In this document: one piece after another, positions 1-64,000 of the stretch
Position numbering within the stretch: position 1 is the stretch's first letter
Layout of the letters: every line of letters begins with the position of its first letter
From: Escherichia coli
GTDB taxonomy: Bacteria; Pseudomonadota; Gammaproteobacteria; Enterobacterales; Enterobacteriaceae
Length of the DNA stretch: 64,000 bases
Reading direction: 5' to 3' (one strand)
Assembly: GCF_030013595.1 (NCBI RefSeq)
Contig: NZ_CP122768.1
The notes under the pieces: generated by a model
The model's input: the letters and a program-made list of their open reading frames with translations, nothing else
Told to the model about the DNA's origin: nothing
Databases searched by the model: none
Made by a program: the position numbers and the translations under genes

Positions 1-10794: not shown

Positions 10795-12132
10795 ATGAAC
10801 ACTTCACCGGTGCGAATGGATGATTTACCGCTTAACCGTTTTCACTGTCGAATTGCTGCGCTCACTTTCGGGGCGCACCTGACCGACGGTTATGTTCTCG
10901 GCGTCATTGGTTACGCCATTATTCAGCTTACACCCGCCATGCAACTGACGCCGTTTATGGCGGGAATGATTGGCGGCTCGGCGCTACTTGGCCTGTTTAT
11001 CGGTAGCCTGGTTTTGGGGTGGATCTCCGACCATATTGGTCGGCAAAAAATCTTCACCTTCAGCTTTTTGCTGATTACGCTCGCTTCGTTCTTACAATTT
11101 TTTGCCACCACGCCAGAGCATCTTATTGGACTGCGCATTTTGATCGGCATTGGTCTGGGAGGCGATTACTCAGTAGGCCACACCTTGCTGGCTGAATTTT
11201 CTCCGCGCCGCCATCGCGGTATTTTGCTGGGCGCATTCAGCGTGGTGTGGACCGCAGGCTATGTGCTGGCAAGTATTGCCGGACATCACTTTATTAGCGA
11301 AAGCCCGGAGGCCTGGCGCTGGCTGCTGGCATCGGCAGCTCTGCCCGCATTGTTGATTACGTTATTACGCTGGGGAACGCCAGAATCGCCACGCTGGCTA
11401 CTGCGCCAGGGGCGTTTTGCAGAAGCTCACGCTATCGTGCATCGCTATTTTGGTCCCCATGTTTTACTGGGCGATGAAGTGGCAACGGCGACCCATAAAC
11501 ACATCAAAACCTTGTTCTCTTCGCGCTACTGGCGGCGCACGGCGTTTAACAGCGTCTTCTTTGTCTGCCTCGTAATCCCATGGTTTGTGATTTATACCTG
11601 GCTGCCAACTATCGCCCAGACTATTGGTCTGGAAGATGCGTTGACCGCTAGCCTGATGCTTAATGCGTTGTTAATTGTGGGTGCGCTGCTGGGATTAGTT
11701 CTGACGCACCTGCTGGCACATCGCAAATTTTTGCTGGGAAGTTTTTTGCTGCTGGCGGCAACGCTGGTAGTGATGGCTTGTTTGCCTTCCGGCAGTTCAT
11801 TAACGCTGCTGCTTTTTGTTCTCTTCAGCACCACCATTTCGGCAGTCAGTAATCTGGTGGGCATTTTGCCTGCGGAAAGTTTTCCTACTGACATTCGCTC
11901 GCTGGGCGTCGGTTTTGCCACCGCCATGAGTCGGTTGGGCGCGGCAGTAAGTACTGGCCTGCTGCCGTGGGTGCTGGCGCAGTGGGGAATGCAAGTCACC
12001 TTATTGCTCCTGGCGGCTGTGTTGTTGGTTGGTTTTGTCGTGACCTGGCTATGGGCACCAGAAACCAAAGCACTCCCGCTGGTGGCGGCGGGAAATGTTG
12101 GAGGTGCGAATGAACATTCTGTTAGCGTTTAA
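10795..12132 (+). CDS. ygcS: MFS transporter
   Basis: 445-aa polytopic ORF with sugar-transporter-like motifs. Confidence 0.85.
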   Translation: MNTSPVRMDDLPLNRFHCRIAALTFGAHLTDGYVLGVIGYAIIQLTPAMQLTPFMAGMIGGSALLGLFIGSLVLGWISDHIGRQKIFTFSFLLITLASFLQFFATTPEHLIGLRILIGIGLGGDYSVGHTLLAEFSPRRHRGILLGAFSVVWTAGYVLASIAGHHFISESPEAWRWLLASAALPALLITLLRWGTPESPRWLLRQGRFAEAHAIVHRYFGPHVLLGDEVATATHKHIKTLFSSRYWRRTAFNSVFFVCLVIPWFVIYTWLPTIAQTIGLEDALTASLMLNALLIVGALLGLVLTHLLAHRKFLLGSFLLLAATLVVMACLPSGSSLTLLLFVLFSTTISAVSNLVGILPAESFPTDIRSLGVGFATAMSRLGAAVSTGLLPWVLAQWGMQVTLLLLAAVLLVGFVVTWLWAPETKALPLVAAGNVGGANEHSVSV

Positions 12133-12889
12133 AGCCGAACCGGATGCCGGAATGCTGGCGGAAAAAGAGTGGCAGGCGGCGGCTCAGGGTAATAGCGGAC
12201 CGGATGTTTCGCTTCTGCGAAGTTTACTCGGTGCTGATGAACAGGCTGCCGCCGCGCTGCTGTTGACGCAGAGAAAAAACGGTACGTCGATGTCTTTAAC
12301 CGCGTTGAGCATGGGGGATGAACGGGCGTTGCACTGGCTGCGCTATCTCATGGCTCATGGGTTTGAGGAAGCTGTATTGCTGGAGACGGCGGCAGATCTG
12401 CGCTTTGCGCCGGAATTTGTCGCTCGCCATATTGCCGAATGGCAGTACCAGAATCCGCTGGATCTGATAATTACCGGCTGCCAAAGCAGCGAAGGGCAGA
12501 ATGGGCAAACGCCATTTTTGCTGGCGGAAATGCTGGGCTGGCCCTGCTTCACCCAGGTGGAGCGTTTTACTCTCGACGCGCCGTTTATCACCCTTGAACA
12601 GCGTACTGAAAACGGGCTGCGCTGTTGCCGGGTTCGCTTGCCTGCGGTGATTGCCGTGCGTCAGTGCGGTGAAGTGGCCTTGCCAGTACCGGGAATGCGT
12701 CAGCGAATGGCGGCGGGGAAAGCAGAAATTATCCGTAAAACTGTTGCTGCCGAATCGCCAGCGATGCAGTGTCGGCAACTGGCAAGAGCAGAGCAACAAC
12801 GCGGAGCGACGCTGATTGATGGGCAAACGGTAGCAGAAAAAGCGCAAAAGCTATGGCAGGACTATTTACGCCAAAGGATGCAGCCATGA
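12110..12889 (+). CDS. ygcR: Electron transfer flavoprotein beta-subunit-like (FixA-like)
   Basis: Start at ATG 12110 (MNILLAFKAEPD...); ETF-beta N-terminus; overlaps ygcQ start. Confidence 0.8.
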   Translation: MNILLAFKAEPDAGMLAEKEWQAAAQGNSGPDVSLLRSLLGADEQAAAALLLTQRKNGTSMSLTALSMGDERALHWLRYLMAHGFEEAVLLETAADLRFAPEFVARHIAEWQYQNPLDLIITGCQSSEGQNGQTPFLLAEMLGWPCFTQVERFTLDAPFITLEQRTENGLRCCRVRLPAVIAVRQCGEVALPVPGMRQRMAAGKAEIIRKTVAAESPAMQCRQLARAEQQRGATLIDGQTVAEKAQKLWQDYLRQRMQP

Positions 12890-13746
12890 ATCTCGCAATT
12901 GTGACAATAAATCAGGAGAATGCCGCAATAGCGAGCTGGCTGGCAGAACAGGATTTCAGCGGTTGTACCCTGGCACACTGGCAGATTGAACCTCAGCCCG
13001 TAGTGGCGGAACAGGTGCTGGATGCGCTGGTGGAACAGTGGCAGCGAACGCCAGCGGACGTTGTTCTCTTTCCGCCGGGAACGTTTGGTGATGAACTGTC
13101 GACCCGGCTGGCCTGGCGTTTACATGGTGCAAGCATCTGCCAGGTGACTTCGTTAGATATTTCAACCGTAAGCGTGCGCAAATCCCACTGGGGAAATGCG
13201 CTAACGGCGACGCTGCAAACAGAAAAACGCCCGCTATGCCTTTCCCTGGCGCGTCAGGCGGGAGCAGCGAAAAACGCCACGTTGCCCTCTGGTATGCAGC
13301 AACTGAAAATTGTCCCAGGTGCGCTTCCCGACTGGCTGGTTAGCATAGAGAATCTGAAAAATGTTAGCCGCGACCCATTAGCTGAAGCCAGACGGGTGCT
13401 GGTGGTGGGGCAGGGCGGAGAGGCAGATAACCAGGAAATCGCTATGCTGGCAGAAAAGCTGGGAGCCGAAGTGGGCTACAGTCGGGCACGAGTGATGAAC
13501 GGTGGCGTTGATGCCGAAAAAGTGATTGGTATTTCCGGACATCTGCTGGCACCTGAGGTGTGTATTGTTGTTGGCGCTTCCGGCGCAGCAGCGTTAATGG
13601 CGGGCGTCCGCAATAGCAAGTTTGTGGTGGCGATTAATCATGACGCCAGCGCGGCGGTATTTTCACAGGCAGATGTTGGCGTGGTTGATGACTGGAAAGC
13701 GGTGCTGGAGGCACTGGTGACAAACATTCACGCAGATTGCCAATAA
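12886..13746 (+). CDS. ygcQ: Electron transfer flavoprotein alpha-subunit-like (FixB-like)
   Basis: Start at ATG 12886 (MNLAIVTINQ...); ETF-alpha-like C-terminal FAD-binding region. Confidence 0.8.
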   Translation: MNLAIVTINQENAAIASWLAEQDFSGCTLAHWQIEPQPVVAEQVLDALVEQWQRTPADVVLFPPGTFGDELSTRLAWRLHGASICQVTSLDISTVSVRKSHWGNALTATLQTEKRPLCLSLARQAGAAKNATLPSGMQQLKIVPGALPDWLVSIENLKNVSRDPLAEARRVLVVGQGGEADNQEIAMLAEKLGAEVGYSRARVMNGGVDAEKVIGISGHLLAPEVCIVVGASGAAALMAGVRNSKFVVAINHDASAAVFSQADVGVVDDWKAVLEALVTNIHADCQ

Positions 13747-13794
13747 CGTGCAGCCGGATGATCCTGCCTACGGTTCTGGGCTGGGGACTTGTAA

Positions 13795-13827
13795 GCCTGA
13801 TAAGACGCGTCAAGCGTCGCATCAGGC
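13795..13827. repeat. REP (repetitive extragenic palindrome) element
   Basis: gcctgataagacgcgtcaagcgtcgcatcaggc, classic E. coli REP core; nearly identical copy at 20298..20329. Confidence 0.65.
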
Positions 13828-13892
13828 GCTGAATGTCGGATGTGGCGTGCAGCCTACAAATCACACAAATTCAATTCGTTACGATTATCCCG

Positions 13893-14468
13893 TCAAAGCA
13901 ATTTTTTCGCTAGCGTCCAGACCCCGGTATTCGTGGTGGAAAGCGCCACAACACCCGCGTTAATCGCATTACGTGCATCTTCTTCATCGCACACCAGCCC
14001 GCCGGCAATCAGCGGTTGGCGGATTTTCTCCGTCACCCAGCCCAGCACTTTGGGCATACAGCCTGGCAGGATCTCAATACAATCCGGATTCGATTGCGCA
14101 ACTTGCTTATCAATGTTGTGAAACGAAATTGAATCAACAATAAACAGGCGATGAATACAGAAAAAACCTTCCGCTCTTGCCGCTTTCAACATTGAGGCTT
14201 TGGTACTGATAATGCCGTCCGCCTCAGTCACCAGTTTCAAAAACTGAATCACCACTTCTTTATTTGACGCGCCTTCCAGCAAATCAACATGAATAAAAGC
14301 ATATTTTCCGGCGTTCTTAATCTTTTTAACGATATTACTGATGGTGCAGATATTGCCGTACAACACGGAAATAAACTGGCATTCAGAGTCGATTGCCAGT
14401 TGCAGGCTGGCATTATCTTTAACGGCAGCAATCACCGGATTCTGGCGGAGCAGGTGTAAGAGGGGCAT
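13893..14468 (-). CDS. ygcP: GlpP-like glycerol-3-phosphate-responsive antiterminator family protein
   Basis: 191-aa ORF MPLLHLLRQNPVIAAVKDNASLQLAIDSECQFISVLYG...; synteny. Confidence 0.82.
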   Translation of the reverse strand: MPLLHLLRQNPVIAAVKDNASLQLAIDSECQFISVLYGNICTISNIVKKIKNAGKYAFIHVDLLEGASNKEVVIQFLKLVTEADGIISTKASMLKAARAEGFFCIHRLFIVDSISFHNIDKQVAQSNPDCIEILPGCMPKVLGWVTEKIRQPLIAGGLVCDEEDARNAINAGVVALSTTNTGVWTLAKKLL

Positions 14469-14484
14469 AAATTATCCTTATTAT

Positions 14485-14745
14485 TTATCCAAAACGGTAG
14501 GTGATGCCGAATCCGGAAGGCGGATAGCGCCACTGTTGTAGTGTTGATTCGTCGCACAGCAAACGGCAGGTGCCACACTCCAGGCAGCCGCGATAATCAA
14601 CGCGTAAGTCACCTTCCGGTGTGAGCGAAAAAAGACCAGCCGGACAAGCGTTAATCAACCGTTGTACCGTCTGACGCTCAACGGAGTCAGCCGGAACAAT
14701 GTGCGGCGCATCGGCAACGCGCCAGAGATTACGGGCTACAGACAT
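14485..14745 (-). CDS. ygcO: Ferredoxin-like protein (FixX-like)
   Basis: Start at complement ATG 14745 (MSVARNLW...), Cys motifs CPAGLF...CLECGTC; 86 aa. Confidence 0.8.
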   Translation of the reverse strand: MSVARNLWRVADAPHIVPADSVERQTVQRLINACPAGLFSLTPEGDLRVDYRGCLECGTCRLLCDESTLQQWRYPPSGFGITYRFG

Positions 14746-16007
14746 CGCAGACTCCTGATAACATCGCCCGCCAGATGCCACAGGCCGTGACGACGTAAAT
14801 GACGCCAGAATAACTGGCGCAGCGGTGGAACAGGTTTATCACCCTGATCCCATAAATCGCGGGAAATATCCTGCATTAACGCAGGCCACGCACGGTACCA
14901 TCCAGGGCGTTGCAAAAGCGCCGGAACATGCTGATAACGTTGTAGAACATCCCATAGCAGGCTGCGCTCGACGTTGTGATGATAAAGCGCAAACAGATTT
15001 TGCGGCTCGCGGTGCTGGCAGGCGCTTATCAGCGTTTGTGCCGCCGCCTGCGCGCCAGTTAGCGCCATATCCATGCCGCGCACGGAAATTCCGGTATTGA
15101 CGCAACTGCGCAACGTATCGCCCACCAGCAGCCAGCCGTTACCGGCGTATTGCACCGGCATACTGTGCAAGCCACCTTCTGGCACCAGATGCGCACCATA
15201 CTCCAGTGATTCCGTGTTTTTGATAAGCGGGCGCACTGCCGGATGCGTTTTAAAGCGAGCCAGCAGCTCGCATGCCGGAGCACGACTTTGCGTAAGGGAG
15301 GAGAGCGGGCAAACAATCCCTAACGAGAGCGTTTGTTGATTAGTATAAAGAAATGCGCCGCCGGGTAAGTCATCACAGATCCCGCCGCTGAACAGCAACG
15401 CTGCGCCTTCGTTATTCTCCAGATGAAAACGTTCTTCAATAGCGGATGTTTCCAGCGACAGCACTTCTTTGATTCCTAACGCCATTGATTCGCCAGCAGG
15501 ACGAGTCACTAACCCGTGACGTTCAGCCAGGACGCTGTTGGCACCTTCTGCCAGCACCACATAACGGGCGCGGAGAATATCGTCACCACAAATGACACCA
15601 CACACCCTGCCGTTTTCTTCATACAGCGCATCCACCGTCGCACCAGGGATGCATTCGACACCTTCTTTTTCGGCTTCGGCAACCAGCCACGGATCGAACC
15701 GTGCACGTAATACACTCCAGGATTCACCGCCGGGCTGTAAGCTGGAAAACGTCGTTGCGCCATCCGGCGTTAGCAGAGAAAGGCTTTCGTGAGTGATGCG
15801 TCGTTCAAGAGGCGCGGTCAGATGAAATTGTGGGAGGAGTTCCGCGAGCGCCTGGGTATATAAACGCCCGCCGGAAAGATTTTTGCTGCCGGGGATTTCA
15901 GCGCGTTCCAGTAACAAAACGGATAAACCCGCTCGCGCGCAGCGTAACGCGCAAGCGGTGCCTGCAATACCGGCACCAATAATAATAATGTCGCAGTCGT
16001 CTTCCAT
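14736..16007 (-). CDS. ygcN: ETF-quinone oxidoreductase-like flavoprotein (FixC-like)
   Basis: Start at complement ATG 16007 (MEDDCDIIIIGAGIAGTACA...), FAD-binding GxGxxG. Confidence 0.85.
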   Translation of the reverse strand: MEDDCDIIIIGAGIAGTACALRCARAGLSVLLLERAEIPGSKNLSGGRLYTQALAELLPQFHLTAPLERRITHESLSLLTPDGATTFSSLQPGGESWSVLRARFDPWLVAEAEKEGVECIPGATVDALYEENGRVCGVICGDDILRARYVVLAEGANSVLAERHGLVTRPAGESMALGIKEVLSLETSAIEERFHLENNEGAALLFSGGICDDLPGGAFLYTNQQTLSLGIVCPLSSLTQSRAPACELLARFKTHPAVRPLIKNTESLEYGAHLVPEGGLHSMPVQYAGNGWLLVGDTLRSCVNTGISVRGMDMALTGAQAAAQTLISACQHREPQNLFALYHHNVERSLLWDVLQRYQHVPALLQRPGWYRAWPALMQDISRDLWDQGDKPVPPLRQLFWRHLRRHGLWHLAGDVIRSLRCL

Positions 16008-16084
16008 GTCATGCCCCAGATATCCAGAACACAACACCCTAACATAGCGTTACTTAAGGGAAATTGACCGCCGACACACTCTTA

Positions 16085-16450
16085 TCATTCGCCGCGATAG
16101 ATGCAACCTGCGGTGCAGGTTTCTTTCACCATAACCGCACTTAACAGCGGAACAACCGGTTTAACCTGATCCCAAATCCATTTTGCTAAAACCTCGCTGG
16201 TCGGGTTTTCCAGGCCAGGAATATCATTGAGATAATAGTGATCGAGGCGCTCGTAGGTTGGCTTAAACGCCGCTTTTAGTTCAGCGAAATCGATAATCCA
16301 GCCCGTATGCGGATCGACTTCCCCGGTAATTTCCAGTCGCACCATAAAGGAATGCCCGTGCAGGCGACCACATTTATGCCCTTCCGGGACGTGTGGTAAG
16401 CGGTGAGCGGCTTCGAAGGTGAAATCTTTAAATAACGTGGTGGACATCAT
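16085..16450 (-). CDS. queD: 6-carboxy-5,6,7,8-tetrahydropterin synthase
   Basis: 121-aa [35 protein letters not shown]...; Zn-binding CxxxHGH motif. Confidence 0.9.
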
Positions 16451-16765
16451 AATTTCTCTACATGACGATAAAACCGCCGTAGAGTACCGGAAAGGCTGTT
16501 TTTTCGCATTATCTAAAACGACTTTGTTGCGCAAAATCGCTGATTTATCTTAATGATTGGCTAAATTCATTTGTTTTTCATTGGGTTGGTTAATCTGTTT
16601 TGTTGTTAAAGACTATTGCTAAAACAGGTTAGTCGATTTGGTTATTAGTTATCGCTATCCCGTCTTTAATCCACACCGTTCACCCCGTTAACCTTACCTT
16701 CTCTTCTGTTTTATGGGCGCTGACAGGGCGCAGAAACAGCTTTGCTTACTGGAACATAACGACGC

Positions 16766-18565
16766 ATGACGACACAGGTCCCACCTTCCGCGTTGCTTCC
16801 GTTGAACCCGGAGCAACTGGCACGCCTTCAGGCGGCCACGACCGATTTAACTCCCACCCAGCTTGCCTGGGTTTCTGGCTATTTCTGGGGCGTGCTCAAC
16901 CAGCAGCCTGCTGCGCTTGCAGCGACGCCAGCGCCCGCCGCAGAAATGCCGGGTATAACTATTATCTCTGCTTCGCAAACCGGCAATGCGCGCCGGATTG
17001 CTGAAGCATTACGCGATGATTTATTGACGGCAAAACTGAACGTTAAGCTGGTGAACGCGGGCGACTATAAATTCAAACAAATCGCCAGCGAAAAACTGCT
17101 TATCGTGGTGACGTCAACGCAAGGGGAAGGGGAACCGCCGGAAGAAGCCGTCGCGCTGCATAAGTTCCTGTTCTCCAAAAAAGCGCCGAAGCTGGAAAAC
17201 ACCGCGTTTGCCGTGTTTAGCCTCGGCGATAGTTCTTATGAATTTTTCTGCCAGTCCGGGAAAGATTTTGACAGTAAGCTGGCGGAACTGGGCGGTGAAC
17301 GCCTGCTCGACCGTGTCGATGCCGACGTTGAATACCAGGCTGCTGCCAGCGAGTGGCGCGCCCGCGTGGTTGATGCGCTTAAATCGCGTGCGCCTGTCGC
17401 GGCACCTTCGCAATCCGTCGCTACTGGCGCGGTAAATGAAATCCACACCAGCCCGTACAGCAAAGACGCGCCGCTGGTGGCGAGCCTCTCTGTTAACCAG
17501 AAAATTACCGGGCGTAACTCTGAAAAAGACGTTCGCCATATCGAAATTGACTTAGGTGACTCGGGCCTGCGTTACCAGCCGGGTGACGCGCTGGGTGTCT
17601 GGTATCAGAACGATCCGGCACTGGTGAAAGAACTTGTCGAACTGCTGTGGCTGAAAGGTGATGAACCTGTCACCGTTGAGGGCAAAACCCTGCCGCTGAA
17701 CGAAGCGCTACAGTGGCACTTCGAACTGACCGTCAACACCGCCAACATTGTTGAGAACTATGCCACGCTTACCCGCAGCGAAACGCTGCTGCCGCTGGTG
17801 GGCGATAAAGCGAAGTTACAGCATTACGCCGCGACGACGCCGATTGTCGACATGGTGCGTTTCTCTCCGGCGCAACTGGATGCCGAAGCGCTGATTAACC
17901 TGCTGCGCCCGCTGACCCCGCGCCTGTATTCCATCGCCTCCTCGCAGGCGGAAGTCGAGAACGAAGTACACGTCACCGTTGGCGTGGTGCGTTACGACGT
18001 GGAAGGCCGCGCCCGTGCCGGTGGTGCCTCCAGCTTCCTCGCGGACCGCGTGGAAGAAGAGGGCGAAGTCCGCGTCTTTATCGAACATAACGATAACTTC
18101 CGCCTGCCAGCCAATCCGGAAACCCCGGTGATTATGATTGGCCCAGGCACCGGCATCGCGCCGTTCCGCGCCTTTATGCAGCAGCGCGCTGCTGACGAAG
18201 CGCCGGGTAAAAACTGGTTGTTCTTTGGCAACCCGCACTTTACGGAAGATTTCCTCTACCAGGTGGAGTGGCAGCGCTACGTGAAAGAAGGCGTATTGAG
18301 CCGCATCGATCTTGCCTGGTCGCGCGACCAAAAAGAAAAAGTTTATGTACAAGACAAACTGCGCGAACAGGGCGCGGAGCTGTGGCGCTGGATCAATGAC
18401 GGTGCCCACATTTATGTCTGCGGCGACGCTAATCGCATGGCGAAAGACGTTGAGCAGGCACTTCTGGAAGTGATTGCCGAATTTGGTGGCATGGACACCG
18501 AAGCGGCGGATGAATTTTTAAGTGAGCTGCGCGTAGAGCGCCGTTATCAGCGAGATGTCTACTAA
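16766..18565 (+). CDS. cysJ: Sulfite reductase (NADPH) flavoprotein alpha subunit
   Basis: 599-aa ORF, flavodoxin plus FNR-like domains, stop overlaps cysI start. Confidence 0.97.
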
Positions 18566-20277
18566 TGAGCGAAAAACATCCAGGGCCTTTAGTGGTCGAA
18601 GGAAAACTGACAGACGCCGAGCGCATGAAGCTTGAAAGCAACTACCTGCGCGGCACCATTGCGGAAGATTTAAACGACGGTCTGACCGGCGGCTTTAAGG
18701 GCGACAACTTCCTGCTGATCCGCTTCCACGGCATGTATCAGCAGGATGACCGCGACATCCGCGCCGAACGTGCTGAACAGAAGCTGGAGCCACGTCATGC
18801 AATGCTGTTGCGCTGTCGTCTGCCGGGTGGGGTGATTACCACCAAACAGTGGCAGGCGATCGATAAATTTGCCGGTGAAAACACCATCTATGGCAGCATT
18901 CGCCTGACCAACCGCCAGACGTTTCAGTTCCACGGCATTCTGAAAAAGAACGTCAAACCGGTGCACCAGATGCTGCACTCGGTCGGTCTTGATGCGCTGG
19001 CGACTGCTAACGACATGAACCGTAACGTACTCTGCACCTCGAACCCTTACGAGTCGCAGCTACACGCGGAAGCGTATGAATGGGCGAAGAAAATCTCTGA
19101 ACATCTGCTGCCGCGTACCCGCGCGTATGCGGAGATCTGGCTCGATCAGGAAAAAGTCGCCACCACCGATGAAGAACCGATCCTCGGTCAGACTTATTTG
19201 CCGCGTAAATTCAAAACCACGGTAGTGATCCCGCCGCAGAACGATATCGATCTGCATGCCAACGACATGAACTTCGTGGCAATCGCCGAAAACGGCAAGC
19301 TGGTGGGCTTTAACCTGTTGGTGGGCGGTGGGCTTTCTATCGAACACGGCAACAAGAAAACCTACGCCCGCACGGCGAGTGAGTTTGGCTATCTGCCGCT
19401 GGAGCATACGCTGGCGGTGGCAGAAGCCGTCGTGACGACTCAGCGCGACTGGGGTAACCGTACCGATCGTAAAAATGCCAAAACCAAATACACGCTGGAG
19501 CGCGTGGGGGTTGAGACGTTTAAAGCGGAAGTGGAGCGTCGCGCGGGGATCAAATTTGAACCGATCCGTCCATATGAGTTCACCGGACGCGGCGATCGTA
19601 TTGGCTGGGTTAAAGGCATTGATGATAACTGGCACCTGACGCTGTTTATCGAAAATGGTCGCATCCTTGATTATCCTGGGCGTCCGCTGAAAACCGGCCT
19701 GCTGGAGATCGCGAAGATCCACAAAGGCGATTTCCGCATTACGGCGAACCAGAATCTGATCATCGCCGGTGTGCCGGAAAGCGAGAAAGCGAAGATCGAG
19801 AAGATCGCCAAAGAGAGCGGGTTAATGAATGCCGTCACGCCGCAGCGTGAAAACTCAATGGCCTGCGTGTCATTCCCGACTTGCCCGCTGGCGATGGCGG
19901 AAGCGGAGCGTTTCCTGCCGTCTTTTATCGACAACATCGATAATTTAATGGCGAAACATGGTGTCAGCGATGAGCATATCGTGATGCGTGTAACAGGCTG
20001 CCCGAACGGTTGTGGTCGCGCGATGTTGGCGGAAGTGGGCCTGGTGGGTAAAGCGCCGGGTCGCTACAACCTGCATCTTGGCGGCAACCGCATTGGGACA
20101 CGTATCCCACGGATGTATAAAGAAAACATCACCGAGCCGGAAATCCTGGCGTCGCTTGATGAACTGATAGGGCGCTGGGCGAAAGAGCGCGAAGCGGGTG
20201 AAGGCTTCGGCGACTTTACGGTGCGTGCGGGCATCATTCGCCCGGTGCTCGATCCGGCGCGCGATTTGTGGGATTAA
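18565..20277 (+). CDS. cysI: Sulfite reductase hemoprotein beta subunit
   Basis: 570-aa [25 protein letters not shown]..., siroheme/4Fe-4S Cys cluster CPNGC. Confidence 0.97.
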
Positions 20278-20297
20278 CCATCAGCCCGGTCTTGTAG

Positions 20298-20329
20298 GCC
20301 TGATAAGACGCGTGAGCGTCGCATCAGGC
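20298..20329. repeat. REP element in cysI-cysH spacer
   Basis: gcctgataagacgcgtgagcgtcgcatcaggc. Confidence 0.65.
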
Positions 20330-20350
20330 AAGGCAAACTGTGAGGAACTT

Positions 20351-21085
20351 ATGTCCAAACTCGATCTAAACGCCCTGAACGAACTGCCGAAGGTAGATCG
20401 CATTCTGGCGCTGGCAGAAACTAACGCCGAACTGGAAAAACTGGATGCTGAAGGCCGCGTTGCCTGGGCGCTGGATAATCTGCCCGGTGAATATGTACTT
20501 TCTTCCAGTTTCGGCATTCAGGCGGCGGTGAGCCTGCATCTGGTGAATCAGATTCACCCGGATATCCCGGTGATCCTGACCGATACGGGTTATCTGTTCC
20601 CGGAAACCTACCGCTTTATTGACGAGTTAACGGACAAACTCAAGCTCAACCTGAAAGTGTACCGCGCTACCGAAAGCGCCGCCTGGCAGGAAGCGCGCTA
20701 CGGCAAACTGTGGGAGCAGGGCGTTGAAGGCATTGAAAAGTACAATGACATCAACAAAGTCGAACCGATGAACCGGGCGCTGAAAGAACTGAATGCGCAA
20801 ACCTGGTTTGCTGGCCTGCGCCGTGAACAATCCGGCAGCCGCGCCAATTTACCGGTGCTGGCAATTCAGCGTGGCGTATTTAAAGTGCTGCCGATTATCG
20901 ACTGGGATAACCGAACTATTTATCAGTACCTGCAAAAACATGGCCTGAAATATCACCCATTATGGGATGAAGGATATTTATCGGTCGGTGATACCCATAC
21001 AACCCGTAAATGGGAACCCGGCATGGCGGAAGAAGAAACGCGTTTCTTTGGCTTAAAAAGAGAATGTGGGTTACACGAAGGGTAA
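20351..21085 (+). CDS. cysH: Phosphoadenosine phosphosulfate (PAPS) reductase
   Basis: 244-aa [26 protein letters not shown]...; ATG 20351 preceded by GAGG. Confidence 0.95.
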
Positions 21086-21103
21086 ATATTGCCGGATAAA
21101 TTA

Positions 21104-21140
21104 AACGCCTCTGTCAGAAATGATGGGGGCGTTTTTATTT
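21104..21140 (+). terminator. Probable cysH terminator (aaacgcc...ggcgttttt atttt)
   Basis: GC stem with T-run 20-55 nt after cysH stop; loop is long so call is tentative. Confidence 0.4.
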
Positions 21141-21251
21141 TGCGAGCAGCATTCCTGATTTTAAACGTGAACGCCGCTGGAAGAATTATCAGGTATAGAA
21201 TGGCGTTGGGTGCTTGAGGCTGTCTGGCGTTAAGCATTCGCGAGGTTCCAG

Positions 21252-21356
21252 ATGGACAAAAGCCCCAGGCGATATTTCTATCAACCTGAGGCCAGCGTTC
21301 GAACCCAAACAATTCGAATGTTAGTCTCTTCTTTGCAGGGAGGCAAGGCATGCTGA
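21252..21356 (+). CDS. Mok-like leader ORF overlapping the hok start (candidate translational-coupling frame)
   Basis: 34-codon [37 protein letters not shown] ending in TGA that overlaps the hok ATG; architecture typical of hok/sok loci. Confidence 0.3.
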
Positions 21357-21502
21357 CAAAATATGCCCTTGTGGCAATCATAGTGCTGTGTTTTACAGTA
21401 CTGGGATTCACGCTGATGGTAGGCGACTCGTTGTGTGAGTTGAGTATCAGAGAACGTGGTATGGAGTTTAAGGCAGTTCTCGCTTACGAATCGAAGAAGT
21501 AG
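21350..21502 (+). CDS. Hok/Gef-family type I toxin (50 aa)
   Basis: [50 protein letters not shown]: single TM helix, conserved SLCE and C-terminal AxxAYE motif of Hok family; SD gcagggagg upstream; resembles the HokE-type sequence as I recall it. Confidence 0.75.
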
Positions 21503-21513
21503 CCACCACGCGG

Positions 21514-21523
21514 GGGTAAAACC
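21514..21523. repeat. Left copy of 10-bp target-site duplication (gggtaaaacc) of IS186
   Basis: Identical 10-mer at 22862..22871 immediately outside the other IS end. Confidence 0.8.
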
Positions 21524-22861
21524 CATAAGCGCTAACTTAAGGGTTGAACCATCTGAAGAATGCGACGCCTCGGTGCCTCGTTAAGACGATGCCTCGCGTT
21601 CTTCAATTGCGTTTTGTAGGCTGTCAGGGATACTGTCCCACGAATGGCCACCTGTAAGCTCCAGATGACCATTTTTGTTATTCTCCACAACGAGTTAGTT
21701 CTTCTTTTCGGATCCGGCACTTCTGGGGGGAAATCCAGCGATGGCTGGATTATGTCGTCAATTAAAAATGCGGCGAGTAGATTAGCAAATATCCACGCTT
21801 TCGCGAGTTCAGGTTCCTTTGCACGCAAAGCATCCAGGTGCAGCAAACTTTTGAGCCGCTTAAAAGCCAGTTCAATTTGCCATCGCAGACGGTAACAATC
21901 AGCCACTTGCTCTGCTGAATATTCATCTTCCGGTAATGATGTTAGCAATAGCACATGGCCCGCTGCTTCCAGCGTTTCCGCCTGAACTACTCGTCCTTTT
22001 CGACGATTCTCGCTGAGCAGTCGGGTTTTACTGATTAATGCTTTTTCGGGAGGAAGTGATACGGCAATGAGACGTGCCGGAAAGGGAGCTCCGGCTTTTT
22101 TATTACCTGAATTGCCTATCATTACAGTGGTTTCACCGTTCTTACCGCAATCCAGCCCGCGCAGAAAACCCATCATGTCAAAGCGCATTCCTTCTGCAGT
22201 TAACCAGCGCAATCCTCGCCAGTGAACCCGGACGATATAATCAGCTTCTCCAAAAGCAAGTGAGCGGATACATTCGGGACGCGAACCGAATCCCCGGTCA
22301 GCAATGCGTATCTCGTCTGCCGTTTGCGCAAATCGGTCCAGCCGTTCAGCGTCTCTGCTGTCGGTTAGCTCAAAATCAGTGAACTGACAGGTATGAGGAT
22401 CATATCCCATATGTAGTCGCCATTCAGCGCTGCCGCCCCCGGGCGCACTGATTGCTGTTCCATCGACAAGACGCAATCTCTTTCCGCTTGTACAACCCGT
22501 AACTGCGGCGCGTACAGCAAGTGTTTGTGCGGCAAGTATGCCAAACCAGTCGGCGGCATTCCGCAGCCGCTTCAGGAGAGCCACGTCAGATAATGTTGCA
22601 ACGTCATGGAGCTGAGCCCATGCAGTGACTTCACGTAATGACATCCCCCCGGGGCCGTAAGCCAGCCCCAGACGTAGCAGAGTTGCAGCATCACGAATTT
22701 CGCGGCGGCGGGTTAGAGCCCCGGCATTACGTGCCGAAGTATCCAGTTCTTCGGGCTTACCAATATGGGCCAGAATTGCTGACCAGTTATCGTGAGAGTA
22801 ATTCATCGGCACGTTAAATCATATCAGGCGTAATACCACAACCCTTAAGTTAGCGCTTATG
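21524..22861 (-). mobile_element. IS186 (IS4 family), complete 1338-bp copy with 23-bp perfect terminal inverted repeats
   Basis: IRL cataagcgctaacttaagggttg at 21524..21546 and its exact reverse complement at 22839..22861; single transposase ORF inside; length 1338 bp matches IS186. Confidence 0.92.
21532..22812 (-). CDS. insL: IS186 transposase (longest ORF; the conventional annotation may start at the internal Met MSLREV at complement 22644)
   Basis: ORF MPMNYSHDNWSAILAHIGKPEELDTSARNAG... recognised as IS186/IS421 transposase. Confidence 0.9.
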   Translation of the reverse strand: MPMNYSHDNWSAILAHIGKPEELDTSARNAGALTRRREIRDAATLLRLGLAYGPGGMSLREVTAWAQLHDVATLSDVALLKRLRNAADWFGILAAQTLAVRAAVTGCTSGKRLRLVDGTAISAPGGGSAEWRLHMGYDPHTCQFTDFELTDSRDAERLDRFAQTADEIRIADRGFGSRPECIRSLAFGEADYIVRVHWRGLRWLTAEGMRFDMMGFLRGLDCGKNGETTVMIGNSGNKKAGAPFPARLIAVSLPPEKALISKTRLLSENRRKGRVVQAETLEAAGHVLLLTSLPEDEYSAEQVADCYRLRWQIELAFKRLKSLLHLDALRAKEPELAKAWIFANLLAAFLIDDIIQPSLDFPPEVPDPKRRTNSLWRITKMVIWSLQVAIRGTVSLTAYKTQLKNARHRLNEAPRRRILQMVQPLS

Positions 22862-22871
22862 GGGTAAAACC
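22862..22871. repeat. Right copy of 10-bp target-site duplication (gggtaaaacc) of IS186
   Basis: Matches 21514..21523. Confidence 0.8.
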
Positions 22872-22977
22872 CCGCGTATTGAATTGTTAAAGTTTGGCCT
22901 CCTGCACCCCTTTTTTATACTCTGTTTCTGGTGGCATTGATTTCCTGCAGGCAAGGGAGTAATCATTTTCAAACCCA

Positions 22978-24015
22978 TCAAGACGCCTTCGCCAGCTCCT
23001 TCACCAGCGGTAGCATTATCCGCATAACATCACGGCAGCGACGTTCTATTCTTCCTGGAAGTGCCTTATCAATATGTTGTTGATTATCCAGTCTTACGTC
23101 ATGCCAGCTATTTCCCGCAGGGAATGCGGCTGTTTTTGCGCGTTGCTGATAACCATCTTTATTCCCAAGATTCCAGTTTGTTGCTTCTACCGAAAGTACG
23201 GCAATACCGGCTTTGTCGAAAACTTCGGCGTCATTACAACAGCCAGTACCCTTCGGATAATTTTTATTCAAACCCGGATTGGTCGTTGCGGCAATTCCAT
23301 GACTACGCGCAATTGCCAGCGCCCTGTCGCGCGTTAATTTCCTTACTGCTTCAGGGGTTTTTACACCGCTGTTGAAATACAATTTATCGCCAACAATTAA
23401 GTTATCGAGATTAATCACCAGCAGCGTATTTTTCTTTTCGGTGTCACTCATCCGCTTGAGTAAATTCTCAGCGCCTAATTTTCCTTCCTCTTCGCCGCTG
23501 GTCGCCACAAATCGAATACCATACTCGGTAGGCGTATTTTTCAGGCGTTCTGCCAGTTCCAGCATGACACCTAAACCTGCGGCGTTATCATCTATTCCTT
23601 GTAACGTCAGTCCGCCGAGATTGGCATCGGCGTCAGCATCGCTCAGCGGAGCGTAAGTATCCAGATGCGCCATAATGATGATCTGCTGCGGCGCTTTGCC
23701 TTCATGAGCGGCAATCACCGTACTTCCCGTCACGTTATGCCAGCTCTTGCGATTATCGCGGGCGGTATAAATATACCGACTATTAAATGTCCGAATATCA
23801 CTGCGATAACCCATTTGCTGAAACTGCTGGCGAATATAATCGGCAGATAACATTTCTGCAGGAGTTCCGGTCATGCGTCCCGGAAAGAAAGTAGCAATAT
23901 GTCGTGCCTGAGTATTAGCAAAATCGCCAGGTTTAGATGACGAGGCGTGTACGGGGAGAATAAAGCATACGCCGAGCGCCAGGGCAGCGGTACGGTGGCG
24001 CAATGCGGAAAACAT
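22978..24015 (-). CDS. iap: Alkaline phosphatase isozyme conversion aminopeptidase
   Basis: 345-aa ORF with signal peptide MFSALRHRTAALALGVCFILPVHA and M28-peptidase-like motifs; position beside cysD. Confidence 0.88.
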   Translation of the reverse strand: MFSALRHRTAALALGVCFILPVHASSSKPGDFANTQARHIATFFPGRMTGTPAEMLSADYIRQQFQQMGYRSDIRTFNSRYIYTARDNRKSWHNVTGSTVIAAHEGKAPQQIIIMAHLDTYAPLSDADADANLGGLTLQGIDDNAAGLGVMLELAERLKNTPTEYGIRFVATSGEEEGKLGAENLLKRMSDTEKKNTLLVINLDNLIVGDKLYFNSGVKTPEAVRKLTRDRALAIARSHGIAATTNPGLNKNYPKGTGCCNDAEVFDKAGIAVLSVEATNWNLGNKDGYQQRAKTAAFPAGNSWHDVRLDNQQHIDKALPGRIERRCRDVMRIMLPLVKELAKAS

Positions 24016-24266
24016 AGTGAGTCCTTAAATACCATGCAAATTTTTTTACCGCCATAGTATGAAACTGCCGATGCGCTAAAACAATTTCAAATCTTCCTAA
24101 ACGCCCGAAATCCGGTGCCTTAAGCACTTTTTGATATTAGCTTTGCCAAATCGTTATTCCGTTAAGGAACTACTCATTCTAATTGGTAATTTCATTCGTT
24201 CTCCTGCGCTCCCTATAGTCGAAACATCTGATGGCAAGAAAATAGCGGTATTGCAAAGGAACGGTT

Positions 24267-25175
24267 ATGGATCAAAAACGACTTACTCACCTGCGGCAAC
24301 TGGAGGCGGAAAGCATCCACATTATTCGCGAGGTGGCGGCAGAATTCTCAAATCCGGTGATGCTCTACTCTATCGGTAAAGATTCCAGCGTCATGCTGCA
24401 TCTGGCGCGCAAGGCGTTTTATCCAGGTACGCTGCCTTTCCCGTTGCTGCATGTCGATACCGGCTGGAAATTCCGCGAGATGTATGAGTTCCGCGATCGT
24501 ACGGCTAAAGCCTACGGCTGCGAGCTGCTGGTGCATAAAAACCCGGAAGGCGTGGCGATGGGGATTAATCCATTCGTTCATGGCAGCGCGAAACATACCG
24601 ATATTATGAAAACTGAAGGCCTGAAACAGGCGCTGAATAAATACGGTTTTGATGCCGCCTTCGGTGGTGCACGCCGCGACGAAGAGAAATCCCGCGCTAA
24701 AGAGCGAATCTACTCTTTCCGTGACCGCTTCCATCGCTGGGATCCGAAAAATCAGCGCCCGGAGCTGTGGCACAACTACAACGGGCAAATTAACAAAGGC
24801 GAAAGCATTCGCGTCTTCCCGCTCTCTAACTGGACCGAGCAGGATATCTGGCAATACATCTGGCTGGAAAATATCGACATTGTTCCGCTGTATCTCGCTG
24901 CGGAACGACCGGTTCTGGAACGCGACGGTATGTTGATGATGATTGATGACAACCGTATCGACCTGCAACCGGGCGAAGTGATTAAAAAACGGATGGTGCG
25001 TTTCCGTACGCTGGGCTGCTGGCCGCTGACCGGCGCGGTGGAGTCAAATGCGCAAACACTGCCGGAGATCATCGAAGAGATGCTGGTCTCCACCACCAGT
25101 GAACGTCAGGGCCGCGTGATTGACCGCGACCAGGCGGGGTCTATGGAGCTGAAAAAACGTCAGGGGTATTTTTAA
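24267..25175 (+). CDS. cysD: Sulfate adenylyltransferase subunit 2
   Basis: 302-aa [27 protein letters not shown]... Confidence 0.97.
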
Positions 25176-25176
25176 G

Positions 25177-26604
25177 ATGAACACCGCACTTGCACAACAA
25201 ATCGCCAATGAAGGCGGCGTCGAAGCCTGGATGATTGCGCAACAACATAAAAGCCTGCTGCGTTTTCTGACCTGTGGTAGCGTCGATGACGGCAAAAGTA
25301 CCCTGATTGGTCGCCTGTTGCACGATACCCGCCAAATCTACGAAGATCAGCTCTCATCGCTGCATAACGACAGTAAACGTCACGGCACCCAGGGCGAAAA
25401 ACTGGATCTGGCACTGCTGGTGGACGGCCTGCAAGCTGAGCGCGAACAGGGCATCACCATTGACGTGGCTTACCGTTATTTCTCTACCGAGAAGCGTAAA
25501 TTTATTATCGCCGATACCCCAGGGCACGAGCAGTACACTCGCAATATGGCGACTGGCGCATCGACATGTGAACTGGCGATCTTACTGATCGATGCCCGTA
25601 AAGGCGTGCTCGATCAAACCCGTCGTCACAGTTTTATCTCCACACTGTTGGGGATCAAACATCTGGTCGTGGCGATCAACAAAATGGATCTGGTGGATTA
25701 CAGTGAAGAGACGTTCACCCGTATTCGTGAAGATTATCTGACCTTTGCCGGGCAGCTGCCGGGTAATCTGGATATCCGCTTTGTGCCGCTCTCCGCACTG
25801 GAAGGTGACAACGTGGCTTCGCAAAGTGAAAGTATGCCGTGGTACAGCGGTCCGACACTGCTCGAAGTGCTGGAAACCGTGGAGATCCAGCGAGTGGTGG
25901 ATGCCCAGCCAATGCGCTTCCCGGTGCAGTACGTTAATCGCCCGAATCTCGATTTTCGTGGCTACGCCGGAACGCTGGCATCCGGTCGAGTGGAAGTCGG
26001 GCAACGTGTCAAAGTGCTGCCCTCTGGTGTGGAATCAAACGTCGCGCGGATCGTGACTTTTGATGGCGATCGCGAAGAAGCCTTTGCCGGAGAAGCGATC
26101 ACCCTGGTGCTGACGGATGAGATCGACATCAGCCGTGGCGATCTGCTGCTGGCGGCAGACGAAGCGTTACCGGCTGTGCAGAGCGCGTCGGTGGATGTGG
26201 TATGGATGGCGGAACAGCCGCTTTCCGCGGGCCAGAGTTATGACATCAAAATTGCCGGTAAGAAGACGCGTGCTCGTGTTGATGGTATTCGTTATCAGGT
26301 TGATATTAATAACCTTACCCAACGCGAAGTTGAAAACCTGCCGCTGAACGGCATCGGCCTGGTGGATCTCACTTTTGACGAGCCACTGGTGTTAGATCGT
26401 TATCAGCAAAATCCGGTTACCGGTGGGCTGATTTTTATCGATCGCCTGAGCAATGTGACCGTGGGTGCCGGTATGGTGCACGAGCCAGTTAGCCAGGCAA
26501 CTGCTGCGCCATCTGAATTCAGTGCATTTGAACTGGAATTGAATGCCCTGGTTCGTCGCCACTTTCCGCACTGGGGCGCACGCGATTTGCTGGGGGATAA
26601 ATAA
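25177..26604 (+). CDS. cysN: Sulfate adenylyltransferase subunit 1 (GTPase)
   Basis: 475-aa ORF with G-domain motifs [18 protein letters not shown]. Confidence 0.97.
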
Positions 26605-27209
26605 TGGCGCTGCATGACGAAAACGTCGTCTGGCATAGCCATCCAGTCACTGTACAACAACGCGAGCTACACCACGGTCATCGTGGTGTAGTGCTGTGGT
26701 TTACCGGCCTCTCCGGGTCCGGTAAATCAACGGTCGCCGGGGCGCTGGAGGAGGCGTTACATAAACTCGGCGTCAGTACGTATCTGCTGGATGGCGACAA
26801 TGTTCGCCACGGATTATGCAGCGATCTCGGTTTTAGCGATGCCGATCGTAAAGAGAATATCCGTCGCGTCGGTGAAGTGGCGAATTTGATGGTTGAAGCC
26901 GGACTGGTGGTGCTGACCGCATTTATCTCGCCACACCGCGCCGAACGCCAGATGGTTCGTGAACGCGTAGGAGAAGGGCGCTTTATCGAAGTATTTGTCG
27001 ATACGCCGCTGGCGATTTGCGAAGCCCGCGATCCAAAAGGCTTATATAAGAAAGCGCGTGCCGGTGAACTGCGCAACTTTACGGGAATAGATTCCGTTTA
27101 CGAAGCGCCTGAATCGGCAGAAATTCATCTCAATGGTGAACAATTAGTAACAAATTTGGTACAGCAATTATTAGATCTGTTGAGACAGAACGATATTATC
27201 AGATCCTGA
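26604..27209 (+). CDS. cysC: Adenylyl-sulfate (APS) kinase
   Basis: 201-aa ORF with P-loop GLSGSGKST; stop/start overlap with cysN. Confidence 0.97.
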
Positions 27210-27258
27210 GACACCACCGGGTTTCCATGCCCGGTTCGTCAAAGTAACAGGATCAAAT

Positions 27259-27582
27259 ATGCGTAATAGCCATAACATTACACTAACAAATAACGACAGC
27301 CTTACTGAGGATGAAGAAACCACATGGTCACTGCCTGGTGCCGTGGTCGGTTTTATCTCCTGGTTATTTGCGCTGGCGATGCCGATGTTGATTTATGGCT
27401 CTAACACGCTGTTCTTCTTTATCTACACCTGGCCTTTCTTTCTGGCACTGATGCCTGTCGCGGTAGTGGTGGGGATTGCGCTGCATTCATTGATGGACGG
27501 AAAGCTACGCTACAGTATTGTTTTCACCCTGATGACAGTAGGCATTATGTTTGGCGCACTGTTTATGTGGCTACTGGGCTAA
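27259..27582 (+). CDS. ygbE: Small inner-membrane protein (DUF3561 family)
   Basis: 107-aa ORF with 3 hydrophobic segments; synteny after cysC. Confidence 0.8.
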   Translation: MRNSHNITLTNNDSLTEDEETTWSLPGAVVGFISWLFALAMPMLIYGSNTLFFFIYTWPFFLALMPVAVVVGIALHSLMDGKLRYSIVFTLMTVGIMFGALFMWLLG

Positions 27583-27775
27583 TTTGTACTTTCTTGTCTC
27601 CTCTGTTCATAATTCAAACCGTAACTAATAATGAGATTATGTTCTGCACGCCCTGGGTATACGTAACAATGGACAAATGTGGTACATTTGCCCGCGTTGT
27701 CGCGGTATCCCCAACAGAGGATGTAGAGTCGTCTTCGGATGCATGGGATGATGATGCCGTTTTTCAGGGGGCAGG

Positions 27776-28087
27776 ATGGGTAAACTAACGCTGCTGTTGC
27801 TGGCTATTCTGGTCTGGCTACAGTATTCGCTGTGGTTCGGTAAGAACGGTATACATGACTATACCCGCGTCAATGATGATGTGGCGGCACAGCAAGCTAC
27901 AAACGCGAAACTTAAAGCGCGAAACGATCAACTTTTTGCCGAAATTGACGATCTCAATGGCGGCCAGGAGGCGCTCGAAGAGCGTGCGCGTAATGAACTC
28001 AGCATGACCAGGCCGGGCGAAACTTTTTATCGTCTGGTGCCTGACGCGTCGAAGCGCGCACAGTCTGCGGGGCAAAACAATCGATAA
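27776..28087 (+). CDS. ftsB: Cell division protein FtsB
   Basis: 103-aa [29 protein letters not shown]..., N-terminal TM plus coiled coil. Confidence 0.92.
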
Positions 28088-28105
28088 ATCAGCCCAGGAA
28101 TTAAC

Positions 28106-28816
28106 ATGGCAACCACTCATTTGGATGTTTGCGCCGTGGTTCCGGCGGCCGGATTTGGCCGTCGAATGCAAACGGAATGTCCTAAGCAATATCTCTCAAT
28201 CGGTAATCAAACCATTCTTGAACACTCGGTGCATGCGCTGCTGGCGCATCCCCGGGTGAAACATGTCGTCATTGCCATAAGTCCTGGCGATAGCCGTTTT
28301 GCACAACTTCCTCTGGCGAATCATCCGCAAATCACCGTTGTAGATGGCGGTGATGAGCGTGCCGATTCGGTGCTGGCAGGTCTGAAAGCCGCTGGCGACG
28401 CGCAGTGGGTATTGGTGCATGACGCCGCTCGTCCTTGTCTGCATCAGGATGACCTCGCGCGATTGTTGGCGTTGAGCGAAACCAGCCGCACGGGGGGGAT
28501 CCTCGCCGCACCAGTGCGCGATACGATGAAACGTGCCGAACCGGGCAAAAATGCCATTGCTCATACCGTTGATCGCAACGGCTTATGGCACGCGCTGACG
28601 CCGCAATTTTTCCCTCGTGAGCTGTTACATGACTGCCTGACGCGCGCTCTAAATGAAGGCGCTACCATTACCGACGAAGCCTCGGCGCTGGAATATTGCG
28701 GATTCCATCCGCAGTTGGTCGAAGGCCGCGCGGATAACATTAAAGTCACGCGCCCGGAAGATTTGGCACTGGCCGAGTTTTACCTCACCCGAACCATCCA
28801 TCAGGAGAATACATAA
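28106..28816 (+). CDS. ispD: 2-C-methyl-D-erythritol 4-phosphate cytidylyltransferase
   Basis: 236-aa [25 protein letters not shown]... Confidence 0.95.
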
Positions 28817-29295
28817 TGCGAATTGGACACGGTTTTGACGTACACGCCTTTGGCGGTGAAGGCCCAATTATCATTGGTGGCGTACGCATTCCTTACGAAA
28901 AAGGATTGCTGGCGCATTCTGATGGCGACGTGGCGCTCCATGCGTTGACCGATGCATTGCTTGGCGCGGCGGCGCTGGGGGATATCGGCAAGCTGTTCCC
29001 GGATACCGATCCGGCATTTAAAGGTGCCGACAGCCGCGAGCTGCTACGCGAAGCCTGGCGTCGTATTCAGGCGAAGGGTTATACCCTGGGCAACGTCGAT
29101 GTCACTATCATCGCTCAGGCACCGAAGATGTTGCCGCACATACCACAAATGCGCGTGTTTATTGCCGAAGATCTCGGCTGCCATATGGATGATGTTAACG
29201 TGAAAGCCACTACTACGGAAAAACTTGGATTTACCGGACGTGGGGAAGGGATTGCCTGTGAAGCGGTGGCGCTACTCATTAAGGCAACAAAATGA
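28816..29295 (+). CDS. ispF: 2-C-methyl-D-erythritol 2,4-cyclodiphosphate synthase
   Basis: 159-aa [39 protein letters not shown]... Confidence 0.96.
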
Positions 29296-30321
29296 TTGAG
29301 TTTGATAATCTCACTTACCTCCACGGTAAACCGCAAGGCACCGGGTTGCTGAAAGCCAATCCGGAAGACTTTGTGGTGGTGGAAGATTTGGGCTTTGAGC
29401 CTGATGGTGAAGGTGAGCATATTCTGGTTAGAATCCTCAAAAACGGCTGCAATACCCGTTTTGTGGCGGATGCACTGGCGAAATTCCTGAAAATTCATGC
29501 CCGTGAAGTCAGCTTCGCTGGGCAAAAAGACAAACATGCTGTAACGGAACAGTGGTTATGTGCTCGCGTGCCGGGCAAGGAAATTCCCGATCTGAGCGCC
29601 TTTCAACTGGAAGGCTGCCAGGTGCTGGAGTATGTGCGGCACAAGCGCAAGCTGCGTTTAGGGGCGCTGAAAGGTAACGCCTTTACCCTGGTTCTGCGCG
29701 AAGTGAGCAATCGCGATGACGTTGAACAACGTCTGATCGATATTTGCGTAAAAGGTGTACCGAACTACTTCGGTGCCCAACGTTTCGGGATTGGCGGTAG
29801 CAACTTGCAGGGCGCGCTGCGCTGGGCGCAAACCAATACTCCGGTGCGCGATCGCAATAAACGGAGTTTTTGGTTGTCGGCAGCCCGCAGTGCGTTGTTT
29901 AATCAGATTGTTGCTGAGCGCCTCAAAAAAGCAGACGTTAATCAAGTTGTTGACGGCGATGCGCTACAATTAGCCGGACGTGGTAGCTGGTTTGTCGCAA
30001 CCACCGAAGAACTGGCGGAATTACAGCGTCGCGTCAACGATAAAGAGCTGATGATAACCGCCGCATTGCCGGGCAGTGGCGAATGGGGAACTCAGCGTGA
30101 AGCGTTGGCATTCGAACAAGCAGCTGTCGCCGCAGAAACTGAATTACAAGCCTTACTGGTGCGCGAAAAAGTTGAAGCCGCGCGCAGAGCGATGCTGCTG
30201 TATCCGCAACAATTAAGCTGGAACTGGTGGGATGACGTCACCGTAGAAATCCGTTTCTGGCTTCCGGCGGGTAGTTTTGCAACCAGCGTTGTCAGGGAAC
30301 TTATCAACACAACAGGTGATT

Positions 30322-30341
<20 letters not shown>
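29292..30341 (+). CDS. truD: tRNA pseudouridine(13) synthase
   Basis: 349-aa ORF; start overlaps ispF stop; synteny. Confidence 0.9.
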
Positions 30342-31703
<1,362 letters not shown>

Positions 31704-31842
31704 AACGTGAGGAAATACCTGGATTTTTCCTGGTTATTTTGCCGCAGGTCAGCGTATCGTGAACATCTTTTCCAGTGTTCAGTATGGTGCCTTGCACGGT
31801 AATTATGTCACTGGTTATTAACCAATTTTTCCTGGGGGATAA

Positions 31843-32982
31843 ATGAGCGCGGGAAGCCCAAAATTCACCGTTCGCCGCATTGCGGCTTTGTCACTGGTTT
31901 CGCTATGGCTGGCAGGCTGTTCTGACACTTCAAATCCACCGGCCCCGGTCAGCTCCGTTAATGGCAATGCGCCTGCAAATACCAATTCTGGTATGTTGAT
32001 TACGCCGCCGCCGAAAATGGGGACGACGTCTACAGCTCAGCAACCGCAAATTCAGCCGGTACAGCAGCCACAAATTCAGGCAACTCAACAACCGCAAATC
32101 CAGCCGGTGCAGCCAGTAGCTCAGCAGCCGGTACAGATGGAAAACGGACGCATCGTCTACAACCGTCAGTATGGGAACATTCCGAAAGGCAGTTATAGCG
32201 GCAGTACCTATACCGTGAAAAAAGGCGACACACTTTTCTATATCGCCTGGATTACTGGCAACGATTTCCGTGACCTTGCTCAGCGCAACAATATTCAGGC
32301 ACCATACGCGCTGAACGTCGGTCAGACCTTACAGGTGGGTAATGCTTCCGGTACGCCAATCACTGGCGGAAATGCCATTACCCAGGCCGATGCAGCAGAG
32401 CAAGGAGTTGTGATCAAGCCTGCACAAAATTCCACCGTTGCTGTTGCTTCGCAACCGACAATTACGTATTCTGAGTCTTCGGGTGAACAGAGTGCTAACA
32501 AAATGTTGCCGAACAACAAGCCAACTGCGACCACGGTCACAGCGCCTGTAACGGTACCAACAGCAAGCACAACCGAGCCGACTGTCAGCAGTACATCAAC
32601 CAGTACGCCTATCTCCACCTGGCGCTGGCCGACTGAGGGCAAAGTGATCGAAACCTTTGGCGCTTCTGAGGGGGGCAACAAGGGGATTGATATCGCAGGC
32701 AGCAAAGGACAGGCAATTATCGCGACCGCAGATGGCCGCGTTGTTTATGCCGGTAACGCACTGCGCGGCTACGGTAATCTGATTATCATCAAACATAATG
32801 ATGATTACCTGAGTGCCTACGCCCATAACGACACAATGCTGGTCCGGGAACAACAAGAAGTGAAGGCGGGGCAAAAAATAGCAACCATGGGTAGCACCGG
32901 AACCAGTTCAACACGCTTGCATTTTGAAATTCGTTACAAGGGGAAATCCGTAAACCCGCTGCGTTATTTGCCGCAGCGATAA
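31843..32982 (+). CDS. nlpD: Murein hydrolase activator lipoprotein NlpD (LysM + M23 domains)
   Basis: 379-aa ORF, lipobox LAGC, QQPQIQ tandem repeats, LysM, degenerate M23 domain. Confidence 0.93.
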
Positions 32983-33044
32983 ATCGGCGGAACCAGGCTT
33001 TTGCTTGAATGTTCCGTCAAGGGATCACGGGTAGGAGCCACCTT

Positions 33045-34037
33045 ATGAGTCAGAATACGCTGAAAGTTCATGATTTAAATGAAGATGCGGAATTTGATGA
33101 GAACGGAGTTGAGGTTTTTGACGAAAAGGCCTTAGTAGAAGAGGAACCCAGTGATAACGATTTGGCCGAAGAGGAACTGTTATCGCAGGGAGCCACACAG
33201 CGTGTGTTGGACGCGACTCAGCTTTACCTTGGTGAGATTGGTTATTCACCACTGTTAACGGCCGAAGAAGAAGTTTATTTTGCGCGTCGCGCACTGCGTG
33301 GAGATGTTGCCTCCCGCCGCCGGATGATCGAGAGTAACTTGCGTCTGGTGGTAAAAATTGCCCGCCGTTATGGCAATCGTGGTCTGGCGTTGCTGGACCT
33401 GATCGAAGAGGGCAACCTGGGGCTGATCCGCGCGGTAGAGAAGTTTGACCCGGAACGTGGTTTCCGCTTCTCAACATACGCAACCTGGTGGATTCGCCAG
33501 ACGATTGAACGGGCGATTATGAACCAAACCCGTACTATTCGTTTGCCTATTCACATCGTAAAGGAGCTGAACGTTTACCTGCGAACCGCACGCGAGTTGT
33601 CCCATAAACTGGACCACGAACCAAGTGCGGAAGAGATCGCAGAGCAACTGGATAAGCCAGTTGATGACGTCAGCCGTATGCTTCGTCTTAACGAGCGCAT
33701 TACCTCGGTAGACACCCCGCTGGGTGGTGATTCCGAAAAAGCGTTGCTGGACATCCTGGCCGATGAAAAAGAGAACGGTCCGGAAGATACCACGCAAGAT
33801 GACGATATGAAGCAGAGCATCGTCAAATGGCTGTTCGAGCTGAACGCCAAACAGCGTGAAGTACTGGCACGTCGATTCGGTTTGCTGGGGTACGAAGCGG
33901 CAACACTGGAAGATGTAGGTCGTGAAATTGGCCTCACCCGTGAACGTGTTCGCCAGATTCAGGTTGAAGGCCTGCGCCGTTTGCGCGAAATCCTGCAAAC
34001 GCAGGGGCTGAATATCGAAGCGCTGTTCCGCGAGTAA
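33045..34037 (+). CDS. rpoS: RNA polymerase sigma factor RpoS (sigma-38), full length; codon 33 = GAG (Glu)
   Basis: 330-aa [38 protein letters not shown]...; start at ATG 33045. Confidence 0.97.
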
Positions 34038-34052
34038 GTAAGCATCTGTCAG

Positions 34053-34089
34053 AAAGGCCAGTCTCAAGCGAGGCTGGCCTTTTTCTTTT
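34053..34089 (+). terminator. rpoS rho-independent terminator
   Basis: aggccag...ctggcct stem followed by ttttctttt. Confidence 0.65.
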
Positions 34090-34157
34090 GGTTGGGAAGT
34101 CGGTGTGTTTTGTCGCCTGGATAAGACTCGTCAGCGTCCTACCCGGCAATCAGCATC

Positions 34158-34565
34158 CTATTTGCTCATCATCTTGCGCACCAACTGCATAAACAGCTCC
34201 TTCTCTTCTGCACTCAAACGCCCCAAAAATTCCTCATCCACACTGTCACCAATGGGGATCGCCGCAGCAAGTACCTTTTCTCCTTCGGCAGTCAGCCAGA
34301 CAAAGCGACGCCGCTTGTCAGCGGCGTCATGTTCACGTCTGACTAAGCCACGATTTTCCATTCTTGCCAACATTTCTGCCAGCGTTGCTTTGGTGCTGAC
34401 TGCTGCTTCTATCAGTGCCACCTGTTCGATACCAGGCTTATCAGCAATGGCGCGCATCACCGCGTACTGTGGTTTGGTGAGGTCAGGTAACTCGTGCTGC
34501 CAGCGAGCCGTGTGCTGCTGAAAAAGCTGTCGTAACTGATGGAACGCTTTATTTCGTAACGCCAT
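34158..34565 (-). CDS. MarR/SlyA-family transcriptional regulator
   Basis: 135-aa from complement ATG 34565 (MALRNKAFHQLRQLF...), winged-helix region; divergent from decarboxylase operon. Confidence 0.75.
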   Translation of the reverse strand: MALRNKAFHQLRQLFQQHTARWQHELPDLTKPQYAVMRAIADKPGIEQVALIEAAVSTKATLAEMLARMENRGLVRREHDAADKRRRFVWLTAEGEKVLAAAIPIGDSVDEEFLGRLSAEEKELFMQLVRKMMSK

Positions 34566-34711
34566 GTAAACTCCGGGCAAACTATCTGCCGCTATCATAG
34601 CGGTTTTTCAGTGACGAAGAAGATGTTGTTACTTTTCAGTGCTTGCCGCGATGAAAACAGAGGCGTATTTTAATAATGACGTTCGTATACGAACAATTAA
34701 GAGAATAAACA

Positions 34712-35305
34712 ATGAGACTGATCGTCGGGATGACAGGGGCTACCGGTGCGCCTCTTGGGGTGGCATTACTGCAAGCGCTGCGGGAGATGCCGAATGTCGA
34801 GACTCATCTGGTGATGTCGAAGTGGGCGAAAACCACTATTGAACTGGAAACGCCTTACAGCGCTCGCGATGTTGCCGCCCTCGCAGACTTCAACCATAAC
34901 CCGGCGGATCAGGCGGCGACTATCTCTTCCGGCTCCTTTCGTACCGACGGCATGATCGTTATTCCATGCAGTATGAAAACGCTCGCCGGTATCCGCGCTG
35001 GTTACGCCGATGGTCTCGTGGGGCGCGCGGCGGACGTCGTGCTCAAAGAAGGCCGCAAACTGGTGCTGGTGCCGCGTGAAATGCCGCTTAGCACAATCCA
35101 TCTCGAAAATATGCTCGCACTTTCGCGCATGGGCGTGGCGATGGTGCCGCCGATGCCTGCCTTTTATAACCATCCCGAAACGGTAGATGACATTGTCCAC
35201 CACGTGGTAGCCCGCGTGCTGGATCAATTTGGCCTCGAACATCCTCACGCCAGGCGCTGGCAAGGATTGCCGCAGGCCCGGAATTTTTCTCAGGAGAATG
35301 AATAA
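34712..35305 (+). CDS. ecdB: UbiX-like flavin prenyltransferase (phenolic acid decarboxylase subunit B, Pad1-like)
   Basis: 197-aa MRLIVGMTGATGAPLGVALLQAL..., UbiX/Pad1 flavoprotein signature. Confidence 0.85.
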   Translation: MRLIVGMTGATGAPLGVALLQALREMPNVETHLVMSKWAKTTIELETPYSARDVAALADFNHNPADQAATISSGSFRTDGMIVIPCSMKTLAGIRAGYADGLVGRAADVVLKEGRKLVLVPREMPLSTIHLENMLALSRMGVAMVPPMPAFYNHPETVDDIVHHVVARVLDQFGLEHPHARRWQGLPQARNFSQENE

Positions 35306-36732
35306 TGGCATTTGATGATTTACGCAGCTTTTTACAGGCGCTTGATGACCACGGCCAGTTACTGAAAATCAGCGAAGAGGTGAACGCGGAACCGGATCTG
35401 GCAGCCGCTGCCAACGCCACCGGACGTATCGGCGATGGTGCACCGGCGCTGTGGTTTGACAATATTCGCGGCTTTATCGATGCCCGCGTGGCAATGAATA
35501 CCATCGGTTCCTGGCAGAACCACGCGATTTCCCTCGGCCTGCCGCCAAACACCCCGGTTAAAAAGCAGATTGATGAGTTTATCCGCCGCTGGGATAACTT
35601 CCCCATTACCCCGGAGCGCCGCGCCAATCCAGCCTGGGCGCAGAACACCGTCGATGGCGACGAGATCAACCTGTTCGATATTCTGCCGCTGTTTCGTTTA
35701 AACGACGGTGATGGCGGTTTCTATCTCGATAAAGCGTGCGTGGTTTCCCGCGATCCGCTCGACCCGGATAACTTCGGCAAGCAGAACGTCGGCATCTACC
35801 GCATGGAAGTGAAGGGCAAACGTAAGCTCGGCCTGCAACCGGTGCCGATGCACGATATCGCTCTGCATCTGCATAAAGCGGAAGAACGCGGTGAAGATCT
35901 GCCGATTGCCATCACCCTGGGTAACGATCCGATCATCACCCTGATGGGCGCCACGCCGCTGAAATACGATCAGTCTGAGTACGAAATGGCGGGCGCGCTG
36001 CGCGAAAGCCCGTACCCGATCGCCACCGCCCCGCTGACCGGTTTTGATGTGCCGTGGGGCTCGGAAGTGATCCTCGAAGGGGTTATCGAAAGTCGTAAAC
36101 GTGAGATTGAAGGGCCGTTCGGTGAGTTTACCGGTCACTACTCCGGCGGGCGTAACATGACCGTGGTGCGTATCGATAAAGTCTCTTACCGTACCAAACC
36201 GATTTTCGAATCGCTCTATCTTGGTATGCCGTGGACCGAAATCGACTACCTGATGGGGCCTGCCACCTGCGTGCCGCTGTATCAGCAACTGAAAGCCGAG
36301 TTCCCGGAAGTGCAGGCGGTAAACGCCATGTACACCCACGGCCTGTTGGCGATTATCTCCACCAAAAAACGCTACGGCGGCTTTGCCCGCGCGGTGGGCC
36401 TGCGTGCAATGACCACGCCGCACGGTCTGGGCTACGTGAAGATGGTGATTATGGTCGATGAAGACGTTGATCCGTTCAACCTGCCGCAGGTGATGTGGGC
36501 GCTCTCCTCGAAAGTGAACCCGGCAGGCGACCTGGTGCAGTTGCCAAATATGTCCGTGCTGGAACTCGACCCTGGCTCAAGCCCGGCGGGGATCACCGAC
36601 AAGCTGATTATCGACGCCACCACGCCTGTCGCCCCGGACAACCGTGGTCACTACAGCCAGCCGGTGGTGGATTTACCGGAAACCAAAGCCTGGGCTGAAA
36701 AACTGACTGCTATGCTGGCCGCACGTAAATAA
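35305..36732 (+). CDS. ecdC: UbiD-family (de)carboxylase (phenolic acid decarboxylase subunit C)
   Basis: 475-aa ORF; TAATG overlap with upstream gene. Confidence 0.85.
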   Translation: MAFDDLRSFLQALDDHGQLLKISEEVNAEPDLAAAANATGRIGDGAPALWFDNIRGFIDARVAMNTIGSWQNHAISLGLPPNTPVKKQIDEFIRRWDNFPITPERRANPAWAQNTVDGDEINLFDILPLFRLNDGDGGFYLDKACVVSRDPLDPDNFGKQNVGIYRMEVKGKRKLGLQPVPMHDIALHLHKAEERGEDLPIAITLGNDPIITLMGATPLKYDQSEYEMAGALRESPYPIATAPLTGFDVPWGSEVILEGVIESRKREIEGPFGEFTGHYSGGRNMTVVRIDKVSYRTKPIFESLYLGMPWTEIDYLMGPATCVPLYQQLKAEFPEVQAVNAMYTHGLLAIISTKKRYGGFARAVGLRAMTTPHGLGYVKMVIMVDEDVDPFNLPQVMWALSSKVNPAGDLVQLPNMSVLELDPGSSPAGITDKLIIDATTPVAPDNRGHYSQPVVDLPETKAWAEKLTAMLAARK

Positions 36733-36742
36733 GGAGAACAAG

Positions 36743-36979
36743 ATGATTTGTCCACGTTGTGCCGATGAACAGATTGAAGTGATGGCGAAATCGCCGGTGA
36801 AAGATGTCTGGACGGTCTACCAGTGCCAGCATTGCCTTTATACCTGGCGCGATACCGAACCGCTACGCCGCACTAGCCGCGAACATTATCCCGAAGCGTT
36901 CCGCATGACGCAGAAAGATATTGATGACGCGCCGATGGTGCCGAGCATCCCGCCGCTGCTGGCGGAAGGTAAGCGCTAA
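36743..36979 (+). CDS. ecdD: Small Cys-rich subunit D of phenolic acid decarboxylase
   Basis: 78-aa MICPRCADEQIEVMAKSPVKDVWTVYQCQHCLYTW..., CxxC...CxxC; 10 bp after ecdC. Confidence 0.7.
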   Translation: MICPRCADEQIEVMAKSPVKDVWTVYQCQHCLYTWRDTEPLRRTSREHYPEAFRMTQKDIDDAPMVPSIPPLLAEGKR

Positions 36980-36981
36980 AT

Positions 36982-37013
36982 AAAAGGTCCGATGCCCATC
37001 GGACCTTTTTATT
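36982..37013. terminator. Bidirectional rho-independent terminator between ecdD and ygbN
   Basis: aaaa-ggtccgatg-ccc-catcggacc-tttttatt. Confidence 0.7.
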
Positions 37014-37017
37014 AAGG

Positions 37018-38382
37018 TCAAATTACCGCCCATACGCACCAGGTAATTAAGAATCCGGTAAAACCGAGAATGGTCGTTAACACTGTCCAGGTTTTCAGAC
37101 CGTCTGCTACCGACAACCCCAGATATTTGGTCACAATCCAGAACCCTGAGTCATTAATATGTGACGCGCCAAGCCCACCAAAGCAGGCTGCCAGCGTCAC
37201 CAATACGCACTGAATCGGATTCAATCCCATCACCGCTTCTGAGAGTAACCCGCCGGTTGTCAGGATTGCTACGGTTGCTGACCCCTGCGATGCACGCAGC
37301 GCCAGTGAAATAATAAATGCGGCTGGTAACAGAGGCAGGTCAATCATTTGTAGCATGTTGGCAAGGGCTTTGCCGACGCCCGATTCCACCAGCACTTTGC
37401 CAAATACCCCTCCAGCACCAGTAACCAAAATCACTACCGCCGCAGTGGGAAGGGCTGAGCCCATAATGTCGCTGGTGTGTTGTAAGCTCCAGCCGCGACG
37501 TAAAGCCAATAACCAGAATGCCAGTACCAGCGCAATCATTAGAGCTACCATTGGTGAGCCGATCAGCTGTAGCGTACCAAGCAGGGGATGCGAAGGCGGC
37601 ATCAGTGTTGCGGAAACCGTACCCGCCATGATAATCGCGATAGGAATAACAATTAGCGAGGTGACCAGCGCGACGCCCGGTGGATTTATTTTATCGCTTA
37701 ATTTTGTCGCGCCTTCCTCACTGGCCGGAGCCAGTTGCATCTGTTCCAGTACTTCCACCGACATCGCATATTGGCGCTTATTGATTATTTTCGCTGCAAA
37801 GTAGCCAACAATCCCTACTGGAATAGAAATCGCAATACCGATGATGGTTAGCCAGCCGATGTCTGCGTGGAGTAACCCCGCTGCGGCGACAGGGCCTGGA
37901 TGCGGCGGTACCGCCACATGAACAGTTAGCATGATTCCAGCGACAGGCAGGCCAAATTTGAGTGGCGATATTTTGGCAACCTTGGCAAAACCGTAAATGA
38001 TTGGCGCAAGAATAATAAAGCCGACATCAAAGAAGACGGGAATACCGAGGAAGAACGCTGCCAGAGTCAGCGCAGCGATAGTTCGTTTGTCACCTAACTT
38101 GCGACTGAAATAATTAGCCAGTGACTCTGCACCACCAGAGTGTTCGATCATACGCCCCAGCATAGCGCCCAGACCAATAATAATAGTGACGGAACCAAGC
38201 ACACCGCCCATCCCGGCGATCATCACTTTACCCACTTCGCCCGCCGGTATACCCGCCGCAAGTGCGACTAACAGGCTGACGAGGAGCAGAGCAACGAATG
38301 GTTGTACCTTTGCCTTGATGACCAGCAGCAACAGCATGATTACGCCAGTTAACGCAATGCATAACAATGTAATTGTGGACAT
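37018..38382 (-). CDS. ygbN: GntP-family permease
   Basis: 454-aa polytopic ORF MSTITLLCIALTGVIMLLLLVIKAKVQPF... Confidence 0.87.
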   Translation of the reverse strand: MSTITLLCIALTGVIMLLLLVIKAKVQPFVALLLVSLLVALAAGIPAGEVGKVMIAGMGGVLGSVTIIIGLGAMLGRMIEHSGGAESLANYFSRKLGDKRTIAALTLAAFFLGIPVFFDVGFIILAPIIYGFAKVAKISPLKFGLPVAGIMLTVHVAVPPHPGPVAAAGLLHADIGWLTIIGIAISIPVGIVGYFAAKIINKRQYAMSVEVLEQMQLAPASEEGATKLSDKINPPGVALVTSLIVIPIAIIMAGTVSATLMPPSHPLLGTLQLIGSPMVALMIALVLAFWLLALRRGWSLQHTSDIMGSALPTAAVVILVTGAGGVFGKVLVESGVGKALANMLQMIDLPLLPAAFIISLALRASQGSATVAILTTGGLLSEAVMGLNPIQCVLVTLAACFGGLGASHINDSGFWIVTKYLGLSVADGLKTWTVLTTILGFTGFLITWCVWAVI

Positions 38383-38470
38383 GGGAAACCCTGTCTGAAA
38401 GTTATAGTTAACCTACCCCATCCGTAGATGGGGGGATGTATGGGTACGTTGTAATTAGGGATTTAACGAA

Positions 38471-39247
38471 TTAGCGCCAGGCGTCAAACCAGCCAAGCCC
38501 TTCTTCGGTGAGGCCACGAGGTTTATATTCACAACCGATCCAGCCCTGATATCCCACCTCATCGAACAGGCGGAACAGCCACGGATAGTTGATTTCTCCA
38601 TCGTCCGGTTCATGTCGATCAGGTAGTCCGGCAATTTGTACGTGCGCATATTTCCCGGCGTAGTCGCGGATTAAATGCGTCAGGTTGCCATCTACTTTTT
38701 GCGCATGAAAAGTATCTAGTTGAATAAACACGTTATCTCGCGCAACTTCTTCAACAATAGCCAGTGCCTGATACTGGCTGGAGAAGAGATAATGAGGCTT
38801 AACGCCGGGGCTGAGTGCTTCAACTAATATTCGCTTGCCGTGTGGCGCAAAGCGGTCGGCAGCGTAGCGGAGGTTATCGATAAATACTGCCCTGTACCGT
38901 TCAGCATCTTCGCCAGCGGGCACGACGCCTGCCATCACATGGACTTGTTCACAATTGAGCGCCAATGCATATTCCAGTGCCAGGTCGATGTCTGCGTGTG
39001 CTTCGTGCTCACGTCCGGGAAGGGCGGATAATCCCCATTCCCCCGCATTAATATCTCCGGGAGCGGTATTGAACAGCGCCAGTGTCAGATGGTTTTGCTC
39101 CAGTTGCTTTTGGATTTGCAGGGTGGAGTAGTCATAGGGAAACAGAAATTCCACAGCATCGAACCCGGCTTTTCGCGCTGCGGCGAAGCGTTCAATAAAA
39201 GGCACTTCGGTGAACATCATGGATAAATTAGCTGCAAAACGAGGCAT
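38471..39247 (-). CDS. ygbM: Hydroxypyruvate isomerase-family protein (2-oxo-tetronate isomerase OtnI)
   Basis: 258-aa [37 protein letters not shown]..., TIM-barrel sugar isomerase. Confidence 0.85.
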
Positions 39248-39251
39248 TGCA

Positions 39252-39890
39252 TTAACTCCTTAATTCCGCAATTTCACCTGCGGTCAGATAACGGATCGGG
39301 CGATCACCGAGAATAAAAATCAGCTTTGCCGTTTCCTCCAGCTCTTCCATATTGTTGGCGGCTTCTTGCAGGCTTTCACCGCAAACCACTGGGCCATGAT
39401 TTGCCAGTAAAAAAGCCTGATTGTCTGCTGCCAGTTCCGCCAGATCCTGTGCGATGCGTTTATCGCCCGGTCGGTAATAAGGCACCAGCGGGATATTTCC
39501 CATCCGCATCACCACGTATGGTGTGAACGGACGAATAACGTTGCTGCTGTCCAGCCCTTGCAGGCAGGAAAGCGCCGTCGACCATGTGCTGTGCAAATGC
39601 ACCACCGCTTTACAGCGCGGATTGTTGCGATACAGCGCCAGATGAAAGAGCACCTCTTTCGAGGGTTTGTCACCACTTAACCATTCGCCATCCGCGGCGA
39701 CTTTGGAAAGCCGCTGCGGATCGAGATTGCCCAGGCATGAACCTGTCGGTGTCGCCAGTAAATTCCCGTCAGGTAAAAGCAGCGACAGATTGCCAGCCGA
39801 ACCGGTTGCATAGCCGCGCTGAAAGAATGAACTGGCAATCCGCGTCATCTCCTCTCGCAAAGACTGCTCTACTTTTGCGAAATCGCTCAT
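39252..39890 (-). CDS. ygbL: Class II aldolase/adducin-family protein (3-oxo-tetronate 4-phosphate decarboxylase OtnC)
   Basis: 212-aa ORF; synteny in ygbJKLMN operon. Confidence 0.85.
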
Positions 39891-41149
39891 GATAAAAACT
39901 CTCTTTGGGCTCGTGAAAAAAAGGCGTCATCACCGAAGTTGCCAGATTTAAGGGCGAGTGAGACAGGCTTATCCAGTGCGTTTACCCACGGCACGCCGGG
40001 GGAAATGGTTGGGCCAATATGAAACCCTTTTATTCCCAGGCTCTGTGTGACTACGCCGGAGGTCTCACCGCCTGCGACAATAAAGCGTGTTACGCCTTCC
40101 GCGGCTAACCGCGTCGCTAGTTGAGAAAACAGTGTTTCTACTGCCTGACTGGCTTTTTGTGCACCGTATTGCTGTTGAATTGCTGCCAATGCGTCAGTGC
40201 TGGCGGTGGCAAAAACCAGTGGAGCAAGTACACTTTCCTGGCCCAGAACCCACTCTGCCAGTTCGTGTGCATAAGCGGCCAGAGTTTCAATTGAGAGGCA
40301 GCGTGCCACATCAACTTCACGGGCTGGTGCAATTTGACGGTAATGTGCTACCTGGCGGTTGGTCATTTGAGAGCATGAACCGGAGAGCACTACGCCGCGC
40401 CCAGCGAGCGGATGCCCTGCTTTGCGAGCCTGGTTACCGTTTTCTTGCGCCCACTGCCGGGCAAGGCCAATCGCCAGACCAGAACCGCCCGTTACCAGTG
40501 GGGCATCGCGCAAGGCTTCTCCCTGAATTTCCAGATGGTGTTCGGTCAGCGCATCAAGCACCGCGTAGCGGTAGCCCTCTTGCTGTAAGCGAGCCAGCTC
40601 TTGACGAACGGCATCCACACCTTGTTCGAAAACATGTGCCGAAACGACGCCGCAGCGCCCTGTGGATTGCGCTTCAACCAGACGGGGAAGATAGCTGTCG
40701 GTCATGGGATTTACCGGGTGATGGCGCATCCCGGATTCGGCCAGCAGTTGATTCATTACGAACAAATACCCCTGATAAACCGTACGTCCGTTGACCGGCA
40801 GGGCCGGAGAGAAGACCGTAAACGGCGTGTCGAGAGCATCCATTAATGCATCGGTAACCGGGCCGATATTACCTTTCGCCGTACTGTCGAAAGTAGAGCA
40901 GTATTTGAAATAGATCTGTTTGCAACCTTGCTGTTGCAACCAGCTCAGAGCCGCCAGCGATTGCTGTGTGGCTTCAACCACCGGACAGGAACGCGTTTTC
41001 AGGCTGATCACCAGTGCGTCGATTGCTTCCGGCATTTTACTTGTTGGAACACCGTTAATTTGTACCGTTGGTAGACCGTTTTCCACCAGAAAACTGGCGA
41101 TATCCGTCGCGCCGGTAAAATCATCGGCGATAACGCCAATCTTGATCAT
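39887..41149 (-). CDS. ygbK: Four-carbon acid sugar kinase (3-oxo-tetronate kinase OtnK)
   Basis: 420-aa ORF MIKIGVIADDFTGATDIASFLVENG... Confidence 0.85.
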   Translation of the reverse strand: MIKIGVIADDFTGATDIASFLVENGLPTVQINGVPTSKMPEAIDALVISLKTRSCPVVEATQQSLAALSWLQQQGCKQIYFKYCSTFDSTAKGNIGPVTDALMDALDTPFTVFSPALPVNGRTVYQGYLFVMNQLLAESGMRHHPVNPMTDSYLPRLVEAQSTGRCGVVSAHVFEQGVDAVRQELARLQQEGYRYAVLDALTEHHLEIQGEALRDAPLVTGGSGLAIGLARQWAQENGNQARKAGHPLAGRGVVLSGSCSQMTNRQVAHYRQIAPAREVDVARCLSIETLAAYAHELAEWVLGQESVLAPLVFATASTDALAAIQQQYGAQKASQAVETLFSQLATRLAAEGVTRFIVAGGETSGVVTQSLGIKGFHIGPTISPGVPWVNALDKPVSLALKSGNFGDDAFFSRAQREFLS

Positions 41150-42054
41150 GATTTCGCTCCCGGTAGAGTGATGCCAGAGAAAATCTTGATAACTGCGCTA
41201 TCGTCTTCTTTCCCGTAACCCGCGTTACTGGCGCTGGTGAACATATTCAATGCTGTTGAGGCCAATGGCAGCGGGAAGTGCAGGGCTTTGGCTGTATCGG
41301 CAACCAGACCAAGATCCTTAACAAAAATATCGACGGCTGAATGCGGGGTGTAATCGCCATCCACCACATGACGCATCCGGTTTTCGAACATCCAGGAATT
41401 TCCGGCGGCATTGGTCACGACGTCATACATCACATCCAGCGGGATCCCCGCACGGGCTGCAAGTGCCATCGCTTCGGCTCCGGCAGCAATATGTACGCCC
41501 GCTAACAACTGGTGAATAATTTTTACGGTCGAACCTAGTCCCGGTTCTGCACCTATGCGATAAACTTTTCCGGCAACGGCTTCCAGCACAGGTGCCAGTC
41601 GTTCAAAGGCAATATCGCTACCGGAGGCCATGACAGTCATTTCACCGTTAGCGGCTTTTACTGCACCACCAGAAACTGGCGCATCCAGCATTTCCAGATC
41701 GAATCCAGCCAGAGCGGTAGCAATTTCTTGCGCATCAGCACTAGCGATAGTGGAAGAAACCATTACTGCCGTACCGGGTTTCAGATGTTGTGCAACGCCT
41801 GTTTCACCAAACAGCACCTGTTTAACCTGGGCCGCATTGACCACCAGCACCAGCAGAGCGTCCAGTTTTTCGGCAAACGTCGCGGCGTTATCAGAAACCC
41901 CGCAAGCACCTGCCTCTTTCAACGTAGCGCAGGCATTGCTGTTCAGGTCTGCGCCCCAGGTAGAAAGACCTGCGCGGACACATGACAGTGCTGCTCCCAT
42001 TCCCATTGACCCTAAGCCAACGATACCGACATGAAACTCAGATCCCGTTTTCAT
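41146..42054 (-). CDS. ygbJ: NAD-dependent 3-hydroxyisobutyrate dehydrogenase-family enzyme (L-threonate dehydrogenase LtnD)
   Basis: 302-aa ORF with GLGSMGMGAALS Rossmann motif. Confidence 0.85.
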   Translation of the reverse strand: MKTGSEFHVGIVGLGSMGMGAALSCVRAGLSTWGADLNSNACATLKEAGACGVSDNAATFAEKLDALLVLVVNAAQVKQVLFGETGVAQHLKPGTAVMVSSTIASADAQEIATALAGFDLEMLDAPVSGGAVKAANGEMTVMASGSDIAFERLAPVLEAVAGKVYRIGAEPGLGSTVKIIHQLLAGVHIAAGAEAMALAARAGIPLDVMYDVVTNAAGNSWMFENRMRHVVDGDYTPHSAVDIFVKDLGLVADTAKALHFPLPLASTALNMFTSASNAGYGKEDDSAVIKIFSGITLPGAKS

Positions 42055-42219
42055 CTGCTCTCCTTGTTAATTTAAGTGATATTTTGTTTGATATTGTGAA
42101 TATAGGCGCTGGAAGATAACGATATGGTGAGCTGATTCACAAAAATTAACATTGTGTGTTATTTTATGTGAACTAAGCGTTAGTTGCGCCGCGCACGTTT
42201 CGCAGGCAAATAGCGTAGA

Positions 42220-43017
42220 ATGTCAGCAGGACAAAGGAAGGAGCAAAAGTTGATACCCGTAGAGCGTCGCCAAATCATCCTTGAGATGGTAGCTGAAAAA
42301 GGCATTGTCAGTATTGCTGAACTAACGGACAGAATGAATGTGTCACATATGACCATTCGTCGGGATTTACAAAAACTGGAGCAGCAGGGAGCCGTTGTGC
42401 TGGTGTCCGGAGGCGTCCAGTCTCCGGGACGCGTGGCGCATGAACCTTCTCATCAGGTAAAAACTGCGCTGGCAATGACGCAAAAAGCGGCTATTGGCAA
42501 GCTGGCGGCAAGTCTTGTTCAGCCGGGAAGTTGTATCTATCTGGATGCGGGAACGACCACGCTAGCGATAGCACAGCATCTGATTCACATGGAGTCACTG
42601 ACTGTGGTCACAAACGATTTCGTTATTGCGGACTACTTGCTCGACAACAGTAATTGCACAATTATTCACACTGGCGGTGCAGTGTGTCGGGAAAACCGTT
42701 CCTGTGTCGGGGAAGCCGCTGCGACCATGCTGCGCAGCCTGATGATTGATCAGGCTTTTATTTCTGCATCGTCATGGAGTGTGCGGGGGATTTCTACGCC
42801 AGCGGAAGATAAAGTCACGGTGAAACGGGCGATTGCCAGTGCCAGCCGCCAGCGAGTTTTGGTCTGTGATGCGACGAAATATGGTCAGGTGGCGACATGG
42901 CTGGCGTTACCATTAAGCGAGTTTGATCAGATTATTACAGACGACGGTTTGCCGGAGAGTGCCAGTCGCGCGCTGGCGAAGCAGGATCTCTCTTTGCTGG
43001 TAGCGAAAAATGAATAA
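42220..43017 (+). CDS. ygbI: DeoR-family transcriptional regulator (true start may be TTG at 42250, which has a better SD)
   Basis: ORF with N-terminal HTH ERRQIILEMVAEKGIVSIAELTDRMNVSHMTIRRDL; divergent from ygbJ. Confidence 0.8.
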   Translation: MSAGQRKEQKLIPVERRQIILEMVAEKGIVSIAELTDRMNVSHMTIRRDLQKLEQQGAVVLVSGGVQSPGRVAHEPSHQVKTALAMTQKAAIGKLAASLVQPGSCIYLDAGTTTLAIAQHLIHMESLTVVTNDFVIADYLLDNSNCTIIHTGGAVCRENRSCVGEAAATMLRSLMIDQAFISASSWSVRGISTPAEDKVTVKRAIASASRQRVLVCDATKYGQVATWLALPLSEFDQIITDDGLPESASRALAKQDLSLLVAKNE

Positions 43018-43040
43018 TGGCCTGCAATAACACCGGGTTA

Positions 43041-43066
43041 CTCATGCTTCACAGAAGAAGCATGAG
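43041..43066. terminator. Bidirectional terminator between convergent ygbI and pphB
   Basis: ctcatgcttc-acagaa-gaagcatgag 10-bp stem, followed by ctttatttta. Confidence 0.6.
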
Positions 43067-43067
43067 A

Positions 43068-43724
43068 CTACTTTATTTTATAAAATGACAGCCGCCCGCT
43101 TTTCGGCGATCCGGTATCAATATAAATCTGGTTTGCGAACGTCTGAATGTTATCAAACATCATATGTCCAAATATAAAATAATCAGCGCCGTTTATTTGT
43201 TGTAACTCGCCATTAAGCGATTTCTGCACACGATCAACAGGCCAGAGTAGTTCTCTCTCCGCTATTTCTTTGCCAAAGAGATATTCACTCCCCGGATAAT
43301 CTGCATGCGCGATGACATATTTTATTATGTCGTTAGTGATTTCAATAATATGTGGAAGGTGATGAAATTTCAGCAACAGATCTATTGCTTCTTGTTGTTC
43401 CGTCTCATTTAATTCAAAGAACCAGTCGCCGCCGCTGGCAAGCCACATATTGCCATCGCCGGTCGCGAACGCATCCAACGCCATCGCTTCATGGTTGCCT
43501 TTAACCGATGTAAACCAGGGCTGGTTTAGCAGGCGCAGCACGTTAAGACTCTCCGGCCCACGATCAATATTATCGCCGACAGAAATAAGTAAGTCGGTTT
43601 CAGGGCAAAAAGAGAGTTGATGTAAGCGGGATTGTAATAATTGATAGTCACCATGAATATCACCAACGGCCCATATATGGCGATAGTGATGGGCATTAAT
43701 TTTTTGATAGCGTGTAGATGGCAT
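43068..43724 (-). CDS. pphB: Serine/threonine protein phosphatase 2 (PPP family)
   Basis: 218-aa ORF with GDIHGD and GNHE metallophosphatase motifs. Confidence 0.87.
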   Translation of the reverse strand: MPSTRYQKINAHHYRHIWAVGDIHGDYQLLQSRLHQLSFCPETDLLISVGDNIDRGPESLNVLRLLNQPWFTSVKGNHEAMALDAFATGDGNMWLASGGDWFFELNETEQQEAIDLLLKFHHLPHIIEITNDIIKYVIAHADYPGSEYLFGKEIAERELLWPVDRVQKSLNGELQQINGADYFIFGHMMFDNIQTFANQIYIDTGSPKSGRLSFYKIK

Positions 43725-43796
43725 GGTTTTACCCTGTAAAATAAGATTTCCTATTATACAGGGTGTTTTTATTTGATTCGTCAGTTGTCGTTAATA

Positions 43797-43823
43797 TTCC
43801 CGATAGCAAAAGACTATCGGGAA
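43797..43823 (-). terminator. Hairpin 7 nt downstream of mutS stop (ttcccgata...tatcgggaa)
   Basis: 9-bp stem read from sequence; weak U-tract, so could instead be a regulatory stem upstream of pphB. Confidence 0.35.
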
Positions 43824-43829
43824 TTGTTA

Positions 43830-46391
43830 TTACACCAGACTCTTCAAGCGATAAATCCACTCCAGCGCCTGACGCGGAGTCAGTGAATCCGGGTCGAGAT
43901 TTTCCAGTGCTTCGACCGCAGGCGAAGTTTCTTCTGGCACTGACAGCAAAGACATTTGCGTACCATCCACTTGCGTAGCGGCGGCGTTCGGCGAAATGCT
44001 TTCCAGCTCACGCAGTTTTTGCCGTGCGCGCTTAATAACCTCTTTTGGCACGCCGGCCAGAGCTGCAACCGCCAGGCCGTAGCTTTTGCTCGCTGCGCCA
44101 TCCTGCACGCTGTGCATAAAGGCAATGGTGTCGCCGTGCTCCAGTGCATCGAGATGCACGTTGGCGACGCCTTCCATTTTCTCCGGTAACTGGGTCAGCT
44201 CGAAATAGTGGGTAGCAAACAACGTCAACGCTTTAATCTTATTCGCCAGATTTTCCGCGCACGCCCACGCCAGCGACAGACCATCGTAAGTGGACGTTCC
44301 ACGCCCAATCTCATCCATCAGCACCAGACTGTACTCGGTGGCGTTATGTAAAATATTGGCGGTTTCGGTCATTTCCACCATAAAGGTTGAACGCCCGGAT
44401 GCCAGATCATCCGCTGCCCCTACGCGGGTAAAGATGCGATCGATAGGTCCAATCTTGACTTTTTGTGCCGGTACATAGCTGCCGATGTAGGCCATCAGCG
44501 CAATCAGTGCGGTCTGGCGCATATAGGTACTTTTACCGCCCATATTCGGACCGGTAATGATCAACATGCGACGCTGCGGCGACAGGTTCAGCGGGTTGGC
44601 GATAAACGGCTCATTCAGCACCTGTTCAACCACCGGATGGCGGCCTTCGGTGATGCGAATACCCGGTTTATCAATAAAGGTCGGGCAGGTGTAGTTCAGC
44701 GTATAGGCCCGTTCCGCCAGGTTCACCAGCACGTCGAGTTCCGCCAGCGCGCTCGCGCTCTGTTGCAACGCTTCCAGATGCGGCAACAGCAGGTCGAACA
44801 ACTCTTCATAAAGCTGTTTTTCCAGTGCCAGTGCTTTGCCTTTTGAAGTGAGAACTTTGTCTTCGTACTCTTTTAGCTCTGGAATAATGTAGCGCTCGGC
44901 GTTTTTCAGCGTCTGGCGACGCATGTAATTGATGGGTGCCAGATGGCTTTGTCCACGGCTGATCTGAATGTAATAACCATGAACCGCGTTAAAGCCGACT
45001 TTCAGGGTGTCCAGGCCAGTACGTTCACGCTCGCGGACTTCCAGACGCTCCAGATAATCGGTCGCGCCGTCAGCCAGCGCGCGCCACTCATCCAGCTCTT
45101 CGTTATAGCCCGATGCGATAACACCACCGTCGCGTACCAGCACTGGCGGTGTGTCGATGATTGCCCGCTCCAGCAGATCGCGCAGCTCGGCAAACTCGCC
45201 CATTTTTTCACGTAGCGCCTGTACCGGAGCGCTATCGACATTTTCTAACTGCGCACGCAGCTCCGGCAGTTGCTGGAAAGCGTGACGCATACGGGCCAGA
45301 TCGCGTGGGCGAGCAGTTCGTAAAGCCAGACGCGCCAGAATACGTTCCAGGTCGCCGACCTGACGCAGCACCGGCTGTAGCTCGGCGGTGAAATCCTGCA
45401 ATGCGCCAATAGTTTGCTGGCGCTCAAGCAACACGCGGGTATCGCGCACTGGCATATGCAGCCAGCGTTTCAGCATACGACTACCCATCGGCGTTACAGT
45501 GCAGTCGAGCACTGAAGCCAGCGTGTTTTCCGCACCGCCCGCCAGGTTCTGGGTAATTTCCAGGTTACGACGCGTCGCGGCATCCATAATGATGCTGTCC
45601 TGCTCACGTTCCATAGTGATAGAACGAATATGCGGCAGAGTCGTACGTTGGGTATCTTTCGCATACTGCAACAGACAACCGGCAGCACAAAGTCCGCGCG
45701 GCGCGTTCTCGACGCCAAAACCGACCAGATCGCGGGTGCCAAATTGCAGATTCAACTGCTGGCGCGCGGTGTCGATTTCAAACTCCCACAGCGGACGACG
45801 GCGCAGACCGCGACGACCTTCAATCAGCGACATCTCAGCAAAATCTTCTGCATATAGCAGTTCCGCCGGATTAGTGCGTTGCAGTTCTGCCGCCATCGTT
45901 TCCCGGTCAGCCGGTTCGCTCAGGCGAAAACGACCGGAACTGATATCCAGCGTCGCGTAGCCGAAACCTTTACTGTCCTGCCAGATAGCCGCCAGCAGAT
46001 TGTCCTGGCGCTCTTGTAACAGGGCTTCATCGCTGATGGTGCCTGGCGTAACGATACGCACAACTTTGCGCTCAACCGGACCTTTGCTGGTCGCCGGATC
46101 GCCAATTTGTTCGCAGATGGCAACGGACTCTCCCTGATTCACCAGTTTGGCGAGATAGTTTTCCACCGCATGGTAGGGGATCCCCGCCATCGGGATCGGC
46201 TCTCCCGCTGAAGCACCGCGTTTGGTCAGTGAAATATCCAGCAGCTGCGAGGCGCGTTTCGCGTCGTCATAAAACAGTTCGTAAAAGTCACCCATCCGAT
46301 AGAACAGCAGGATCTCGGGATGCTGGGCTTTCAGCTTGAGATACTGCTGCATCATTGGCGTATGGGCATCAAAATTTTCTATTGCACTCAT
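43830..46391 (-). CDS. mutS: DNA mismatch repair protein MutS
   Basis: 853-aa [43 protein letters not shown]..., Walker [10 protein letters not shown]. Confidence 0.98.
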
Positions 46392-46677
46392 GGGGTTATG
46401 TCCGGTTCCCTGATATTAAATGGGGTGTGATGGTTTTTATTTTCGTTGTAATCACATAAGGCGCACATGATACCGGAGTTAATCATTTCAGGGGAAGAAG
46501 CGAACGGCGAGTTCTTGATGGTGATTCCGCGAAAGATGCTGTTTTGCAGCTTTTGCGTGATGCTTATGAAGCAGGTACGCAAAATTGCGTCGGTTGAATA
46601 AACCTCCTCCTTCAGAGCCATAGTCCCCTTTCAAATTAAGTTGTAATATAAATACACCTTAAGAGTATGGAGGCAGC

Positions 46678-47022
46678 ATGTCCGGCAAGCGTATCTCTCG
46701 TGAAAAACTGACGATTAAAAAAATGATCGATCTTTATCAAGCGAAATGCCCGCAGGCGTCAGCGGAGCCGGAGCATTACGACGCGCTGTTTGCCTACGCG
46801 CAAAAGCGGCTGGATAAATGTGTGTTCGGCGAAGAGAAACCAGCCTGTAAGCAGTGTCCGGTGCACTGTTACCAGCCTGCAAAGCGTGAAGAGATGAAAC
46901 AGATTATGCGTTGGGCCGGGCCGAGAATGCTGTGGCGTCATCCGATCTTAACCGTGCGTCATCTCATCGATGACAAGCGTCCGGTGCCGGAGTTGCCAGA
47001 AAAATATCGTCCAAAGAAATAA
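46678..47022 (+). CDS. ygbA: Nitrous oxide-stimulated promoter family protein
   Basis: 114-aa ORF with CPQ...CKQCPVHCY Cys motifs; position next to mutS. Confidence 0.8.
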   Translation: MSGKRISREKLTIKKMIDLYQAKCPQASAEPEHYDALFAYAQKRLDKCVFGEEKPACKQCPVHCYQPAKREEMKQIMRWAGPRMLWRHPILTVRHLIDDKRPVPELPEKYRPKK

Positions 47023-47026
47023 ATCT

Positions 47027-47049
47027 GCCGGAGAGCCATACTCTCCGGC
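47027..47049. terminator. Hairpin between convergent ygbA and mop gene
   Basis: gccggagag-ccata-ctctccggc. Confidence 0.5.
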
Positions 47050-47060
47050 AAATAAGGCGT

Positions 47061-47489
47061 TTACGCTTTGGTGGCAATCAGGATGGCTGATGCTTTGATC
47101 AATGCAATAACGCGCGAGCCAGTGGTGAGTTTCATTTCATCCTGACTTTCATTTGTTACCACTGCCACAATTTCAAAACCCGCATCCGTTTTGATATGGA
47201 CAGTGGCGTTCACTGCGCCTTCGGTGATTGTCGACACGCTGCCAGCAAACTGGTTGCGAGCAGAGAATTTCAGTCCACAGTCTTCCGTTGCCAGCGTGAC
47301 CCACGGGGCTTTAATCAGGGCAATCGCTTCTTTCCCTTTTGCCAGACCCAGAGCCTGCTGGCTGCTGTGAGTCACAATTGCCACCAGCTTTGCACCACCT
47401 GCCAGCGTCAGTTCTACTTCATCATTCACAGCGCCCATTGCTACTGCGCTAACTGTTCCGGTTAATTGATTTCTTGCTGAAACTGCCAT
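47061..47489 (-). CDS. Molybdenum-pterin/molybdate-binding protein with two tandem Mop (TOBE) domains
   Basis: 142-aa MAVSARNQLTGTVSAV...IALIKAPWVTLATE and SARNQFAGSVSTI...IALIKASAILIATK internal duplication; AAGGAGG SD upstream of complement ATG 47489. Confidence 0.7.
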   Translation of the reverse strand: MAVSARNQLTGTVSAVAMGAVNDEVELTLAGGAKLVAIVTHSSQQALGLAKGKEAIALIKAPWVTLATEDCGLKFSARNQFAGSVSTITEGAVNATVHIKTDAGFEIVAVVTNESQDEMKLTTGSRVIALIKASAILIATKA

Positions 47490-47533
47490 ACTGCCTCCTT
47501 TCATTGAATGTTGATCGAGTATAACCACATCTG

Positions 47534-49612
47534 TTAAATCAATGCCGATTTATCAATTCCCAGCCGCTTCATCCGTGACAGCAGGGTCGTGCGTTTCAGC
47601 CCCAGACGTTGCGCAGCGCCTTTAGGCCCGGCAACCACGCCGTTGGTTTCTTTCAGCACGCGCACAATCAACTGATATTCATCTTCGCCCTCCTGGGCGA
47701 CAACCGTTGCGGCAGGCGGCGTTTCAGGCTCCGGTAAAGCAATATCTGGCAATGACAGCTGCAGCACGTTGCCGCGTGTTAGCAATACTGCGCGCTCAAT
47801 GACGTTTTCCAGTTCGCGTACGTTACCCGGCCACTCCATGTTGCTCAAGGTGCGCAGCGTCTCGGCAGGAATGCTGTCGATATTGCGCCCCAGACGACGG
47901 GCAATTTTGAAGGTAAAGGCTTTCGCCAGCAGCGGAATATCTTCCGGACGCTCGCGTAGTGGCGGCAGGTGAATCGGGAATACGTTCAGGCGGTAATAGA
48001 GATCGCTACGGAACTCTCGGTCGGCGACCATTTTTTTCAGATCGCGGTTAGTTGCGGCAATTAAACGTACGTCCGTCTGAATGATTTTGTTGCTGCCGAG
48101 ACGTTCAAACTCCTGTTCCTGCAATACACGCAGCAACTTCGGCTGTAACTCCAGTGGCATATCGCCCACTTCGTCGAGGAACAGAGAGCTTTTATCCGCC
48201 AGTTCAAAACGACCAATGCGCTGGGCGCTGGCACCGGTAAAAGCCCCACGCTCATGACCAAACAGATCGCTCTCCAGCAATCCGGCAGGCATCGCCGCGC
48301 AGTTCATTTTGACCATGCGGCGATTATTACGCCCACTGAGATTATGGATAGCACGGGCAATCAGCTCTTTACCCGTGCCAGTTTCACCGAGGATCAGCAC
48401 GGTACTGTCACTTTGCGCCACCATTTCAACTTGTTTAAGCACGCTGTACATGGCTTCGCTGCGGCCAATAATCTCGCCAAATTCACTATCAACATTGTTG
48501 AGCTGCTCGGTCAGGGCGAGGTTTTCATCAACCAGCCGTTCTTTCAGACGATGGATTTCCTGATAGGCGAGGGCGTTATCGACAGCGATTGCCACACGTT
48601 CGGCAATCTGGCGCAGTAAATTCAGATTGGTAGTGGTAAAGACTTTCTCTTCGCATTGCGCCAGTTTCAGCACGCCCAGCATGGTGTCGCCAGACATCAG
48701 CGGTAACAGGCACAAGGTTTGAATCTGGTTGCCCCAGGTGTCGAACAACATGCGTTCATAGGGGGCTAAATCGTCCCGCTCGTGGAGATTAATCAACAGC
48801 ATCTCTTTACTTTTGAAGACGCGTTCGGTGAGGGTTCCGGCTTCATCGACTTCGCTCTGTTCGTGGGCGGGATGCTGTTTATCAAGATAGTGAGTGGAGT
48901 AGATGTTGAGTTTGTTTTTACGGTGGCTGCGTAAGACGATGCTGATATCGTCAATGTCGAAGTAGTAATGGATTTCTTTGGCGACTTCGCTGACCAGTTC
49001 GTCCATATCCAGGCGGGAAAGCACCGCGTTGGTAATGGCAACCAGGATGCGGAAGTTATCGCGTTCCCGGCATAACAACTCATAGTCGACATTGTTAACG
49101 ACGCGGCTCTGGATTTGTTCGGTGACGACAGAAACGATCTGCGTAAATGTTTGCAGACGATTGAACTCTTTTTCGCTCCAGGGGCGATCGTCATAACGAA
49201 TAAATTCACAGCCACCAAAAATATGCCCTTCCGCCGCCAGTGGCATCAGGCAATAGTGACCAAATTTGGGGTATAGCCCACCTGCGGCCAGCTGCGGCCA
49301 GGTTTCACAAAATTCTTCGTAACTGCAATGCAGCGTATCAGGGCGCGACAAAATGCTGCGTACCGGACCGTGTGCCAGAACAGTTTCGTCTTCATATTTA
49401 ATGGGGGTGTCTTTTTCACGCGACGCGTAATAAGACGCACGTTGAGTCTGCGCTTGCCACAACACAATAGCCGCGTTGTCGGCGAGCGCAGAACGCTTTA
49501 CCAGTAGCGAAAGAGCCTCACACAGCGAGGCCAGATCGGGCTGCTGCAATAGTGTCCGAGTGATGTCGAACAACCCTTGTTGTCCGAGATCACTCATCGG
49601 TGTATATGACAT
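47534..49612 (-). CDS. fhlA: Formate hydrogenlyase transcriptional activator (sigma54-dependent, GAF + AAA+ + HTH)
   Basis: 692-aa MSYTPMSDLGQQGLFDITRTLLQQPDLASL..., sigma54-interaction motifs GETGTGKE and GAFTGA. Confidence 0.96.
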   Translation of the reverse strand: MSYTPMSDLGQQGLFDITRTLLQQPDLASLCEALSLLVKRSALADNAAIVLWQAQTQRASYYASREKDTPIKYEDETVLAHGPVRSILSRPDTLHCSYEEFCETWPQLAAGGLYPKFGHYCLMPLAAEGHIFGGCEFIRYDDRPWSEKEFNRLQTFTQIVSVVTEQIQSRVVNNVDYELLCRERDNFRILVAITNAVLSRLDMDELVSEVAKEIHYYFDIDDISIVLRSHRKNKLNIYSTHYLDKQHPAHEQSEVDEAGTLTERVFKSKEMLLINLHERDDLAPYERMLFDTWGNQIQTLCLLPLMSGDTMLGVLKLAQCEEKVFTTTNLNLLRQIAERVAIAVDNALAYQEIHRLKERLVDENLALTEQLNNVDSEFGEIIGRSEAMYSVLKQVEMVAQSDSTVLILGETGTGKELIARAIHNLSGRNNRRMVKMNCAAMPAGLLESDLFGHERGAFTGASAQRIGRFELADKSSLFLDEVGDMPLELQPKLLRVLQEQEFERLGSNKIIQTDVRLIAATNRDLKKMVADREFRSDLYYRLNVFPIHLPPLRERPEDIPLLAKAFTFKIARRLGRNIDSIPAETLRTLSNMEWPGNVRELENVIERAVLLTRGNVLQLSLPDIALPEPETPPAATVVAQEGEDEYQLIVRVLKETNGVVAGPKGAAQRLGLKRTTLLSRMKRLGIDKSALI

Positions 49613-49685
49613 TTTGTTCTTCCAGGAAAGCACCGCAAAGCGGTGCAAAAGGTCATTGACTAACTATAGGAGATTTAGAATTTTA

Positions 49686-50696
49686 TTAGCATATACGCGG
49701 TAACGGTTCGGCGTGTGGTAAATCGAGGGTTCGTTTCACGCCATACAGACCGGCAAGACGAACACCTTTACGTTCCACCACTTCACCAATCAGCGCCGCG
49801 TCTTTCCCCAGTGGATGGGAATGTAACGCTGCCAGCACTTGCTCTGCCGCGTTGCGTTCAACGGCGATCACCAGTTTGCCTTCGTTGGCAAAGTTAAGGG
49901 CGTCCAGTCCCAGCAGTTCGCAAACGCCGCGCACGGCTGGTTTAACCGGCAGTGCCGCTTCTGAAATTTCAATACCACAACCGCAGGCTGCCGCGAACTC
50001 ATGTACCACCGCGTTTACACCACCACGGGTGGCATCACGCAGCGCTTTCACGCTGGGAATGTCACGCAGCGTCTGAATAAGCGGCGTTAGTACCGCACAG
50101 TCGCTGACCAGTTCGCCATCCAGCCCCAGCTGCTCACGCAGGTTAAGGATAGTCGCCCCGTGATCGCCGAGCGTGCCGCTCACCAGCAATACATCGCCTG
50201 CGGTTAGCGTCTGTGCGCCCCAGTGAATATTCGCCGGAATTGCGCCCATGCCAGCGGTGTTGATAAACAGTTTATCTGCCGCGCCGCGCTGCACCACTTT
50301 AGTATCGCCAGTAACGATGGCAATGCCTGCCGCGCGGGCGGTTTCTGCCATGCTGGTCACTACGGCTTTCAGTGTCTCCATCGGCAATCCTTCTTCGAGG
50401 ATAAAGCCACAGGAGAGATAGCGTGGAATAGCGCCACTGACCGCAACGTCATTCGCGGTGCCGCAAATCGCCAGCTTGCCGATATTACCGCCAGGAAAGA
50501 ACAGCGGGTCAATGACGTAACTGTCGGTGGAGAATGCCAGACGATCGCCTTCCGCTACCAGCTGCGCCAGATCAAGACGGGCCTGATCTTCCTGTTCTGC
50601 CAGCCACGGGTTGGCAAAGGCTTCCATAAACAGGCTGTTGATTAATTGCTGCATCGCCTGGCCGCCGCTGCCGTGGGCGAGTTGGATATTATTCAC
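49686..50696 (-). CDS. hypE: Hydrogenase maturation carbamoyl dehydratase HypE
   Basis: 336-aa ORF ending ...PRIC. Confidence 0.95.
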   Translation of the reverse strand: MNNIQLAHGSGGQAMQQLINSLFMEAFANPWLAEQEDQARLDLAQLVAEGDRLAFSTDSYVIDPLFFPGGNIGKLAICGTANDVAVSGAIPRYLSCGFILEEGLPMETLKAVVTSMAETARAAGIAIVTGDTKVVQRGAADKLFINTAGMGAIPANIHWGAQTLTAGDVLLVSGTLGDHGATILNLREQLGLDGELVSDCAVLTPLIQTLRDIPSVKALRDATRGGVNAVVHEFAAACGCGIEISEAALPVKPAVRGVCELLGLDALNFANEGKLVIAVERNAAEQVLAALHSHPLGKDAALIGEVVERKGVRLAGLYGVKRTLDLPHAEPLPRIC

Positions 50697-51814
50697 GCTT
50701 CATTCTCCTGCTGACGATACTGATACCACGCGGCGCACGCTCCTTCGGAGGAGACCATCAGTGCACCAAATGCGGTTTGAGGATTACAGGTGTTACCAAA
50801 CAGCGGGCATTGATGCGGCTTACATTTGCCCGTTAATACTTCACCACAACGCGCGCGCGGGTCATCGCAGACCTGCTGCGGTGCCGGGCGGAAATGTGCT
50901 TCGGCATCGAATCGTTGATAATCCGGCGTCAGGTGCACGCCAGAAGATTCAATCACGCCTAAGCCACGCCATTCGCTGTCGCCGTTGACACAGAACACAT
51001 CAGCAATTGCCTGTTGCGCCAGCAGGTTACCGGCATCCGGCACCACCCGACGATACTGATTCTCTACCTTGCTGTGGGCCGCTATTTTCTGCTCCACCAG
51101 CATGACCACGCCTTGCAGTAGATCAAGGGGTTCGAAACCAGCGACCACCAGCGGACGATGAAAATCGCTGGCGATAAAATTATAGGCATCAGTGCCGATA
51201 ACCATACTAACGTGGCCCGGCGCGAGGAACGCGTCGATACCGTTATCCGGCTGTTCCAGCAAACTGCGCAGCGTCGGGATAAGCGTAATATGCTGGCAGA
51301 AGAAGTAAAAATTCTGCACATCGCGGGCTTTTGCCTGTTGCAGAGTGATGGCCGTCGTCGGCATGGTGGTTTCAAAACCTAAGCCGAAGAATACCACTTT
51401 ACGGGTTGGATTCTCCTGCGCCAGTTTCAACGCATCCATTGGCGAGTAAACGATGCGCACATCGGCACCGCGTGCTTTTGCCTGCAACAGCGATCCCTGT
51501 TTCCCCGGCACGCGCATGGCGTCGCCAAAGGTACAGAAGATGACTTCCGGATGGCTGGCAATCTCCACGCAGGTGTCGATTCTACCCATCGGCAGTACAC
51601 ACACCGGGCAACCGGGACCGTGGATAAACTCAACGTTTTCCGGCAGCAACTGATCGAGGCCGAATTTAAAAATGGCGTGGGTATGACCGCCACACACTTC
51701 CATAATCCGCAGAGGGCGTTCGGCGGTGTAAGAGAGATATGAAGCACGTTCGCGCAGATGCTCAATTAACTGCATCACCTGTTCCGGCGCGCGATATTCA
51801 TCAACAAAACGCAT
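50693..51814 (-). CDS. hypD: Hydrogenase maturation factor HypD
   Basis: 373-aa ORF with CGxH and CPVC motifs. Confidence 0.95.
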   Translation of the reverse strand: MRFVDEYRAPEQVMQLIEHLRERASYLSYTAERPLRIMEVCGGHTHAIFKFGLDQLLPENVEFIHGPGCPVCVLPMGRIDTCVEIASHPEVIFCTFGDAMRVPGKQGSLLQAKARGADVRIVYSPMDALKLAQENPTRKVVFFGLGFETTMPTTAITLQQAKARDVQNFYFFCQHITLIPTLRSLLEQPDNGIDAFLAPGHVSMVIGTDAYNFIASDFHRPLVVAGFEPLDLLQGVVMLVEQKIAAHSKVENQYRRVVPDAGNLLAQQAIADVFCVNGDSEWRGLGVIESSGVHLTPDYQRFDAEAHFRPAPQQVCDDPRARCGEVLTGKCKPHQCPLFGNTCNPQTAFGALMVSSEGACAAWYQYRQQENEA

Positions 51815-52086
51815 TATTTTTCCTCGCCATACAACAGCGCGCCGACATCTGGCTCAACGTCAAACATGTTTTGTAAGGCGTCGAGAGTGTCGCGTGCTTC
51901 GGCTTCATTAATTACGCTCATGGCAAAGCCAACGTGAACCAGTACCCACTGGCCTACGCGTGGCTGACCGTTTTCATCGCAGCTGCCGACTAACGTTAAA
52001 TCGACATCGCGCTGAATGCCGCAGACGTCGACTTTCGCCTGGTTGCCGTCAATGGTGCGGATCTGGCCGGGAACGCCTATGCACAT
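51814..52086 (-). CDS. hypC: Hydrogenase maturation chaperone HypC
   Basis: 90-aa [15 protein letters not shown]... Confidence 0.9.
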
Positions 52087-52949
52087 CGCTGTGTCTCCAG
52101 CCAGTTCAGCCACTGGTCCATCCCTTCGCCGCTGGTGGCGGAAATAAGGATGATTTCAATTTCTGGATTGACTTCGCGGGCGCAGGCGATGCACTTCTCA
52201 ACGTCAAAGTTGAGATACGGCAGCAGGTCAACTTTGTTGAGCAGCATCAGTGAGGCGGCGGCAAACATATGCGGATATTTCAGCGGTTTGTCTTCACCTT
52301 CGGTAACGGAAAGCACCGCCACTTTGTGTTTTTCACCGAGATCGAAGCTGGCCGGGCACACGAGGTTGCCGACGTTTTCGATAAACAGAATACCGTTATC
52401 GTCCAGTGGCAGGCGCGGTGCGGCGTCGGCAATCATCTGTGCGTCAAGATGGCAGCCTTTACCGGTATTCACCTGAATCGCTGGTGTGCCGGTAGCGCGA
52501 ATGCGTGCGGCATCGTTCACGGTTTGCTGATCGCCTTCAATAACCGCGCACGGAACGCTGTCTTTCAGGCGCATTAAGGTTTCCGTCAGCAGGGTGGTTT
52601 TACCGGAACCAGGGCTGGAAACCAGGTTGAGCACCAGTTGCTTGCGGGCAGCAAAGCGCGCGCGGTTGCGTTCAGCCAGACGGTTATTTTTGTCCAGCAC
52701 GTCAATTTCGACTTCCAGCATCCGACGCTGGCTCATGCCCGGCGCGTGAGTACCCGCTTCGCCATGACCGTAATGCAGGTCGCCTTCTTCAGTCTGGCTG
52801 GGGGTAAATTCAGGCGCTTTAATGCCGGTGATTTTCATCTTCGGGCGTGCCGCCGGGGCAAATGGCGCGCTACGAAACGCGGAATGAGGGTTATGTTCAT
52901 CACCCTCGATATACAGGTTGCCTTCACCGCAACCGCATGTTGTACACAT
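52077..52949 (-). CDS. hypB: Hydrogenase nickel incorporation GTPase HypB
   Basis: 290-aa [10 protein letters not shown]... with G-domain GSGKTT. Confidence 0.95.
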
Positions 52950-52952
52950 CGC

Positions 52953-53303
52953 TCACTCCTGGTCTATTTCTATCCGCCGAATCTGTAAACCGTCGTCTGC
53001 CACAATCTGTAGCATGTCACCATGACACTGTGGACAGCGGCGGACGCGCTGGGTCAGTAGCGTCACATACTGTTGGCATGTTTCACACCAGCATTCGGCC
53101 TCTTGTTCTTCGAGGTGCAGTTTACAACCTTCCGCCACGCTGCCGCGGCAAACCAGATCAAAACAAAAGGCAAGAGAGCTGGTTTCGACACAAGAAAATG
53201 CGCCAATTTTGAGCCAGACCCCAGTTACGCGTTTTGCGCCGTGTTTTGCGGCCTGCTGTTCGATCAATTCCAGTGCCCGTTGGCAGAGGGTTATTTCGTG
53301 CAT
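52953..53303 (-). CDS. hypA: Hydrogenase nickel insertion protein HypA
   Basis: 116-aa MHEITLCQRALELIEQQA..., CxxC...CxxC zinc site. Confidence 0.9.
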   Translation of the reverse strand: MHEITLCQRALELIEQQAAKHGAKRVTGVWLKIGAFSCVETSSLAFCFDLVCRGSVAEGCKLHLEEQEAECWCETCQQYVTLLTQRVRRCPQCHGDMLQIVADDGLQIRRIEIDQE

Positions 53304-53333
53304 ATCGCCTCCCATTAACTATTGCCAGCTACA

Positions 53334-53349
53334 AGCAATAATTGTGCCA
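53334..53349 (-). promoter_or_regulatory. Candidate sigma54 promoter for hyp operon (TGGCAC-N5-TTGCT on minus strand)
   Basis: Reverse complement of 53334..53349 reads tggcacaattattgct, the -24/-12 consensus; about 30 nt upstream of hypA ATG. Confidence 0.5.
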
Positions 53350-53462
53350 GTGTTGATTATCCCTGCGGTGAATAATGTCGATGATGTCGAAATGACACGT
53401 CGACACGGCGACGAAATTCATCTTTAGCTTAAAAATCGTTTTAATAACAATGAATTAAAAGT

Positions 53463-53478
53463 TGGCACAGAAAATGCT
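53463..53478 (+). promoter_or_regulatory. Candidate sigma54 promoter for hyc operon (TGGCAC-N5-ATGCT)
   Basis: tggcacagaaaatgct with GG-N10-GC spacing, about 37 nt upstream of hycA ATG. Confidence 0.5.
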
Positions 53479-53514
53479 TAAAGCTGGCATCTCTGTTAAA
53501 CGGGTAACCTGACA

Positions 53515-53976
53515 ATGACTATTTGGGAAATAAGCGAGAAAGCCGATTACATCGCACAGCGGCATCGTCGCCTACAGGACCAGTGGCACATCTACTGCAA
53601 TTCGCTGGTTCAGGGGATCACGTTATCGAAAGCGCGCCTGCATCACGCCATGAGCTGCGCGCCGGACAAAGAACTCTGTTTCGTCCTTTTTGAACATTTT
53701 CGCATTTACGTCACCCTGGCGGATGGCTTTAACAGCCACACCATCGAGTATTACGTCGAAACAAAAGATGGTGAAGACAAACAGCGGATTGCGCAGGCGC
53801 AACTGAGCATTGACGGCATGATTGATGGCAAGGTCAACATCCGCGATCGCGAACAGGTTCTGGAACACTATCTCGAAAAAATCGCTGGCGTTTACGACAG
53901 CTTATACACCGCCATTGAAAACAATGTGCCGGTGAATTTAAGCCAACTGGTAAAGGGACAAAGCCCGGCAGCATGA
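53515..53976 (+). CDS. hycA: Formate hydrogenlyase regulatory protein HycA
   Basis: 153-aa MTIWEISEKADYIAQRHRRLQDQWHIY... Confidence 0.9.
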   Translation: MTIWEISEKADYIAQRHRRLQDQWHIYCNSLVQGITLSKARLHHAMSCAPDKELCFVLFEHFRIYVTLADGFNSHTIEYYVETKDGEDKQRIAQAQLSIDGMIDGKVNIRDREQVLEHYLEKIAGVYDSLYTAIENNVPVNLSQLVKGQSPAA

Positions 53977-54100
53977 GCTGAGGCTTTGCCCGTTTTGCAG
54001 GCGTTACGCCTGTTTGGGGATGGGCGTGTCGATGAGTGTCGAAAATGACATTTCATCGGCATGTTTTCGTCAAAAATGACAATCACCTGAGGAATGCCTG

Positions 54101-54712
54101 GTGAATCGTTTTGTAATTGCTGACTCCACGCTCTGTATCGGCTGCCACACCTGTGAGGCCGCCTGTTCAGAGACGCATCGCCAGCACGGCCTGCAATCAA
54201 TGCCGCGCCTGCGAGTGATGCTCAATGAAAAAGAATCTGCGCCGCAGCTCTGTCACCACTGTGAAGATGCGCCCTGCGCGGTGGTCTGCCCGGTTAACGC
54301 CATCACCCGCGTTGATGGGGCCGTGCAGTTGAATGAAAGTCTGTGCGTAAGCTGCAAACTGTGCGGCATCGCCTGCCCGTTTGGCGCAATTGAATTTTCC
54401 GGCAGCCGTCCGCTGGATATTCCGGCAAACGCCAATACCCCGAAAGCGCCACCGGCACCGCCTGCTCCGGCGCGTGTCAGCACATTGCTTGACTGGGTGC
54501 CAGGTATTCGCGCGATCGCCGTCAAATGTGACCTTTGTAGCTTTGATGAACAAGGTCCGGCCTGCGTGCGGATGTGCCCGACTAAAGCCCTGCATCTGGT
54601 GGATAACACCGATATCGCCCGCGTCAGCAAACGTAAGCGTGAGCTGACTTTTAACACGGACTTTGGCGATCTCACCTTGTTTCAGCAGGCTCAAAGTGGA
54701 GAGGCTAAATGA
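54101..54712 (+). CDS. hycB: Formate hydrogenlyase 4Fe-4S ferredoxin subunit
   Basis: 203-aa ORF with four CxxCxxCxxxCP motifs. Confidence 0.95.
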   Translation: MNRFVIADSTLCIGCHTCEAACSETHRQHGLQSMPRLRVMLNEKESAPQLCHHCEDAPCAVVCPVNAITRVDGAVQLNESLCVSCKLCGIACPFGAIEFSGSRPLDIPANANTPKAPPAPPAPARVSTLLDWVPGIRAIAVKCDLCSFDEQGPACVRMCPTKALHLVDNTDIARVSKRKRELTFNTDFGDLTLFQQAQSGEAK

Positions 54713-56535
54713 GCGCAATTTCCCTGATCAATAGCGGCGTGGCGTGGTTTGTCGCCGCCGCTGTTCTGGCATTTCTCTTTTCTTTTCAAAAGGCGCTAAG
54801 CGGCTGGATAGCCGGAATTGGCGGCGCGGTTGGTAGCCTGTATACGGCAGCCGCGGGCTTCACTGTACTGACTGGCGCGGTTGGCGTGAGCGGTGCGCTG
54901 TCGCTGGTAAGCTACGATGTGCAAATCTCTCCGCTTAACGCGATTTGGCTGATTACGCTCGGCCTGTGCGGTCTGTTTGTCAGCCTCTACAACATTGACT
55001 GGCATCGCCACGCGCAGGTGAAGTGCAACGGCTTGCAGATCAATATGTTGATGGCTGCCGCCGTCTGCGCCGTCATCGCCAGCAACCTCGGCATGTTCGT
55101 GGTAATGGCTGAAGTCATGGCCTTGTGTGCGGTGTTCCTTACCAGCAACAGCAAAGAGGGCAAACTGTGGTTTGCGCTGGGGCGTCTTGGCACTCTGCTG
55201 CTGGTGATTGCTTGCTGGCTGCTGTGGCAGCGTTACGGCACGCTGGATCTGCGCCTGCTGGATATGCGTATGCAACAGCTGCCGCTCGGTTCCGATATCT
55301 GGCTGCTCGGTGTGATTGGCTTTGGCCTGCTGGCCGGGATTATTCCGCTGCACGGCTGGGTGCCGCAGGCACATGCTAACGCCTCTGCGCCAGCTGCCGC
55401 GTTGTTTTCTACGGTGGTGATGAAAATCGGCCTGCTGGGCATTTTAACCCTGTCGCTGCTGGGCGGTAACGCACCGCTGTGGTGGGGGATCGCGCTGCTG
55501 GTGCTCGGCATGATCACCGCGTTCGTCGGCGGTCTGTATGCGCTGATGGAGCACAACATCCAGCGCCTGCTGGCTTACCACACCCTGGAAAATATCGGCA
55601 TTATCCTGCTGGGGCTGGGCGCTGGCGTAACGGGTATCGCGCTCGAACAACCGGCGCTGATTGCTCTTGGCCTGGTCGGTGGTCTGTACCATCTGCTTAA
55701 TCATAGCCTGTTCAAAAGCGTACTTTTCCTCGGGGCGGGGAGCGTCTGGTTCCGTACCGGTCATCGCGATATCGAAAAACTCGGTGGTATTGGCAAGAAA
55801 ATGCCGGTTATCTCCATCGCCATGTTAGTCGGGCTGATGGCAATGGCTGCGTTGCCGCCGCTGAACGGGTTTGCCGGGGAATGGGTTATCTATCAATCCT
55901 TCTTCAAACTGAGCAATAGTGGCGCGTTTGTTGCCCGTCTGCTGGGGCCGCTGCTCGCTGTGGGGCTGGCAATTACCGGTGCGCTGGCGGTGATGTGTAT
56001 GGCGAAAGTCTATGGCGTCACGTTCCTCGGCGCGCCGCGTACCAAAGAAGCCGAAAACGCCACCTGTGCGCCGCTCCTGATGAGCGTAAGCGTGGTGGCA
56101 CTGGCGATTTGCTGCGTCATTGGCGGTGTTGCTGCGCCGTGGCTGCTGCCGATGCTCTCTGCTGCTGTACCTCTGCCGCTGGAGCCTGCTAACACCACCG
56201 TTTCTCAACCCATGATCACGTTGCTGCTGATTGCCTGCCCGCTGCTGCCATTCATCATTATGGCGATTTGCAAAGGCGATCGTTTGCCGTCGCGTTCCCG
56301 CGGCGCGGCCTGGGTGTGCGGCTACGACCATGAAAAATCAATGGTGATTACTGCTCACGGTTTTGCCATGCCGGTGAAACAGGCGTTTGCGCCGGTGCTG
56401 AAACTGCGCAAATGGCTGAATCCGGTGTCGCTGGTACCGGGCTGGCAGTGTGAGGGGAGTGCGTTGCTGTTCCGCCGGATGGCGCTGGTTGAACTGGCGG
56501 TACTGGTGGTGATTATTGTTTCACGAGGAGCCTGA
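54709..56535 (+). CDS. hycC: Formate hydrogenlyase membrane subunit 3 (NuoL/MnhA-like antiporter-type)
   Basis: 608-aa polytopic ORF. Confidence 0.95.
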   Translation: MSAISLINSGVAWFVAAAVLAFLFSFQKALSGWIAGIGGAVGSLYTAAAGFTVLTGAVGVSGALSLVSYDVQISPLNAIWLITLGLCGLFVSLYNIDWHRHAQVKCNGLQINMLMAAAVCAVIASNLGMFVVMAEVMALCAVFLTSNSKEGKLWFALGRLGTLLLVIACWLLWQRYGTLDLRLLDMRMQQLPLGSDIWLLGVIGFGLLAGIIPLHGWVPQAHANASAPAAALFSTVVMKIGLLGILTLSLLGGNAPLWWGIALLVLGMITAFVGGLYALMEHNIQRLLAYHTLENIGIILLGLGAGVTGIALEQPALIALGLVGGLYHLLNHSLFKSVLFLGAGSVWFRTGHRDIEKLGGIGKKMPVISIAMLVGLMAMAALPPLNGFAGEWVIYQSFFKLSNSGAFVARLLGPLLAVGLAITGALAVMCMAKVYGVTFLGAPRTKEAENATCAPLLMSVSVVALAICCVIGGVAAPWLLPMLSAAVPLPLEPANTTVSQPMITLLLIACPLLPFIIMAICKGDRLPSRSRGAAWVCGYDHEKSMVITAHGFAMPVKQAFAPVLKLRKWLNPVSLVPGWQCEGSALLFRRMALVELAVLVVIIVSRGA

Positions 56536-56537
56536 GA

Positions 56538-57461
56538 ATGAGTGTTTTATATCCGTTAATTCAGGCGCTGGTGTTATTTGCCGTTGCGCCGCTGCTCTCC
56601 GGTATAACCCGCGTGGCGCGCGCCCGCTTGCATAACCGTCGCGGGCCGGGCGTGTTGCAGGAGTATCGCGACATTATCAAACTGCTGGGCCGCCAGAGTG
56701 TTGGCCCGGATGCCTCCGGCTGGGTGTTCCGCCTGACGCCGTATGTGATGGTGGGCGTCATGCTGACTATCGCTACTGCGCTGCCGGTGGTGACCGTTGG
56801 TTCTCCGCTGCCGCAGCTGGGCGATTTGATCACCTTGCTGTATCTCTTTGCCATCGCGCGTTTCTTCTTTGCCATTTCTGGTCTGGATACCGGTAGCCCG
56901 TTTACTGCTATCGGCGCGAGCCGTGAAGCGATGCTTGGCGTGCTGGTCGAACCGATGCTGCTGCTTGGTCTGTGGGTTGCCGCACAGGTTGCCGGTTCCA
57001 CCAACATCAGCAACATCACCGACACCGTTTATCACTGGCCGCTGAGCCAGAGCATCCCGCTGGTGCTGGCGCTTTGTGCCTGTGCGTTCGCCACTTTTAT
57101 CGAAATGGGCAAACTGCCGTTCGACCTGGCGGAAGCCGAGCAGGAGTTGCAGGAAGGGCCGCTCTCTGAATACAGCGGTAGCGGCTTTGGCGTCATGAAA
57201 TGGGGTATCAGCCTGAAACAGCTGGTGGTGTTGCAGATGTTCGTCGGGGTGTTTATTCCGTGGGGACAAATGGAAACCTTCACCGTCGGTGGGCTGCTGC
57301 TGGCGCTGGTGATTGCCATCGTCAAACTGGTGGTTGGCGTCCTGGTTATCGCGCTGTTCGAAAACAGCATGGCCCGTCTGCGTCTTGATATTACTCCGCG
57401 CATTACCTGGGCTGGGTTTGGCTTTGCATTTTTAGCGTTCGTCTCCTTGCTGGCGGCGTGA
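56538..57461 (+). CDS. hycD: Formate hydrogenlyase membrane subunit 4 (NuoH-like)
   Basis: 307-aa polytopic ORF. Confidence 0.95.
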   Translation: MSVLYPLIQALVLFAVAPLLSGITRVARARLHNRRGPGVLQEYRDIIKLLGRQSVGPDASGWVFRLTPYVMVGVMLTIATALPVVTVGSPLPQLGDLITLLYLFAIARFFFAISGLDTGSPFTAIGASREAMLGVLVEPMLLLGLWVAAQVAGSTNISNITDTVYHWPLSQSIPLVLALCACAFATFIEMGKLPFDLAEAEQELQEGPLSEYSGSGFGVMKWGISLKQLVVLQMFVGVFIPWGQMETFTVGGLLLALVIAIVKLVVGVLVIALFENSMARLRLDITPRITWAGFGFAFLAFVSLLAA

Positions 57462-57478
57462 TTAAAGAGAGTTTGAGC

Positions 57479-59188
57479 ATGTCTGAAGAAAAATTAGGTC
57501 AACATTATCTCGCCGCGCTGAATGAGGCATTTCCCGGCGTCGTGCTGGACCACGCCTGGCAGACCAAAGATCAGCTGACTGTCACCGTAAAGGTGAACTA
57601 CCTGCCGGAAGTGGTGGAGTTTCTTTACTACAAACAGGGTGGCTGGCTGTCGGTGCTGTTTGGCAACGACGAACGCAAACTGAATGGTCATTACGCCGTT
57701 TACTACGTGCTGTCGATGGAGAAGGGCACTAAGTGTTGGATTACGGTTCGCATCGAAGTTGACGCCAACAAACCGGAGTATCCGTCCGTGACGCCGCGCG
57801 TTCCGGCGGCGGTGTGGGGCGAGCGCGAAGTGCGCGATATGTACGGTTTGATTCCGGTTGGTCTGCCGGATGAACGTCGTCTGGTGCTGCCGGATGACTG
57901 GCCGGATGAACTTTATCCGCTGCGTAAAGACAGCATGGATTATCGTCAACGTCCGGCACCGACTACCGATGCTGAAACCTACGAGTTCATCAACGAACTG
58001 GGCGACAAGAAAAACAACGTCGTTCCGATTGGTCCGCTGCACGTCACTTCTGACGAACCGGGCCACTTCCGTCTGTTCGTCGATGGCGAAAACATTATCG
58101 ACGCAGACTACCGCCTGTTCTATGTCCATCGCGGCATGGAAAAACTGGCGGAAACCCGCATGGGTTACAACGAAGTGACCTTCCTCTCTGACCGTGTGTG
58201 CGGGATCTGCGGCTTTGCTCACAGCACCGCCTACACCACGTCGGTGGAAAACGCGATGGGTATTCAGGTGCCAGAACGTGCGCAGATGATCCGCGCCATT
58301 CTGCTGGAGGTAGAACGCCTGCACTCGCATCTGCTCAACCTCGGCCTCGCCTGTCACTTTACCGGCTTCGACTCCGGCTTTATGCAGTTCTTCCGCGTGC
58401 GTGAAACCTCCATGAAAATGGCAGAGATCCTTACCGGTGCGCGTAAAACCTACGGCCTGAACCTGATCGGCGGGATTCGTCGCGATCTGCTGAAAGATGA
58501 CATGATCCAGACCCGTCAACTGGCACAGCAGATGCGTCGTGAAGTGCAGGAGCTGGTGGATGTGCTGCTGAGCACACCGAACATGGAACAGCGCACCGTC
58601 GGCATTGGTCGTCTGGACCCGGAAATTGCCCGCGACTTCAGTAACGTCGGCCCGATGGTCCGTGCCAGCGGTCACGCCCGCGATACCCGCGCCGATCACC
58701 CGTTTGTTGGTTATGGCCTGCTGCCAATGGAAGTCCACAGCGAGCAGGGCTGCGACGTTATTTCGCGTCTGAAAGTGCGTATTAACGAAGTCTATACCGC
58801 GCTGAACATGATCGACTACGGTCTGGATAATCTGCCGGGCGGCCCGCTGATGGTGGAAGGCTTTACCTACATTCCGCACCGTTTTGCGCTGGGCTTTGCC
58901 GAAGCGCCGCGCGGCGATGATATCCACTGGAGCATGACCGGCGACAACCAGAAGCTGTACCGCTGGCGCTGCCGTGCGGCGACCTACGCGAACTGGCCGA
59001 CCCTGCGCTACATGCTGCGCGGCAACACCGTTTCCGATGCGCCGCTGATTATCGGTAGCCTGGACCCTTGCTACTCCTGTACCGACCGCATGACGGTGGT
59101 CGATGTACGTAAGAAGAAGAGCAAAGTGGTGCCGTACAAAGAACTCGAGCGTTACAGCATTGAGCGTAAAAACTCGCCGCTGAAATAA
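57479..59188 (+). CDS. hycE: Hydrogenase 3 [NiFe] large subunit
   Basis: 569-aa MSEEKLGQHYLAALNEAFPGVV...; N-terminal RxCGxC and C-terminal DPCxxC nickel-binding motifs. Confidence 0.96.
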   Translation: MSEEKLGQHYLAALNEAFPGVVLDHAWQTKDQLTVTVKVNYLPEVVEFLYYKQGGWLSVLFGNDERKLNGHYAVYYVLSMEKGTKCWITVRIEVDANKPEYPSVTPRVPAAVWGEREVRDMYGLIPVGLPDERRLVLPDDWPDELYPLRKDSMDYRQRPAPTTDAETYEFINELGDKKNNVVPIGPLHVTSDEPGHFRLFVDGENIIDADYRLFYVHRGMEKLAETRMGYNEVTFLSDRVCGICGFAHSTAYTTSVENAMGIQVPERAQMIRAILLEVERLHSHLLNLGLACHFTGFDSGFMQFFRVRETSMKMAEILTGARKTYGLNLIGGIRRDLLKDDMIQTRQLAQQMRREVQELVDVLLSTPNMEQRTVGIGRLDPEIARDFSNVGPMVRASGHARDTRADHPFVGYGLLPMEVHSEQGCDVISRLKVRINEVYTALNMIDYGLDNLPGGPLMVEGFTYIPHRFALGFAEAPRGDDIHWSMTGDNQKLYRWRCRAATYANWPTLRYMLRGNTVSDAPLIIGSLDPCYSCTDRMTVVDVRKKKSKVVPYKELERYSIERKNSPLK

Positions 59189-59197
59189 GGAATCGCC

Positions 59198-59740
59198 ATG
59201 TTTACCTTTATCAAAAAAGTTATCAAAACCGGCACGGCGACCTCATCTTATCCGCTGGAGCCGATTGCGGTTGATAAAAACTTCCGTGGTAAGCCAGAGC
59301 AGAACCCGCAGCAGTGCATCGGCTGCGCGGCCTGCGTCAATGCCTGCCCGTCAAACGCCTTAACGGTTGAAACTGACATCGCCACAGGAGAGCTGGCCTG
59401 GGAGTTTAATCTCGGGCGCTGCATCTTCTGTGGACGCTGCGAAGAAGTTTGCCCGACGGCGGCGATCAAACTGTCGCAAGAGTACGAACTGGCGGTGTGG
59501 AAGAAAGAAGACTTCCTGCAACAGTCCCGCTTCGCGCTGTGCAACTGCCGCGTCTGCAATCGTCCTTTCGCCGTCCAGAAAGAGATCGACTACGCCATTG
59601 CGCTGCTTAAGCACAATGGCGACAGCCGCGCGGAAAACCACCGCGAAAGCTTTGAGACTTGCCCGGAATGTAAGCGCCAGAAATGCCTGGTGCCGTCCGA
59701 CCGTATTGAACTGACTCGCCATATGAAAGAGGCCATCTGA
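59198..59740 (+). CDS. hycF: Formate hydrogenlyase iron-sulfur subunit (NuoI-like)
   Basis: 180-aa ORF, 2x CxxCxxCxxxCP. Confidence 0.95.
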
Positions 59741-60507
59741 TGAGCAATTTATTAGGCCCCCGTGACGCCAACGGCATTCCGGTCCCGATGACGGTGGATG
59801 AATCCATCGCCAGCATGAAGGCGTCGTTACTGAAAAAAATCAAACGTTCTGCCTACGTTTACCGCGTGGACTGCGGCGGCTGCAACGGCTGCGAAATCGA
59901 AATTTTCGCCACGCTTTCGCCGCTGTTTGATGCAGAACGCTTCGGCATTAAAGTCGTTCCTTCACCGCGTCATGCGGATATTTTACTGTTTACCGGCGCG
60001 GTCACCCGTGCAATGCGATCCCCTGCGCTGCGTGCGTGGCAGTCCGCGCCGGACCCGAAAATTTGTATCTCCTACGGTGCCTGCGGTAACAGCGGCGGGA
60101 TCTTCCACGATCTCTACTGCGTGTGGGGCGGTACGGATAAAATCGTCCCGGTAGATGTCTACATCCCTGGCTGCCCGCCAACGCCTGCCGCTACGCTATA
60201 CGGCTTTGCAATGGCGCTCGGCCTGCTGGAGCAGAAAATTCACGCCCGTGGGCCGGGTGAGCAGGATGAACAACCGGCAGAAATTCTGCATGGCGATATG
60301 GTGCAGCCGCTGCGCGTGAAAGTGGATCGCGAAGCACGCCGCCTGGCGGGTTATCGTTACGGTCGTCAGATTGCCGATGATTACCTTACACAGTTAGGGC
60401 AGGGCGAAGAACAGGTTGCACGCTGGCTGGAAGCGGAAAACGATCCGCGTCTGAACGAGATTGTCAGCCATCTGAATCATGTTGTTGAAGAGGCGCGTAT
60501 CCGATGA
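59740..60507 (+). CDS. hycG: Hydrogenase 3 small subunit (NuoB-like)
   Basis: 255-aa ORF with CGGCNGC and GCPP motifs. Confidence 0.95.
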
Positions 60508-60914
60508 GTGAAAAGGTGGTGTTCAGTCAACTGAGCCGTAAATTTATTGATGAGAACGATGCCACGCCCGCCGAGGCGCAGCAGGTGGTCTATTACAGCC
60601 TGGCGATTGGTCACCACCTTGGGGTTATCGATTGCCTGGAAGCGGCGCTCACCTGTCCGTGGGATGAATATCTGGCATGGATTGCCACTCTGGAGGCGGG
60701 CAGCGAAGCCCGCCGCAAAATGGAAGGCGTGCCGAAATATGGTGAGATTGTCATCGACATTAACCATGTGCCGATGCTGGCCAACGCATTCGATAAAGCC
60801 CGGGCAGCGCAAACTTCGCAGCAGAAGGAATGGAGTACAATGCTGTTAAGTATGCTGCATGATATTCATCAGGAAAACGCCATCTATTTGATGGTGAGGA
60901 GATTGCGTGACTGA
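60504..60914 (+). CDS. hycH: Formate hydrogenlyase maturation protein HycH
   Basis: 136-aa ORF, operon position. Confidence 0.9.
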
Positions 60915-61377
60915 CGTTTTACTCTGTGTTGGCAATAGCATGATGGGCGATGATGGCGCAGGCCCGCTACTGGCGGAAAAGTGCGCCGCCGCGCCGAAAG
61001 GTCACTGGGTGGTGATTGACGGCGGTAGTGCACCGGAAAACGACATTGTCGCTATTCGCGAACTGCGCCCGACACGACTGCTGATTGTCGACGCCACGGA
61101 TATGGGGCTAAACCCCGGCGAGATCCGCATCATCGATCCGGATGATATCGCCGAGATGTTTATGATGACTACCCATAACATGCCGTTGAACTACCTTATC
61201 GACCAGTTAAAAGAAGACATTGGCGAAGTGATTTTCCTCGGCATCCAGCCGGATATCGTCGGCTTTTACTACCCGATGACCCAGCCGATTAAAGATGCGG
61301 TAGAAACCGTTTATCAACGACTGGAAGGCTGGGAAGGGAATGGCGGATTCGCGCAGTTAGCGGTGGAAGAAGAGTAG
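60907..61377 (+). CDS. hycI: Hydrogenase 3 maturation endopeptidase
   Basis: 156-aa [25 protein letters not shown]... Confidence 0.92.
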   Translation: MTDVLLCVGNSMMGDDGAGPLLAEKCAAAPKGHWVVIDGGSAPENDIVAIRELRPTRLLIVDATDMGLNPGEIRIIDPDDIAEMFMMTTHNMPLNYLIDQLKEDIGEVIFLGIQPDIVGFYYPMTQPIKDAVETVYQRLEGWEGNGGFAQLAVEEE

Positions 61378-61401
61378 TTTTTCAGTAAGGAATTCAGGGG
61401 A

Positions 61402-62175
61402 TTGAACATCAGAACAGGGATGTGCGCTTTTTTATTGAGCTTAGTGCTGCCTGCACAGGCCACCAGCTTTACCGAATATCTGCCGATGAGTGACAGCGAA
61501 TACGCGCAAAAGCGGGCGCTGAAACCTCTCCTGACCATGCCTTATGATGCCGAGCAAAACTGGCATTTTAGAAAAGTCGGCGTTGCTGGCGTGACGCTTG
61601 AAAAGATGCCAAATGATGATAGTGAATGGCAATTGAACGGTAAAGATCGCGCCGGTAAATCCTGGTCTGTGCCTGTGGGGGTGCTGCAAAATATGGCGGG
61701 TAATGCGCAACTTTACCGTGCCGATCTTGATCGTAACGGCATTCAGGATCTAGTTATCTGGCGGGGTATTTCAGGAAATGGTCTGGCACCTAACGCGTTT
61801 TTGATTCTGATGACCTTTAATCAGCAAGGTCGCCCGTGTGTTTTTCAGTCCGATGGTTTTTATACCGCAAGTGAAACTGGCATTGATGATTTGCTGGATT
61901 TACAAAGGAATGGCCACACGCAATTGCTGGATATGCAGTTTGATTCCGGTTACTGGATAACCAGTCTGTATCAGGTAAAAGACGCCAAATGGCAGCGTGT
62001 TCACGGCTGGTTTGGCAAGTTAAGCTATCCCGCGCTCACGCGTTTTACTTATACCCCCAACCGTAAACTCGTCCTCAAACCCATCGCCGGGCGCGACCCG
62101 CAATCGGAAGATCTGGCGCTGACGCAGCGTTGCTTGATAAAGGGGGATGTGCTTTATGGGGTGAATCAGAACTGA
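61402..62175 (+). CDS. Uncharacterised exported protein (predicted signal peptide, no recognisable domain); start may be TTG 61402 or ATG 61420
   Basis: 257-codon ORF with E. coli-like codon usage; N-terminus MNIRTGMCAFLLSLVLPAQA|TSF looks like a Sec signal peptide; begins 25 bp after hycI stop with no intervening hairpin. Confidence 0.55.
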   Translation: MNIRTGMCAFLLSLVLPAQATSFTEYLPMSDSEYAQKRALKPLLTMPYDAEQNWHFRKVGVAGVTLEKMPNDDSEWQLNGKDRAGKSWSVPVGVLQNMAGNAQLYRADLDRNGIQDLVIWRGISGNGLAPNAFLILMTFNQQGRPCVFQSDGFYTASETGIDDLLDLQRNGHTQLLDMQFDSGYWITSLYQVKDAKWQRVHGWFGKLSYPALTRFTYTPNRKLVLKPIAGRDPQSEDLALTQRCLIKGDVLYGVNQN

Positions 62176-62237
62176 CTTTTTGCAGAGTGGCTATGTGGAT
62201 TTTGGGGGTAATTATATAGCGTACAAGTGTTTACATA

Positions 62238-62266
62238 TTGTGAACTTTGATTTGATGAGCTATAGT
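62238..62266 (+). promoter_or_regulatory. Candidate sigma70 promoter for the higB-like gene (TTGTGA-N17-TATAGT)
   Basis: -35 at 62238..62243, 17-bp spacer, -10 at 62261..62266, about 70 nt upstream of the toxin ATG. Confidence 0.35.
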
Positions 62267-62336
62267 TTCCGAACACATAAGGATAGAACTCGCAGATGTG
62301 GCTGTTTACTTACTATAAGGAAGTTAAAACTTAAAA

Positions 62337-62648
62337 ATGCACATCATTTCTAAAGCGCCATTTGAAGAGTGTGCGCGCAAATATCCTAACGACGCTCTGG
62401 CTCTACACTCATTGTATCGGGTTATTAAGGAAACGGATTTTTCTACACCAGAAGAAATGCGAACGGCGTTTCCCAACCTCGACAATTTTAGATATCGCAA
62501 CAAATGGTACGTTCTGGATGTCGGCGGGAACAATCTTAGGGTTATTGCCTACATAAACTTTGTTAATAAGCGGTTCTTTGTGAAGCACATAACGAATCAC
62601 GCAGAGTATGACAAACTGACACGTTACTACAGAGAGAACAAAGAATGA
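62337..62648 (+). CDS. HigB-like toxin (RelE/ParE superfamily mRNA interferase)
   Basis: 103-aa MHIISKAPFEECARKYPNDALALHSLYRVIKETDFSTPEEMRTAFPNLDNFRYRNKWYVLDVGGNNLRVIAYINFVNKRFFVKHITNHAEYDKL...; shares the FP.LDNF...VGGN.LRV...H.EYD pattern of E. coli HigB as I recall it. Confidence 0.75.
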   Translation: MHIISKAPFEECARKYPNDALALHSLYRVIKETDFSTPEEMRTAFPNLDNFRYRNKWYVLDVGGNNLRVIAYINFVNKRFFVKHITNHAEYDKLTRYYRENKE

Positions 62649-63064
62649 CTGCTAATGCTGCACGCGCTGTTAAAGCAACAAGAGAACTGGTCAATGCAGT
62701 CCCCTTTCTGGGAGGTAGTGACTCAGAAGATGATTATCGTGAAGCACTGGAACTGGTCGAATATTTGATTGAAGAAGATGACACCAATCCACTTATCGAC
62801 TTTCTGGCGAGCCGCATTGCAGAGTATGAAAGCAACAACGAAAAGTTTGCAGAGTTCGACAAAGCCGTTGCTGCAATGCCGGTTGGCGTGGCGTTACTTC
62901 GTACGCTGATTGATCAACATAATCTGACCTACGCGGATTTGAAGAACGAAATCGGCTCTAAATCCCTGGTCAGTCAGATTTTGTCTGGGCAACGATCCCT
63001 GACGATATCCCACATTAAGGCACTTTCAGCCCGATTTGGTGTTAAGCCGGAATGGTTTCTTTGA
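62645..63064 (+). CDS. HigA-like antitoxin (XRE-family HTH at C-terminus)
   Basis: 139-aa ORF overlapping toxin stop by 4 bp; C-terminal HTH LTYADLKNEIGSKSLVSQILSGQRSLTISHIKALSARFGV; N-terminal APFLGG...ALELVEYL like HigA. Confidence 0.75.
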   Translation: MTANAARAVKATRELVNAVPFLGGSDSEDDYREALELVEYLIEEDDTNPLIDFLASRIAEYESNNEKFAEFDKAVAAMPVGVALLRTLIDQHNLTYADLKNEIGSKSLVSQILSGQRSLTISHIKALSARFGVKPEWFL

Positions 63065-63090
63065 TTTTGACTGATGCCAAACCCAAGATT

Positions 63091-63120
63091 GCCCGATGCG
63101 CAACGCTTATCGGGCTTTCT
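63091..63120. terminator. Hairpin between convergent higA-like gene and ascB (gcccgat...atcgggc tttctt)
   Basis: 7-bp GC-rich stem with 11-nt loop and T-rich tail. Confidence 0.4.
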
Positions 63121-63142
63121 TGGTTCGTGCGACGGTAGTTAC

Positions 63143-64000
<858 letters not shown>

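What the first reader, a model, noticed from the sequence alone, without database searches (positions are those of the whole stretch)
21086..22977. Type I-E cas operon and its array are absent; cysH-iap interval instead holds a Hok-family toxin locus plus IS186
In K-12 the roughly 9 kb between cysH and iap holds cas3, the Cascade genes, cas1, cas2 and the leader-proximal array. Here cysH ends at 21085 and iap ends at 22978, and the 1.9 kb between contains only a cysH terminator, a hok/mok-like locus and a complete IS186. No cas-like ORF is present anywhere in the window, so the CRISPR array at 4201..4717 is an orphan. A toxin-antitoxin locus occupying the exact site of the immune system is notable, as hok-type loci are usually thought of as plasmid-stabilisation or chromosomal relics.
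Basis: partly seen in the sequence, partly recalled or inferred. Interest (0 to 1): 0.75.

Follow-up and report, generated by a model that had tools for sequence, protein, structure and literature searches.

The report
Known cas-less E. coli allele plus IS186
This E. coli carries the common, already described version of the cysH–iap locus that lacks the CRISPR-Cas genes, and the small toxin gene there is a normal neighbour of those genes rather than a replacement, with a jumping element recently landed in its tail.

Summary
The anatomy is as described. It runs cysH, then a hokX/sokX toxin-antitoxin locus, then IS186, then iap, and the window holds no cas gene. The interpretation that a toxin locus occupies the site of the immune system is wrong.

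- **hokX is a resident neighbour of cas3.** It lies directly upstream of cas3 in 2263 of 5426 complete E. coli genomes.
- **The cas-less junction is common and published.** The array-less hokX–iap junction occurs in 1129 of 5426 genomes. It matches the 'arrangement B' described by Almendros et al. 2014.
- **The IS186 is a recent simple insertion.** It sits in a canonical GGGG(N6)CCCC target, the hairpin after the hok reading frame, with a 10-bp duplication. A genome 99.9% identical to the window has the empty site. IS186 therefore did not delete cas here.
- **Likely effect on hokX.** The insertion separates the hokX mRNA body from its predicted 3' fold-back partner and probably disables normal control. 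This is inferred, not shown.
- **How cas was lost.** Compared with close cas-positive relatives, the cas-less allele sits on a divergent block of at least 41 kb that begins inside cysH. This points to allele exchange rather than local deletion.

The only unusual point is the combination of the two events, seen in 1 of 5426 genomes. Verdict: ordinary and already known.

The parts
20351..21085 (+). cysH (PAPS reductase), 244 aa. A haplotype boundary lies in or just upstream of its 5' part (20026-20416).
   Evidence: ORF and sequence; annotated cysH in relatives. SNP density against cas-positive relatives jumps after 20416.
21103..21144 (+). cysH terminator-like hairpin with T-run
   Evidence: Consensus scan, 14-pair stem followed by TTATTTTG.
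21208..21365 (+). hokX mRNA leader / Sok target region (Rfam RF01794 'sok', full-length match). It starts with the tac-like GGTGCTTGAGGC at 21209-21220.
   Evidence: cmscan 112.4 bits against a gathering score of 59, E = 9.5e-25, model 1-157/157. The tac-like element is inferred from the fold.
21252..21310 (-). Position equivalent to the annotated K-12 small RNA SokX (antisense antitoxin)
   Evidence: K-12 ncRNA sokX b4701, mapped through a gap-free 98.6% alignment of window 21000-21352 with K-12.
21252..21356 (+). mok-like leader ORF (34 aa) overlapping the hokX start by 7 nt
   Evidence: ORF list. The function is inferred by analogy with hok/mok of plasmid R1. No family hit.
21350..21502 (+). 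hokX, Hok/Gef family toxin ORF, 50 aa, intact
   Evidence: Pfam PF01848 E = 3.5e-11, model 1-42/42. Its DNA is identical to that of RefSeq Hok/Gef family protein WP_000956460.1 in HCP5S3_I2.
21514..21523 (.). Left copy of the 10-bp target-site duplication GGGTAAAACC
   Evidence: Direct reading and script.
21524..22861 (-). IS186 (RefSeq name IS421), 1338 bp, with 23-bp perfect inverted ends at 21524-21546 and 22839-22861. The transposase is on the minus strand.
   Evidence: Ends and length. NCBIfam IS4 transposase 132.7 bits against a cutoff of 115. Identical, apart from one base, to the copies in BL21(DE3), 7CC, CUPS TF 6/1_01 and KL53.
21532..22806 (-). Transposase ORF, 424 aa instead of 370. 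A 1-nt deletion in a G-run at 21725-21730 (G6 instead of G7) replaces the last 9 residues with a 63-residue tail.
   Evidence: Alignment and translation of five IS186 copies. A homopolymer sequencing error cannot be excluded.
22862..22871 (.). Right copy of the target-site duplication GGGTAAAACC
22872..22916 (+). Displaced 3' end of the hokX transcript: the second half of the hairpin (CCGCG), the fbi-like GGCCTCCTGCACC at 22896-22908, and a T-run at 22911-22916
   Evidence: In the IS-excised 360-nt RNA, the minimum-energy fold pairs 21209-21221 with 22896-22908, z = -4.0. This stretch is shared with cas-positive alleles.
22917..22963 (.). 47-nt junction segment found only in cas-less alleles; origin unknown
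   Evidence: Absent from cas-E1 and cas-E2 alleles, with no alignment better than shuffled controls. Present in 1129 genomes and in Escherichia sp. E1V33.
22978..24015 (-). iap (alkaline phosphatase isozyme conversion aminopeptidase), 345 aa
   Evidence: ORF; annotation in relatives.
4201..4717 (+). CRISPR-II (ygcE-queE) array: nine type I-E repeats and eight spacers, one of them duplicated. It has no cas partner in the window.
   Evidence: Its position between queE and ygcE follows from relatives.

Best explanation
The interval is the common cas-less, array-less allele of the E. coli CRISPR-I locus. In this allele the resident type I toxin-antitoxin locus hokX/sokX, which in cas-E1 strains lies between cysH and cas3, abuts iap through a short 47-nt junction.

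In this lineage an IS186 then transposed into the GC-rich hairpin 11 nt after the hokX stop codon. That hairpin is a canonical IS186 target, GGGG(GTAAAA)CCCC. The insertion duplicated 10 bp.

IS186 did not remove the cas genes. The cas-less allele was there first. It sits on a block of at least 41 kb that diverges from the closest cas-positive relatives, starting inside cysH. So it was inherited or exchanged by homologous recombination as a whole allele.

The insertion moves the predicted 3' fold-back partner and T-run of the hokX mRNA 1348 nt away from the body of the transcript. By analogy with plasmid R1 hok and with the IS-carrying hok loci of K-12, this should abolish the stable, translationally inert full-length mRNA and so disable normal Hok control. 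This step is inferred.

The type I-E array 17 kb away persists as an orphan. It changes only by repeat-to-repeat recombination.
For: **Resident neighbour**
- hokX followed directly by cas3 is present in 2263 of 5426 complete genomes.
- It is present in the close relatives ETEC4077 and W13-16.

**Known allele**
- The hokX-to-iap junction is present at 80% coverage or more in 1129 of 5426 genomes, without IS186 in the three I inspected.
- Almendros 2014 describes deletion of the IG6-IG3 interval as arrangement B. It places an IS186 hot spot at the IG2-IG3 boundary and reports hok sok in all strains except cas-E2 strains.

**Simple recent insertion**
- The element has perfect 23-bp ends and a 10-bp duplication.
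- The IS-excised interval is 544/544 identical to HCP5S3_I2.
- HCP5S3_I2 is 99.93-99.97% identical to the window over more than 40 kb and has the empty site.
- The target fits GGGG(N6/N7)CCCC (PMC5009759).
- BL21 shows what an IS186-linked deletion looks like. Its right IS end abuts a CRISPR spacer and there is no duplication.

**Allele exchange**
- Against ETEC4077 and W13-16 there is at most 1 SNP per kb from 8 to 20.0 kb.
- From 20416 to the end of the window the density is mostly 5-40 SNPs per kb.

**RNA**
- The minimum-energy fold of the IS-excised 360-nt transcript closes its 5' end on the 3' element, with z = -4.0.
- The one variant in that 3' element (C to T in cas-E1 alleles) keeps the pair as G-U.

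**IS insertions near hok genes**
- hok/sok homologues are recurrent IS insertion hot spots (bioRxiv 10.1101/527788).
Against: - The functional effect on hokX is not shown. The 5'-3' closure appears in the minimum-energy structure but not in the centroid, and it has no compensatory double change behind it.
- Transcript ends are inferred, not mapped.
- Which lineage is the recombinant, the cas-less one or the cas-positive relatives, cannot be decided from these data.
- The 47-nt junction segment matches nothing in the cas-E1 or cas-E2 alleles I examined. The published 'simple deletion' origin of this allele is therefore not confirmed here.
- Precise excision of IS186 in HCP5S3_I2, rather than insertion in the window's lineage, is unlikely but not excluded.
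Confidence: 0.9

Rival explanations
1. One reading: a Hok-type toxin-antitoxin locus has taken the place of the type I-E system, for example as an addiction module that displaced or succeeded the immune locus.
For: In K-12 no hok ORF is annotated between cysH and cas3, only sokX. A comparison with K-12 alone therefore makes hok look new at the site.
Against: - hokX lies directly upstream of cas3 in 2263 of 5426 genomes and in close relatives of the window.
- K-12 homology ends at the hok start codon, so K-12 is the derived state.
- The published surveys say the same.
- hokX is also next to cysH in a separate Escherichia species.
Confidence: 0.02
2. IS186 caused the loss of cas and the array, through recombination between two IS186 copies or an adjacent deletion, as in E. 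coli B.
For: - IS186 sits at this same hairpin in at least 619 genomes.
- In BL21/REL606 the right end of that IS186 abuts a CRISPR spacer with no duplication.
- Almendros 2014 attributes that arrangement to IS-IS recombination.
Against: - In the window the 10-bp duplication is intact and both flanks are contiguous in the empty-site allele.
- The cas-less junction exists without IS186 in the three genomes I inspected, out of the 1129 that carry it.
- The nearest relative lacks the IS.
Confidence: 0.03
3. The junction is an assembly artefact, with a collapse or mis-join at a repeated IS186 that hides the cas operon.
For: IS186 is multicopy, and the copy here has a homopolymer-length difference typical of sequencing error.
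Against: - The same IS186-plus-junction arrangement is present in strain 7CC.
- The IS-free version is identical in a complete genome.
- A target duplication flanking the IS is not expected from a mis-join.
- The junction with iap lies 100 nt outside the IS.
Confidence: 0.01
4. The IS-free state of HCP5S3_I2 arose by precise excision, so the insertion is older than it looks and was ancestral to both strains.
For: Cannot be excluded from two genomes. IS186 at this hairpin has the same orientation in every context I examined.
Against: - Precise excision is far rarer than insertion: 1 excision against 758 insertions in mutation-accumulation lines.
- The site is a canonical hot-spot motif.
- 1128 of the 1129 genomes with this junction do not show the IS186 arrangement.
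Confidence: 0.04

Closest known systems
CRISPR-I locus 'arrangement B' of Almendros, Mojica, Diez-Villasenor et al. 2014 (mBio 5:e00767-13)
   Same: The order is cysH, conserved intergenic region, hok sok, then a short intergenic stretch and iap. There are no cas-E genes, no leader and no CRISPR2.1 array. It is widespread: 1129 of 5426 genomes here.
   Different: The window adds an IS186 at the hairpin that the paper calls the IG2-IG3 boundary. In the text I could read, the paper reports that IS186 site on cas-E1 backgrounds (arrangements D-F and, after deletion, G). The figures and tables were not available to me. Only 1 of 5426 complete genomes shares the combination.
E. coli B / BL21(DE3) cysH-iap interval (the IS186-linked cas deletion that Almendros 2014 describes, e.g. 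arrangement G; that BL21 belongs to G is my inference)
   Same: It has the same hokX, and the same IS186 at the same hairpin in the same orientation. It has no cas genes.
   Different: BL21 keeps a 273-bp remnant of the iap-proximal array. Its IS186 has no target duplication on the right, where it abuts a spacer. The window has no array remnant, has an intact duplication, and carries the 47-nt cas-less junction instead.
IS-interrupted chromosomal hok loci of E. coli K-12 (hokA, hokC, hokE; Pedersen and Gerdes 1999, from my own knowledge, paper not held)
   Same: An IS150 or IS186 sits just downstream of an intact hok reading frame. That paper regards those loci as inactivated because the 3' part of the mRNA is cut off.
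   Different: This is a different paralogue (hokX). Inactivation here is inferred from a predicted fold only.
hok/sok of plasmid R1 (type I toxin-antitoxin, post-segregational killing)
   Same: It has a Hok-family toxin ORF, an overlapping leader ORF, an antisense RNA against the leader, and a predicted 5'-3' fold-back of the full-length mRNA.
   Different: This locus is chromosomal. The Hok sequence is divergent: it falls below the NCBIfam HokA and Hok-family cutoffs. No killing or stabilisation has been shown for hokX in anything I could read.

Membership tests
Hok/Gef toxin family (Pfam PF01848) | Small (about 50 aa) protein matching the Hok/Gef profile over its whole length | tested here: met
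   PF01848 E = 3.5e-11, 43 bits, model 1-42/42. RefSeq annotates the identical gene as a Hok/Gef family protein.
Hok/Gef toxin family (Pfam PF01848) | Equivalence to a named paralogue (NCBIfam HokA equivalog or Hok subfamily cutoff) | tested here: not met
   HokA 57.7 bits against a cutoff of 89; Hok family 41 bits against a cutoff of 73. It is a Hok-family member but not HokA.
hok/sok-type type I toxin-antitoxin locus | Antisense small RNA overlapping the toxin mRNA leader | tested here: met
   Rfam RF01794, 112.4 bits against a gathering score of 59, at 21208-21365. The annotated K-12 SokX maps to 21252-21310 on the minus strand. Expression was not tested.
hok/sok-type type I toxin-antitoxin locus | Leader ORF (mok) overlapping the hok start for translational coupling | tested here: inconclusive
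   A 34-codon ORF at 21252-21356 overlaps the hokX ATG by 7 nt. There is no family match and no test of coupling.
hok/sok-type type I toxin-antitoxin locus | Full-length mRNA closed by pairing of its 5' end (tac) with its 3' end (fbi) | tested here: inconclusive
   Predicted in the minimum-energy fold of the IS-excised RNA (z = -4.0) but not in the centroid. There is one G-C to G-U change and no double change. In the window itself the two partners are 1.3 kb further apart.
IS186 (IS4 family) | Terminal 23-bp inverted repeats and a roughly 10-bp target duplication at a GGGG(N6/N7)CCCC site | tested here: met
   Perfect 23-bp ends; 10-bp GGGTAAAACC on both sides; target GGGG(GTAAAA)CCCC. The motif comes from PMC5009759.
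IS186 (IS4 family) | Intact 370-aa transposase | tested here: not met
   A 1-nt deletion in a G7 run gives a 424-aa product with an altered C-terminus. Four other copies are identical to each other and encode 370 aa. This may be a sequencing error.
Type I-E CRISPR-Cas system | cas3, Cascade genes, cas1 and cas2 adjacent to an array | tested here: not met
   No blastn or tblastx match to cas-E1 or cas-E2 genes anywhere in the 64 kb. The rest of the genome cannot be tested.
Type I-E CRISPR-Cas system | Array of 29-nt type I-E repeats with 32-nt spacers | tested here: met
   Nine repeats of GAGTTCCCCGCGCCAGCGGGGATAAACCG at 61-nt spacing, 4201-4717.
CRISPR-I arrangement B (Almendros 2014) | hok sok and the downstream intergenic stretch joined to the iap-proximal region, with no cas, leader or array | tested here: met
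   The IS-excised interval is identical to HCP5S3_I2 and about 94% identical to strain p11A (phylogroup not determined), both annotated cysH, Hok, iap. The paper's figure and table were not available, so the match to its letter code rests on the text alone.

The most novel reading that the evidence does not exclude
The cas-less hokX-iap allele may not be a deletion derivative of the cas-E1 arrangement, as proposed in 2014. It may instead be an old alternative allele, possibly the empty site that predates the CRISPR-Cas module. On this reading it is kept as a presence/absence polymorphism and passed between lineages by homologous recombination of long blocks.

The hints are these:
- Its 47-nt junction segment matches nothing in the cas-E1 or cas-E2 alleles examined.
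- The same arrangement, with the segment about 83% identical, occurs in a separate Escherichia species whose flanks are 92% identical.
- In this lineage the cas difference coincides with a recombination boundary inside cysH.
Probability: 0.15. Interest if true: 0.35.

Novelty: already known. Interest (0 to 1): 0.1.

Why it matters
It matters little beyond bookkeeping. The absence of type I-E cas genes between cysH and iap, the orphan arrays, the neighbouring hok sok locus and the IS186 hot spot next to it were all described for E. coli in 2010-2014.

This example adds three small things:
- a clean before-and-after pair, with two genomes 99.9% identical, one with and one without the IS, for a fresh IS186 hit in a hok terminator hairpin;
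- a case where loss of cas between close relatives maps to a recombination boundary rather than to a local deletion;
- a reminder that K-12 is the atypical strain at this locus, so comparisons with K-12 alone mislead.

Tried and rejected
- **Origin of the 47-48 nt junction segment (about 22916-22963).** I ran local alignment against the whole cas-E1 interval of ETEC4077, the cas-E2 interval of K-12 and the BL21 array remnant. Scores were no better than shuffled controls. My eye-guess that it is a degenerate terminal repeat is therefore not supported.
- **Exact-pattern scan of one genome per species.** The 21-specified-base pattern from that segment found only Escherichia sp. E1V33. More divergent copies would be missed.
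- **NCBIfam naming of Hok.** Scores were below the curated cutoffs. Pfam was used instead.
- **NCBIfam on the HigB-like pair.** It gave nothing. Pfam did.
- **Papers not held.** The supplementary tables of Almendros 2014 and the paper of SaiSree et al. 2001 on the IS186 target are not held. The target motif was taken from Lee et al. 2016 instead.
- **Search ranking.** The 18-kb similarity search ranked ETEC4077 first and did not show the true nearest genome. That genome turned up through the 139-nt junction query.
- **Extra spacers as new acquisitions in a cas-less strain.** I considered this for the two additional leader-proximal spacers. I rejected it because both occur side by side in 16 other genomes, including the cas-positive W13-16.
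- **cas genes elsewhere.** I could not check for cas genes elsewhere in the source genome or in HCP5S3_I2 (for example type I-F at clpA-infA).
Full report
**What is there**

cysH ends at 21085 and iap occupies 22978-24015 on the other strand. Between them, in order:
- a cysH terminator-like hairpin (21103-21134);
- a region that matches the Rfam sok family over its full length (21208-21365, 112 bits against a gathering score of 59);
- a 34-codon leader ORF (21252-21356);
- a 50-codon ORF (21350-21502) that matches the Pfam Hok/Gef profile end to end (E = 3.5e-11);
- an IS186 of 1338 bp (21524-22861) with perfect 23-bp inverted ends, flanked by a 10-bp direct duplication GGGTAAAACC;
- 116 more bases up to the iap stop codon.

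The annotated SokX RNA of K-12 maps to 21252-21310 on the minus strand.

I ran blastn and tblastx of the complete array-plus-cas intervals of K-12 (cas-E2 type) and ETEC4077 (cas-E1 type) against the whole window. They hit only the repeat array near 4.2-4.7 kb. The rest of the window is collinear with annotated genes of K-12 and of a near-identical genome, none of them cas genes.

**The toxin locus did not replace the immune system**

I took a 501-nt probe from ETEC4077 that spans the hok ORF, the intergenic region and the start of cas3. It is covered at 80% or more in 2263 of 5426 complete E. coli genomes. In those genomes the order is cysH, hokX, cas3, Cascade genes, cas1, cas2, array, iap.

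K-12 is the odd one out. Its similarity to the window runs from cysH to the hok start codon (21352) and then stops, which is why only sokX is annotated there.

This is in print. Almendros et al. 2014 state that the hok sok system is present in all strains except those with the K-12-type cas-E2 genes (PMC3903273). A 2025 survey found hok plus sokX next to cysH in 90% of urinary isolates (PMC12736100). A separate Escherichia species (sp. E1V33, about 92% identical) also has cysH, a 50-aa Hok differing at two residues, and iap.

**The cas-less junction is a common allele**

A 139-nt probe running from just after the duplication into iap is covered at 80% or more in 1129 of 5426 genomes. The three I opened are annotated cysH, Hok, iap, with nothing else between. 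This fits the arrangement that Almendros et al. call B. They derive it from the cas-E1 arrangement by deletion of everything between two conserved intergenic stretches.

One detail does not fit a clean deletion. The last 47 nt before the iap-proximal sequence (about 22917-22963) are shared by all cas-less alleles. They align to nothing in the cas-E1 or cas-E2 intervals better than shuffled sequence does. The same segment, with about eight differences, is in Escherichia sp. E1V33.

**IS186 arrived later and did not delete anything here**

After removing the IS and one copy of the duplication, the 544-nt cysH-iap interval is identical to that of strain HCP5S3_I2. That genome is 99.93-99.97% identical to the window over more than 40 kb on both sides. 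This is an empty-site and filled-site pair.

The target reads GGGG(GTAAAA)CCCC. That is the motif GGGG(N6/N7)CCCC found for IS186 in mutation-accumulation lines (PMC5009759). It is also the GC-rich IG2-IG3 boundary that Almendros et al. name as an IS186 site.

IS186 sits at this same hairpin in at least 619 genomes, on several backgrounds:
- next to a cas3-containing but partly deleted cas-E1 operon in KL53 (casB and cas6e are truncated and cas7 and cas5 are missing);
- next to a truncated operon in CUPS TF 6/1_01;
- next to an array remnant in E. coli B, C and ATCC 8739.

In BL21 the right end of the IS abuts a spacer and there is no duplication, which is the signature of an IS-linked deletion. 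In the window the duplication is intact.

A probe that requires both the IS end and the array-less junction finds only one other genome, strain 7CC. Its left flank is a different hokX haplotype, 96% identical. The two are therefore probably independent insertions.

**How cas was lost in this lineage**

The cas-positive porcine strains ETEC4077 and O139:H1 W13-16 are almost identical to the window from 8 kb to 20.0 kb, with 0-1 differences per kb. From position 20416, inside cysH, to the end of the window, the two haplotypes mostly differ at 5-40 sites per kb.

The cas-less allele therefore sits on a long divergent block of at least 41 kb whose left edge lies between 20026 and 20416. The presence/absence difference between these relatives reflects exchange of a whole allele by homologous recombination, in one lineage or the other. 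It does not reflect a local event.

**Likely consequence for hokX (inferred)**

I joined the two halves of the locus to give a 360-nt RNA running from GGUGCUUGAGGC (21209) to the T-run (22916). It folds well below shuffled controls (-127.8 kcal/mol, z = -4.0). In the minimum-energy structure the 5' end pairs with GGCCUCCUGCACC (22896-22908). This resembles the tac-fbi closure that keeps full-length hok mRNA of plasmid R1 stable and untranslated until 3' processing (my knowledge of that system).

The centroid structure lacks the closure. The only natural variant in it is a one-sided G-C to G-U change. The pairing is therefore plausible but not proven.

IS186 splits the hairpin and places the 3' element 1348 nt further away, behind an element transcribed in the opposite direction. 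The same kind of IS insertion just after the reading frame is what Pedersen and Gerdes (1999; from memory, paper not held) regarded as inactivating hokA, hokC and hokE in K-12. hok/sok genes have also been reported as recurrent IS hot spots (bioRxiv 10.1101/527788).

I therefore expect that hokX here no longer yields its normal stable mRNA and is functionally silenced or deregulated, although the toxin ORF is intact.

**The orphan array**

The array at 4201-4717 lies between queE and ygcE (CRISPR-II). It has nine type I-E repeats and eight spacers. Compared with HCP5S3_I2 it has two more leader-proximal spacers and a tandem duplicate of one spacer.

The two extra spacers are not new. They occur side by side in 16 other genomes, including the cas-positive W13-16, where one newer spacer precedes them. 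The differences between the two cas-less sisters are therefore a repeat-mediated deletion in one and a duplication in the other. Neither needs Cas proteins.

Whether cas genes exist elsewhere in the source genome cannot be tested from this window.

**Verdict**

The headline interpretation is not. Every component and its position have been described before: the cas-less allele, the resident hok sok neighbour, the IS186 hot spot and the orphan arrays. The combination of the array-less allele with IS186 is rare (1 of 5426 genomes), but it is just two known events on one chromosome. Interest is low.

Noticed in passing
window 21725-21730: The IS186 copy has G6 where four otherwise identical copies in other genomes have G7. 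The transposase reads 424 aa instead of 370, with a new 63-residue tail that runs into the inverted repeat. This is either a real inactivating frameshift or a homopolymer sequencing error.
   Followed up: partly
window 4384-4505: The CRISPR-II array contains a perfect tandem duplicate of one repeat-spacer unit (spacer GGCTTTACGCCCAAAAAGGATTGAATGCAGAT twice). The near-identical strain HCP5S3_I2 has it once. This points to repeat-mediated unequal recombination in a cas-less background.
   Followed up: partly
window 4230-4322: Two leader-proximal spacers are absent from the 99.9% identical sister genome. They are present side by side in 16 porcine ETEC / O139:H1 genomes, at least one of which (W13-16, the only one inspected) is cas-positive. 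This links the window to a pig-associated lineage and shows spacer loss by deletion in the sister.
   Followed up: yes
window 22917-22963; L014 about 4350-4405: A 47-nt segment is specific to cas-less alleles. It has no detectable source in cas-E1 or cas-E2 alleles. It is also present, at about 83% identity, between hokX and iap of Escherichia sp. E1V33.
   Followed up: partly
window 20026-20416 and 5000-8000: There are sharp changes in SNP density against the closest cas-positive relatives. The sequences are near-identical from 8 to 20 kb. They diverge from 20416 to the end of the window, and also in a patch at 5-8 kb beside the CRISPR-II array. These look like recombination tract boundaries.
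   Followed up: partly
window 34084-36978: A 2.9-kb segment absent from K-12 lies between rpoS and ygbN. It holds a MarR-family regulator and hydroxyarylic acid decarboxylase subunits B and C (VdcB 312.8 bits, VdcC 788.9 bits); relatives also annotate a small subunit D. This is the well-known polymorphic rpoS-mutS region.
   Followed up: partly
window 61399-63137: A 1.7-kb segment absent from K-12 lies between hycI and ascB. It holds a 257-aa protein with no NCBIfam match (Pfam not run), plus a HigB-family toxin (Pfam PF09907, E = 1.2e-22) with an overlapping helix-turn-helix partner. This is a second toxin-antitoxin pair in the window. ETEC4077 has the pair but apparently not the 257-aa gene.
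   Followed up: partly
window 47020-47532: About 0.5 kb between ygbA and fhlA does not align with K-12. Relatives annotate a TOBE-domain protein there.
   Followed up: no
L002 3463-3490 (BL21(DE3)): In BL21 the right end of the hokX-side IS186 abuts the sequence GGGGTTTTTCCCC inside a CRISPR spacer, itself an IS186-like target, and there is no duplication. This fits recombination between two IS186 copies, one in the hok hairpin and one in the array.
   Followed up: partly
L008 16702-16928 (strain KL53): KL53 has IS186 at the hok hairpin next to cas3 and casA. Its casB and cas6e are truncated and fused, so an internal Cascade deletion removed cas7 and cas5. This is another partly decayed state of the locus.
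   Followed up: no

Follow-up and report, generated by a model that had tools for sequence, protein, structure and literature searches.

The closest described systems

The plasmid-borne hok/sok locus of R1, which mediates post-segregational killing, provides the paradigm for loci of this kind. Only translation as far as the hok start region is needed in R1, and a terminal GC stem forms the end of the truncated, translatable hok mRNA and protects it against 3' exonucleases (PMC9841398). Nineteen suppressor substitutions break a CG pair in this terminal stem, and in G345A and C358A, the two mutants examined, the truncated mRNA was lost, for which the authors invoked 3' exonucleases; one broken CG pair in the stem removes both the truncated mRNA and toxicity (PMC9841398).

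Two relatives in E. coli K-12, hokE/sokE (b4415/b4835) and hokC (gef)/sokC, are accompanied by IS186B and IS186A, respectively. IS elements are described as having inactivated the K-12 hok loci, and the same is said of E. coli B hokX, which is reported to be interrupted by an insertion element (PMC7232551). Insertion beside hok genes is already published for K-12 hokA, hokC, and hokE as well as for E. coli B hokX, and bioRxiv 10.1101/527788 reports hot spots of MGE insertion in the vicinity of hok homologs.

The name hokX/sokX is used in the literature for a locus at cysH-iap (PMC7232551, PMC12736100, PMC3903273). A hok gene and sokX adjoined cysH in 90% of urological isolates (PMC12736100), a hok sok module with an IS186 insertion point was described in the CRISPR-I region (PMC3903273), and the hokX/sokX region is transcribed in EHEC EDL933 (PMC5331693). 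The locus occurs in E. coli B, O157:H7, AIEC NRG857c, and UPEC, while K-12 retains sokX (b4701) only.

Positions 21196..22916 of the window, that is, of the whole 64,000-nucleotide stretch of E. coli DNA analyzed here, were assigned to this known chromosomal hokX/sokX type I toxin-antitoxin locus between cysH and iap, in a form interrupted by IS186, and this copy is read as coding-competent and regulatorily crippled, with a probability of about 80%. The locus and its RefSeq annotation are an already known, ordinary feature, and the significance beyond correct annotation is slight, the literature already naming the locus and RefSeq calling it automatically. In annotation, this IS-bearing hokX copy is not to be assumed a working toxin-antitoxin system.

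Identity and setting of the locus

The Rfam family sok (RF01794) matched 21208..21365 on the plus strand over the full model length with 112.4 bits (E 3e-26; gathering score 59), and this was the sole Rfam match within the 64-kb window, so that chance is excluded and the leader is homologous to the leaders of hok mRNAs. Because the model represents the sense strand of the mRNA from its 5' end to the hok start, the plus-strand match does not give the strand of Sok. The toxin ORF of 50 amino acids occupies 21350..21502 on the plus strand, with the ATG at 21350 and a TAG ending at 21502. Upstream, the end of cysH at 21085 precedes a terminator-like hairpin (21103..21134); downstream of the locus, iap lies on the minus strand at 22978..24015.

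The window shares with the hokX/sokX loci of other E. coli the site, the flanking cysH, the protein WP_000956460.1, and the antisense gene, whereas its IS-bearing hokX directly adjoins iap without cas genes and without the CRISPR-I array, an arrangement encountered in one other complete genome in the collection, that of strain 7CC. The cysH-cas3 spacer of K-12 follows the window collinearly as far as the hok ATG, beyond which the two differ, the K-12 toxin ORF being lost. The synteny of cysH, hokX, and iap is kept in Pseudocitrobacter, Kluyvera, Atlantibacter, Pluralibacter, and other Escherichia species.

Among the described systems, K-12 hokE/sokE is the closest paralog, with a Hok protein 78% identical to HokX and the same leader boxes. 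It resembles the window in the absence of the canonical mok ATG and in carrying IS186 within the equivalent GGGG-N6-CCCC stem flanked by a 10-bp duplication, yet it resides at a different site (ybdK-entD) with IS186 in the opposite orientation. In K-12 hokC, IS186 occupies the equivalent hairpin in the same orientation as in the window, and the two mRNAs agree in their first 14 nt (GGGTGCTTGAGGCT), whereas the Hok protein is 37% identical and mokC has a canonical start inside the 5' end of SokC, in frame with hokC. The window and R1 have in common the order of tac, ucb (AGCCCC), Sok target, a hok Shine-Dalgarno sequence complementary to the -35 box of Sok, Hok ORF, GC stem-loop, and fbi, although the two Hok proteins are only 34% identical. 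Overall, HokX shares 33-50% identity with HokA, HokB, HokC, and R1 Hok.

IS186 insertion at the 3' stem-loop

Comparison with K-12 IS186 identified the element at 21524..22861 as IS186/IS421, 1,338 bp in length, with 23-bp terminal inverted repeats (CATAAGCGCTAACTTAAGGGTTG) and its transposase ORF on the minus strand. It equals IS186A and IS186B of K-12 minus one base in a G-run at 21725..21730, and it is annotated as an IS421-family transposase in relatives. The hallmarks of a simple insertion of this IS4-family element are all present, namely inverted repeats at both ends, a 10-bp direct duplication (GGGTAAAACC), and a GC-rich palindromic target, GGGGG-TAAAA-CCCC. The insertion site is a GGGG-N6-CCCC stem-loop, 7 nt past the hok stop. 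A deletion of the cas genes mediated by IS186 was considered and rejected for the window: both copies of the 10-bp duplication are preserved, and past the IS the sequence agrees with the IS-free, cas-less locus of HCP5S3_I2 (L001). The event was a simple insertion into an arrangement that already lacked cas. IS186 also lies in the equivalent stem of K-12 hokE and hokC, between 10-bp duplications (GGAGTAATCC and GGAGTGATCC), and in a plasmid hok gene, too, IS186 sits in the hairpin.

The sequence-only reading had reconstructed a GC hairpin at the 3' end before the insertion. Taking out the IS with one duplication copy yields CGCGGGG-GTAAAA-CCCCGCG, and the reconstruction was borne out by HCP5S3_I2, in which this sequence is intact within 435 nt of 100% identity. 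In the window, the left part of the split stem-loop spans 21509..21523 (+), including the left target-site duplication GGGTAAAACC at 21514..21523, and the right duplication, of the same sequence, at 22862..22871 is followed by the 3' arm of the stem-loop up to 22876. The intact structure has an 8-bp stem (-18.4 kcal/mol), and with IS186 in place the stem no longer forms, so the window is left without the protective GC stem-loop. The same reading had taken this hairpin for the fold-back element of the mRNA, which proved to be a misassignment, as the fbi is a separate box beyond IS186 and the hairpin corresponds in position to the terminal stem of the truncated R1 hok mRNA. The hairpin split by IS186 is accordingly to be regarded as the stability stem of the processed mRNA, and the fbi is to be sought on the far side of the IS.

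Long-range pairing of the mRNA

The 5' end of the hok mRNA, placed by position 1 of RF01794 and by folding, carries the tac element GGGTGCTTGAGGCT (RNA GGGUGCUUGAGGCU, nt 1-14) at 21208..21221 (+). Its partner, the fbi GGCCTCCTGCACCC (RNA GGCCUCCUGCACCC), was placed at 22896..22909 (+) by its duplex with tac and by covariation, and together with a T-run at 22911..22916 it marks where the hok mRNA ended before the insertion. Removal of the IS from the sequence gives a reconstructed hokX mRNA of 361 nt, in whose minimum free-energy (MFE) structure nt 1-14 pair with 22896..22909, followed by the U-run. The fold of this IS-free mRNA has a z-score of -4.2, and the 5'-3' pairing and the stem-loop are retained in the MFE and centroid structures alike. 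The tac/fbi duplex (-23.5 kcal/mol) was reached by 0/500 shuffles and 0/2,909 random genomic windows. This pairing is found in the reconstructed IS-free mRNA and not in the window, where the boxes are split by the 1,338-bp IS186 and the fbi is displaced by 1.34 kb. From the MFE fold of the IS-free mRNA we infer, as an inference only, an additional pairing between a 3'-UTR box, TTGAATTGTT, at 22879..22888 (+) and the complementary leader segment 21308..21317 at the 5' edge of the Sok target.

The order of stop codon, 5-8 nt, GC stem of 7-9 bp, about 20 nt, fbi, and T-run is shared by some 30 loci of the hokX, hokE, and hokB types, which come from Escherichia, Pseudocitrobacter, Kluyvera, Atlantibacter, Klebsiella, Pluralibacter, Enterobacter, and Pseudescherichia. 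Across these loci, tac and fbi change together, with GGGTGCC/GGCACCC in some and GGGCGCC/GGCGCCC in others, and R1 differs from the window by compensatory changes as well (GGCGCUU/AAGCGCC); such compensatory changes support the tac-fbi pairing.

SokX and the promoters

An antisense sok RNA had been expected from the sequence on the minus strand around 21230..21320, and K-12 bears this expectation out, since its ncRNA sokX (b4701) corresponds base for base to 21252..21310 of the minus strand. The 5' end of sokX lies at 21310, and in the fold of the RNA a short 5' tail precedes a GC-rich stem-loop, after which comes CUUUUGU, a stem-loop and U-run terminator. Judged by its sequence, sokX is a short cis-encoded RNA that overlaps the leader of the toxin mRNA and has its own promoter and terminator.

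The sokX promoter, which the earlier reader could not place, is now placed by homology with sokE and R1. It spans 21318..21346 on the minus strand, with a putative -35 box TTGCCT (21346..21341), a spacer of 17 nt, and a -10 box TAACAT (21323..21318), from which 7 nt lead to the transcript start, a G at 21310. The layout is common to hokE (TTGCCT-17-TACCAT) and the R1-type plasmid locus (TTGCGC-17-TATCCT), and, as in R1, the -35 box and the hok Shine-Dalgarno region are complementary. For the hok mRNA, homology points to a putative -10 box TAGAAT at 21196..21201 (+), 6 nt before the presumed 5' end, whose position equals that of TATAAT in K-12 hokC and TAAGAT in K-12 hokE. A consensus promoter scan called neither the hok nor the sokX promoter, because each matched 8/12 consensus positions against a threshold of 9.

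Leader reading frames and the mok question

A leader ORF of 34 codons starts at 21252 and ends at 21356 (+), with a GAGG Shine-Dalgarno sequence at 21242..21245 spaced by 6 nt. The sequence-only reading had described it as a mok-like frame whose TGA overlaps the hok ATG. The TGA (21354-21356) does fall inside ATGCTGA and the two ORFs share 7 nt, but the stop lies one base past the hok ATG, without literal overlap. The likeness to mok holds by half: the frame is the ancestral mok frame and ends at the ATGCTGA stop, as in Kluyvera (L026), whereas it is neither canonical nor conserved, as its start lies 48 nt upstream of the site of the mok ATG, its product has no DUF5431, and stop codons close it in most other hokX alleles. 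The 34-aa product gave no Pfam match, PF17496 (DUF5431) being absent even at E <= 10, and no NCBIfam match. By contrast, the Mok of R1 comprises 70 codons, matches DUF5431 (PF17496) with E 2.9e-41, extends over the whole of hok, and has its start 7-9 nt into the 5' end of Sok, the relative place at which K-12 mokC and mokB also start.

At the corresponding site of the window (21288..21301, +), comparison of hokX loci revealed the canonical mok Shine-Dalgarno sequence GAGG at 21288..21291 and a TCG at 21299..21301 in the position of the mok ATG; the GAGG of a canonical mok is thus kept, but the start codon that canonically lies 7-9 nt inside the Sok 5' end is missing. Scanning one genome per species for the pattern yielded 30 stretches whose leaders are related. 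The hokX loci of Kluyvera, Klebsiella (K. michiganensis), and Pluralibacter have GAGGCCAGCGTATG at the mok start site and keep GAGG-N7-ATG, whereas all Escherichia and Pseudocitrobacter hokX loci examined have GTTCG or GTCCG instead, the ATG being replaced by TCG or CCG. Even where the start is kept, the frame and peptide of the canonical mok differ among the Kluyvera, Klebsiella, and Pluralibacter loci: in Kluyvera L026 the ORF has 18 codons and ends at the same ATGCTGA as in the window, and in L042 and L043 a 1-nt difference sets it in frame with hok.

The 34-codon ORF itself is open to the hok start in one allele group only, made up of the window, L001, L002, and L009, to which the K-12 remnant is identical in the retained leader stretch. 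In this group the ORF, which has a GAGG and begins with ATG 21252 where the SokX duplex has its 3' edge, meets no stop before ATGCTGA, whereas in the O157:H7-type and several other Escherichia-type alleles the upstream ORF stops 25-77 nt before the hok ATG; the ORF from the equivalent of ATG 21252 stops at codon 6, 18, or 23 in the other hokX alleles. A shorter ORF of 12 codons at 21318..21356 (+), noticed in the leader comparison, ends at the same TGA and lacks a Shine-Dalgarno sequence. With one exception among the listed hokX/hokE-type loci, the frame from the ATG at this position extends to or past the hok start, but its conservation is not readable as evidence of translation, because the ATG is complementary to the final three bases of the sokX -10 box. 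In K-12 hokE, unlike the window, a 4-nt insertion before the ATG brings the upstream frames into register with hokE, which yields an 83-codon fusion without the ATGCTGA end, and the upstream ATG of hokE itself is non-homologous in position, in frame in K-12 and closed after 22 codons in other strains.

From its sequence, the window allele is thus predicted to have a leader ORF through which ribosomes can reach hok; this ORF is not a canonical or conserved mok. A literature search for mokE and mokX returned magneto-optics papers only, and an annotation of mok in hokX or hokE by analogy with R1 is not valid.

The loss of the mok start raises the question of whether Escherichia hokX was translationally silent before IS186 arrived, in which case the IS would have struck a hot-spot sequence neutrally instead of inactivating the gene. 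The replacement of the ATG in Escherichia and Pseudocitrobacter, with its retention in the other three genera, agrees with such a history, as do the closure of the upstream ORF in most alleles and the finding that mutations in the R1 mok start codon abolish Hok toxicity (PMC9841398). Against it, the Hok ORF is under purifying selection also where the canonical ATG is missing (pN/pS 0.0-0.15 for pairs with pS >= 0.1), hok has a strong Shine-Dalgarno sequence of its own (GGGAGG-6-ATG), the 34-codon ORF of the window allele would deliver ribosomes to the hok start, and the 12-codon ORF is open in nearly all loci. We therefore regard prior silence as unlikely, though deserving of some weight, and retain the reading of a coding-competent gene crippled in its regulation by the insertion. 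A speculative extension, to which we give little credence, would have the canonical mok start lost throughout the Escherichia hokX/hokE branch and ribosome access to hok dependent on the allele, leaving E. coli populations naturally polymorphic for the translational coupling of a conserved toxin, with IS186 in the 3' stem as a second recurrent off-switch.

Mechanism and state of the interrupted copy

For the uninterrupted locus, we infer a mechanism from the R1 paradigm, with support from the folds and covariation. The mRNA of about 361 nt would be closed and untranslatable through pairing of the 5' tac with the 3' fbi. Slow trimming of the 3' end back to the GC stem-loop would then release tac and allow the mRNA to refold, after which the refolded hok mRNA would either be translated via the leader ORF into hok or be bound by SokX and destroyed.

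In the window, the hok transcript would instead continue into IS186 and possess neither fbi closure nor the protective stem end, and the stable inert pool of mRNA that gives delayed killing should consequently be lost. The protected active mRNA species would be lost too, while SokX would still be made. The predicted leader without fbi holds tac in a local 5' hairpin, resembling the metastable structure described for R1. Thus, the toxin gene of the window copy is most likely coding-competent but regulatorily crippled and effectively silent, in line with what has been reported on the IS-flanked hokC and hokE of K-12 and hokX of E. coli B (PMC7232551).

A terminator-like site on the hok strand within IS186 (22076..22095) bears on a different outcome, in which the hok mRNA would end inside the IS, be translatable, and be held only by constitutive SokX, so that the locus would still work and loss of SokX would kill the cell. 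The ORF, the hok Shine-Dalgarno sequence, the leader ORF up to the hok start, and the promoter and terminator of sokX are all intact, and for K-12 gef (hokC), in which IS186 has the same orientation, a transcript ending within the IS and control by the antisense RNA have been reported (PMC3562002), from which it follows that expression is not wholly abolished by an IS at the hairpin site. Within IS186, the best nearby pairing partner of tac, with a complement of 12 bp (21566..21579, -17.9 kcal/mol), might in principle act as a weak substitute fbi. It is not claimed as such, because about 3.4% of random 85-nt genomic windows reach this energy (p ~0.03), which is within chance and weakens this point in favor of a working locus. 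R1, moreover, needs the terminal GC stem for any stable active mRNA (PMC9841398), and that stem is split in the window; the literature also treats IS-flanked hok loci as inactive (PMC7232551). A locus that still works as a toxin-antitoxin pair is thus unlikely, and the crippled copy remains the preferred reading, one that may nevertheless retain some residual function.

The toxin reading frame

The sequence-only reading had recognized Hok hallmarks in the 50-aa ORF, and the hydrophobic N-terminal stretch, SLCE, and KAVLAYE are indeed present. Residues 5-46 match Pfam HOK_GEF (PF01848) from model position 1 to 42 of 42 with E 3.5e-11, and the NCBIfam models HokA and Hok match HokX under their curated cut-offs. 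The protein has the family architecture of about 50 aa, comprising an N-terminal hydrophobic helix, a conserved Cys, an L-C/Y-E motif, and a polar C-terminal tail. The alignment to Hok paralogs and R1 Hok, proposed earlier as a check, found the conserved family residues kept: C14, T16, L28-C29-E30, E39, and A45 are shared with HokA, B, C, E, and R1 Hok, and the ORF is not a decayed fragment. The hok Shine-Dalgarno sequence GGGAGG (21338..21343, +), 6 nt before the ATG, is invariant in alignment A1. An identical protein, WP_000956460.1 (Hok/Gef family protein), is annotated in RefSeq across E. coli.

Against relatives, the hok ORF gave pN/pS values of 0.06-0.45 for pairs with pS >= 0.1, which indicates purifying selection on the Hok peptide. 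The idea that the 50-codon ORF is a chance frame or decayed fragment and not a gene, for which no supporting point was found, has practically no chance of being right and is refuted by the Pfam match, the annotation of the identical protein across E. coli, and syntenic orthologs in several genera with pN/pS far under 1. The Hok ORF is free of disabling mutations, an observation that by itself counts against a crippled state.

Frequency among E. coli genomes

In a survey of 5,426 complete E. coli genomes, the hokX locus (441 nt) was present at >= 80% coverage in 4,145 (~76%). About 1,280 genomes fell under 80% coverage; most of these are taken to be K-12-like, because H84, the one example listed, stops at the hok ATG like K-12. 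The hairpin site was empty and uninterrupted in 3,416 of the 5,426.

IS186 junctions were counted with 1-kb queries that included unique cysH sequence. Counts from a 121-nt junction query were dropped, as they were confounded by the junctions of hokE-IS186, hokC-IS186, and plasmid hok-IS186. The arrangement cysH-hokX-IS186 occurred in the orientation of the window in 591 of the 5,426 genomes and in the opposite orientation in 171. IS186 thus interrupts the hokX hairpin in 762 genomes (~18% of those bearing hokX), and the presence of both orientations implies at least two independent insertions.

The cysH-hokX-iap interval and the neighbouring CRISPR array

The type I toxin gene hokX was found between cysH and iap with nothing intervening in Pseudocitrobacter (L024 and L025), Kluyvera (L026 and L043), Atlantibacter (L032 and L046) and Pluralibacter (L041), and therefore the layout of the window, which has no cas genes in its cysH-iap interval, resembles a wider family state. 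Comparison of Pseudocitrobacter with E. coli gave amino acid identities of 97-99.5% for cysH and 100% for HokX, while iap was merely 82% identical. This drop suggests a recombination boundary near hokX.

A type I-E CRISPR array lies at 4201-4749 in the queE-ygcE interval and consists of nine 29-nt repeats, GAGTTCCCCGCGCCAGCGGGGATAAACCG, with a period of 61 nt; two of its spacers (4413-4444 and 4474-4505) have the same sequence, and degenerate repeat copies occur near 5185-5249. Considering the cas-less cysH-iap interval, the array is an orphan as far as the window goes. In strain 7CC, the closest collinear genome, only about 95 nt stand opposite about 990 nt of the window (4230-5222), a segment that contains most of the array.

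Collinearity with strain 7CC also assigned the genes downstream of rpoS (window ~34150-36980) as one encoding a MarR-family regulator and three encoding subunits B, C and D of a non-oxidative hydroxyarylic acid decarboxylase. K-12 is not known to carry these regulator and decarboxylase subunit genes in its rpoS-mutS region.

Allelic variation of the leader and the 3'-UTR

Among loci L008-L012 and the window, the part of the leader that lies at the 5' edge of Sok (21296-21320) occurred in at least three E. coli allele forms, AACCCAAACAATTCGAATG, AACCTAAGCAATTCGGATG and AACGTAGCAATTCGGATG. The 3'-UTR segment predicted to be its pairing partner (22886-22899) varied too, reading GTTAAAG or GTGATGG, and a single strain (L009) combined both forms. 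The changes in the leader and the 3'-UTR may represent coupled evolution of the long-range pairing or of Sok specificity.

The IS186 copy at hokX

Compared with IS186A and IS186B of K-12, the IS186 of the window (21524..22861, minus strand) lacked a single base in the G-run at 21725-21730. This lengthened its transposase ORF from 370 aa to 424 aa (426 aa if an upstream GTG start is used), and the ORF now closes with a new tail of 56 residues, which extends to the end of the element. Because exactly this 424-aa protein was recorded from 130 contigs, E. coli O104:H4 2011C-3493 among them, this form is a recurrent IS186 variant, and the missing base is probably not a sequencing error.

The hok-side end of IS186 contains a stretch at 21566-21579, CGCCTCGGTGCCTC, complementary to tac, the 5' end of the hok mRNA (21208..21221), and the two were predicted to form 12 bp, four of them G-U, with an energy of -17.9 kcal/mol, a value that about 3.4% of 85-nt genomic windows taken at random equalled or bettered. 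In K-12 hokC, the first 14 nt of the mRNA and the orientation of IS186 are both the same as at the window hokX.

Plasmid and tandem hok copies

Plasmid p98203-contig_8 (NZ_CP173553.1, L016) carries a hok gene with IS186 at the same position 3' of the stop codon and IS150 just upstream, and is a further example of IS elements clustered around a hok gene. Tandem hokE-type or hokB-type pairs, about 500 bp apart, were observed in several Escherichia genomes (L021, L029, L034 and L039), and in each pair one copy had an open leader ORF and the other a closed or frame-shifted one.

Follow-up and report, generated by a model that had tools for sequence, protein, structure and literature searches.

IS186 in the post-stop hairpin of hokX separates the toxin gene from the fbi end of its mRNA in a cas-less hokX-iap arrangement of Escherichia coli

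In the window, the 64,000-nucleotide stretch of DNA analyzed here, an IS186 element sits immediately behind an intact hok toxin gene. We are confident of an explanation in which IS186 transposed into the hokX hairpin, cut off the fbi element and cost the locus its function as a module. In this mechanism, a single IS186 (IS4 family, with a DDE transposase) would have jumped directly into a G/C-rich hairpin 6 nt past the hokX stop codon, where staggered cuts 10 bp apart and centered on the hairpin loop would produce the duplication GG-TAAAA-CC plus one flanking G. Transcripts of hok would then end inside IS186, making the closed, stable and translationally silent full-length form impossible. No reservoir of activatable mRNA would build up, so that the locus would no longer work as a hok/sok module, and the residual hok transcripts would be expected to stay under Sok control.

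The genes in this region are ordered cysJ-cysI-cysH, hok, IS186, iap (convergent) and cysD-cysN-cysC. The toxin open reading frame (21350-21502, plus strand, 50 amino acids) is intact and matches the Pfam family HOK_GEF (PF01848) over 42 of 42 profile positions (E = 3.1e-11); its DNA is identical to the annotated Hok/Gef gene of strain HCP5S3_I2, and its product shares 78% identity (39/50) with K-12 HokE and 37% with HokC. Upstream, the hok mRNA leader and sok region (21208-21365, plus strand) match Rfam RF01794 ‘sok’ over its full length with 112 bits (gathering score 59). This region contains the 5' tac element (about 21208-21221, plus strand, placed by the fold of the reconstructed mRNA) and a mok-like reading frame of 34 codons (21252-21356, plus strand), whose TGA stop overlaps the hok ATG (ATGCTGA). 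Because the K-12 sokX gene (b4701), which lies beside cysH, maps to 21252-21310 on the minus strand with 59 of 59 nucleotides identical, the SokX antisense RNA gene is placed there and the locus is, as judged from its sequence, hokX/sokX between cysH and iap. A hok gene in the cysH-iap intergenic region has already been called ‘hokX’ and was recognized first in E. coli B (PMC7232551), and a bioRxiv Hok survey (10.1101/2025.08.07.668861) makes no mention of IS186, cysH or hokX. The insertion left the toxin reading frame, the mok-like leader frame, the promoter region and the SokX gene untouched. K-12 itself keeps sokX and the hok leader and is devoid of the hokX reading frame (positions 12221-12578 of its locus, L009, correspond to 21086-21352 of the window). 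Its homology to the window extends to the last base of the hokX ATG (21352); the cas3 upstream region begins there, in what reads as a clean replacement boundary.

The element spans 21524-22861 on the minus strand and was annotated by PGAP as ‘IS4-like element IS421 family’. As the earlier note had stated, it is 1338 bp long between perfect 23-bp inverted repeats: one on the hok side, at the 3' end of the transposase gene (21524-21546, plus strand, CATAAGCGCTAACTTAAGGGTTG), and its exact reverse complement at the 5' end of that gene (22839-22861, plus strand). A single DDE transposase is encoded (Pfam DDE_Tnp_1, E = 2.4e-26), in a minus-strand reading frame (21532-22812; 426 amino acids from GTG or 424 from ATG) that is convergent with hok.

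Both flanks of the element carry the same 10-bp target-site duplication, GGGTAAAACC (left copy 21514-21523, right copy 22862-22871), so the reported duplication is indeed intact, and the element does start 21 nt past the stop codon that ends at 21502. A repeat finder returned an exact direct repeat of 12 nt (GGGGTAAAACCC), because the C...G termini of IS186 create a 1-nt boundary ambiguity on each side. Removing the element together with one duplication copy yields the empty site ACGCGGGGGTAAAACCCCGCGT, that is GGGGG-TAAAA-CCCC, and the reconstructed site folds as a hairpin, in agreement with the proposed GGGGG-N5-CCCC palindromic target. This hairpin, ACGCGGGG-GUAAAA-CCCCGCGU, has an 8-bp stem and a 6-nt loop and starts 6 nt after the hokX stop codon. 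Its 5' arm and loop remain beside hok (21508-21523, plus strand, ACGCGGGG GUAAAACC, assigned from the fold of the reconstructed mRNA), and the rest of its 3' arm, CCGCGU (22872-22877, plus strand), now lies 1348 bp from the partner arm. The same hairpin is kept in IS-free hokX loci, with one G fewer in B2-like strains.

IS186 has entered equivalent hairpins behind other hok genes. The statement in the earlier note that K-12 hokC and hokE carry IS186 just downstream proved correct: the duplications are GGATCACTCC at hokC (IS186A, 22 nt after the stop codon) and GGAGTAATCC at hokE (IS186B, 21 nt after the stop codon), cases that go back to Pedersen & Gerdes 1999, cited in PMC7232551. These loci resemble the window in the 21-22 nt spacing, in the 10-bp central GG-N6-CC of a GCGGGG-N6-CCCCGC target, and in the combination of an intact toxin frame with a separated fbi. 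At hokC the element is convergent, as in the window, whereas at hokE it has the opposite orientation; both are different loci from the window’s hokX beside cysH. The proposal of a recurrent hotspot thereby gained support, and two further cases extend it. In EcPF16 (locus L007, 1010-3989), hokE carries a convergent IS186 with the duplication GGAGCAATCC, and since its orientation is opposite to that of K-12 IS186B, the insertion is independent of the K-12 event; an IS150 lies immediately upstream of this hokE. On the 81-kb plasmid NZ_CP151167.1 (locus L010, 2363-3879), a convergent IS186 with the duplication GGAGAGATCC follows a hok gene that is annotated ‘HokD’ and lies among phage antirepressor genes; its target hairpin reads GGCGGGG-N6-CCCCGCC.

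Thus, five independently occupied hok hairpins (hokX, hokC, hokE in two orientations and the plasmid hok) all have the form (G)CGGGG-N6-CCCCG(C), and in each the duplication is the central GG-N6-CC, so that the cuts made by IS186 evidently lie symmetrically on either side of the loop. The geometry of an approximately 10-bp duplication is common to hokX in the window, 7CC and ET490, K-12 hokC, the two hokE alleles and the plasmid hok. IS186 prefers GGGG-N-CCCC targets. It is also said, in work by SaiSree from 2001 (cited in PMC3045373 and PMC11251521), to insert recurrently and in either orientation at a short G-run/C-run target in the lon promoter; those insertions disrupt a promoter, whereas the one in the window interrupts an RNA hairpin in the 3' UTR of a type I toxin message. 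The window holds three GGGG-N4-7-CCCC sites, the hokX site included, which is close to the chance expectation of 2.4. The other two, at 4622-4636 and 61104-61116, are unoccupied; one lies in a CRISPR array and one in a coding region. GC-specific targeting by IS186, including at this hokX boundary, has been described (PMC3903273). The simplest account of the hotspot, from the sequences compared, would be that the GC-specific preference of IS186 meets a hairpin conserved in this hok subfamily.

Another reason for the recurrence of IS186 behind hok genes would be that the disabling of chromosomal hok toxins is selected for, over and above target preference. Several hok loci have been hit independently, hokE both ways round, and IS186 occupies a junction of the hokX or hokE type, in the window’s orientation, in at least 839 genomes (839 matches to the hokX-IS186 left junction or its hokE look-alike at ≥80% coverage; all population counts given here are among 5426 complete E. 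coli genomes). The toxin reading frames themselves, too, are spared. Yet the hairpin fits the GGGG-N-CCCC pattern, and such sites are rare (three in 64 kb), so that preference alone predicts recurrence. Moreover, most genomes with the locus keep an IS-free hokX (1106 have the empty hokX-iap arrangement, for instance), and many carriers of IS186 at this place are clonal laboratory derivatives of B and C. We therefore consider selection an unlikely addition to target preference. A broader proposal, which we regard as doubtful to a similar degree, is that the post-stop hairpin of hokC, hokE and hokX might be a genome-wide landing pad through which IS186 systematically disables hok genes and, at hokX, seeds the loss of type I-E CRISPR-Cas. 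Of roughly 8400 IS186 places in complete E. coli genomes, 839, or at least about 10%, are at a hokX- or hokE-type hairpin; 268 genomes have the deletion derivative at hokX, and in the window the hairpin is occupied even though cas-E is already gone. If true, the proposal would quantitatively link a structural element of toxin mRNAs, the target preference of an insertion sequence and the loss of an immune system.

The position of the element relative to the 3' end of the hok mRNA bears directly on the fate of the module. In hok of plasmid R1, end-pairing between tac and fbi stabilizes the closed, untranslatable full-length mRNA (PMC9841398). We reconstructed the IS-free hokX mRNA as 362 nt (21208-21523 joined to 22872-22917) and computed its minimum-energy fold, in which the ends pair over 12 bp: nucleotides 1-6 and 9-14 (tac) with nucleotides 341-354 (fbi), 5' GGGUGC..GAGGCU with 3' GGCCUC..GCACCC. 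The post-stop hairpin forms in the same fold. The fbi element GCCUCCUGCACCC and a T-run end the hokX module (22896-22917, plus strand). The fbi itself (22896-22909) lies 24 nt beyond the hairpin, and IS186 shifts it by 1348 bp. Separated from hok by the element, fbi is no longer available in the window for end-pairing with tac within one transcript. A search with RNAduplex for a substitute of fbi, pairing tac with the first 587 nt of IS186, found none better than chance (best duplex -25.2 kcal/mol, against a mean of -25.3 for shuffled sequences). With fbi cut off and no better-than-chance substitute in the element, the locus is therefore a disrupted member of the hok/sok family. The earlier note had held that the insertion splits a 3' hairpin that controls the folding of hok mRNA. 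The hairpin is split; the published controller of the fold, however, is tac/fbi rather than this hairpin (PMC9841398).

Read in the hok direction, IS186 contains a terminator-like site at 22076-22095. At hokC (gef), the IS186 behind the gene is thought to disrupt fbi, and the mRNA ends about 200 bp inside the element (PMC3562002). From the displaced fbi, the lack of a better-than-chance tac complement in IS186, the terminator-like site and the hokC/gef literature, we infer a loss of the stable-mRNA mode, which would amount to functional inactivation of the module rather than deregulation of the toxin. The K-12 hok loci and E. coli B hokX have been described as inactivated by insertion elements (PMC7232551), and for gef with IS186 in the same orientation, transcription was reported to continue and the antisense RNA to keep its control (PMC3562002). 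What is called ‘inactivated’ may hence be a locus that has lost its stable-mRNA mode and is not silent.

We find it improbable that the insertion instead raises Hok expression, with an fbi-less mRNA that would be constitutively open and translatable. Such an outcome would follow from the R1 model, in which translation is activated once the 3' end is removed (PMC9841398), and would agree with the fold of the interrupted transcript, which is devoid of tac-fbi pairing. Yet SokX and its target region are intact, and Sok targets the open form (PMC9841398); this strain and hundreds of other carriers of the allele are viable; and such alleles are treated as inactivated in the literature (PMC7232551).

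A close relative preserves the site before insertion. When we searched the reconstructed empty site (IS186 and one duplication copy removed) in the 5426 complete genomes, it was identical at 753 of 753 positions in strain HCP5S3_I2. In a 40-kb comparison, this genome follows the window colinearly, with 99.93-99.97% identity over 36.6 kb; IS186 is their sole structural difference in the region, and the alignment blocks on its two sides overlap by exactly the repeated 12 nt. The check named in the earlier note, a palindromic empty site in an IS-free relative, thus found an exact match. The intact duplication, together with this exact empty site in a near-identical relative, supports the note’s claim of simple transposition in situ. 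Two other origins are ruled out. Recombination between two IS186 copies does not apply to the window, in which both copies of the duplication are present. An assembly artefact or chance repeat does not fit the exact empty site in a near-identical genome or the 597 genomes with the same left junction.

One other complete genome, 7CC, has the window-type right junction (IS186, duplication, hokX 3' end, iap). Its sequence in this region diverges from that of the window by 1.5%, and a SNP lies 53 nt left of the element; the 60 nt that follow the element on the right match the window exactly. The insertions in the window and 7CC are probably independent. That the hokX::IS186 allele was imported by homologous recombination from a carrier E. 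coli (7CC-like or cas-E1 ‘D-type’) is suggested by 328 cas+ genomes and 7CC, which have IS186 at this very position with the same orientation and duplication, by the exact match of the 60 nt right of the element in 7CC and by the frequency of recombination in E. coli, but is highly improbable: both flanks keep the 99.93-99.97% identity to the IS-free relative as far as the duplication, 7CC has its 1.5% overall difference and the SNP 53 nt left of the element, flanks of the ET490 type show several differences in the first 40 nt right of the element, and the two crossovers that import requires would both have to fall no more than a few tens of bases from IS186.

The window belongs to a larger set of hokX::IS186 alleles. 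The whole 2.5-kb region was matched at ≥80% coverage in 596 genomes, and these matches resolve into about 597 of 5426 genomes with IS186 at the hokX site (328 + 268 + 1). In 328 genomes the intact duplication, identical to that in the window, is followed by cas3. In 268 genomes of the BL21/REL606/C type, a CRISPR spacer (‘gggtttttcccc...’) stands to the right of the element and the duplication is missing, unlike in the window, which keeps both copies; the single window-type genome, with intact duplication, hokX 3' end and iap, is 7CC. The spacer flank and the missing duplication point to an IS186-associated deletion of cas-E in B, BL21 and C, and recombination between two IS186 copies is the explanation that applies to the B/BL21 allele. 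In BL21(DE3) (locus L002, 3625-5258), the left junction is as in the window, and ‘gggtttttccccaccgttcagg’ stands on the right, ahead of CRISPR repeats.

In the window, the hokX module ends at about 22917 and is followed by the iap stop codon at 22978, with none of the cas-E/CRISPR2.1 island in between. The cas+ and cas-less arrangements are homologous up to the end of this module (22896-22917). Within 22918-22977, homology to cas+ genomes resumes at about 22964, which leaves roughly 46 nt specific to the cas-less arrangement. A CRISPR array at 4323-4716, in the ygcE-queE region, consists of type I-E repeats with a 61-nt period (about 5.5-6.5 units). With no cas-E between iap and cysH, this array is orphaned, at least locally; its content differs between the window and the otherwise near-identical HCP5S3_I2.

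The hokX::IS186 site and its consequence are already known, and the finding is correct and ordinary. Almendros et al. 2014 (PMC3903273) described the hok/sok module, IS186 at the GC-rich IG2-IG3 boundary and the IS-mediated removal of cas-E. Their arrangements D-G, as well as E. coli B hokX (PMC7232551), are identical to the window in left junction and orientation. Their hokX::IS186 alleles, however, occur in cas-E1 strains (PMC3903273), whereas the window is cas-less and CRISPR2.1-less. What is unusual in the window is IS186 in such a background with both duplication copies, a rare combination of known parts that neither overturns nor extends current understanding. For annotation, the locus should be recorded as an IS186-disrupted hokX/sokX, and its toxin reading frame should not be assumed to belong to a working module. 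For the target rule, it provides a clean and fully reconstructible case in which the 10 bp at the center of GCGGGG-N6-CCCCGC are duplicated. For CRISPR-Cas, it concerns the site that forms the left anchor of the cas-E deletion in E. coli B, BL21 and C.

The IS186 in the window differs by one base from the copies in K-12 (IS186A), BL21 and 7CC. It has a run of six G at 21725-21730 where those copies have seven and measure 1339 bp, which accounts for its length of 1338 bp. The resulting frameshift swaps the last 9 residues of the 370-amino-acid reference transposase for a 63-amino-acid extension into the inverted repeat; save for this frameshifted C-terminus, the protein is identical to InsL of the WP_001300563 type. 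A G6 copy of this kind occurs in 145 of 2720 IS186-bearing records. Because resequenced MG1655 is among them, the window’s G6 may be a homopolymer miscall, or it may reflect recurrent slippage. The frameshift is irrelevant to the past insertion; the copy may have changed since or may carry a homopolymer assembly error. The hokX IS186 of the cas+ strain ET490 (locus L006, 2813-4150) is also 1338 bp long, from C5 instead of C6 near position 1123, and is annotated as frameshifted.

Follow-up and report, generated by a model that had tools for sequence, protein, structure and literature searches.

A full-length rpoS gene of natural-isolate type, with Glu at codon 33, in Escherichia coli

We find that the rpoS gene carried by a 64,000-nucleotide stretch of Escherichia coli DNA (the window) is, almost certainly, the ordinary wild-type gene of a natural-isolate-type, non-K-12 strain, and that it encodes a full-length sigma-S of 330 residues. 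Two features carry this reading:

33045-34037, plus strand: rpoS coding sequence, product sigma-S (sigma-38), assigned from the list of open reading frames, the translation, the NCBIfam model NF004207 and the sigma-S chains of the PDB.
33141-33143, plus strand: codon 33, GAG (Glu), read directly and recomputed from the translation.

In the six-frame list of open reading frames, the gene lies within an open frame spanning 33009-34037 on the plus strand; the annotated start is the ATG at 33045, with GGGTAGGAGCCACCTT just before it, and the list and the translation together give 330 sense codons followed by a TAA stop that ends at 34037. The initial annotation had proposed an intact rpoS, open over 330 codons, with GAG at codon 33, and had named a frameshift elsewhere in the gene as the observation that would speak against it. 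Coordinates, frame length and codon all agree with that proposal, the product aligns end to end with E. coli sigma-S chains, and a search of the open reading frame list and the translation across 33045-34037 reveals neither a frameshift nor an internal stop.

Assignment of the product to RpoS, a group 2 member of the sigma-70 family, is supported by a score of 604.6 bits against the NCBIfam RpoS equivalog NF004207 (curated cut-off 394, E = 5e-182) and of 480.7 bits against TIGR02394 (cut-off 378.7), while the RpoD and RpoH models all fall under their own cut-offs on the window protein. Since this is a gene call rather than a statistical pattern, chance is of no concern at such an E value. Alignment over residues 1-330 shows sigma regions 1.2-4 to be uninterrupted, with the sole difference from the K-12 sigma-S chain 6kj6_F falling at residue 33, where the structure has Q and the window E; a second chain, 5ipl_F, was crystallised with Glu33, as in the window, and matches except at its residue 2 and its C-terminal end. 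The surrounding gene order, surE-pcm-nlpD-rpoS, is the enterobacterial one and is colinear with the annotated loci of PCN033, MG1655 and HCP5S3_I2. In the protein collection, at least 1,000 contigs carry the exact protein, under the name 'MULTISPECIES: RpoS [Enterobacteriaceae]', and the DNA is 100% identical over 993 nt to that of six complete genomes. Among these are PCN033 and HCP5S3_I2, in which the gene is annotated as WP_000081550.1, is without any difference in itself and sits in the same nlpD-rpoS context. Three further rpoS residues discussed in the literature are wild type here: V54 (GTG), I128 (ATC) and E243 (GAG).

Alignment to the reference alleles, the check proposed in the initial annotation, places the window gene outside the K-12 set. 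Relative to MG1655 rpoS (b2741), which has the same length and is identical at 329 of 330 residues, there are nine nucleotide differences; C97G, which replaces Gln33 by Glu, is the only one that changes the protein, and the other eight are synonymous (codons 88, 90, 119, 168, 183, 188, 191 and 273). The two strains also have identical NlpD proteins, and neither the proximal leader nor the terminator differs between them. MG1655 has CAG (Gln) at codon 33 and ygbN directly after rpoS, whereas the window has GAG and a 2.9 kb segment between the two genes, made up as follows:

34084-36978: segment absent from K-12, from the rpoS terminator to ygbN, delimited by a BLAST gap against MG1655.
34158-34598, minus strand: MarR/SlyA-like regulator (annotation, NCBIfam).
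34712-35305: vdcB (annotation, NCBIfam VdcB).
35305-36732: vdcC (annotation, NCBIfam VdcC).
36743-36979: vdcD (annotation, NCBIfam VdcD).

The earlier statement that the allele is not of MG1655 type is borne out on all of these points: the codon is GAG rather than CAG, the synonymous background is not that of K-12, and ygbN does not follow immediately. Nor does the gene belong with the K-12 rpoS(Am33) alleles of W3110, J53, HB101, TG1 and others, which have TAG at codon 33, whereas in the window this is a sense codon and the protein runs to full length. What it does carry is the GAG of the Glu33 allele of natural isolates, the ancestral form.

By annotation and NCBIfam matches, vdcB, vdcC and vdcD encode hydroxyarylic acid decarboxylase subunits. 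Typing of the mutS-rpoS region by its o454(ygbN)-nlpD pattern was defined by Ewers et al. (2014; PMC4209514), who place K-12 in pattern II and trace the first description of the 2.9 kb insert to O157:H7. The window shows the arrangement of pattern IV, with ygbN present and with kpdB, kpdC and kpdD (vdcBCD) and a slyA-like gene between ygbN and rpoS. PCN033 has the same arrangement, but its insert is only about 95-97.5% identical to that of the window, such that the structural type is shared and the allele is divergent.

Might the window nonetheless derive from a K-12 laboratory stock in which codon 33 either reverted to GAG or had always been GAG? The NlpD and RpoS proteins are otherwise identical to those of K-12, and Glu at codon 33 in some K-12 strains is mentioned by PMC2700278 in the passage where it cites Atlung (2002). 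Set against this are the eight further synonymous differences in rpoS, the MarR/vdcBCD insert, an identity to MG1655 of only 98.2-98.6% over a colinear 18 kb and of about 95% for the initial 2.2 kb of mutS (43-45 kb), and the content of the cysH-iap interval, which has a hok/sok locus and an IS element but no cas genes; the 64,000-nt window as a whole likewise contains none. HCP5S3_I2, a pig faeces isolate from the UK, matches the window at 100.0% identity over 45001-64000 and 99.97% over 22861-50000. The differences all lie outside rpoS and consist of an IS insertion (21525-22860), a few SNPs and changes in the spacers of the CRISPR array. We reject a K-12 origin on the synonymous differences, the level of identity, the insert, the absence of cas genes and the match to HCP5S3_I2, and regard it as hardly credible.

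To place the natural-isolate codon in the species, we searched 5,426 complete RefSeq E. coli genomes by megablast, with 55-nt queries that have the first base of codon 33 at their centre. The 28-nt seed word always spans the central base, so that a match needs at least 28 exact bases and classifies a genome by its central base only:

First base G (GAG query): 5,058 genomes, of which 4,832 match exactly (55/55).
First base C (CAG query): 228 genomes, of which 174 match exactly (55/55).
First base T (TAG query): 128 genomes, of which 121 match exactly (55/55).

The three counts add up to 5,414, which equals the total of genomes that match rpoS at all, the classes not being proven disjoint; the C class includes CTG besides CAG, and the T class includes at least one case that is not amber (NCTC9008). 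Taken by the first-base-G count, Glu33 accounts for about 93% of the complete genomes (5,058/5,426). Among the matches listed, K-12 derivatives make up nearly all of the C and T classes, with MG1655, BW25113, MC4100 and DH1 in the first class and W3110, J53, HB101, TG1 and RP437 in the second. Individual genomes depart from this pattern. DH1 has CTG (Leu33); EcN_Sk, a 5.05-Mb genome that is not K-12, has CAG, which indicates that Gln33 is not strictly limited to K-12; and in NCTC9008 a 5-nt duplication at codon 33 leaves rpoS frameshifted.

That codon 33 is a known polymorphic site, as first noted for this gene, agrees with the published record: PMC2700278 reports amber, Gln, Glu and Tyr in K-12 stocks, to which Leu (CTG) in DH1 can be added, and describes GAG as frequent in natural isolates and present in all VTEC strains tested. 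In the papers that cite them, the polymorphism is traced to Atlung (2002) and to Subbarayan and Sarkar (2004). Outside the species, the RpoS proteins of E. albertii, Leclercia and Klebsiella also have Glu33, reading VEEEPSD at this position. Because the outgroups share it, Glu33 is the ancestral residue of Escherichia and other enterics, with Gln, Leu and amber derived.

The same data bear on whether Glu33 could mark out a particular pathotype or lineage, as an informative or unusual character. The one point in favour of such a role is the contrast with MG1655; a G-first codon in 5,058 of 5,426 complete genomes from many hosts, Glu33 in outgroup genera and GAG in every VTEC strain tested (PMC2700278) all run counter to it. 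We consider the idea of a lineage marker scarcely tenable and reject it on the frequency data. At a frequency of about 93%, Glu33 conveys little beyond the statement that the strain is not a Gln, Leu or amber K-12 stock. The finding is, moreover, already known: this is the majority wild-type allele, and descriptions of both the codon-33 polymorphism and the mosaicism of the mutS-rpoS region go back to about 2000-2004. That the strain is no K-12 laboratory stock and has the standard sigma factor for general stress matters very little, and the use of this knowledge is limited to a note on quality or provenance, relevant to stress-resistance, biofilm and virulence phenotypes and to checks for laboratory contamination.

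With the natural-isolate allele in place, we turn to the protein that it encodes. Residues 1-53 hold 17 Asp or Glu against 3 Lys or Arg, and thus form an acidic N-terminal extension that contains residue 33. Alignment to TIGR02394, the proteobacterial RpoS model, begins only at residue 48, and with two more distant RpoS chains, 7f0r_F and 7vf9_F, it starts no earlier than residue 52, which places codon 33 outside the conserved sigma domains, in an N-terminal tail that is not itself conserved. The exact protein encoded in the window has been built, as a Gln33Glu variant of K-12 rpoS (PMC5405132); it was expressed, and it equalled K-12 RpoS in HPII catalase, in glycogen and in the survival of H2O2 and of cold. 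As for the amber-33 strains, PMC2763269 states, citing Rajkumari and Gowrishankar (2002) among others, that downstream initiation yields a partly active sigma-S that lacks residues 1-53.

These observations suggest a simple picture, in which the sigma-S of the window strain would direct RNA polymerase to general-stress and stationary-phase promoters, Glu33 is the ancestral residue, located in the acidic N-terminal extension, and Gln, Leu and amber are derived states, found mostly in K-12 laboratory stocks. A functional sigma factor, as the initial annotation had it, is accordingly best described as the favoured inference for the window strain, given that the protein is K-12 RpoS with Q33E and that this variant was active in PMC5405132. 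Identity to a tested protein, together with a leader and terminator identical to those of K-12, strongly supports the view that sigma-S is expressed and active in this strain as well.

The elements that flank the coding sequence are the following:

31843-32982, plus strand: nlpD, which holds the rpoS promoter (open reading frame list, comparison with MG1655).
32444-32472, plus strand: putative main rpoS promoter within nlpD, with -35 TTGCTT, a 17-nt spacer and -10 TATTCT.
32884-33044, plus strand: proximal rpoS leader of 161 nt, comprising the nlpD end, the intergenic region and the ribosome-binding site GGAG (comparison with MG1655).
34051-34084, plus strand: intrinsic terminator hairpin downstream of rpoS (terminator scan).

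The NlpD protein is identical to that of K-12; PGAP places the nlpD start of HCP5S3_I2 at 31888 in window coordinates. Between 32884 and 33044, which we take to be the stretch that holds the inhibitory hairpin and the pairing region of DsrA, RprA and ArcZ, the sequence is identical to that of MG1655, the nearest upstream difference being at 32883, and the 620 nt upstream of the gene hold only five differences, all synonymous in nlpD. On the other side, the sequence is the same as in K-12 up to 34083, which places the insert breakpoint relative to K-12 at the 3' edge of the terminator. At gathering thresholds, Rfam returned no match in or near rpoS, its sole match in the window being sok at 21208-21365. 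The main promoter is presumably that at 32444-32472, a position that we derive from the literature value of a 567-nt leader; a sigma-70 consensus scan of 32300-34250 reported no promoter-like site, this putative promoter included. A single difference from K-12, G>T at 32448, is synonymous in nlpD and falls within the presumed -35, which reads TTGCGT in K-12 and TTGCTT in the window. By a centred 55-mer megablast that scores the central base only, T at this position occurs in 325 of 5,426 complete genomes, SMS-3-5 among them. The level of sigma-S is strain-specific and depends on loci outside the window, such as rssB, crl, hfq and the small RNAs.

The substitution at 32448 raises the question of whether an intact rpoS frame might coexist with attenuated sigma-S activity, owing to cis variation of this kind, to other loci or to a hidden rpoS-mutant subpopulation. 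The change does alter the presumed -35, and PMC2700278 and PMC3074542 describe loss of rpoS as often selected and RpoS levels as strain-specific. Against attenuation, the 325 genomes with T, SMS-3-5 again included, indicate a standing natural polymorphism, and neither G nor T fits the -35 consensus at that position; moreover, K-12 has the same terminator and, from 32884 up to the ATG, the same leader sequence, and the coding sequence is that of the tested functional variant (PMC5405132). We judge attenuation to be quite improbable, and favour an ordinary, active sigma-S.

The locus as a whole is visibly mosaic. The rpoS DNA is 100% identical to that of phylogenetically scattered strains, such as PCN033, whereas the neighbouring vdcBCD insert, together with mutS and the hyp-hyc side, departs by 2-5% from almost every other complete genome. 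In BLAST alignments to PCN033, the flanks of the insert are 100% (rpoS) and 99.6-99.8% (ygbN-ygbI) identical to the window, and the insert itself (34084-36978) is set off by a sharp mosaic boundary. Such a pattern (rpoS at 100%, the vdc insert at about 95% and mutS at about 95-97% relative to PCN033) fits the known recombination history of the region. It is conceivable, if unlikely, that the rpoS segment is a recombinational patch in a rare pig-associated lineage and that the TTGCTT -35 might also alter sigma-S levels; were this so, the patch or the -35 effect would illustrate, on a small scale and in nature, how alleles or regulation are reshuffled at the mutS-rpoS hot spot.

Farther along, mutS (43830-46391) is intact and encodes 853 aa, but the allele is rare. 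Only the complete genomes of two pig isolates, HCP5S3_I2 and LCP30S3_I5, have it at 100% identity, with the next-best of 5,418 at 97.9%; relative to K-12 (first 2.2 kb only) and to PCN033, identity along the mutS stretch is about 95-97%. Over the mutS-hyp-hyc side as a whole (45001-64000), the next-best complete genome is only 97.4% identical. Judged by these identities, this side of the window was probably acquired in an old recombination event at the known mutS hot spot.

Several features distant from rpoS were also observed. Between cysH and iap, where K-12 has the type I-E cas operon, lies a hok/sok type I toxin-antitoxin locus (21208-21502; Rfam sok at 112 bits, with a 50-aa Hok open reading frame at 21350-21502). 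Between hok and iap, the window carries an IS4-family element of about 1.34 kb (21525-22860), with inverted repeats at 21508-21546 and 22839-22877, an open reading frame for a 426-aa transposase at 21532-22812 on the minus strand and a GGGGTAAAACC-like target duplication at its flanks. From its terminal repeats, we assume that the element resembles IS186. Its absence from HCP5S3_I2, which is otherwise 99.9-100% identical, indicates a recent insertion. An orphan type I-E CRISPR array (4323-4716), with about six copies of the repeat GAGTTCCCCGCGCCAGCGGGGATAAACCG, is located downstream of queE and adjoins ygcE; alignment to HCP5S3_I2 breaks up here, with 83-98% identity and many gaps, which suggests that the spacers differ in content or number. 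Finally, ygcG (2025-2942, minus strand) is apparently split into open reading frames at 2025-2450 and 2484-2942, in agreement with HCP5S3_I2, where ygcG is annotated as a pseudogene with an 'internal stop'.

Follow-up and report, generated by a model that had tools for sequence, protein, structure and literature searches.

The interval between mutS and rpoS is, as a first-pass annotation of this DNA had stated, a known polymorphic region, and in the 64,000-nt stretch of Escherichia coli DNA analyzed here (the window) a regulatory gene and three enzyme genes lie between rpoS and ygbN. This locus raises the question of which reaction the encoded proteins serve, and of whether the genes were put there as an accessory island or are old neighbours of rpoS. 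In the reading that we favour, with a probability of about 0.88, the cassette serves inducible 4-hydroxybenzoate/phenolic acid decarboxylation, is an old neighbour of rpoS that has become a presence/absence polymorphism in E. coli, and was deleted in K-12. Published accounts already cover the segment and its polymorphism, the regulator together with its ligand and operator, and the enzyme family; the identities of the genes, the operator and terminators, the breakpoints, and the distribution and synteny given below were observed in the present analysis.

Layout of the interval between rpoS and ygbN

The MarR regulator gene divergent from an operon of UbiX-like, UbiD-like and small Cys-rich genes (34712..36979), which had been described between rpoS and ygbN, was recovered by the open reading frames together with the Pfam and NCBIfam matches. 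The features of the locus are as follows.

33045..34037, plus strand: rpoS, the left core flank, intact (330 codons)
34051..34093, plus strand: intrinsic terminator of rpoS, 15-bp stem and T-tract (scan and folding)
34084..36978, no strand: segment variable relative to K-12, 2,895 bp (in K-12-type genomes 8 bp, CTGTGCAC)
34111..34152, minus strand: imperfect REP-like hairpin just 3' of the hosA stop (-21.6 kcal/mol, z -2.1)
34158..34565, minus strand: hosA, MarR-family repressor of 135 aa (Pfam MarR, PDB 8aga, RefSeq start)
34643..34671, plus strand: candidate sigma-70 promoter of vdcBCD, TTGCCG, 17-nt spacer, TATTTT (read from the sequence)
34681..34694, no strand: HosA operator GTTCGTATACGAAC, a perfect palindrome of 14 bp whose end lies 17 bp 5' of the vdcB start codon
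34712..35305, plus strand: vdcB (ecdB/pad1/kpdB), UbiX-family flavin prenyltransferase for prFMN synthesis (NCBIfam, Pfam, PDB)
35305..36732, plus strand: vdcC (ecdC/yclC/kpdC), UbiD-family prFMN-dependent decarboxylase (NCBIfam, PDB)
36743..36979, plus strand: vdcD (ecdD/kpdD), 78-aa zinc-ribbon activator subunit (NCBIfam, PDB, four Cys)
36977..37014, bidirectional: hairpin terminator common to vdcD (plus) and ygbN (minus), core sequence also present in K-12
37018..38382, minus strand: ygbN (o454), GntP-family transporter, the right core flank

The breakpoints of the variable segment were obtained by base-by-base comparison with the K-12 derivative J53. On the left, the rpoS translation is 100% identical to RefSeq-annotated rpoS regions, and the rpoS terminator (34051..34084 plus T-tract; -24.9 kcal/mol, z -4.5) is the same in K-12 as far as window position 34083. 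On the right, the hairpin at 36977..37014 folds with -17.7 kcal/mol (z -4.4) on one strand and -17.3 kcal/mol (z -4.0) on the other. Neither terminator belongs to the variable segment, both being core sequence. Of the bounds given in the first-pass annotation (34090..37017), the left one fell within a few bases of the breakpoint, and the right one took in the common terminator; the two hairpins that it regarded as delimiting the segment are real (z -4.0 to -4.5), but both belong to the core and are also found in K-12. Its statement that K-12 lacks the genes at this site holds, the junction of K-12-type genomes being 8 bp as against 2,895 bp. The sequence of the hairpin at 34111..34152 is highly variable among E. 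coli alleles and could conceivably form the hosA 3' end or a terminator. No Rfam match was obtained at the gathering threshold within the variable segment.

The regulator, its operator and the decarboxylase

The longest open reading frame of hosA (34158..34598, 146 aa) has an over-extended N-terminus, and the true start at 34565 was set by the RefSeq annotation and by the alignment to PDB 8aga, which begins at residue 12. The product matches Pfam MarR, a winged-helix domain (45.5 bits, 7e-12, above the curated cut-off), and PDB 8aga, "Transcriptional regulator HosA" (4e-83), and 132 of its 135 residues are identical to the crystallised HosA of strain E2348/69, the three substitutions being C-terminal. 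HosA binds 4-hydroxybenzoate (Kd 4.74 uM), which in EMSA releases it from DNA, and in an in vivo reporter 4-hydroxybenzoate gave a specific induction of up to 38-fold, the response being highly specific against 4-methylbenzoate, 4-aminobenzoate, benzoate and 3-hydroxybenzoate, the four analogues in the assay. The EMSA with phenolic ligands that had been proposed as a check on this locus is therefore already in print, with HosA structures deposited as well. According to Roy & Ranjan 2016, in so far as their findings are relayed in 10.1101/2024.04.24.590444, HosA is a repressor and autorepressor with a binding site downstream of the start of transcription. Flagellar motility in EPEC has also been tied to HosA, from which its control may extend beyond the vdcBCD operon.

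The palindromic operator lies in the intergenic region from which hosA and the decarboxylase operon diverge, and a direct pattern search found GTTCGTATACGAAC once in the window. Its surroundings match the published HosA binding-site probes (PMC6261655 supplement), with a difference of one base from the UMN026 probe, in which AAC stands just upstream of the palindrome where the window has GAC. Each of the 76 loci keeps the operator with at most two mismatches, for the most part at one position approximately 620-640 bp 5' of vdcC. A promoter scan of 33800..37300 returned no site at threshold, and the candidate at 34643..34671, which agrees with the consensus at 8 of 12 positions, falls below that threshold; it may nevertheless be the vdcBCD promoter, as its position fits the HosA site reported 3' of the transcription start.

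The three enzyme genes follow one another on the plus strand in the order B-C-D; the vdcC start overlaps the vdcB stop by one base, and 10 bp separate vdcC from vdcD. VdcB was matched to the NCBIfam VdcB model (312.8 bits, cut-off 290), Pfam Flavoprotein (1.5e-44) and PDB 1sbz, the Pad1 of O157:H7 (9.6e-129). VdcC scored 788.9 bits against the NCBIfam VdcC model (cut-off 650), matched PDB 7ae4_A at 3.5e-160 across residues 3-471, and is under very strong purifying selection (dN/dS 0.014-0.022). VdcD scored 121.2 bits against the NCBIfam VdcD model (cut-off 30) and matched PDB 7ae4_a (ShdD) at 3.4e-11; its Cys3, Cys6, Cys28 and Cys31, arranged in two CxxC knuckles, occupy the positions of the Zn ligands C3, C6, C28 and C31 of ShVdcD. 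In VdcC, two motifs, NVGIYR (residue 161) and EGPFGE (residue 269), align with identical residues in ShVdcC. From knowledge of Fdc1 together with PMC8379154, we take these motifs to carry the UbiD "ERE" triad, EGPFGE with both Glu. The zinc ribbon and activator role of the VdcD subunit have been described (PMC8379154). Judged by these matches, the operon is a VdcBCD/EcdBCD/KpdBCD-type non-oxidative hydroxyarylic acid decarboxylase.

For the mechanism proposed here, the ligand response, the repression and the chemistry of the orthologous enzymes were taken from the literature, and we infer where the promoter lies and which substrates the enzyme encoded here accepts. When no ligand is present, a HosA dimer would sit on 34681..34694, just 3' of the vdcB promoter, and block RNA polymerase; HosA would shut down its own gene too. 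Binding of 4-hydroxybenzoate would take HosA off the DNA, and vdcB, vdcC and vdcD could then be transcribed as a single unit ending at the hairpin common with ygbN. VdcB may prenylate reduced FMN to form prFMN, with which a VdcC hexamer, kept active by the zinc-ribbon VdcD, would reversibly convert 4-hydroxybenzoate to phenol and CO2. VdcBCD would probably also convert vanillate to guaiacol, and enzymes of this type are oxygen-sensitive. With regard to the orthologues, a lysate of E. coli with kpdBCD of Klebsiella pneumoniae is reported to turn 4-hydroxybenzoate into phenol (Lupa 2005), and prFMN- and VdcD-dependent decarboxylation of 4-hydroxybenzoate or vanillate was reported for ShVdcCD and BsVdcCD (PMC8379154). 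The earlier description of the substrate as unproven is thus outdated, since the release of HosA by 4-hydroxybenzoate has been published and kpdBCD makes phenol. By analogy with the orthologues and with the HosA ligand, we infer that VdcBCD of E. coli would decarboxylate 4-hydroxybenzoate.

It might be supposed that the operon is a spare UbiX/UbiD pair of the ubiquinone pathway, acting on 3-octaprenyl-4-hydroxybenzoate and not on free phenolic acids: the Pfam domain names are UbiD and Flavoprotein, the structures of E. coli UbiD and UbiX were matched at 1e-46 and 5e-45, and VdcB makes the cofactor of UbiX, so that cross-supply of prFMN to UbiD would be plausible. However, the NCBIfam UbiD equivalog gave only 173.5 bits (cut-off 788), as against the score with the VdcC model, and the dedicated VdcD, needed in the VdcCD subfamily, is present; as HosA moreover senses free 4-hydroxybenzoate and the soluble VdcCD hexamer comes closest in structure, a ubiquinone-pathway function is very improbable. 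Equally improbable is a protocatechuate or gallate decarboxylase of the AroY/LpdC type in place of an enzyme for 4-hydroxybenzoate or vanillate, given that AroY-type structures (5o3m, 5ny5) were matched at only 1e-24 to 1e-27, far from the value for 7ae4, and that the HosA reporter is highly specific for 4-hydroxybenzoate against the four analogues named above, protocatechuate being none of them. This identity has in its favour the common UbiD superfamily and the presence of PcaV among the nearest non-HosA structural relatives of HosA. PcaV is a protocatechuate-responsive regulator.

If the decarboxylase acts on 4-hydroxybenzoate as proposed, the strain is predicted to turn this compound, from plant phenolics and paraben breakdown, into phenol at low oxygen, and such phenol formation would be relevant to the production of phenol and phenyl sulfate in the gut. 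For three of the four cassette proteins, structures have been solved at or near identity.

Descent of the cassette in E. coli and related genera

Among 5,426 complete genomes of E. coli, 2,380 carry the cassette and more than half are without it; the empty K-12 junction occurs in 1,948 genomes, and the cassette is missing in BL21 as well as in K-12. The alleles are diverse: a whole-segment match of at least 99% was obtained in only 2 of the 2,380 carriers, and in the closest genome, HCP5S3_I2, the segment is identical, with the window as a whole not collinear. The window allele is a recombinant: its hosA comes closest to that of E2348/69, and its vdcB-vdcC agrees at 98-100%, per 200-nt segment compared, with the GN02461 allele. 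Within E. coli, the cassette is 4-6 times as diverse as its flanks (dS of 0.11-0.24 among surviving alleles vs 0-0.04 in the flanks), from which allele import and recombination have clearly been added to vertical descent. The cassette alleles have TCTTTTGGT 3' of the rpoS terminator in common, which K-12 does not have. In a search for the parent of the K-12 deletion, the 8-bp filler CTGTGCAC was absent inside the window cassette and the CFT073-type cassette.

Among Enterobacteriaceae, 51 of 80 loci, belonging to approximately 17 named genera, have the four genes next to rpoS. In comparisons with Citrobacter and Salmonella, dS was 0.9-1.1 for vdcC and 0.8-1.0 for the flanking nlpD, and relative to other genera hosA, vdcB and vdcC have diverged to the same depth as nlpD; this comparison yielded no close foreign donor for hosA or vdcB. 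Only vdcC-vdcD shows 92-95% nucleotide identity with Pseudocitrobacter, and this pair has clearly been exchanged between Escherichia and Pseudocitrobacter. No integrase, transposase or other mobility gene and no tRNA target was found in 34084..36978, and no direct or inverted repeats were found at 34084 and 36978. Insertion of the transposon or integrase type was ruled out on account of the missing boundary repeats.

Shigella is phylogenetically E. coli, and therefore a 97.6% identity to S. dysenteriae is no evidence of transfer. The first-pass annotation spoke of an accessory island inserted between rpoS and ygbN, and a horizontally acquired, pathogen-associated island is also the claim of a 2024 HosA preprint (10.1101/2024.04.24.590444), which argues for transfer from Shigella. 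For such an origin speak the absence from K-12, BL21 and the empty-junction genomes, the mosaic alleles within E. coli, the vdcC-vdcD exchange, and a G+C content of 0.55-0.59 in vdcB-vdcC vs 0.50-0.53 in the flanks, a small shift like other core stretches of the profile (0.588 at 40200-40800). The adjacency to rpoS across genera, the divergence matching nlpD, the lack of a close donor for hosA and vdcB, and ends free of mobility genes, tRNA and repeats argue against it, as do the carriers from pig faeces, lake water, soil and food, which are not pathogens alone; we therefore consider an acquired island improbable. The cassette was probably not inserted here, and since it is syntenic with rpoS over approximately 17 genera, has a dS like that of nlpD, and is free of repeats and mobility genes, the K-12 state is most likely a deletion by which K-12 lost the cassette. 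Synteny and divergence are the grounds for regarding it as ancestral, and the cross-genus synteny corrects statements of a recent acquisition of hosA by pathogens.

A further step, which we put forward tentatively and hold to be rather unlikely, is that the cassette is an ancient presence/absence polymorphism held for a long time in E. coli by selection and not by drift. This idea derives from the vdcC dN/dS of approximately 0.015 and the 96-97% identity of its product to that of most other genera in the family, and from the allele dS far above that of the flanks in a species of which more than half of the genomes lack the cassette. If it were true, "horizontally acquired, pathogen-specific", as the cassette is repeatedly labelled in the literature, would be a misnomer, and there could be a functional significance to its tight linkage with the rpoS 3' end.

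Comparison with known systems

The nearest counterpart is the 2.9-kb mutS-rpoS segment of O157:H7/EPEC, which has the same four genes (slyA-like hosA, pad1/ecdB, yclC/ecdC and ecdD), the same order and the same left junction, with protein identities between O157:H7 and the window of 194/197 for VdcB, 472/475 for VdcC and 78/78 for VdcD. The likeness to O157:H7-type strains seen in the first-pass annotation extends, on alignment, to homology of the segment but not to the configuration: in O157:H7, ygbI-ygbN has been lost and the cassette is joined directly to pphB-mutS, whereas the window keeps ygbN-ygbI. A layout with ygbN kept is the "pattern IV" of Ewers et al., with E2348/69 as reference, and the window locus is of this long form, which types the mutS-rpoS configuration of the strain. 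The structurally known HosA (8aga and six further PDB entries) resembles that of the window in its divergent arrangement and 14-bp palindromic operator.

Orthologues likewise located near rpoS are KpdBCD of Klebsiella pneumoniae and the Enterobacter cloacae enzyme that decarboxylates 4-hydroxybenzoate. Window VdcC has 97% protein identity to that of Klebsiella oxytoca and K. michiganensis and 96-97% across Klebsiella and Enterobacter species, whereas HosA of these loci is only 71-81% identical to window HosA, and most of them have approximately 2.6 kb of extra sequence between rpoS and hosA. Sedimentibacter hydroxybenzoicus ShdCD and Bacillus subtilis BsdBCD represent the same B-C-D gene set with clearly diverged sequences and another regulator; VdcC aligns over its full length with S. 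hydroxybenzoicus VdcCD (ShdCD, PDB 7AE4/5/7), and VdcD has the same four Zn-binding Cys, with a six-residue insertion relative to ShdD. The housekeeping UbiX and UbiD of E. coli belong to the same two protein families and share the prFMN chemistry of VdcB and VdcC, but they are distant paralogues that work without a VdcD partner on a membrane-bound, prenylated substrate.

Layout of the rpoS–ygbN interval

The cassette, consisting of the regulatory gene hosA and the divergent decarboxylase operon vdcBCD, is surrounded in the window by the E. coli truD-surE-pcm-nlpD-rpoS region and is arranged as follows.

Features of the interval and its borders
33045..34037, plus strand: rpoS, intact, with its stop at 34037
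34051..34084: rpoS terminator hairpin, followed by a T-tract
34158..34565, minus strand: hosA, MarR-family gene
146 bp between hosA and vdcB: intergenic region
34712..35305, plus strand: vdcB (UbiX, VdcB model; Pfam/NCBIfam)
35305..36732, plus strand: vdcC (UbiD, VdcC model; Pfam/NCBIfam)
36743..36979, plus strand: vdcD (VdcD model; NCBIfam)
36977..37014: hairpin between vdcD and ygbN
37018..38382, minus strand: ygbN

The first-pass annotation had placed a MarR regulator and a UbiX/UbiD/small-subunit operon between rpoS and ygbN, and this observation was confirmed as real and correctly placed because the gene families were recovered (Pfam, NCBIfam) and both hairpins were far more stable in folding than shuffled controls. 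The scores of VdcB, VdcC, and VdcD against their NCBIfam models all exceed the curated cut-offs, and the same genes of other strains are named non-oxidative hydroxyarylic acid decarboxylases subunit B/C/D in RefSeq. PDB entry 8aga, "Transcriptional regulator HosA", aligns with the regulator (4e-83) from regulator residue 12 on, and the true hosA start is therefore 34565; HosA is identical to that of the EPEC strain E2348/69 at 132 of 135 residues. VdcB matches PDB 1sbz (9.6e-129), Pad1 of E. coli O157:H7, and shares 194 of 197 residues with the O157:H7 protein. VdcC residues 3-471 align with ShVdcC (PDB 7ae4_A, 3.5e-160), and the NVGIYR and EGPFGE motifs are kept. The structural-database match of VdcD is ShdD, and its cysteines at positions 3, 6, 28, and 31 are the zinc ligands described for ShVdcD (PMC8379154).

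Base-by-base alignment with the K-12 derivative J53 showed that the window is the same through the rpoS terminator to 34083 and again identical from 36979 onward, J53 having 8 bp (CTGTGCAC) in place of 2,895 bp; K-12 thus lacks these genes here, as had been stated. Because identity extends to 34083 and resumes at 36979, the rpoS and right-hand terminators are core sequence common to the window and K-12, the latter serving ygbN in K-12 and both ygbN and vdcD in the window. A search for direct or inverted repeats at the segment ends found none, and there are no mobility genes among the genes of the segment (34084..36978). The rpoS gene is a pseudogene by annotation in J53 (internal stop) and in O157:H7 AC-3 (frameshift).

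Elsewhere in the window, the cysH-iap interval, which in K-12 holds the type I-E cas operon, carries a hok/sok toxin-antitoxin locus.

Features of the cysH-iap interval
21208..21365: sok RNA (Rfam, 112 bits)
21350..21502: Hok ORF, 50 aa
21532..22812, minus strand: adjoining transposase-like ORF, 426 aa

This ~1.3-kb element is missing from HCP5S3_I2, in other respects the closest genome. A CRISPR array at 4323..4716, with ~6 copies of the E. coli type I-E repeat GAGTTCCCCGCGCCAGCGGGGATAAACCG at a period of 61, differs from that of the closest genome in length and surrounding sequence, and no cas genes are annotated in that genome's stretch matching the array. Two small accessory features, at 47061..47489 and 62337..63064, are known from the annotation of a near-identical genome: one is a TOBE-domain gene between ygbA and fhlA, likely to be marker c3292 of Ewers et al. 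2014, and the other pairs a toxin gene of the HigB family with a neighbouring HTH-protein gene between hycI and ascB.

Operator, HosA response and enzyme chemistry

A perfect 14-bp palindrome, GTTCGTATACGAAC, occupies 34681..34694, with its right end 17 bp short of the vdcB start codon; a pattern search showed it to be unique in the window, and its flanks match the HosA binding-site oligonucleotides of PMC6261655. All of the 76 related loci that were examined keep this operator with at most two mismatches, and in the majority it precedes vdcC by ~620-640 bp. The MarR EMSA with a phenolic ligand that the first-pass annotation had proposed is already published: 4-hydroxybenzoate releases HosA from DNA, with a Kd of 4.74 uM (PMC6261655), and induction in vivo reaches up to 38-fold and is highly specific (PMC13355054). 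As cited in a 2024 preprint on HosA, Roy & Ranjan 2016 reported that HosA represses itself and the operon, that 4-HBA induces, and that transcription starts upstream of the HosA site, which implies roadblock action. A weak candidate promoter, TTGCCG-17 nt-TATTTT (34643..34671), would fit the roadblock geometry; a promoter scan around the cassette did not call it. In 12 comparison loci (L043, L052, L053, L062, L064, L069, L073, L074, L076, L078, L082, and L083), hosA is directly upstream of vdcC-vdcD and vdcB is absent, and the operator persists 37-180 bp ahead of vdcC; prFMN in these organisms presumably comes from the housekeeping UbiX.

For VdcCD, PMC8379154 describes a prFMN cofactor made by a UbiX-type enzyme, an oxygen-sensitive holoenzyme, and 4-hydroxybenzoate and vanillate among the substrates tested. 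With Klebsiella pneumoniae kpdBCD in E. coli, the lysate makes phenol from 4-hydroxybenzoate (Lupa 2005, as given in a citing paper), and the Klebsiella and Enterobacter proteins from a one-genome-per-species scan share 96-97% identity with the window VdcC. Based on the VdcCD work, the KpdBCD activity, and this identity, the locus is most probably an inducible switch that converts 4-hydroxybenzoate to phenol, the chemistry being carried over from orthologues.

Origin of the cassette and of the K-12 junction

The scan of one genome per species yielded 80 loci encoding VdcC relatives.

Arrangement of the 80 loci relative to rpoS
36/80: rpoS convergent with hosA, gap 67-445 bp, as in the window
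10/80: order unchanged, with an additional 0.6-2.7 kb separating rpoS from hosA (Klebsiella, Enterobacter, Leclercia, Lelliottia, Pluralibacter)
5/80: cassette inverted, vdcD facing rpoS (Salmonella enterica subsp. arizonae and diarizonae; Phytobacter)
29/80: no rpoS within the flank examined (short contigs or other families: Pantoea, Erwinia, Rahnella, Vibrio, others)

The extra sequence is ~2.6 kb in loci L016, L018, L020, L022, L023, L039, L040, L045, and L061 (Klebsiella, Enterobacter, Leclercia, Lelliottia). In the inverted cassettes (L015, L025, L027, L047, L050), vdcD and rpoS converge, 53-77 bp apart; arizonae, diarizonae, and Phytobacter keep the neighbourhood, with hosA-vdcBCD flipped relative to rpoS.

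With Pseudocitrobacter and one E. coli-like MAG contig excluded, nucleotide identity to other genera is ~70-77% for hosA, 73-84% for vdcB, and 82-88% for vdcC, and in the flanks 74-84% for nlpD and 81-93% for rpoS. The dS of vdcC against Citrobacter, Salmonella, Klebsiella, and Enterobacter (0.85-1.09) is about the same as that of nlpD (0.82-0.98), and its dN/dS is 0.014-0.022. In addition, TCTTTTGGT follows the rpoS terminator in both cassette alleles (window and CFT073-type) and is absent from K-12. Synteny, identity, dS, and the shared TCTTTTGGT, taken together, indicate that the cassette is most likely an old resident beside rpoS and that the K-12 junction is a deletion; "inserted", the term of the first-pass annotation, is thus better replaced by retained here and deleted in K-12. 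Herbelin et al. are said to have concluded in 2000 that the cassette is old and K-12 deleted. The 2024 HosA preprint calls the cassette horizontally acquired on the basis of its identity to Shigella, a proposal that is not supported, since the adjacency to rpoS across genera, the nlpD-like dS, and the lack of boundary repeats speak against it.

Recombination and loss have left traces at particular loci. In Pseudocitrobacter (L005, L008, L009; ~6001..7680), vdcC-vdcD is 92-95% identical to the window at the nucleotide level (dS ~0.2), whereas identity drops to 69-82% in vdcB, hosA, and nlpD (vdcB dS 1.3); this indicates recombination between genera, the breakpoint lying close to the vdcB/vdcC junction. 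In E. coli 06_3044 (L088, 4068..6077), hosA is truncated by an IS91-family transposase, vdcBCD, ygbN, ygbM, and otnC are missing, and otnK is the next annotated core gene; this arrangement appears to be an independent, IS-mediated route to cassette loss.

Locus states and alleles in E. coli

States of the locus in 5,426 complete E. coli genomes
2,380/5,426: cassette present, coverage at least 80%
1,601 of the 2,380 carriers: cassette and vdcD-ygbN junction as in the window
~779 of the 2,380 carriers, by subtraction: cassette without the window-type vdcD-ygbN junction (O157-like or other)
1,948/5,426: empty K-12 junction
1,040/5,426: 2.1-kb flavodoxin and MBL-hydrolase cassette, CFT073 type

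That cassette presence and absence form a long-lived, selectively maintained polymorphism seems rather unlikely. The CFT073-type cassette (L003), which encodes a flavodoxin-family protein and an MBL-fold hydrolase, occupies the same site as hosA-vdcBCD, and at its right breakpoint the ygbN terminator and the final codons of ygbN are replaced as well. With 1,042 of 1,043 copies matching the query copy at 99% identity or more, this cassette may be young or clonal.

Only 2 of the 2,380 hosA-vdcBCD carriers match the window segment at 99% or more; in the others the segment is 94-97% identical, despite flanks of ~99-100% identity. A sliding comparison resolves the window allele into a mosaic: its hosA part comes closest to E2348/69, vdcB and vdcC follow the allele of strain GN02461 with 98-100% identity in each 200-nt window, and at the vdcD end the closer alleles are once more those of E2348/69 and O157. 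Among E. coli alleles the cassette has a dS of 0.11-0.24, versus 0-0.04 in nlpD and rpoS; the mutS-rpoS region has been described as mosaic and recombinogenic, and the cassette diversity fits this description.

The locus is already described, its regulator, ligand, operator, and enzyme family all being known, and the interpretation in the first-pass annotation holds in part. In O157:H7 the cassette is joined straight to pphB without ygbI-ygbN, whereas the window retains ygbN, and the earlier label "O157:H7-type" therefore gives way to the long, E2348/69-type form. The E. coli locus forms match patterns I-IV as described by Ewers et al. 2014, with E2348/69 as the reference for pattern IV, and the window is pattern IV.

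Follow-up and report, generated by a model that had tools for sequence, protein, structure and literature searches.

The mutS-pphB spacer of Escherichia coli: two conserved hairpins and a probable Rho-dependent end of the mutS transcript

The mutS-pphB Locus

The spacer described here lies in a stretch of 64,000 nucleotides from Escherichia coli (NCBI RefSeq assembly GCF_030013595.1, contig NZ_CP122768.1), referred to below as the window; positions are those of the window unless K-12 coordinates are named. It occupies 43725-43829, the 105-nt gap between two minus-strand genes read in the order mutS, pphB. The mutS ORF (43830-46391, minus strand) is a full-length match to the NCBIfam equivalog model TIGR01070 (mutS1), and the pphB ORF (43068-43724, minus strand), which encodes a PphB-type serine/threonine phosphatase, matches the equivalog model NF007425 over residues 1-218 of 218; the RefSeq annotation gives the same mutS/pphB pair in E. 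coli. The K-12 counterparts are found at 2857093-2859654 (mutS) and 2859760-2860416 (pphB), and the K-12 spacer differs from that of the window at 2 of 105 bases, one between the two hairpins listed below and the other in the loop of hairpin B. With mutS and pphB both encoded on the minus strand, transcription proceeds towards lower window coordinates, and the mRNA carries, in order, the mutS stop, hairpin A, UAUUAACGACAACUGACGAAUCAAAUAAAAAC, hairpin B, AAAACC and AUG. The features of the region are the following:

43830-43832, minus strand: mutS stop codon TAA, end of the ORF matching TIGR01070
43825-43829, minus strand: 5-nt linker from the mutS stop to hairpin A, varying freely among relatives (alignment, per-region divergence)
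43796-43824, minus strand: hairpin A, mutS-proximal, with a 12-bp stem and a 5-nt loop (dG -17.6 kcal/mol, z -5.9)
43765-43795, minus strand: inter-hairpin segment, unstructured, A/C-rich and G-poor, containing TTAACG-17-TAAAAA and an A-run
43731-43764, minus strand: hairpin B, with an outer 8-bp stem, an inner 6-bp stem and a variable apical loop
43753-43758, minus strand: perfect TATAAT within hairpin B, the probable pphB -10, 28 nt before the ATG
43732-43735, minus strand: AGGG, Shine-Dalgarno-like, in the 3' arm of hairpin B, the sole such sequence before the pphB start
43722-43724, minus strand: pphB start codon, the NF007425 match beginning at residue 1
43563-43822, minus strand: C-rich, G-poor zone covering spacer and the first ~160 nt of pphB (C/G 1.3-2.2)

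A 43-codon ORF with a GTG start (43729-43860, minus strand) also runs out of frame across the end of mutS and the whole spacer, and is most likely spurious.

Sequence and Folding of the Two Hairpins

The original prediction, made from the sequence of the window, had placed two inverted repeats in the spacer, and both are present where it placed them, with 0 of 200 shuffled sequences folding as well as either in the gene-sense direction. Hairpin A starts 5 nt after the mutS stop and has the stem arms AUUCCCGAUAGU and GCUAUCGGGAAU. Hairpin B, which ends 6 nt before the pphB ATG, has the outer arms ACCCTGTA and TACAGGGT (its outer 8-bp stem, as a feature of the minus strand, being ACCCUGUA/UACAGGGU) in addition to the inner stem; its gene-sense fold reaches -17.2 kcal/mol (z -4.9), and its antisense fold is weaker (z -2.95), with an A.C mismatch within the inner stem. 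Folding of the whole 105-nt spacer gives z -7.5.

A search of Rfam 15 with positions 43000-44500 at permissive E-values returned no family, the best matches reaching 13-18 bits against gathering thresholds of 49-100 (E 0.9-2.8). Three further candidates were set aside: a longer helix for hairpin A (34 nt, extending into the coding end of mutS), which is absent from the E. albertii allele; a LexA box for the CTGT...ACAG of hairpin B, where the spacing is N22 and not N8; and a dispersed palindromic repeat (REP/BIME, ERIC and similar), as the 5,211 E. coli genomes counted have the spacer at a median of 1 place each.

Conservation of the Spacer

Of 5,426 complete E. coli genomes, 5,201 carry a single copy of the spacer and ~5,150 have it at an identity of at least 95%, with no annotated feature. 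Genome and metagenome scans provided 15 distinct alleles, including those of Escherichia whittamii, other Escherichia lineages, Pseudocitrobacter vendiensis and an E. albertii type (loci L015 and L135, confirmed as E. albertii), the last of which was found by megablast in none of the complete E. coli genomes. The metagenome scan, performed with a 17-mer from the 3' end of mutS, returned mostly unrelated environmental matches; counting loci fetched earlier, 39 stretches are mutS ends, and 36 sequences, the window included, were usable for the spacer comparison. Two records stand out by their labels: RKCM01000024.1, labelled as an Oscillospiraceae MAG, has a spacer identical to that of E. coli and matches K-12 over the 190 nt compared, and DXKH01000072.1, labelled as a Citrobacter MAG, shares 94% identity with the window over 2.8 kb, its spacer being of the E. 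coli type; both are probably cases of binning contamination or mislabelling.

The relatives compared reach ~40% divergence at four-fold-degenerate sites, 13-43% of these sites in mutS and pphB differing from the window. Over the 52 stem positions there are 0-5 changes relative to the window (binomial P from 7e-4 down to 1e-10), whereas the linker, both loops and the bulges change at a roughly neutral rate: in the more distant relatives, 2-4 of the 5 linker positions and 2-3 of the 6 loop and bulge positions of hairpin B are changed. The stem of hairpin A has 0-1 changes in 24 positions in all alleles except the E. albertii type, which has 3 of 24 (one pair is altered in both arms) and retains a paired helix; the outer stem of hairpin B shows no change at any of its 16 positions in any relative except, again, the E. 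albertii type (1 of 16, a C-to-T that gives a G.U pair). This C-to-T in the 3' arm of hairpin B is recurrent (L015/L135 and L111) and leaves a G.U pair in sense RNA where antisense RNA would have A.C. Paired cells amount to 99%, and several of the changes turn a wobble into a Watson-Crick pair; because the sequences are close, covariation lends thin support (both members are replaced in 1 of 26 pairs). The inter-hairpin segment is conserved in all alleles but L015/L135, where only the A-run beside hairpin B stays.

At the centre of hairpin A (43808-43812), the E. albertii sequence AGCAAAATGCT resembles AGCAAAAGACT, the reverse complement of the E. coli sequence AGTCTTTTGCT. Judging by these letters, it looks as if the loop had been flipped by a palindrome-mediated inversion that kept the arms.

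The Post-Stop Hairpin of mutS in Other Genomic Contexts

Six distinct sequences are found behind mutS: the K-12 type, an island with a tetratricopeptide-repeat (TPR) gene (E. coli LSC52 and a Pseudocitrobacter MAG), Escherichia sp. E1V33, two Superficieibacter species and an Enterobacteriaceae MAG. In each of them a hairpin built on a CCCG...CGGG core begins 5-12 nt past the stop codon. Taken alone, these post-stop hairpins fold at -17.6 to -32.6 kcal/mol, and a T-A to A-T swap distinguishes the hairpins of the two Superficieibacter species. Most of them are without a good U-tract; the tails at the position of hairpin A include GGGUUUAUU in the E1V33 type (U-tract score 2.7) and AUUUCCUCCAUUUU in E. 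albertii. A hairpin before pphB is present in lineages in which pphB directly follows mutS, namely Escherichia, Pseudocitrobacter and Superficieibacter (in the latter with a different sequence), and absent in Salmonella, in which it does not. Hairpin A appears to belong to mutS, its role being suggested by its position and conservation, and hairpin B belongs to the pphB leader.

Some individual loci depart from the K-12 arrangement. In E. coli EH10-18-47 (L134, 2501-3400), IS1A replaces hairpin B and the entire pphB, hairpin A stays on mutS and ygbI is intact. In E. coli LSC52 (L002, 2009-3000; also L005 and L126), divergence from the K-12 type begins right at the mutS stop codon: another hairpin, ATGAGCCCCGATTAAACTTCGGGGCTCAT, follows mutS, then the TPR gene, with pphB 24 nt after it and no hairpin B, and then hydroxyarylic acid decarboxylase genes.

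The T-Run and the Opposite Strand

The original prediction had joined one of the hairpins to a T-run. The run itself, GTTTTTATTTG, exists at 43765-43775, but to have it on the 3' side of hairpin B one must read the plus strand, which is antisense to mutS and pphB alike; the RNA of the two genes carries it as an A-run, CAAAUAAAAAC, upstream of hairpin B. The tails that follow the hairpins on the sense strand are UAUUAACG for hairpin A and AAAACC, then AUG, for hairpin B. A simple U-tract score, computed per hairpin and per strand, is 0.03 for hairpin B and 1.0-1.7 for hairpin A on the sense strand, and 2.3 for hairpin A and 4.7 for hairpin B on the antisense strand; two textbook terminators reach ~4.6. 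Given the low sense-strand values, neither hairpin is a canonical intrinsic terminator for mutS transcription. A consensus promoter/terminator scan of the spacer found no promoter or terminator on the sense strand, and gave on the plus strand a terminator-like call on hairpin A and a promoter-like match, at background frequency.

Several observations concern the opposite strand more widely. An extended -10-like motif, TGTAATAAT (TGtAATAAT), lies at 43633-43641 on the plus strand, antisense to pphB and ~125 nt upstream of the T-run of hairpin B; a short antisense RNA from this motif over the pphB start is possible in principle, and no supporting data for it were found. A search for a transcript end of ygbI, undertaken to test the antisense idea, found none defined. 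The K-12 Rho region at 2860217 on the minus strand (about window position 43267, plus strand) is antisense within pphB, ~250 nt past the ygbI stop, which suggests that ygbI transcription runs into pphB in antisense and is stopped there by Rho. A 10-bp hairpin at 43041-43066 (CTCATGCTTC-N6-GAAGCATGAG, -14.7 kcal/mol) lies between the ygbI and pphB stops, which converge and are 50 nt apart; it has weak U-rich tails on both strands and is probably, from its sequence and place, a shared ygbI/pphB terminator.

Published Transcript Data From K-12

All the experimental transcript data come from K-12, which is a different strain from that of the window. SMRT-Cappable-seq describes mutS transcripts with a TSS at 2857024 and an end at 2859753 (PMC6131387 supplementary data), a site catalogued there as "novelTTS". 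The TSS has 246 reads; 23 reads (from one of two growth conditions) end at 2859753, 10 pass through and 4 end within 50 bp, and the median extension of read-through past the site is 375 nt (PMC6131387). On the sequence, 2859753 coincides with 43731, where pairing in hairpin B ends; AAAACC comes next, and since A's at read ends are removed by the method, the actual end may lie anywhere in 2859753-2859757, up to 4 nt further. In the part of the catalogue available, the operon variants from the mutS TSS are b2733 (mutS alone) and b2733|b2734 (mutS-pphB), and no pphB-only unit is among the variants listed in that part (PMC6131387). No transcript end at hairpin A is reported in the published K-12 data.

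Dependence on Rho is indicated by a bicyclomycin data set, in which a Rho-termination peak lies at 2859755 on the plus strand (score 4.54, p 2.7e-10; Adams et al., PMC7815308 supp. 2). The downstream/upstream reads at this peak are 39/71 in untreated cells and 172/69 with bicyclomycin (PMC7815308). This excess of downstream (172) over upstream reads (69) on treatment leaves room for a contribution to the Rho score, apart from mutS read-through, of a de-repressed pphB promoter or of relieved H-NS silencing. The curated Term-seq lists of the same study contain no 3' end within the spacer on either strand, possibly because of weak mutS expression.

The original prediction had proposed that the hairpins attenuate read-through from mutS into pphB, and had named Term-seq or RNA-seq coverage across the spacer as the check. 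The attenuation agrees with the K-12 end at hairpin B, where 23 reads stop and 10 go through; the intrinsic-terminator reasoning behind it does not hold, the T-run being antisense and the region sensitive to bicyclomycin. The functional guess was broadly right, for a different reason.

The pphB Leader

In 78-nt sliding windows from 43822 down to 43563, the C/G ratio is 1.3-2.2, and in this respect the RNA resembles a Rho-utilisation (rut) site in composition. The AGGG at 43732-43735 has an unpaired probability of 0.00 in the predicted fold of the read-through RNA. RNAs from either candidate pphB promoter would be without the 5' arm, and the outer stem of hairpin B could not form in them.

The first of these candidates is the TATAAT within hairpin B. 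A TATAAT located 28-34 nt before the ATG, often as TGnTATAAT, recurs at pphB homologues in unrelated contexts (loci L008, L010-L012 and L136, that is, E1V33, Superficieibacter, an Enterobacteriaceae MAG and Salmonella), a recurrence consistent with the TATAAT at 43753-43758 being probably the -10 of pphB itself. The second candidate was proposed from genomic SELEX, in which sigma-70 holoenzyme and H-NS bind the spacer, and consists of TTAACG (43789-43794)-17-TAAAAA (43766-43771), between the hairpins (PMC3946193). In a SELEX list pphB is a CRP target. The Cappable-seq and Kim 2012 tables and the available part of the SMRT-Cappable-seq operon table have no entry for a pphB-specific TSS near the site.

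Outside Escherichia, the elements of the leader occur in other combinations. In Salmonella, where pphB is not directly behind mutS, the upstream A-run and the TATAAT are kept with no hairpin; in Superficieibacter, where pphB is directly behind mutS, a different hairpin surrounds the TATAAT and an analogous A-run precedes pphB; and in Klebsiella spallanzanii an A-run lies at a similar distance from the pphB start with no adjacent hairpin. The A-run without a hairpin in Salmonella and K. spallanzanii suggests that the T-run marks an old A-rich element lying upstream of the pphB promoter, rather than the tail of a terminator. The context of the pphB homologue in K. spallanzanii (L137) is unlike that of Escherichia, with hok/gef-family toxin genes on both sides (1034-1186 and 2236-2388).

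A Probable Rho-Dependent Gene Boundary and Its Alternatives

The mutS-pphB spacer is an ordinary gene-boundary element, and is probably best understood as a structured mutS 3' UTR joined to the pphB leader, at which transcription is terminated by Rho and hairpin B protects the 3' end. It combines several properties expected of a Rho-dependent terminator, namely a stem-loop without a U-tract, a 3' end at the base of this stem-loop, read-through on inhibition of Rho and a rut-like composition. Transcription from the mutS promoter would pass the stop codon and hairpin A, which offers at best a weak terminator tail; Rho would load where the RNA is untranslated, rich in C and poor in G, in the spacer and the start of pphB, and terminate most transcripts within the spacer or shortly past it; and 3'-to-5' exonucleases would trim back to hairpin B, leaving the base of the stem as the stable mutS 3' end. 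A minority, in K-12 roughly a quarter of the transcripts reaching the site, continues as mutS-pphB RNA, in which the outer stem of hairpin B would bury the pphB ribosome-binding site; the poorly translated pphB would in turn leave the RNA open to further Rho termination inside the gene, and the median read-through in K-12 is shorter than pphB. Transcripts initiated from the TATAAT in hairpin B would be made without the 5' arm, with the ribosome-binding site left free. Measurements in K-12 establish where the transcript ends, that some of it reads through and that bicyclomycin acts on it, and the hairpins, their conservation and the base composition are seen in the sequences; the trimming, any consequence of burying the ribosome-binding site and a promoter of pphB itself are inferred.

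Two other explanations also regard the hairpins as terminators, of the intrinsic kind. That one or both would terminate or attenuate mutS transcription in the sense direction agrees with their stability and position right after the mutS stop, with the transcript end and partial read-through at hairpin B, and with the better tails found at the position of hairpin A in other lineages (E1V33 type, E. albertii); of the marks of such a terminator, however, the spacer has for mutS the stem-loop and lacks both the sense U-tract (scores as above) and, in the K-12 data, independence of Rho, and no end is reported at hairpin A, so that this explanation is improbable. Hairpin B with the T-run could instead be an intrinsic terminator for the opposite strand, stopping ygbI read-through or transcription from an antisense promoter before mutS, or ending a ~125-nt cis-antisense RNA over the pphB start, and could as such coexist with Rho-dependent termination of mutS. 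This is the sole hairpin/strand pair with a canonical U-tract (GUUUUUAUUUG, 7 U in the first 8, score 4.7), hairpin A has a U-rich tail on the same strand that was flagged by the scan, the A-run beside hairpin B has not changed even in the E. albertii allele, whose remaining inter-hairpin segment has diverged, Superficieibacter has its analogous A-run and hairpin before pphB, and transcription antisense into pphB does exist (Rho region 2860217, minus strand, score 5.9; PMC7815308). Against these points, the K-12 Term-seq and SMRT-Cappable-seq tables have no minus-strand 3' end near 28597xx, the antisense fold is the weaker one, the recurrent C-to-T keeps pairing in the sense RNA only, and the A-run occurs with no adjacent hairpin in Salmonella and K. 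spallanzanii; an antisense terminator is accordingly unlikely.

The palindrome might also act as DNA, the pphB -10 TATAAT flanked by an inverted repeat serving as an operator for a dimeric regulator or as a site of H-NS nucleation. The SELEX binding of sigma-70 holoenzyme and H-NS in the spacer (PMC3946193), the listing of pphB as a CRP target, the TATAAT conserved across unrelated pphB upstream regions, the excess of pphB-side over mutS-side reads in bicyclomycin and the conserved arms with a variable centre, which fit an operator as well, speak for such a site. Its half-site spacing of 26 bp centre to centre is nevertheless unusual for a dimer, there is no -35 at 16-18 bp and no consensus match on that strand in the scan, the tables searched contain no pphB-specific TSS, Salmonella has the TATAAT without the palindrome, the G.U-type substitutions tolerated are better suited to RNA pairing than to a protein site, and the RNA end mapped at the stem base is left unexplained, which together make a DNA site quite unlikely. 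Lastly, as alternative islands start immediately after the mutS stop and the loop of hairpin A looks inverted between E. coli and E. albertii, the palindromes could be functionless, neutral leftovers of a recombination junction at the end of mutS, where the variable mutS-rpoS region starts; this is hardly credible for stems far more conserved than four-fold-degenerate sites while the loops drift, with changes on both sides that keep pairing and a transcript end that maps at hairpin B.

An extension of the Rho-dependent reading, offered as a tentative idea with a small chance of being right, would make hairpin B a dual-use insulator where a core gene meets an acquired one: it would cap the mutS mRNA, silence pphB in the read-through RNA and be a terminator in antisense. 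As the 5' arm overlaps the pphB -10, only mutS read-through RNA would carry the complete stem; this stem would silence pphB translation and thereby invite Rho termination, transcripts from the pphB promoter would escape, and on the other strand the palindrome and U-run would stop antisense transcription before mutS. If true, a horizontally acquired gene located directly behind an essential repair gene would be kept translationally uncoupled from it.

The coordinates of the site were known from two genome-wide data sets; its structure, strand logic, Rho dependence and conservation are not described in the SMRT-Cappable-seq catalogue. Rho-dependent termination with protection by hairpin B gives a structural and mechanistic reading to a transcript end that has so far been only a coordinate in genome-wide tables, with little import beyond annotation, and would explain why pphB appears both alone and co-transcribed with mutS. 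The locus is moreover a clean example of how a T-run read on the wrong strand suggests an intrinsic terminator where the data point to Rho.

Comparison With Known Systems

In the general pattern shown for Rho-dependent transcripts, the 3' end lies exactly behind a stable stem-loop that lacks a U-tract, and rut sites come directly after it (Dar and Sorek, PMC6061677). The mutS spacer is like these 3'-end-protecting stem-loops in that hairpin B is stable, is followed by no U's and has the RNA end at its base, and in that mutS read-through is bicyclomycin-sensitive with C-rich, G-poor sequence just downstream; trimming by PNPase or RNase II is a predicted step at the mutS locus. Unlike those stem-loops, the spacer has two hairpins in tandem with the reported end at the distal one, and this distal hairpin also contains the pphB ribosome-binding site and a -10-like TATAAT.

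With intrinsic terminators, bidirectional ones included, the spacer shares a G+C-containing stem-loop at a short distance from the stop codon and, at hairpin B in antisense, a canonical U-tract; it differs in having no U-tract on the mutS/pphB strand, in its sensitivity to Rho and in that no antisense end is observed in the K-12 tables. As in leaders with hairpins that sequester the ribosome-binding site, the sole Shine-Dalgarno-like sequence of pphB is predicted to be fully paired in the read-through RNA; unlike them, hairpin B has no known opening trigger (ligand, temperature or sRNA), and its effect on translation is a predicted one. The read-through transcripts that end a median of 375 nt into pphB recall translation-coupled Rho polarity. 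Finally, the locus is like the read-through operon variants that arise at leaky sites (PMC6131387): that catalogue, which gives coordinates only, lists this very site, with mutS-only and mutS-pphB variants.

Follow-up and report, generated by a model that had tools for sequence, protein, structure and literature searches.

Genomic setting of the gene

The interval between fhlA and ygbA in Escherichia coli raises the question of which protein is encoded by a short gene at this site, whether the gene was gained by the strains that carry it or lost by those that do not, and what it might contribute to cells that build formate hydrogenlyase (FHL). We addressed this question in a stretch of 64,000 nucleotides of E. 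coli DNA (contig NZ_CP122768.1), hereafter the window, in which the locus comprises the following features:

46678..47022, plus strand: ygbA, an NsrR-regulon gene of the YgbA_NO family (Pfam YgbA_NO, E 4e-41), which converges on mop; 114-aa allele, linked to mop presence
47013..47053, minus strand: intrinsic terminator (stem and U-rich tail between the convergent mop and ygbA), putative end of the hyp-fhlA-mop transcript
47061..47489, minus strand: coding sequence of a ModG-like di-Mop protein with two TOBE domains, here called mop, recognized from the translated reading frame and its domain matches
47490..47533, minus strand: fhlA-mop spacer of 44 nt, without a terminator and holding a -10-like TATACT
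47494..47501, minus strand: Shine-Dalgarno sequence of mop (AAAGGAGG), read off the sequence
47534..49612, minus strand: fhlA, the formate hydrogenlyase transcriptional activator gene, upstream of mop and ending 44 nt before its ATG; probable co-transcription partner

A first-pass annotation had described a tandem-Mop (TOBE) protein gene with a strong Shine-Dalgarno sequence and a flanking hairpin, situated between ygbA and fhlA and close to the hyp and hyc genes, and this description was borne out in each of its parts. The mop reading frame runs on the minus strand from an ATG at 47489-47487 to a TAA stop at 47063-47061, thus comprising 142 codons, and its product (142 aa, 14.5 kDa) corresponds to RefSeq WP_000301062.1 and to c3292 of strain CFT073. 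The Shine-Dalgarno sequence (47501-47494) is located 4 nt before the ATG, and a cross-genus comparison found GGAG(G) at the equivalent position in 19 genera and species. The hairpin starts 7 nt past the mop stop codon; its GC-rich stem of 14 bp (47053-47023) leads into a U-rich tail (47022-47013), and its free energy amounts to -25.4 kcal/mol, a z score of -4.6 against dinucleotide shuffles. In the wider region, mutS and pphB lie past ygbA, and hypE-hypA together with the divergent hyc operon lie past fhlA.

Two annotation details were also observed around these genes. The mutS-ygbA interval holds a 44-codon ORF (46467-46601, plus strand), designated "hypothetical protein" by PGAP (WP_165787351.1 in an identical strain), variants of which occur in K-12 and other strains. 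The PGAP/RefSeq symbol given to 47534-49612 reads "flhA/FlhA", a flagellar export name, and not fhlA/FhlA, a slip that is repeated across the sampled records.

Domain architecture, fold and ligand residues

The mop protein was matched twice by Pfam TOBE (PF03459, E 8.8e-35) and twice by the NCBIfam Mop model TIGR00638 (E 4.1e-42, well over the cut-off), these matches spanning residues 2-69 and 73-140 with no further domain in the protein, and an alignment of the two domains with one another gives 43% identity (E 3e-18), which confirms the duplication noted at first sight. By sequence, the closest solved structure was ModG (1H9J; E 5e-33, 48.6% identity over the full length), followed by the di-Mop part of E. 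coli ModE (E 1e-15, 36% identity) and then by the single-domain Mop/Tub proteins. An AlphaFold2 model of the monomer, built from a 22-sequence alignment, reached a mean pLDDT of 95.9 and a pTM of 0.87, and its Foldseek comparison with ModG 1H9J gave a TM score of 0.95 and an rmsd of 1.3 Å at 48% identity. The N-terminal MAVSARNQ corresponds to the Mop β1 strand from residue 1 onward and no extra N-terminal segment is seen in the model; with neither a signal peptide nor a membrane segment, the protein is predicted from sequence and model to be cytoplasmic.

The anion-ligand positions were transferred from the tungstate-bound structure of Tub, in which the ligands are the Ser4 and Lys60 side chains, the Arg6 and Ala61 backbones and Ser40 of the neighbouring domain, the threefold-axis site being formed by the Ala20-Val21-Asn22 backbone (PMC11980592); its authors note how closely this structure resembles those of ModG, Mop and ModE (PMC11980592). 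Domain 1 of the mop protein shares the residue numbering of Tub and presents S4, R6, A20-V21-N22, T40 and K60-A61 at these positions, position 40 being Thr as in ModG and ModE, and the equivalents in domain 2 are S76, R78, A92-V93-N94, T112 and K132-A133. Across 49 orthologs, the ligand positions of both domains are invariant or at least 90% conserved, and they align with those of ModG.

Comparison with characterized proteins of this family placed these features in context. Like the mop protein, A. vinelandii ModG (1H9J/1H9K/1H9M; Delarbre et al. 2001) consists of two tandem Mop domains (~14.5 kDa), and the SARN, GAVN, T and KA ligand motifs are found in both domains of each protein. According to the account of Mouncey et al. 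(1995, 1996) given in PMC11980592, expression of modG is ModE-dependent and ModG has a role in the synthesis of the nitrogenase FeMo-cofactor; mop, unlike A. vinelandii modG, is located behind hyp-fhlA in an organism that does not fix nitrogen, and the window yielded no ModE box. The single-domain molbindins (C. pasteurianum MopII, 1GUG; E. limosum Tub, 9BEB; H. influenzae Mop) share their fold with each half of the mop protein (TM 0.84-0.92 on the target, 30-40% identity) and have the same two kinds of binding site, but they are ~7-kDa single domains forming hexamers, whereas the mop protein carries two domains fused in one chain, so that a trimer would be expected.

The fold of the di-Mop part of E. 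coli ModE (1H9R/1H9S, 1O7L) is also alike, with TM scores of 0.89-0.90 at 36% identity. In its first Mop domain, residues S126/R128/T163/S166/K183 (ModE numbering), which we take to be the molybdate ligands, are the same as those of the mop protein; its second Mop domain, however, has lost the SARN and KA motifs (NADN and NA, respectively), which the mop protein keeps in both domains. ModE further bears an N-terminal winged-helix DNA-binding domain that is absent from the mop protein, which is therefore not a transcription factor. In line with this, the ModE model NF007957 matched over profile positions 124-261 of 263 only, with 88 bits against a cut-off of 369, and the ModC/WtpC models matched over their C-terminal ~65 positions only (47 versus 285 bits), the ATPase domain being absent. 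The earlier suggestion that the protein could sense molybdate found no support, as the mop protein has no output domain.

Other class assignments were considered and rejected, namely a ModE transcriptional regulator (the protein begins at the di-Mop part and has no winged helix), a ModC/ABC-transporter ATPase (absence of the ATPase domain) and a single-domain hexameric molbindin of the Mop/Tub type (two domains per chain).

Based on the two TOBE/Mop domains, the ModG fold, the ligand residues and the lack of both a ModE winged helix and a ModC ATPase, the mop product is very probably a ModG-type oxyanion-binding protein, that is, a molbindin. By analogy with its homologs, it would assemble as a ModG-like trimer mimicking the Mop hexamer and would bind molybdate or tungstate at two axial and six interfacial sites with nM-µM affinity. 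The type-1 sites, on the threefold axis, would be built from the backbone amides of the G-A-V-N loops, and the type-2 sites, at the domain interfaces, from the S-A-R-N motif, Thr40/Thr112 and the K-A pair.

Presence and absence in E. coli

The first-pass annotation knew of no such gene in K-12, rightly so: mop was not found in K-12 MG1655 nor in O157:H7, and its absence from K-12 makes it a variable gene in E. coli. A DNA search of 5,426 complete E. coli genomes detected mop in 1,889-1,892 of them (~35%), ~65% being devoid of the gene. Carriers always have one chromosomal copy at the fhlA-ygbA site, no second copy being found in any of the 5,426 genomes, and at least 80% of the query is retained in 1,889 of 1,892 carriers. 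The mop-positive lineages include B2 (e.g., CFT073) and IAI39, as known from the literature and from known strains.

Junction alignments defined the stretch that distinguishes the two states:

47050..47533, both strands: stretch swapped for 9 nt (AATTTGCAG) in K-12-type strains

In the K-12 alignment, these 484 nt between the hairpin and the fhlA stop codon are replaced by the 9 nt, and a hairpin homologous to the mop terminator directly follows fhlA, the same element that closes mop in the window; the K-12 stem differs by a compensatory G:C to C:G change. Among mop-negative E. coli, five strains were sampled (K-12, O157:H7, O152:H23, 03_3503 and Z503), and all five exhibited the identical deletion junction, with flanks 95.1-98.3% identical to the window, as well as a 117-aa ygbA allele linked to the deletion. 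As junction and ygbA allele are shared by all five gene-less strains, the data point to a single loss, in which one ~475-bp deletion allele removed exactly the mop cistron and left the terminator in place.

The two haplotypes also differ next to the junction. The ygbA product has 117 aa ending in KKPHE in mop-negative strains versus 114 aa ending in KK in mop-positive ones, and the sequences at 47011-47022 and 47013-47053 of the window (positions 1900-1950 of the extracted locus L001) are far more diverged between haplotypes than the flanking genes. Single genomes showed further changes in the region. In the mop-negative E. coli 03_3503, fhlA is annotated as a frameshifted pseudogene (L054, 569-835). 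In E. coli FDAARGOS_1285 (NZ_CP070152.1, 1488188-1493524; L058, 1788-2626), an IS1A is located between nlpD and a 3'-truncated mop pseudogene, and the stretch from rpoS to mutS-ygbA appears to be missing between nlpD and mop; if so, this strain would be without rpoS and mutS.

Orthologs in other Enterobacteriaceae and origin of the polymorphism

A scan of species outside E. coli, with one genome per species, returned 49 loci, in 39 of which mop was located at the end of the hyp cluster (36 arranged as hypE-fhlA-mop and three as hypE-mop). In most of the 36 hypE-fhlA-mop loci ygbA follows mop, either adjacent or a few kilobases off. Carriers of this arrangement include E. albertii (99% amino acid identity), a cryptic Escherichia clade (96%), six Citrobacter species (~93-95%), Raoultella/Klebsiella species (88-92%) and members of Kluyvera, Enterobacter, Pluralibacter, Yokenella, Lelliottia and Kosakonia (81-90%). 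Three loci, L035, L040 (Phytobacter) and L047 (Kosakonia sp. S29), display the order hypE-mop-ygbA at ~4858-6426 with fhlA absent between, which means that mop goes with the end of the hyp cluster and not necessarily with fhlA.

Inspection of gene contexts revealed mop orthologs that stand alone, without Mo-related neighbours, in Serratia, Cedecea and Edwardsiella. The Salmonella enterica ortholog (89% identity; L052, 6001-6429, and L053, 4025-4453) lies away from fhlA. Its neighbours are genes for BhsA-like, TetR, DUF417 and YedZ/YedY-like (Ni_hydr_CYTB and Oxidored_molyb) proteins, and in L053 a fragment of an IS21 IstB abuts it. The position of the gene in some Salmonella serovars suggests relocation or secondary acquisition. 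Given the stand-alone orthologs and the displaced Salmonella one, the link with FHL is not universal.

Pairwise dN/dS values of mop against E. albertii, Citrobacter, Klebsiella and Kosakonia ranged from 0.03 to 0.10. The GC content of the gene is 50.6%, versus 52.1% for the window, its GC3 is 47.6%, versus 57-61% in neighbouring genes, and no traces of mobile elements are present at the mop locus of the window. The most parsimonious reading of these sequences is that mop is ancestral to the Enterobacteriaceae at the fhlA-ygbA site, has been under strong purifying selection and was lost once in part of E. coli.

The opposite polarity, in which some E. coli gained mop only recently, as an accessory insertion into the fhlA-ygbA interval, is what the absence of the gene from K-12 and O157:H7 might suggest, and the fhlA-mutS interval is moreover a known island hotspot (PMC7232297), with the GC3 of mop lying somewhat below that of its neighbours. 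Nevertheless, the gene occupies the same site in E. albertii, in the cryptic Escherichia clade and in at least 30 other enterobacterial species, and it is found between fhlA and ygbA in E. fergusonii as well (Lerminiaux et al. 2020, PMC7232297); its overall GC content is ordinary, mobile-element traces are absent, and the one junction common to all sampled gene-less strains fits a single loss. We regard the recent insertion as highly improbable, and this reading as effectively refuted. The label "accessory" that had been attached to the gene hence holds as far as variability within E. coli is concerned (1,889 of 5,426 genomes) and fails as to its cause, as synteny and the shared junction indicate that the variation arose by loss and not by gain. 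It is extremely unlikely that the ORF is a decaying, non-functional remnant. In favor of such decay, 65% of complete E. coli genomes have lost the gene with no evident cost; this is countered by the low dN/dS, the retention of at least 80% of the query in 1,889 of 1,892 carriers, the invariant ligand motifs and the conservation of both the Shine-Dalgarno sequence and the terminator.

With ancestry and a single loss as the preferred reading, the textbook K-12 map fhlA-ygbA-mutS represents a derived, deleted state.

Transcription of mop

A sigma-70 scan of positions 46400-48200 returned no promoter, and neither a terminator nor a full sigma-70 promoter was located in the fhlA-mop spacer and the preceding 600 nt; it is on this ground that mop seems reasonably likely to be the last cistron of the hyp-fhlA unit, co-transcribed with fhlA. 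A -10-like TATACT was seen by eye just past the fhlA stop codon (47523-47518, minus strand), 28 nt 5' of the mop ATG, for which no -35 element was found at the proper spacing. A TATAnn recurs near the equivalent spot in Citrobacter, Pluralibacter, Kluyvera and Lelliottia and is loosely conserved across genera; a separate weak mop promoter is possible on account of this conservation.

The search for sigma-54 sites in the window returned a perfect site at 53334 and sites with one mismatch at 53463 and 53584, all of them in or beside the hyc/hyp divergent region, and none upstream of mop; a further one-mismatch site, at 47379, falls within mop but in antisense orientation and was taken as a chance match. 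The ModE-box pattern TATAT-N5-8-TAYAT, a crude one whose absence constitutes weak evidence, had no match anywhere in the window.

Proposed role in molybdate handling

The idea, put forward in the first-pass annotation, of a cytoplasmic molybdate binder beside the FHL regulator is reasonable. In our preferred reading, which we consider probable, mop encodes a cytoplasmic ModG-class molbindin that is made with hyp-fhlA and holds a molybdate pool for Mo-cofactor synthesis. Since mop trails the hyp-fhlA unit with its own Shine-Dalgarno sequence and is followed by the operon terminator, it would be produced under fermentative conditions, while the cell builds formate hydrogenlyase. The formate-oxidising half of this complex, FDH-H, is a molybdoenzyme, and the dependence of full fdhF/hyc expression on ModE and molybdate (Pinske et al. 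2011, PMC3149613, citing Hasona 1998) likewise favors the preferred reading. The mop protein would store cytoplasmic molybdate for the synthesis of the molybdenum cofactor of FDH-H, securing Mo for the burst of enzyme production, and it may damp swings in the free molybdate seen by ModE. A specific contribution of mop to FHL and Mo-cofactor supply, as deduced from homology and gene context, is put forward more tentatively, as a possibility short of an even chance. Most work on formate hydrogenlyase has been done in K-12, and mop is not required for FHL, given that K-12-type strains (~two thirds of complete E. coli genomes) do without the gene.

A different function under the same gene order would be that of a regulatory partner, in which the mop protein competes with ModE for molybdate, forms mixed oligomers with the ModE di-Mop part or contacts FhlA, implying a strain-specific, Mo-dependent induction of fdhF/hyc. 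The 36% identity and TM scores of 0.89-0.90 that relate the protein to the ModE di-Mop, along with its position directly after the FHL activator gene in ~36 species, are compatible with this function, and so is the statement in Pinske et al. (2011, PMC3149613), made there with reference to Hasona 1998, that maximal fdhF/hyc expression needs ModE-molybdate in addition to FhlA and formate. Yet the protein carries neither a DNA-binding domain nor an output domain of another kind, resembles ModE less than it does the storage protein ModG (48% identity), follows hypE without fhlA in three species and stands alone elsewhere, and we therefore deem a regulatory partnership improbable.

The bound anion could also be tungstate. 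Under this alternative, the mop protein would be a tungstate-directed binder ("TudG", Shao et al. 2025) that sequesters gut tungstate and keeps W out of the cofactor of FDH-H and the respiratory molybdoenzymes. Crystals of Tub, ModG and the ModE di-Mop bind tungstate at the molybdate sites (PDB 1H9R, 9BEB), and ModG/TudG architectures are frequent in gut species predicted to use W (Shao et al. 2025, PMC11980592). Against it, the Mop-family binders known so far bind molybdate and tungstate with comparable affinity. We know of no tungstoenzyme use in E. coli and its relatives, which likewise weighs against a dedicated tungstate function, and we give this alternative little credence. The preference of the mop protein for molybdate or tungstate cannot be read from its sequence, precisely because the known Mop-family binders bind both alike.

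Returning to the molybdate-holding molbindin, the distribution of the gene implies that about one third of complete E. coli genomes, as well as many other Enterobacteriaceae, carry a predicted stand-alone cytoplasmic molybdate/tungstate binder. To our knowledge, K-12 is without any such stand-alone binder. A broader proposition, which we advance as speculative and rather doubtful, is that mop constitutes a functional, strain-variable part of Mo/W homeostasis overlooked in K-12 work, being made with FhlA and setting the free molybdate available to ModE and the cofactor pathway. If this were true, mop-positive lineages (B2 and IAI39; E. albertii, Citrobacter and Klebsiella/Raoultella species) would be set apart from K-12/O157-type strains by their tungstate sensitivity and, when Mo is at nanomolar levels, by their FDH-H/FHL output; such a difference would bear on the use of tungstate to suppress Enterobacteriaceae in the inflamed gut.

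Prior record and nomenclature

The mop gene has been annotated before, and its presence/absence polymorphism has been published. In CFT073, c3292 is entered as a "putative molybdenum-pterin-binding protein", and a c3292-mutS PCR was designed by Ewers et al. (2014, PMC4209514). The same study reported fhlA-mutS amplicons of 1,673 bp for the CFT073 type (pattern III, B2) versus 1,208 bp for MG1655/EDL933, and positions 47050..47533 of the window account for this ~465-bp length difference in the fhlA-mutS interval (PMC4209514). A literature search on the annotation names and on c3292 found no functional study of the enterobacterial mop protein, and a two-TOBE "TudG/ModG" architecture is listed among the storage classes of gut microbes (Shao et al. 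2025, PMC11980592).

Several names are in circulation for the gene. PGAP calls the product "TOBE domain-containing protein" or "molybdopterin-binding protein", and Lerminiaux et al. (2020) mention the gene but call it "modE" (PMC7232297). This last name, together with "transporter" and the JGI designation "molybdate transport system regulatory protein", is a misnomer, and these misleading names are corrected by the present assignment.

A discrepancy was also observed in Table 1 of Ewers et al. (2014, PMC4209514), where strain E2348/69 is given a 1,208-bp fhlA-mutS amplicon and yet a c3292-mutS amplicon as well; an O127:H6 genome (NZ_LT903847.1) has mop, and the 1,208 value therefore looks like a table error.
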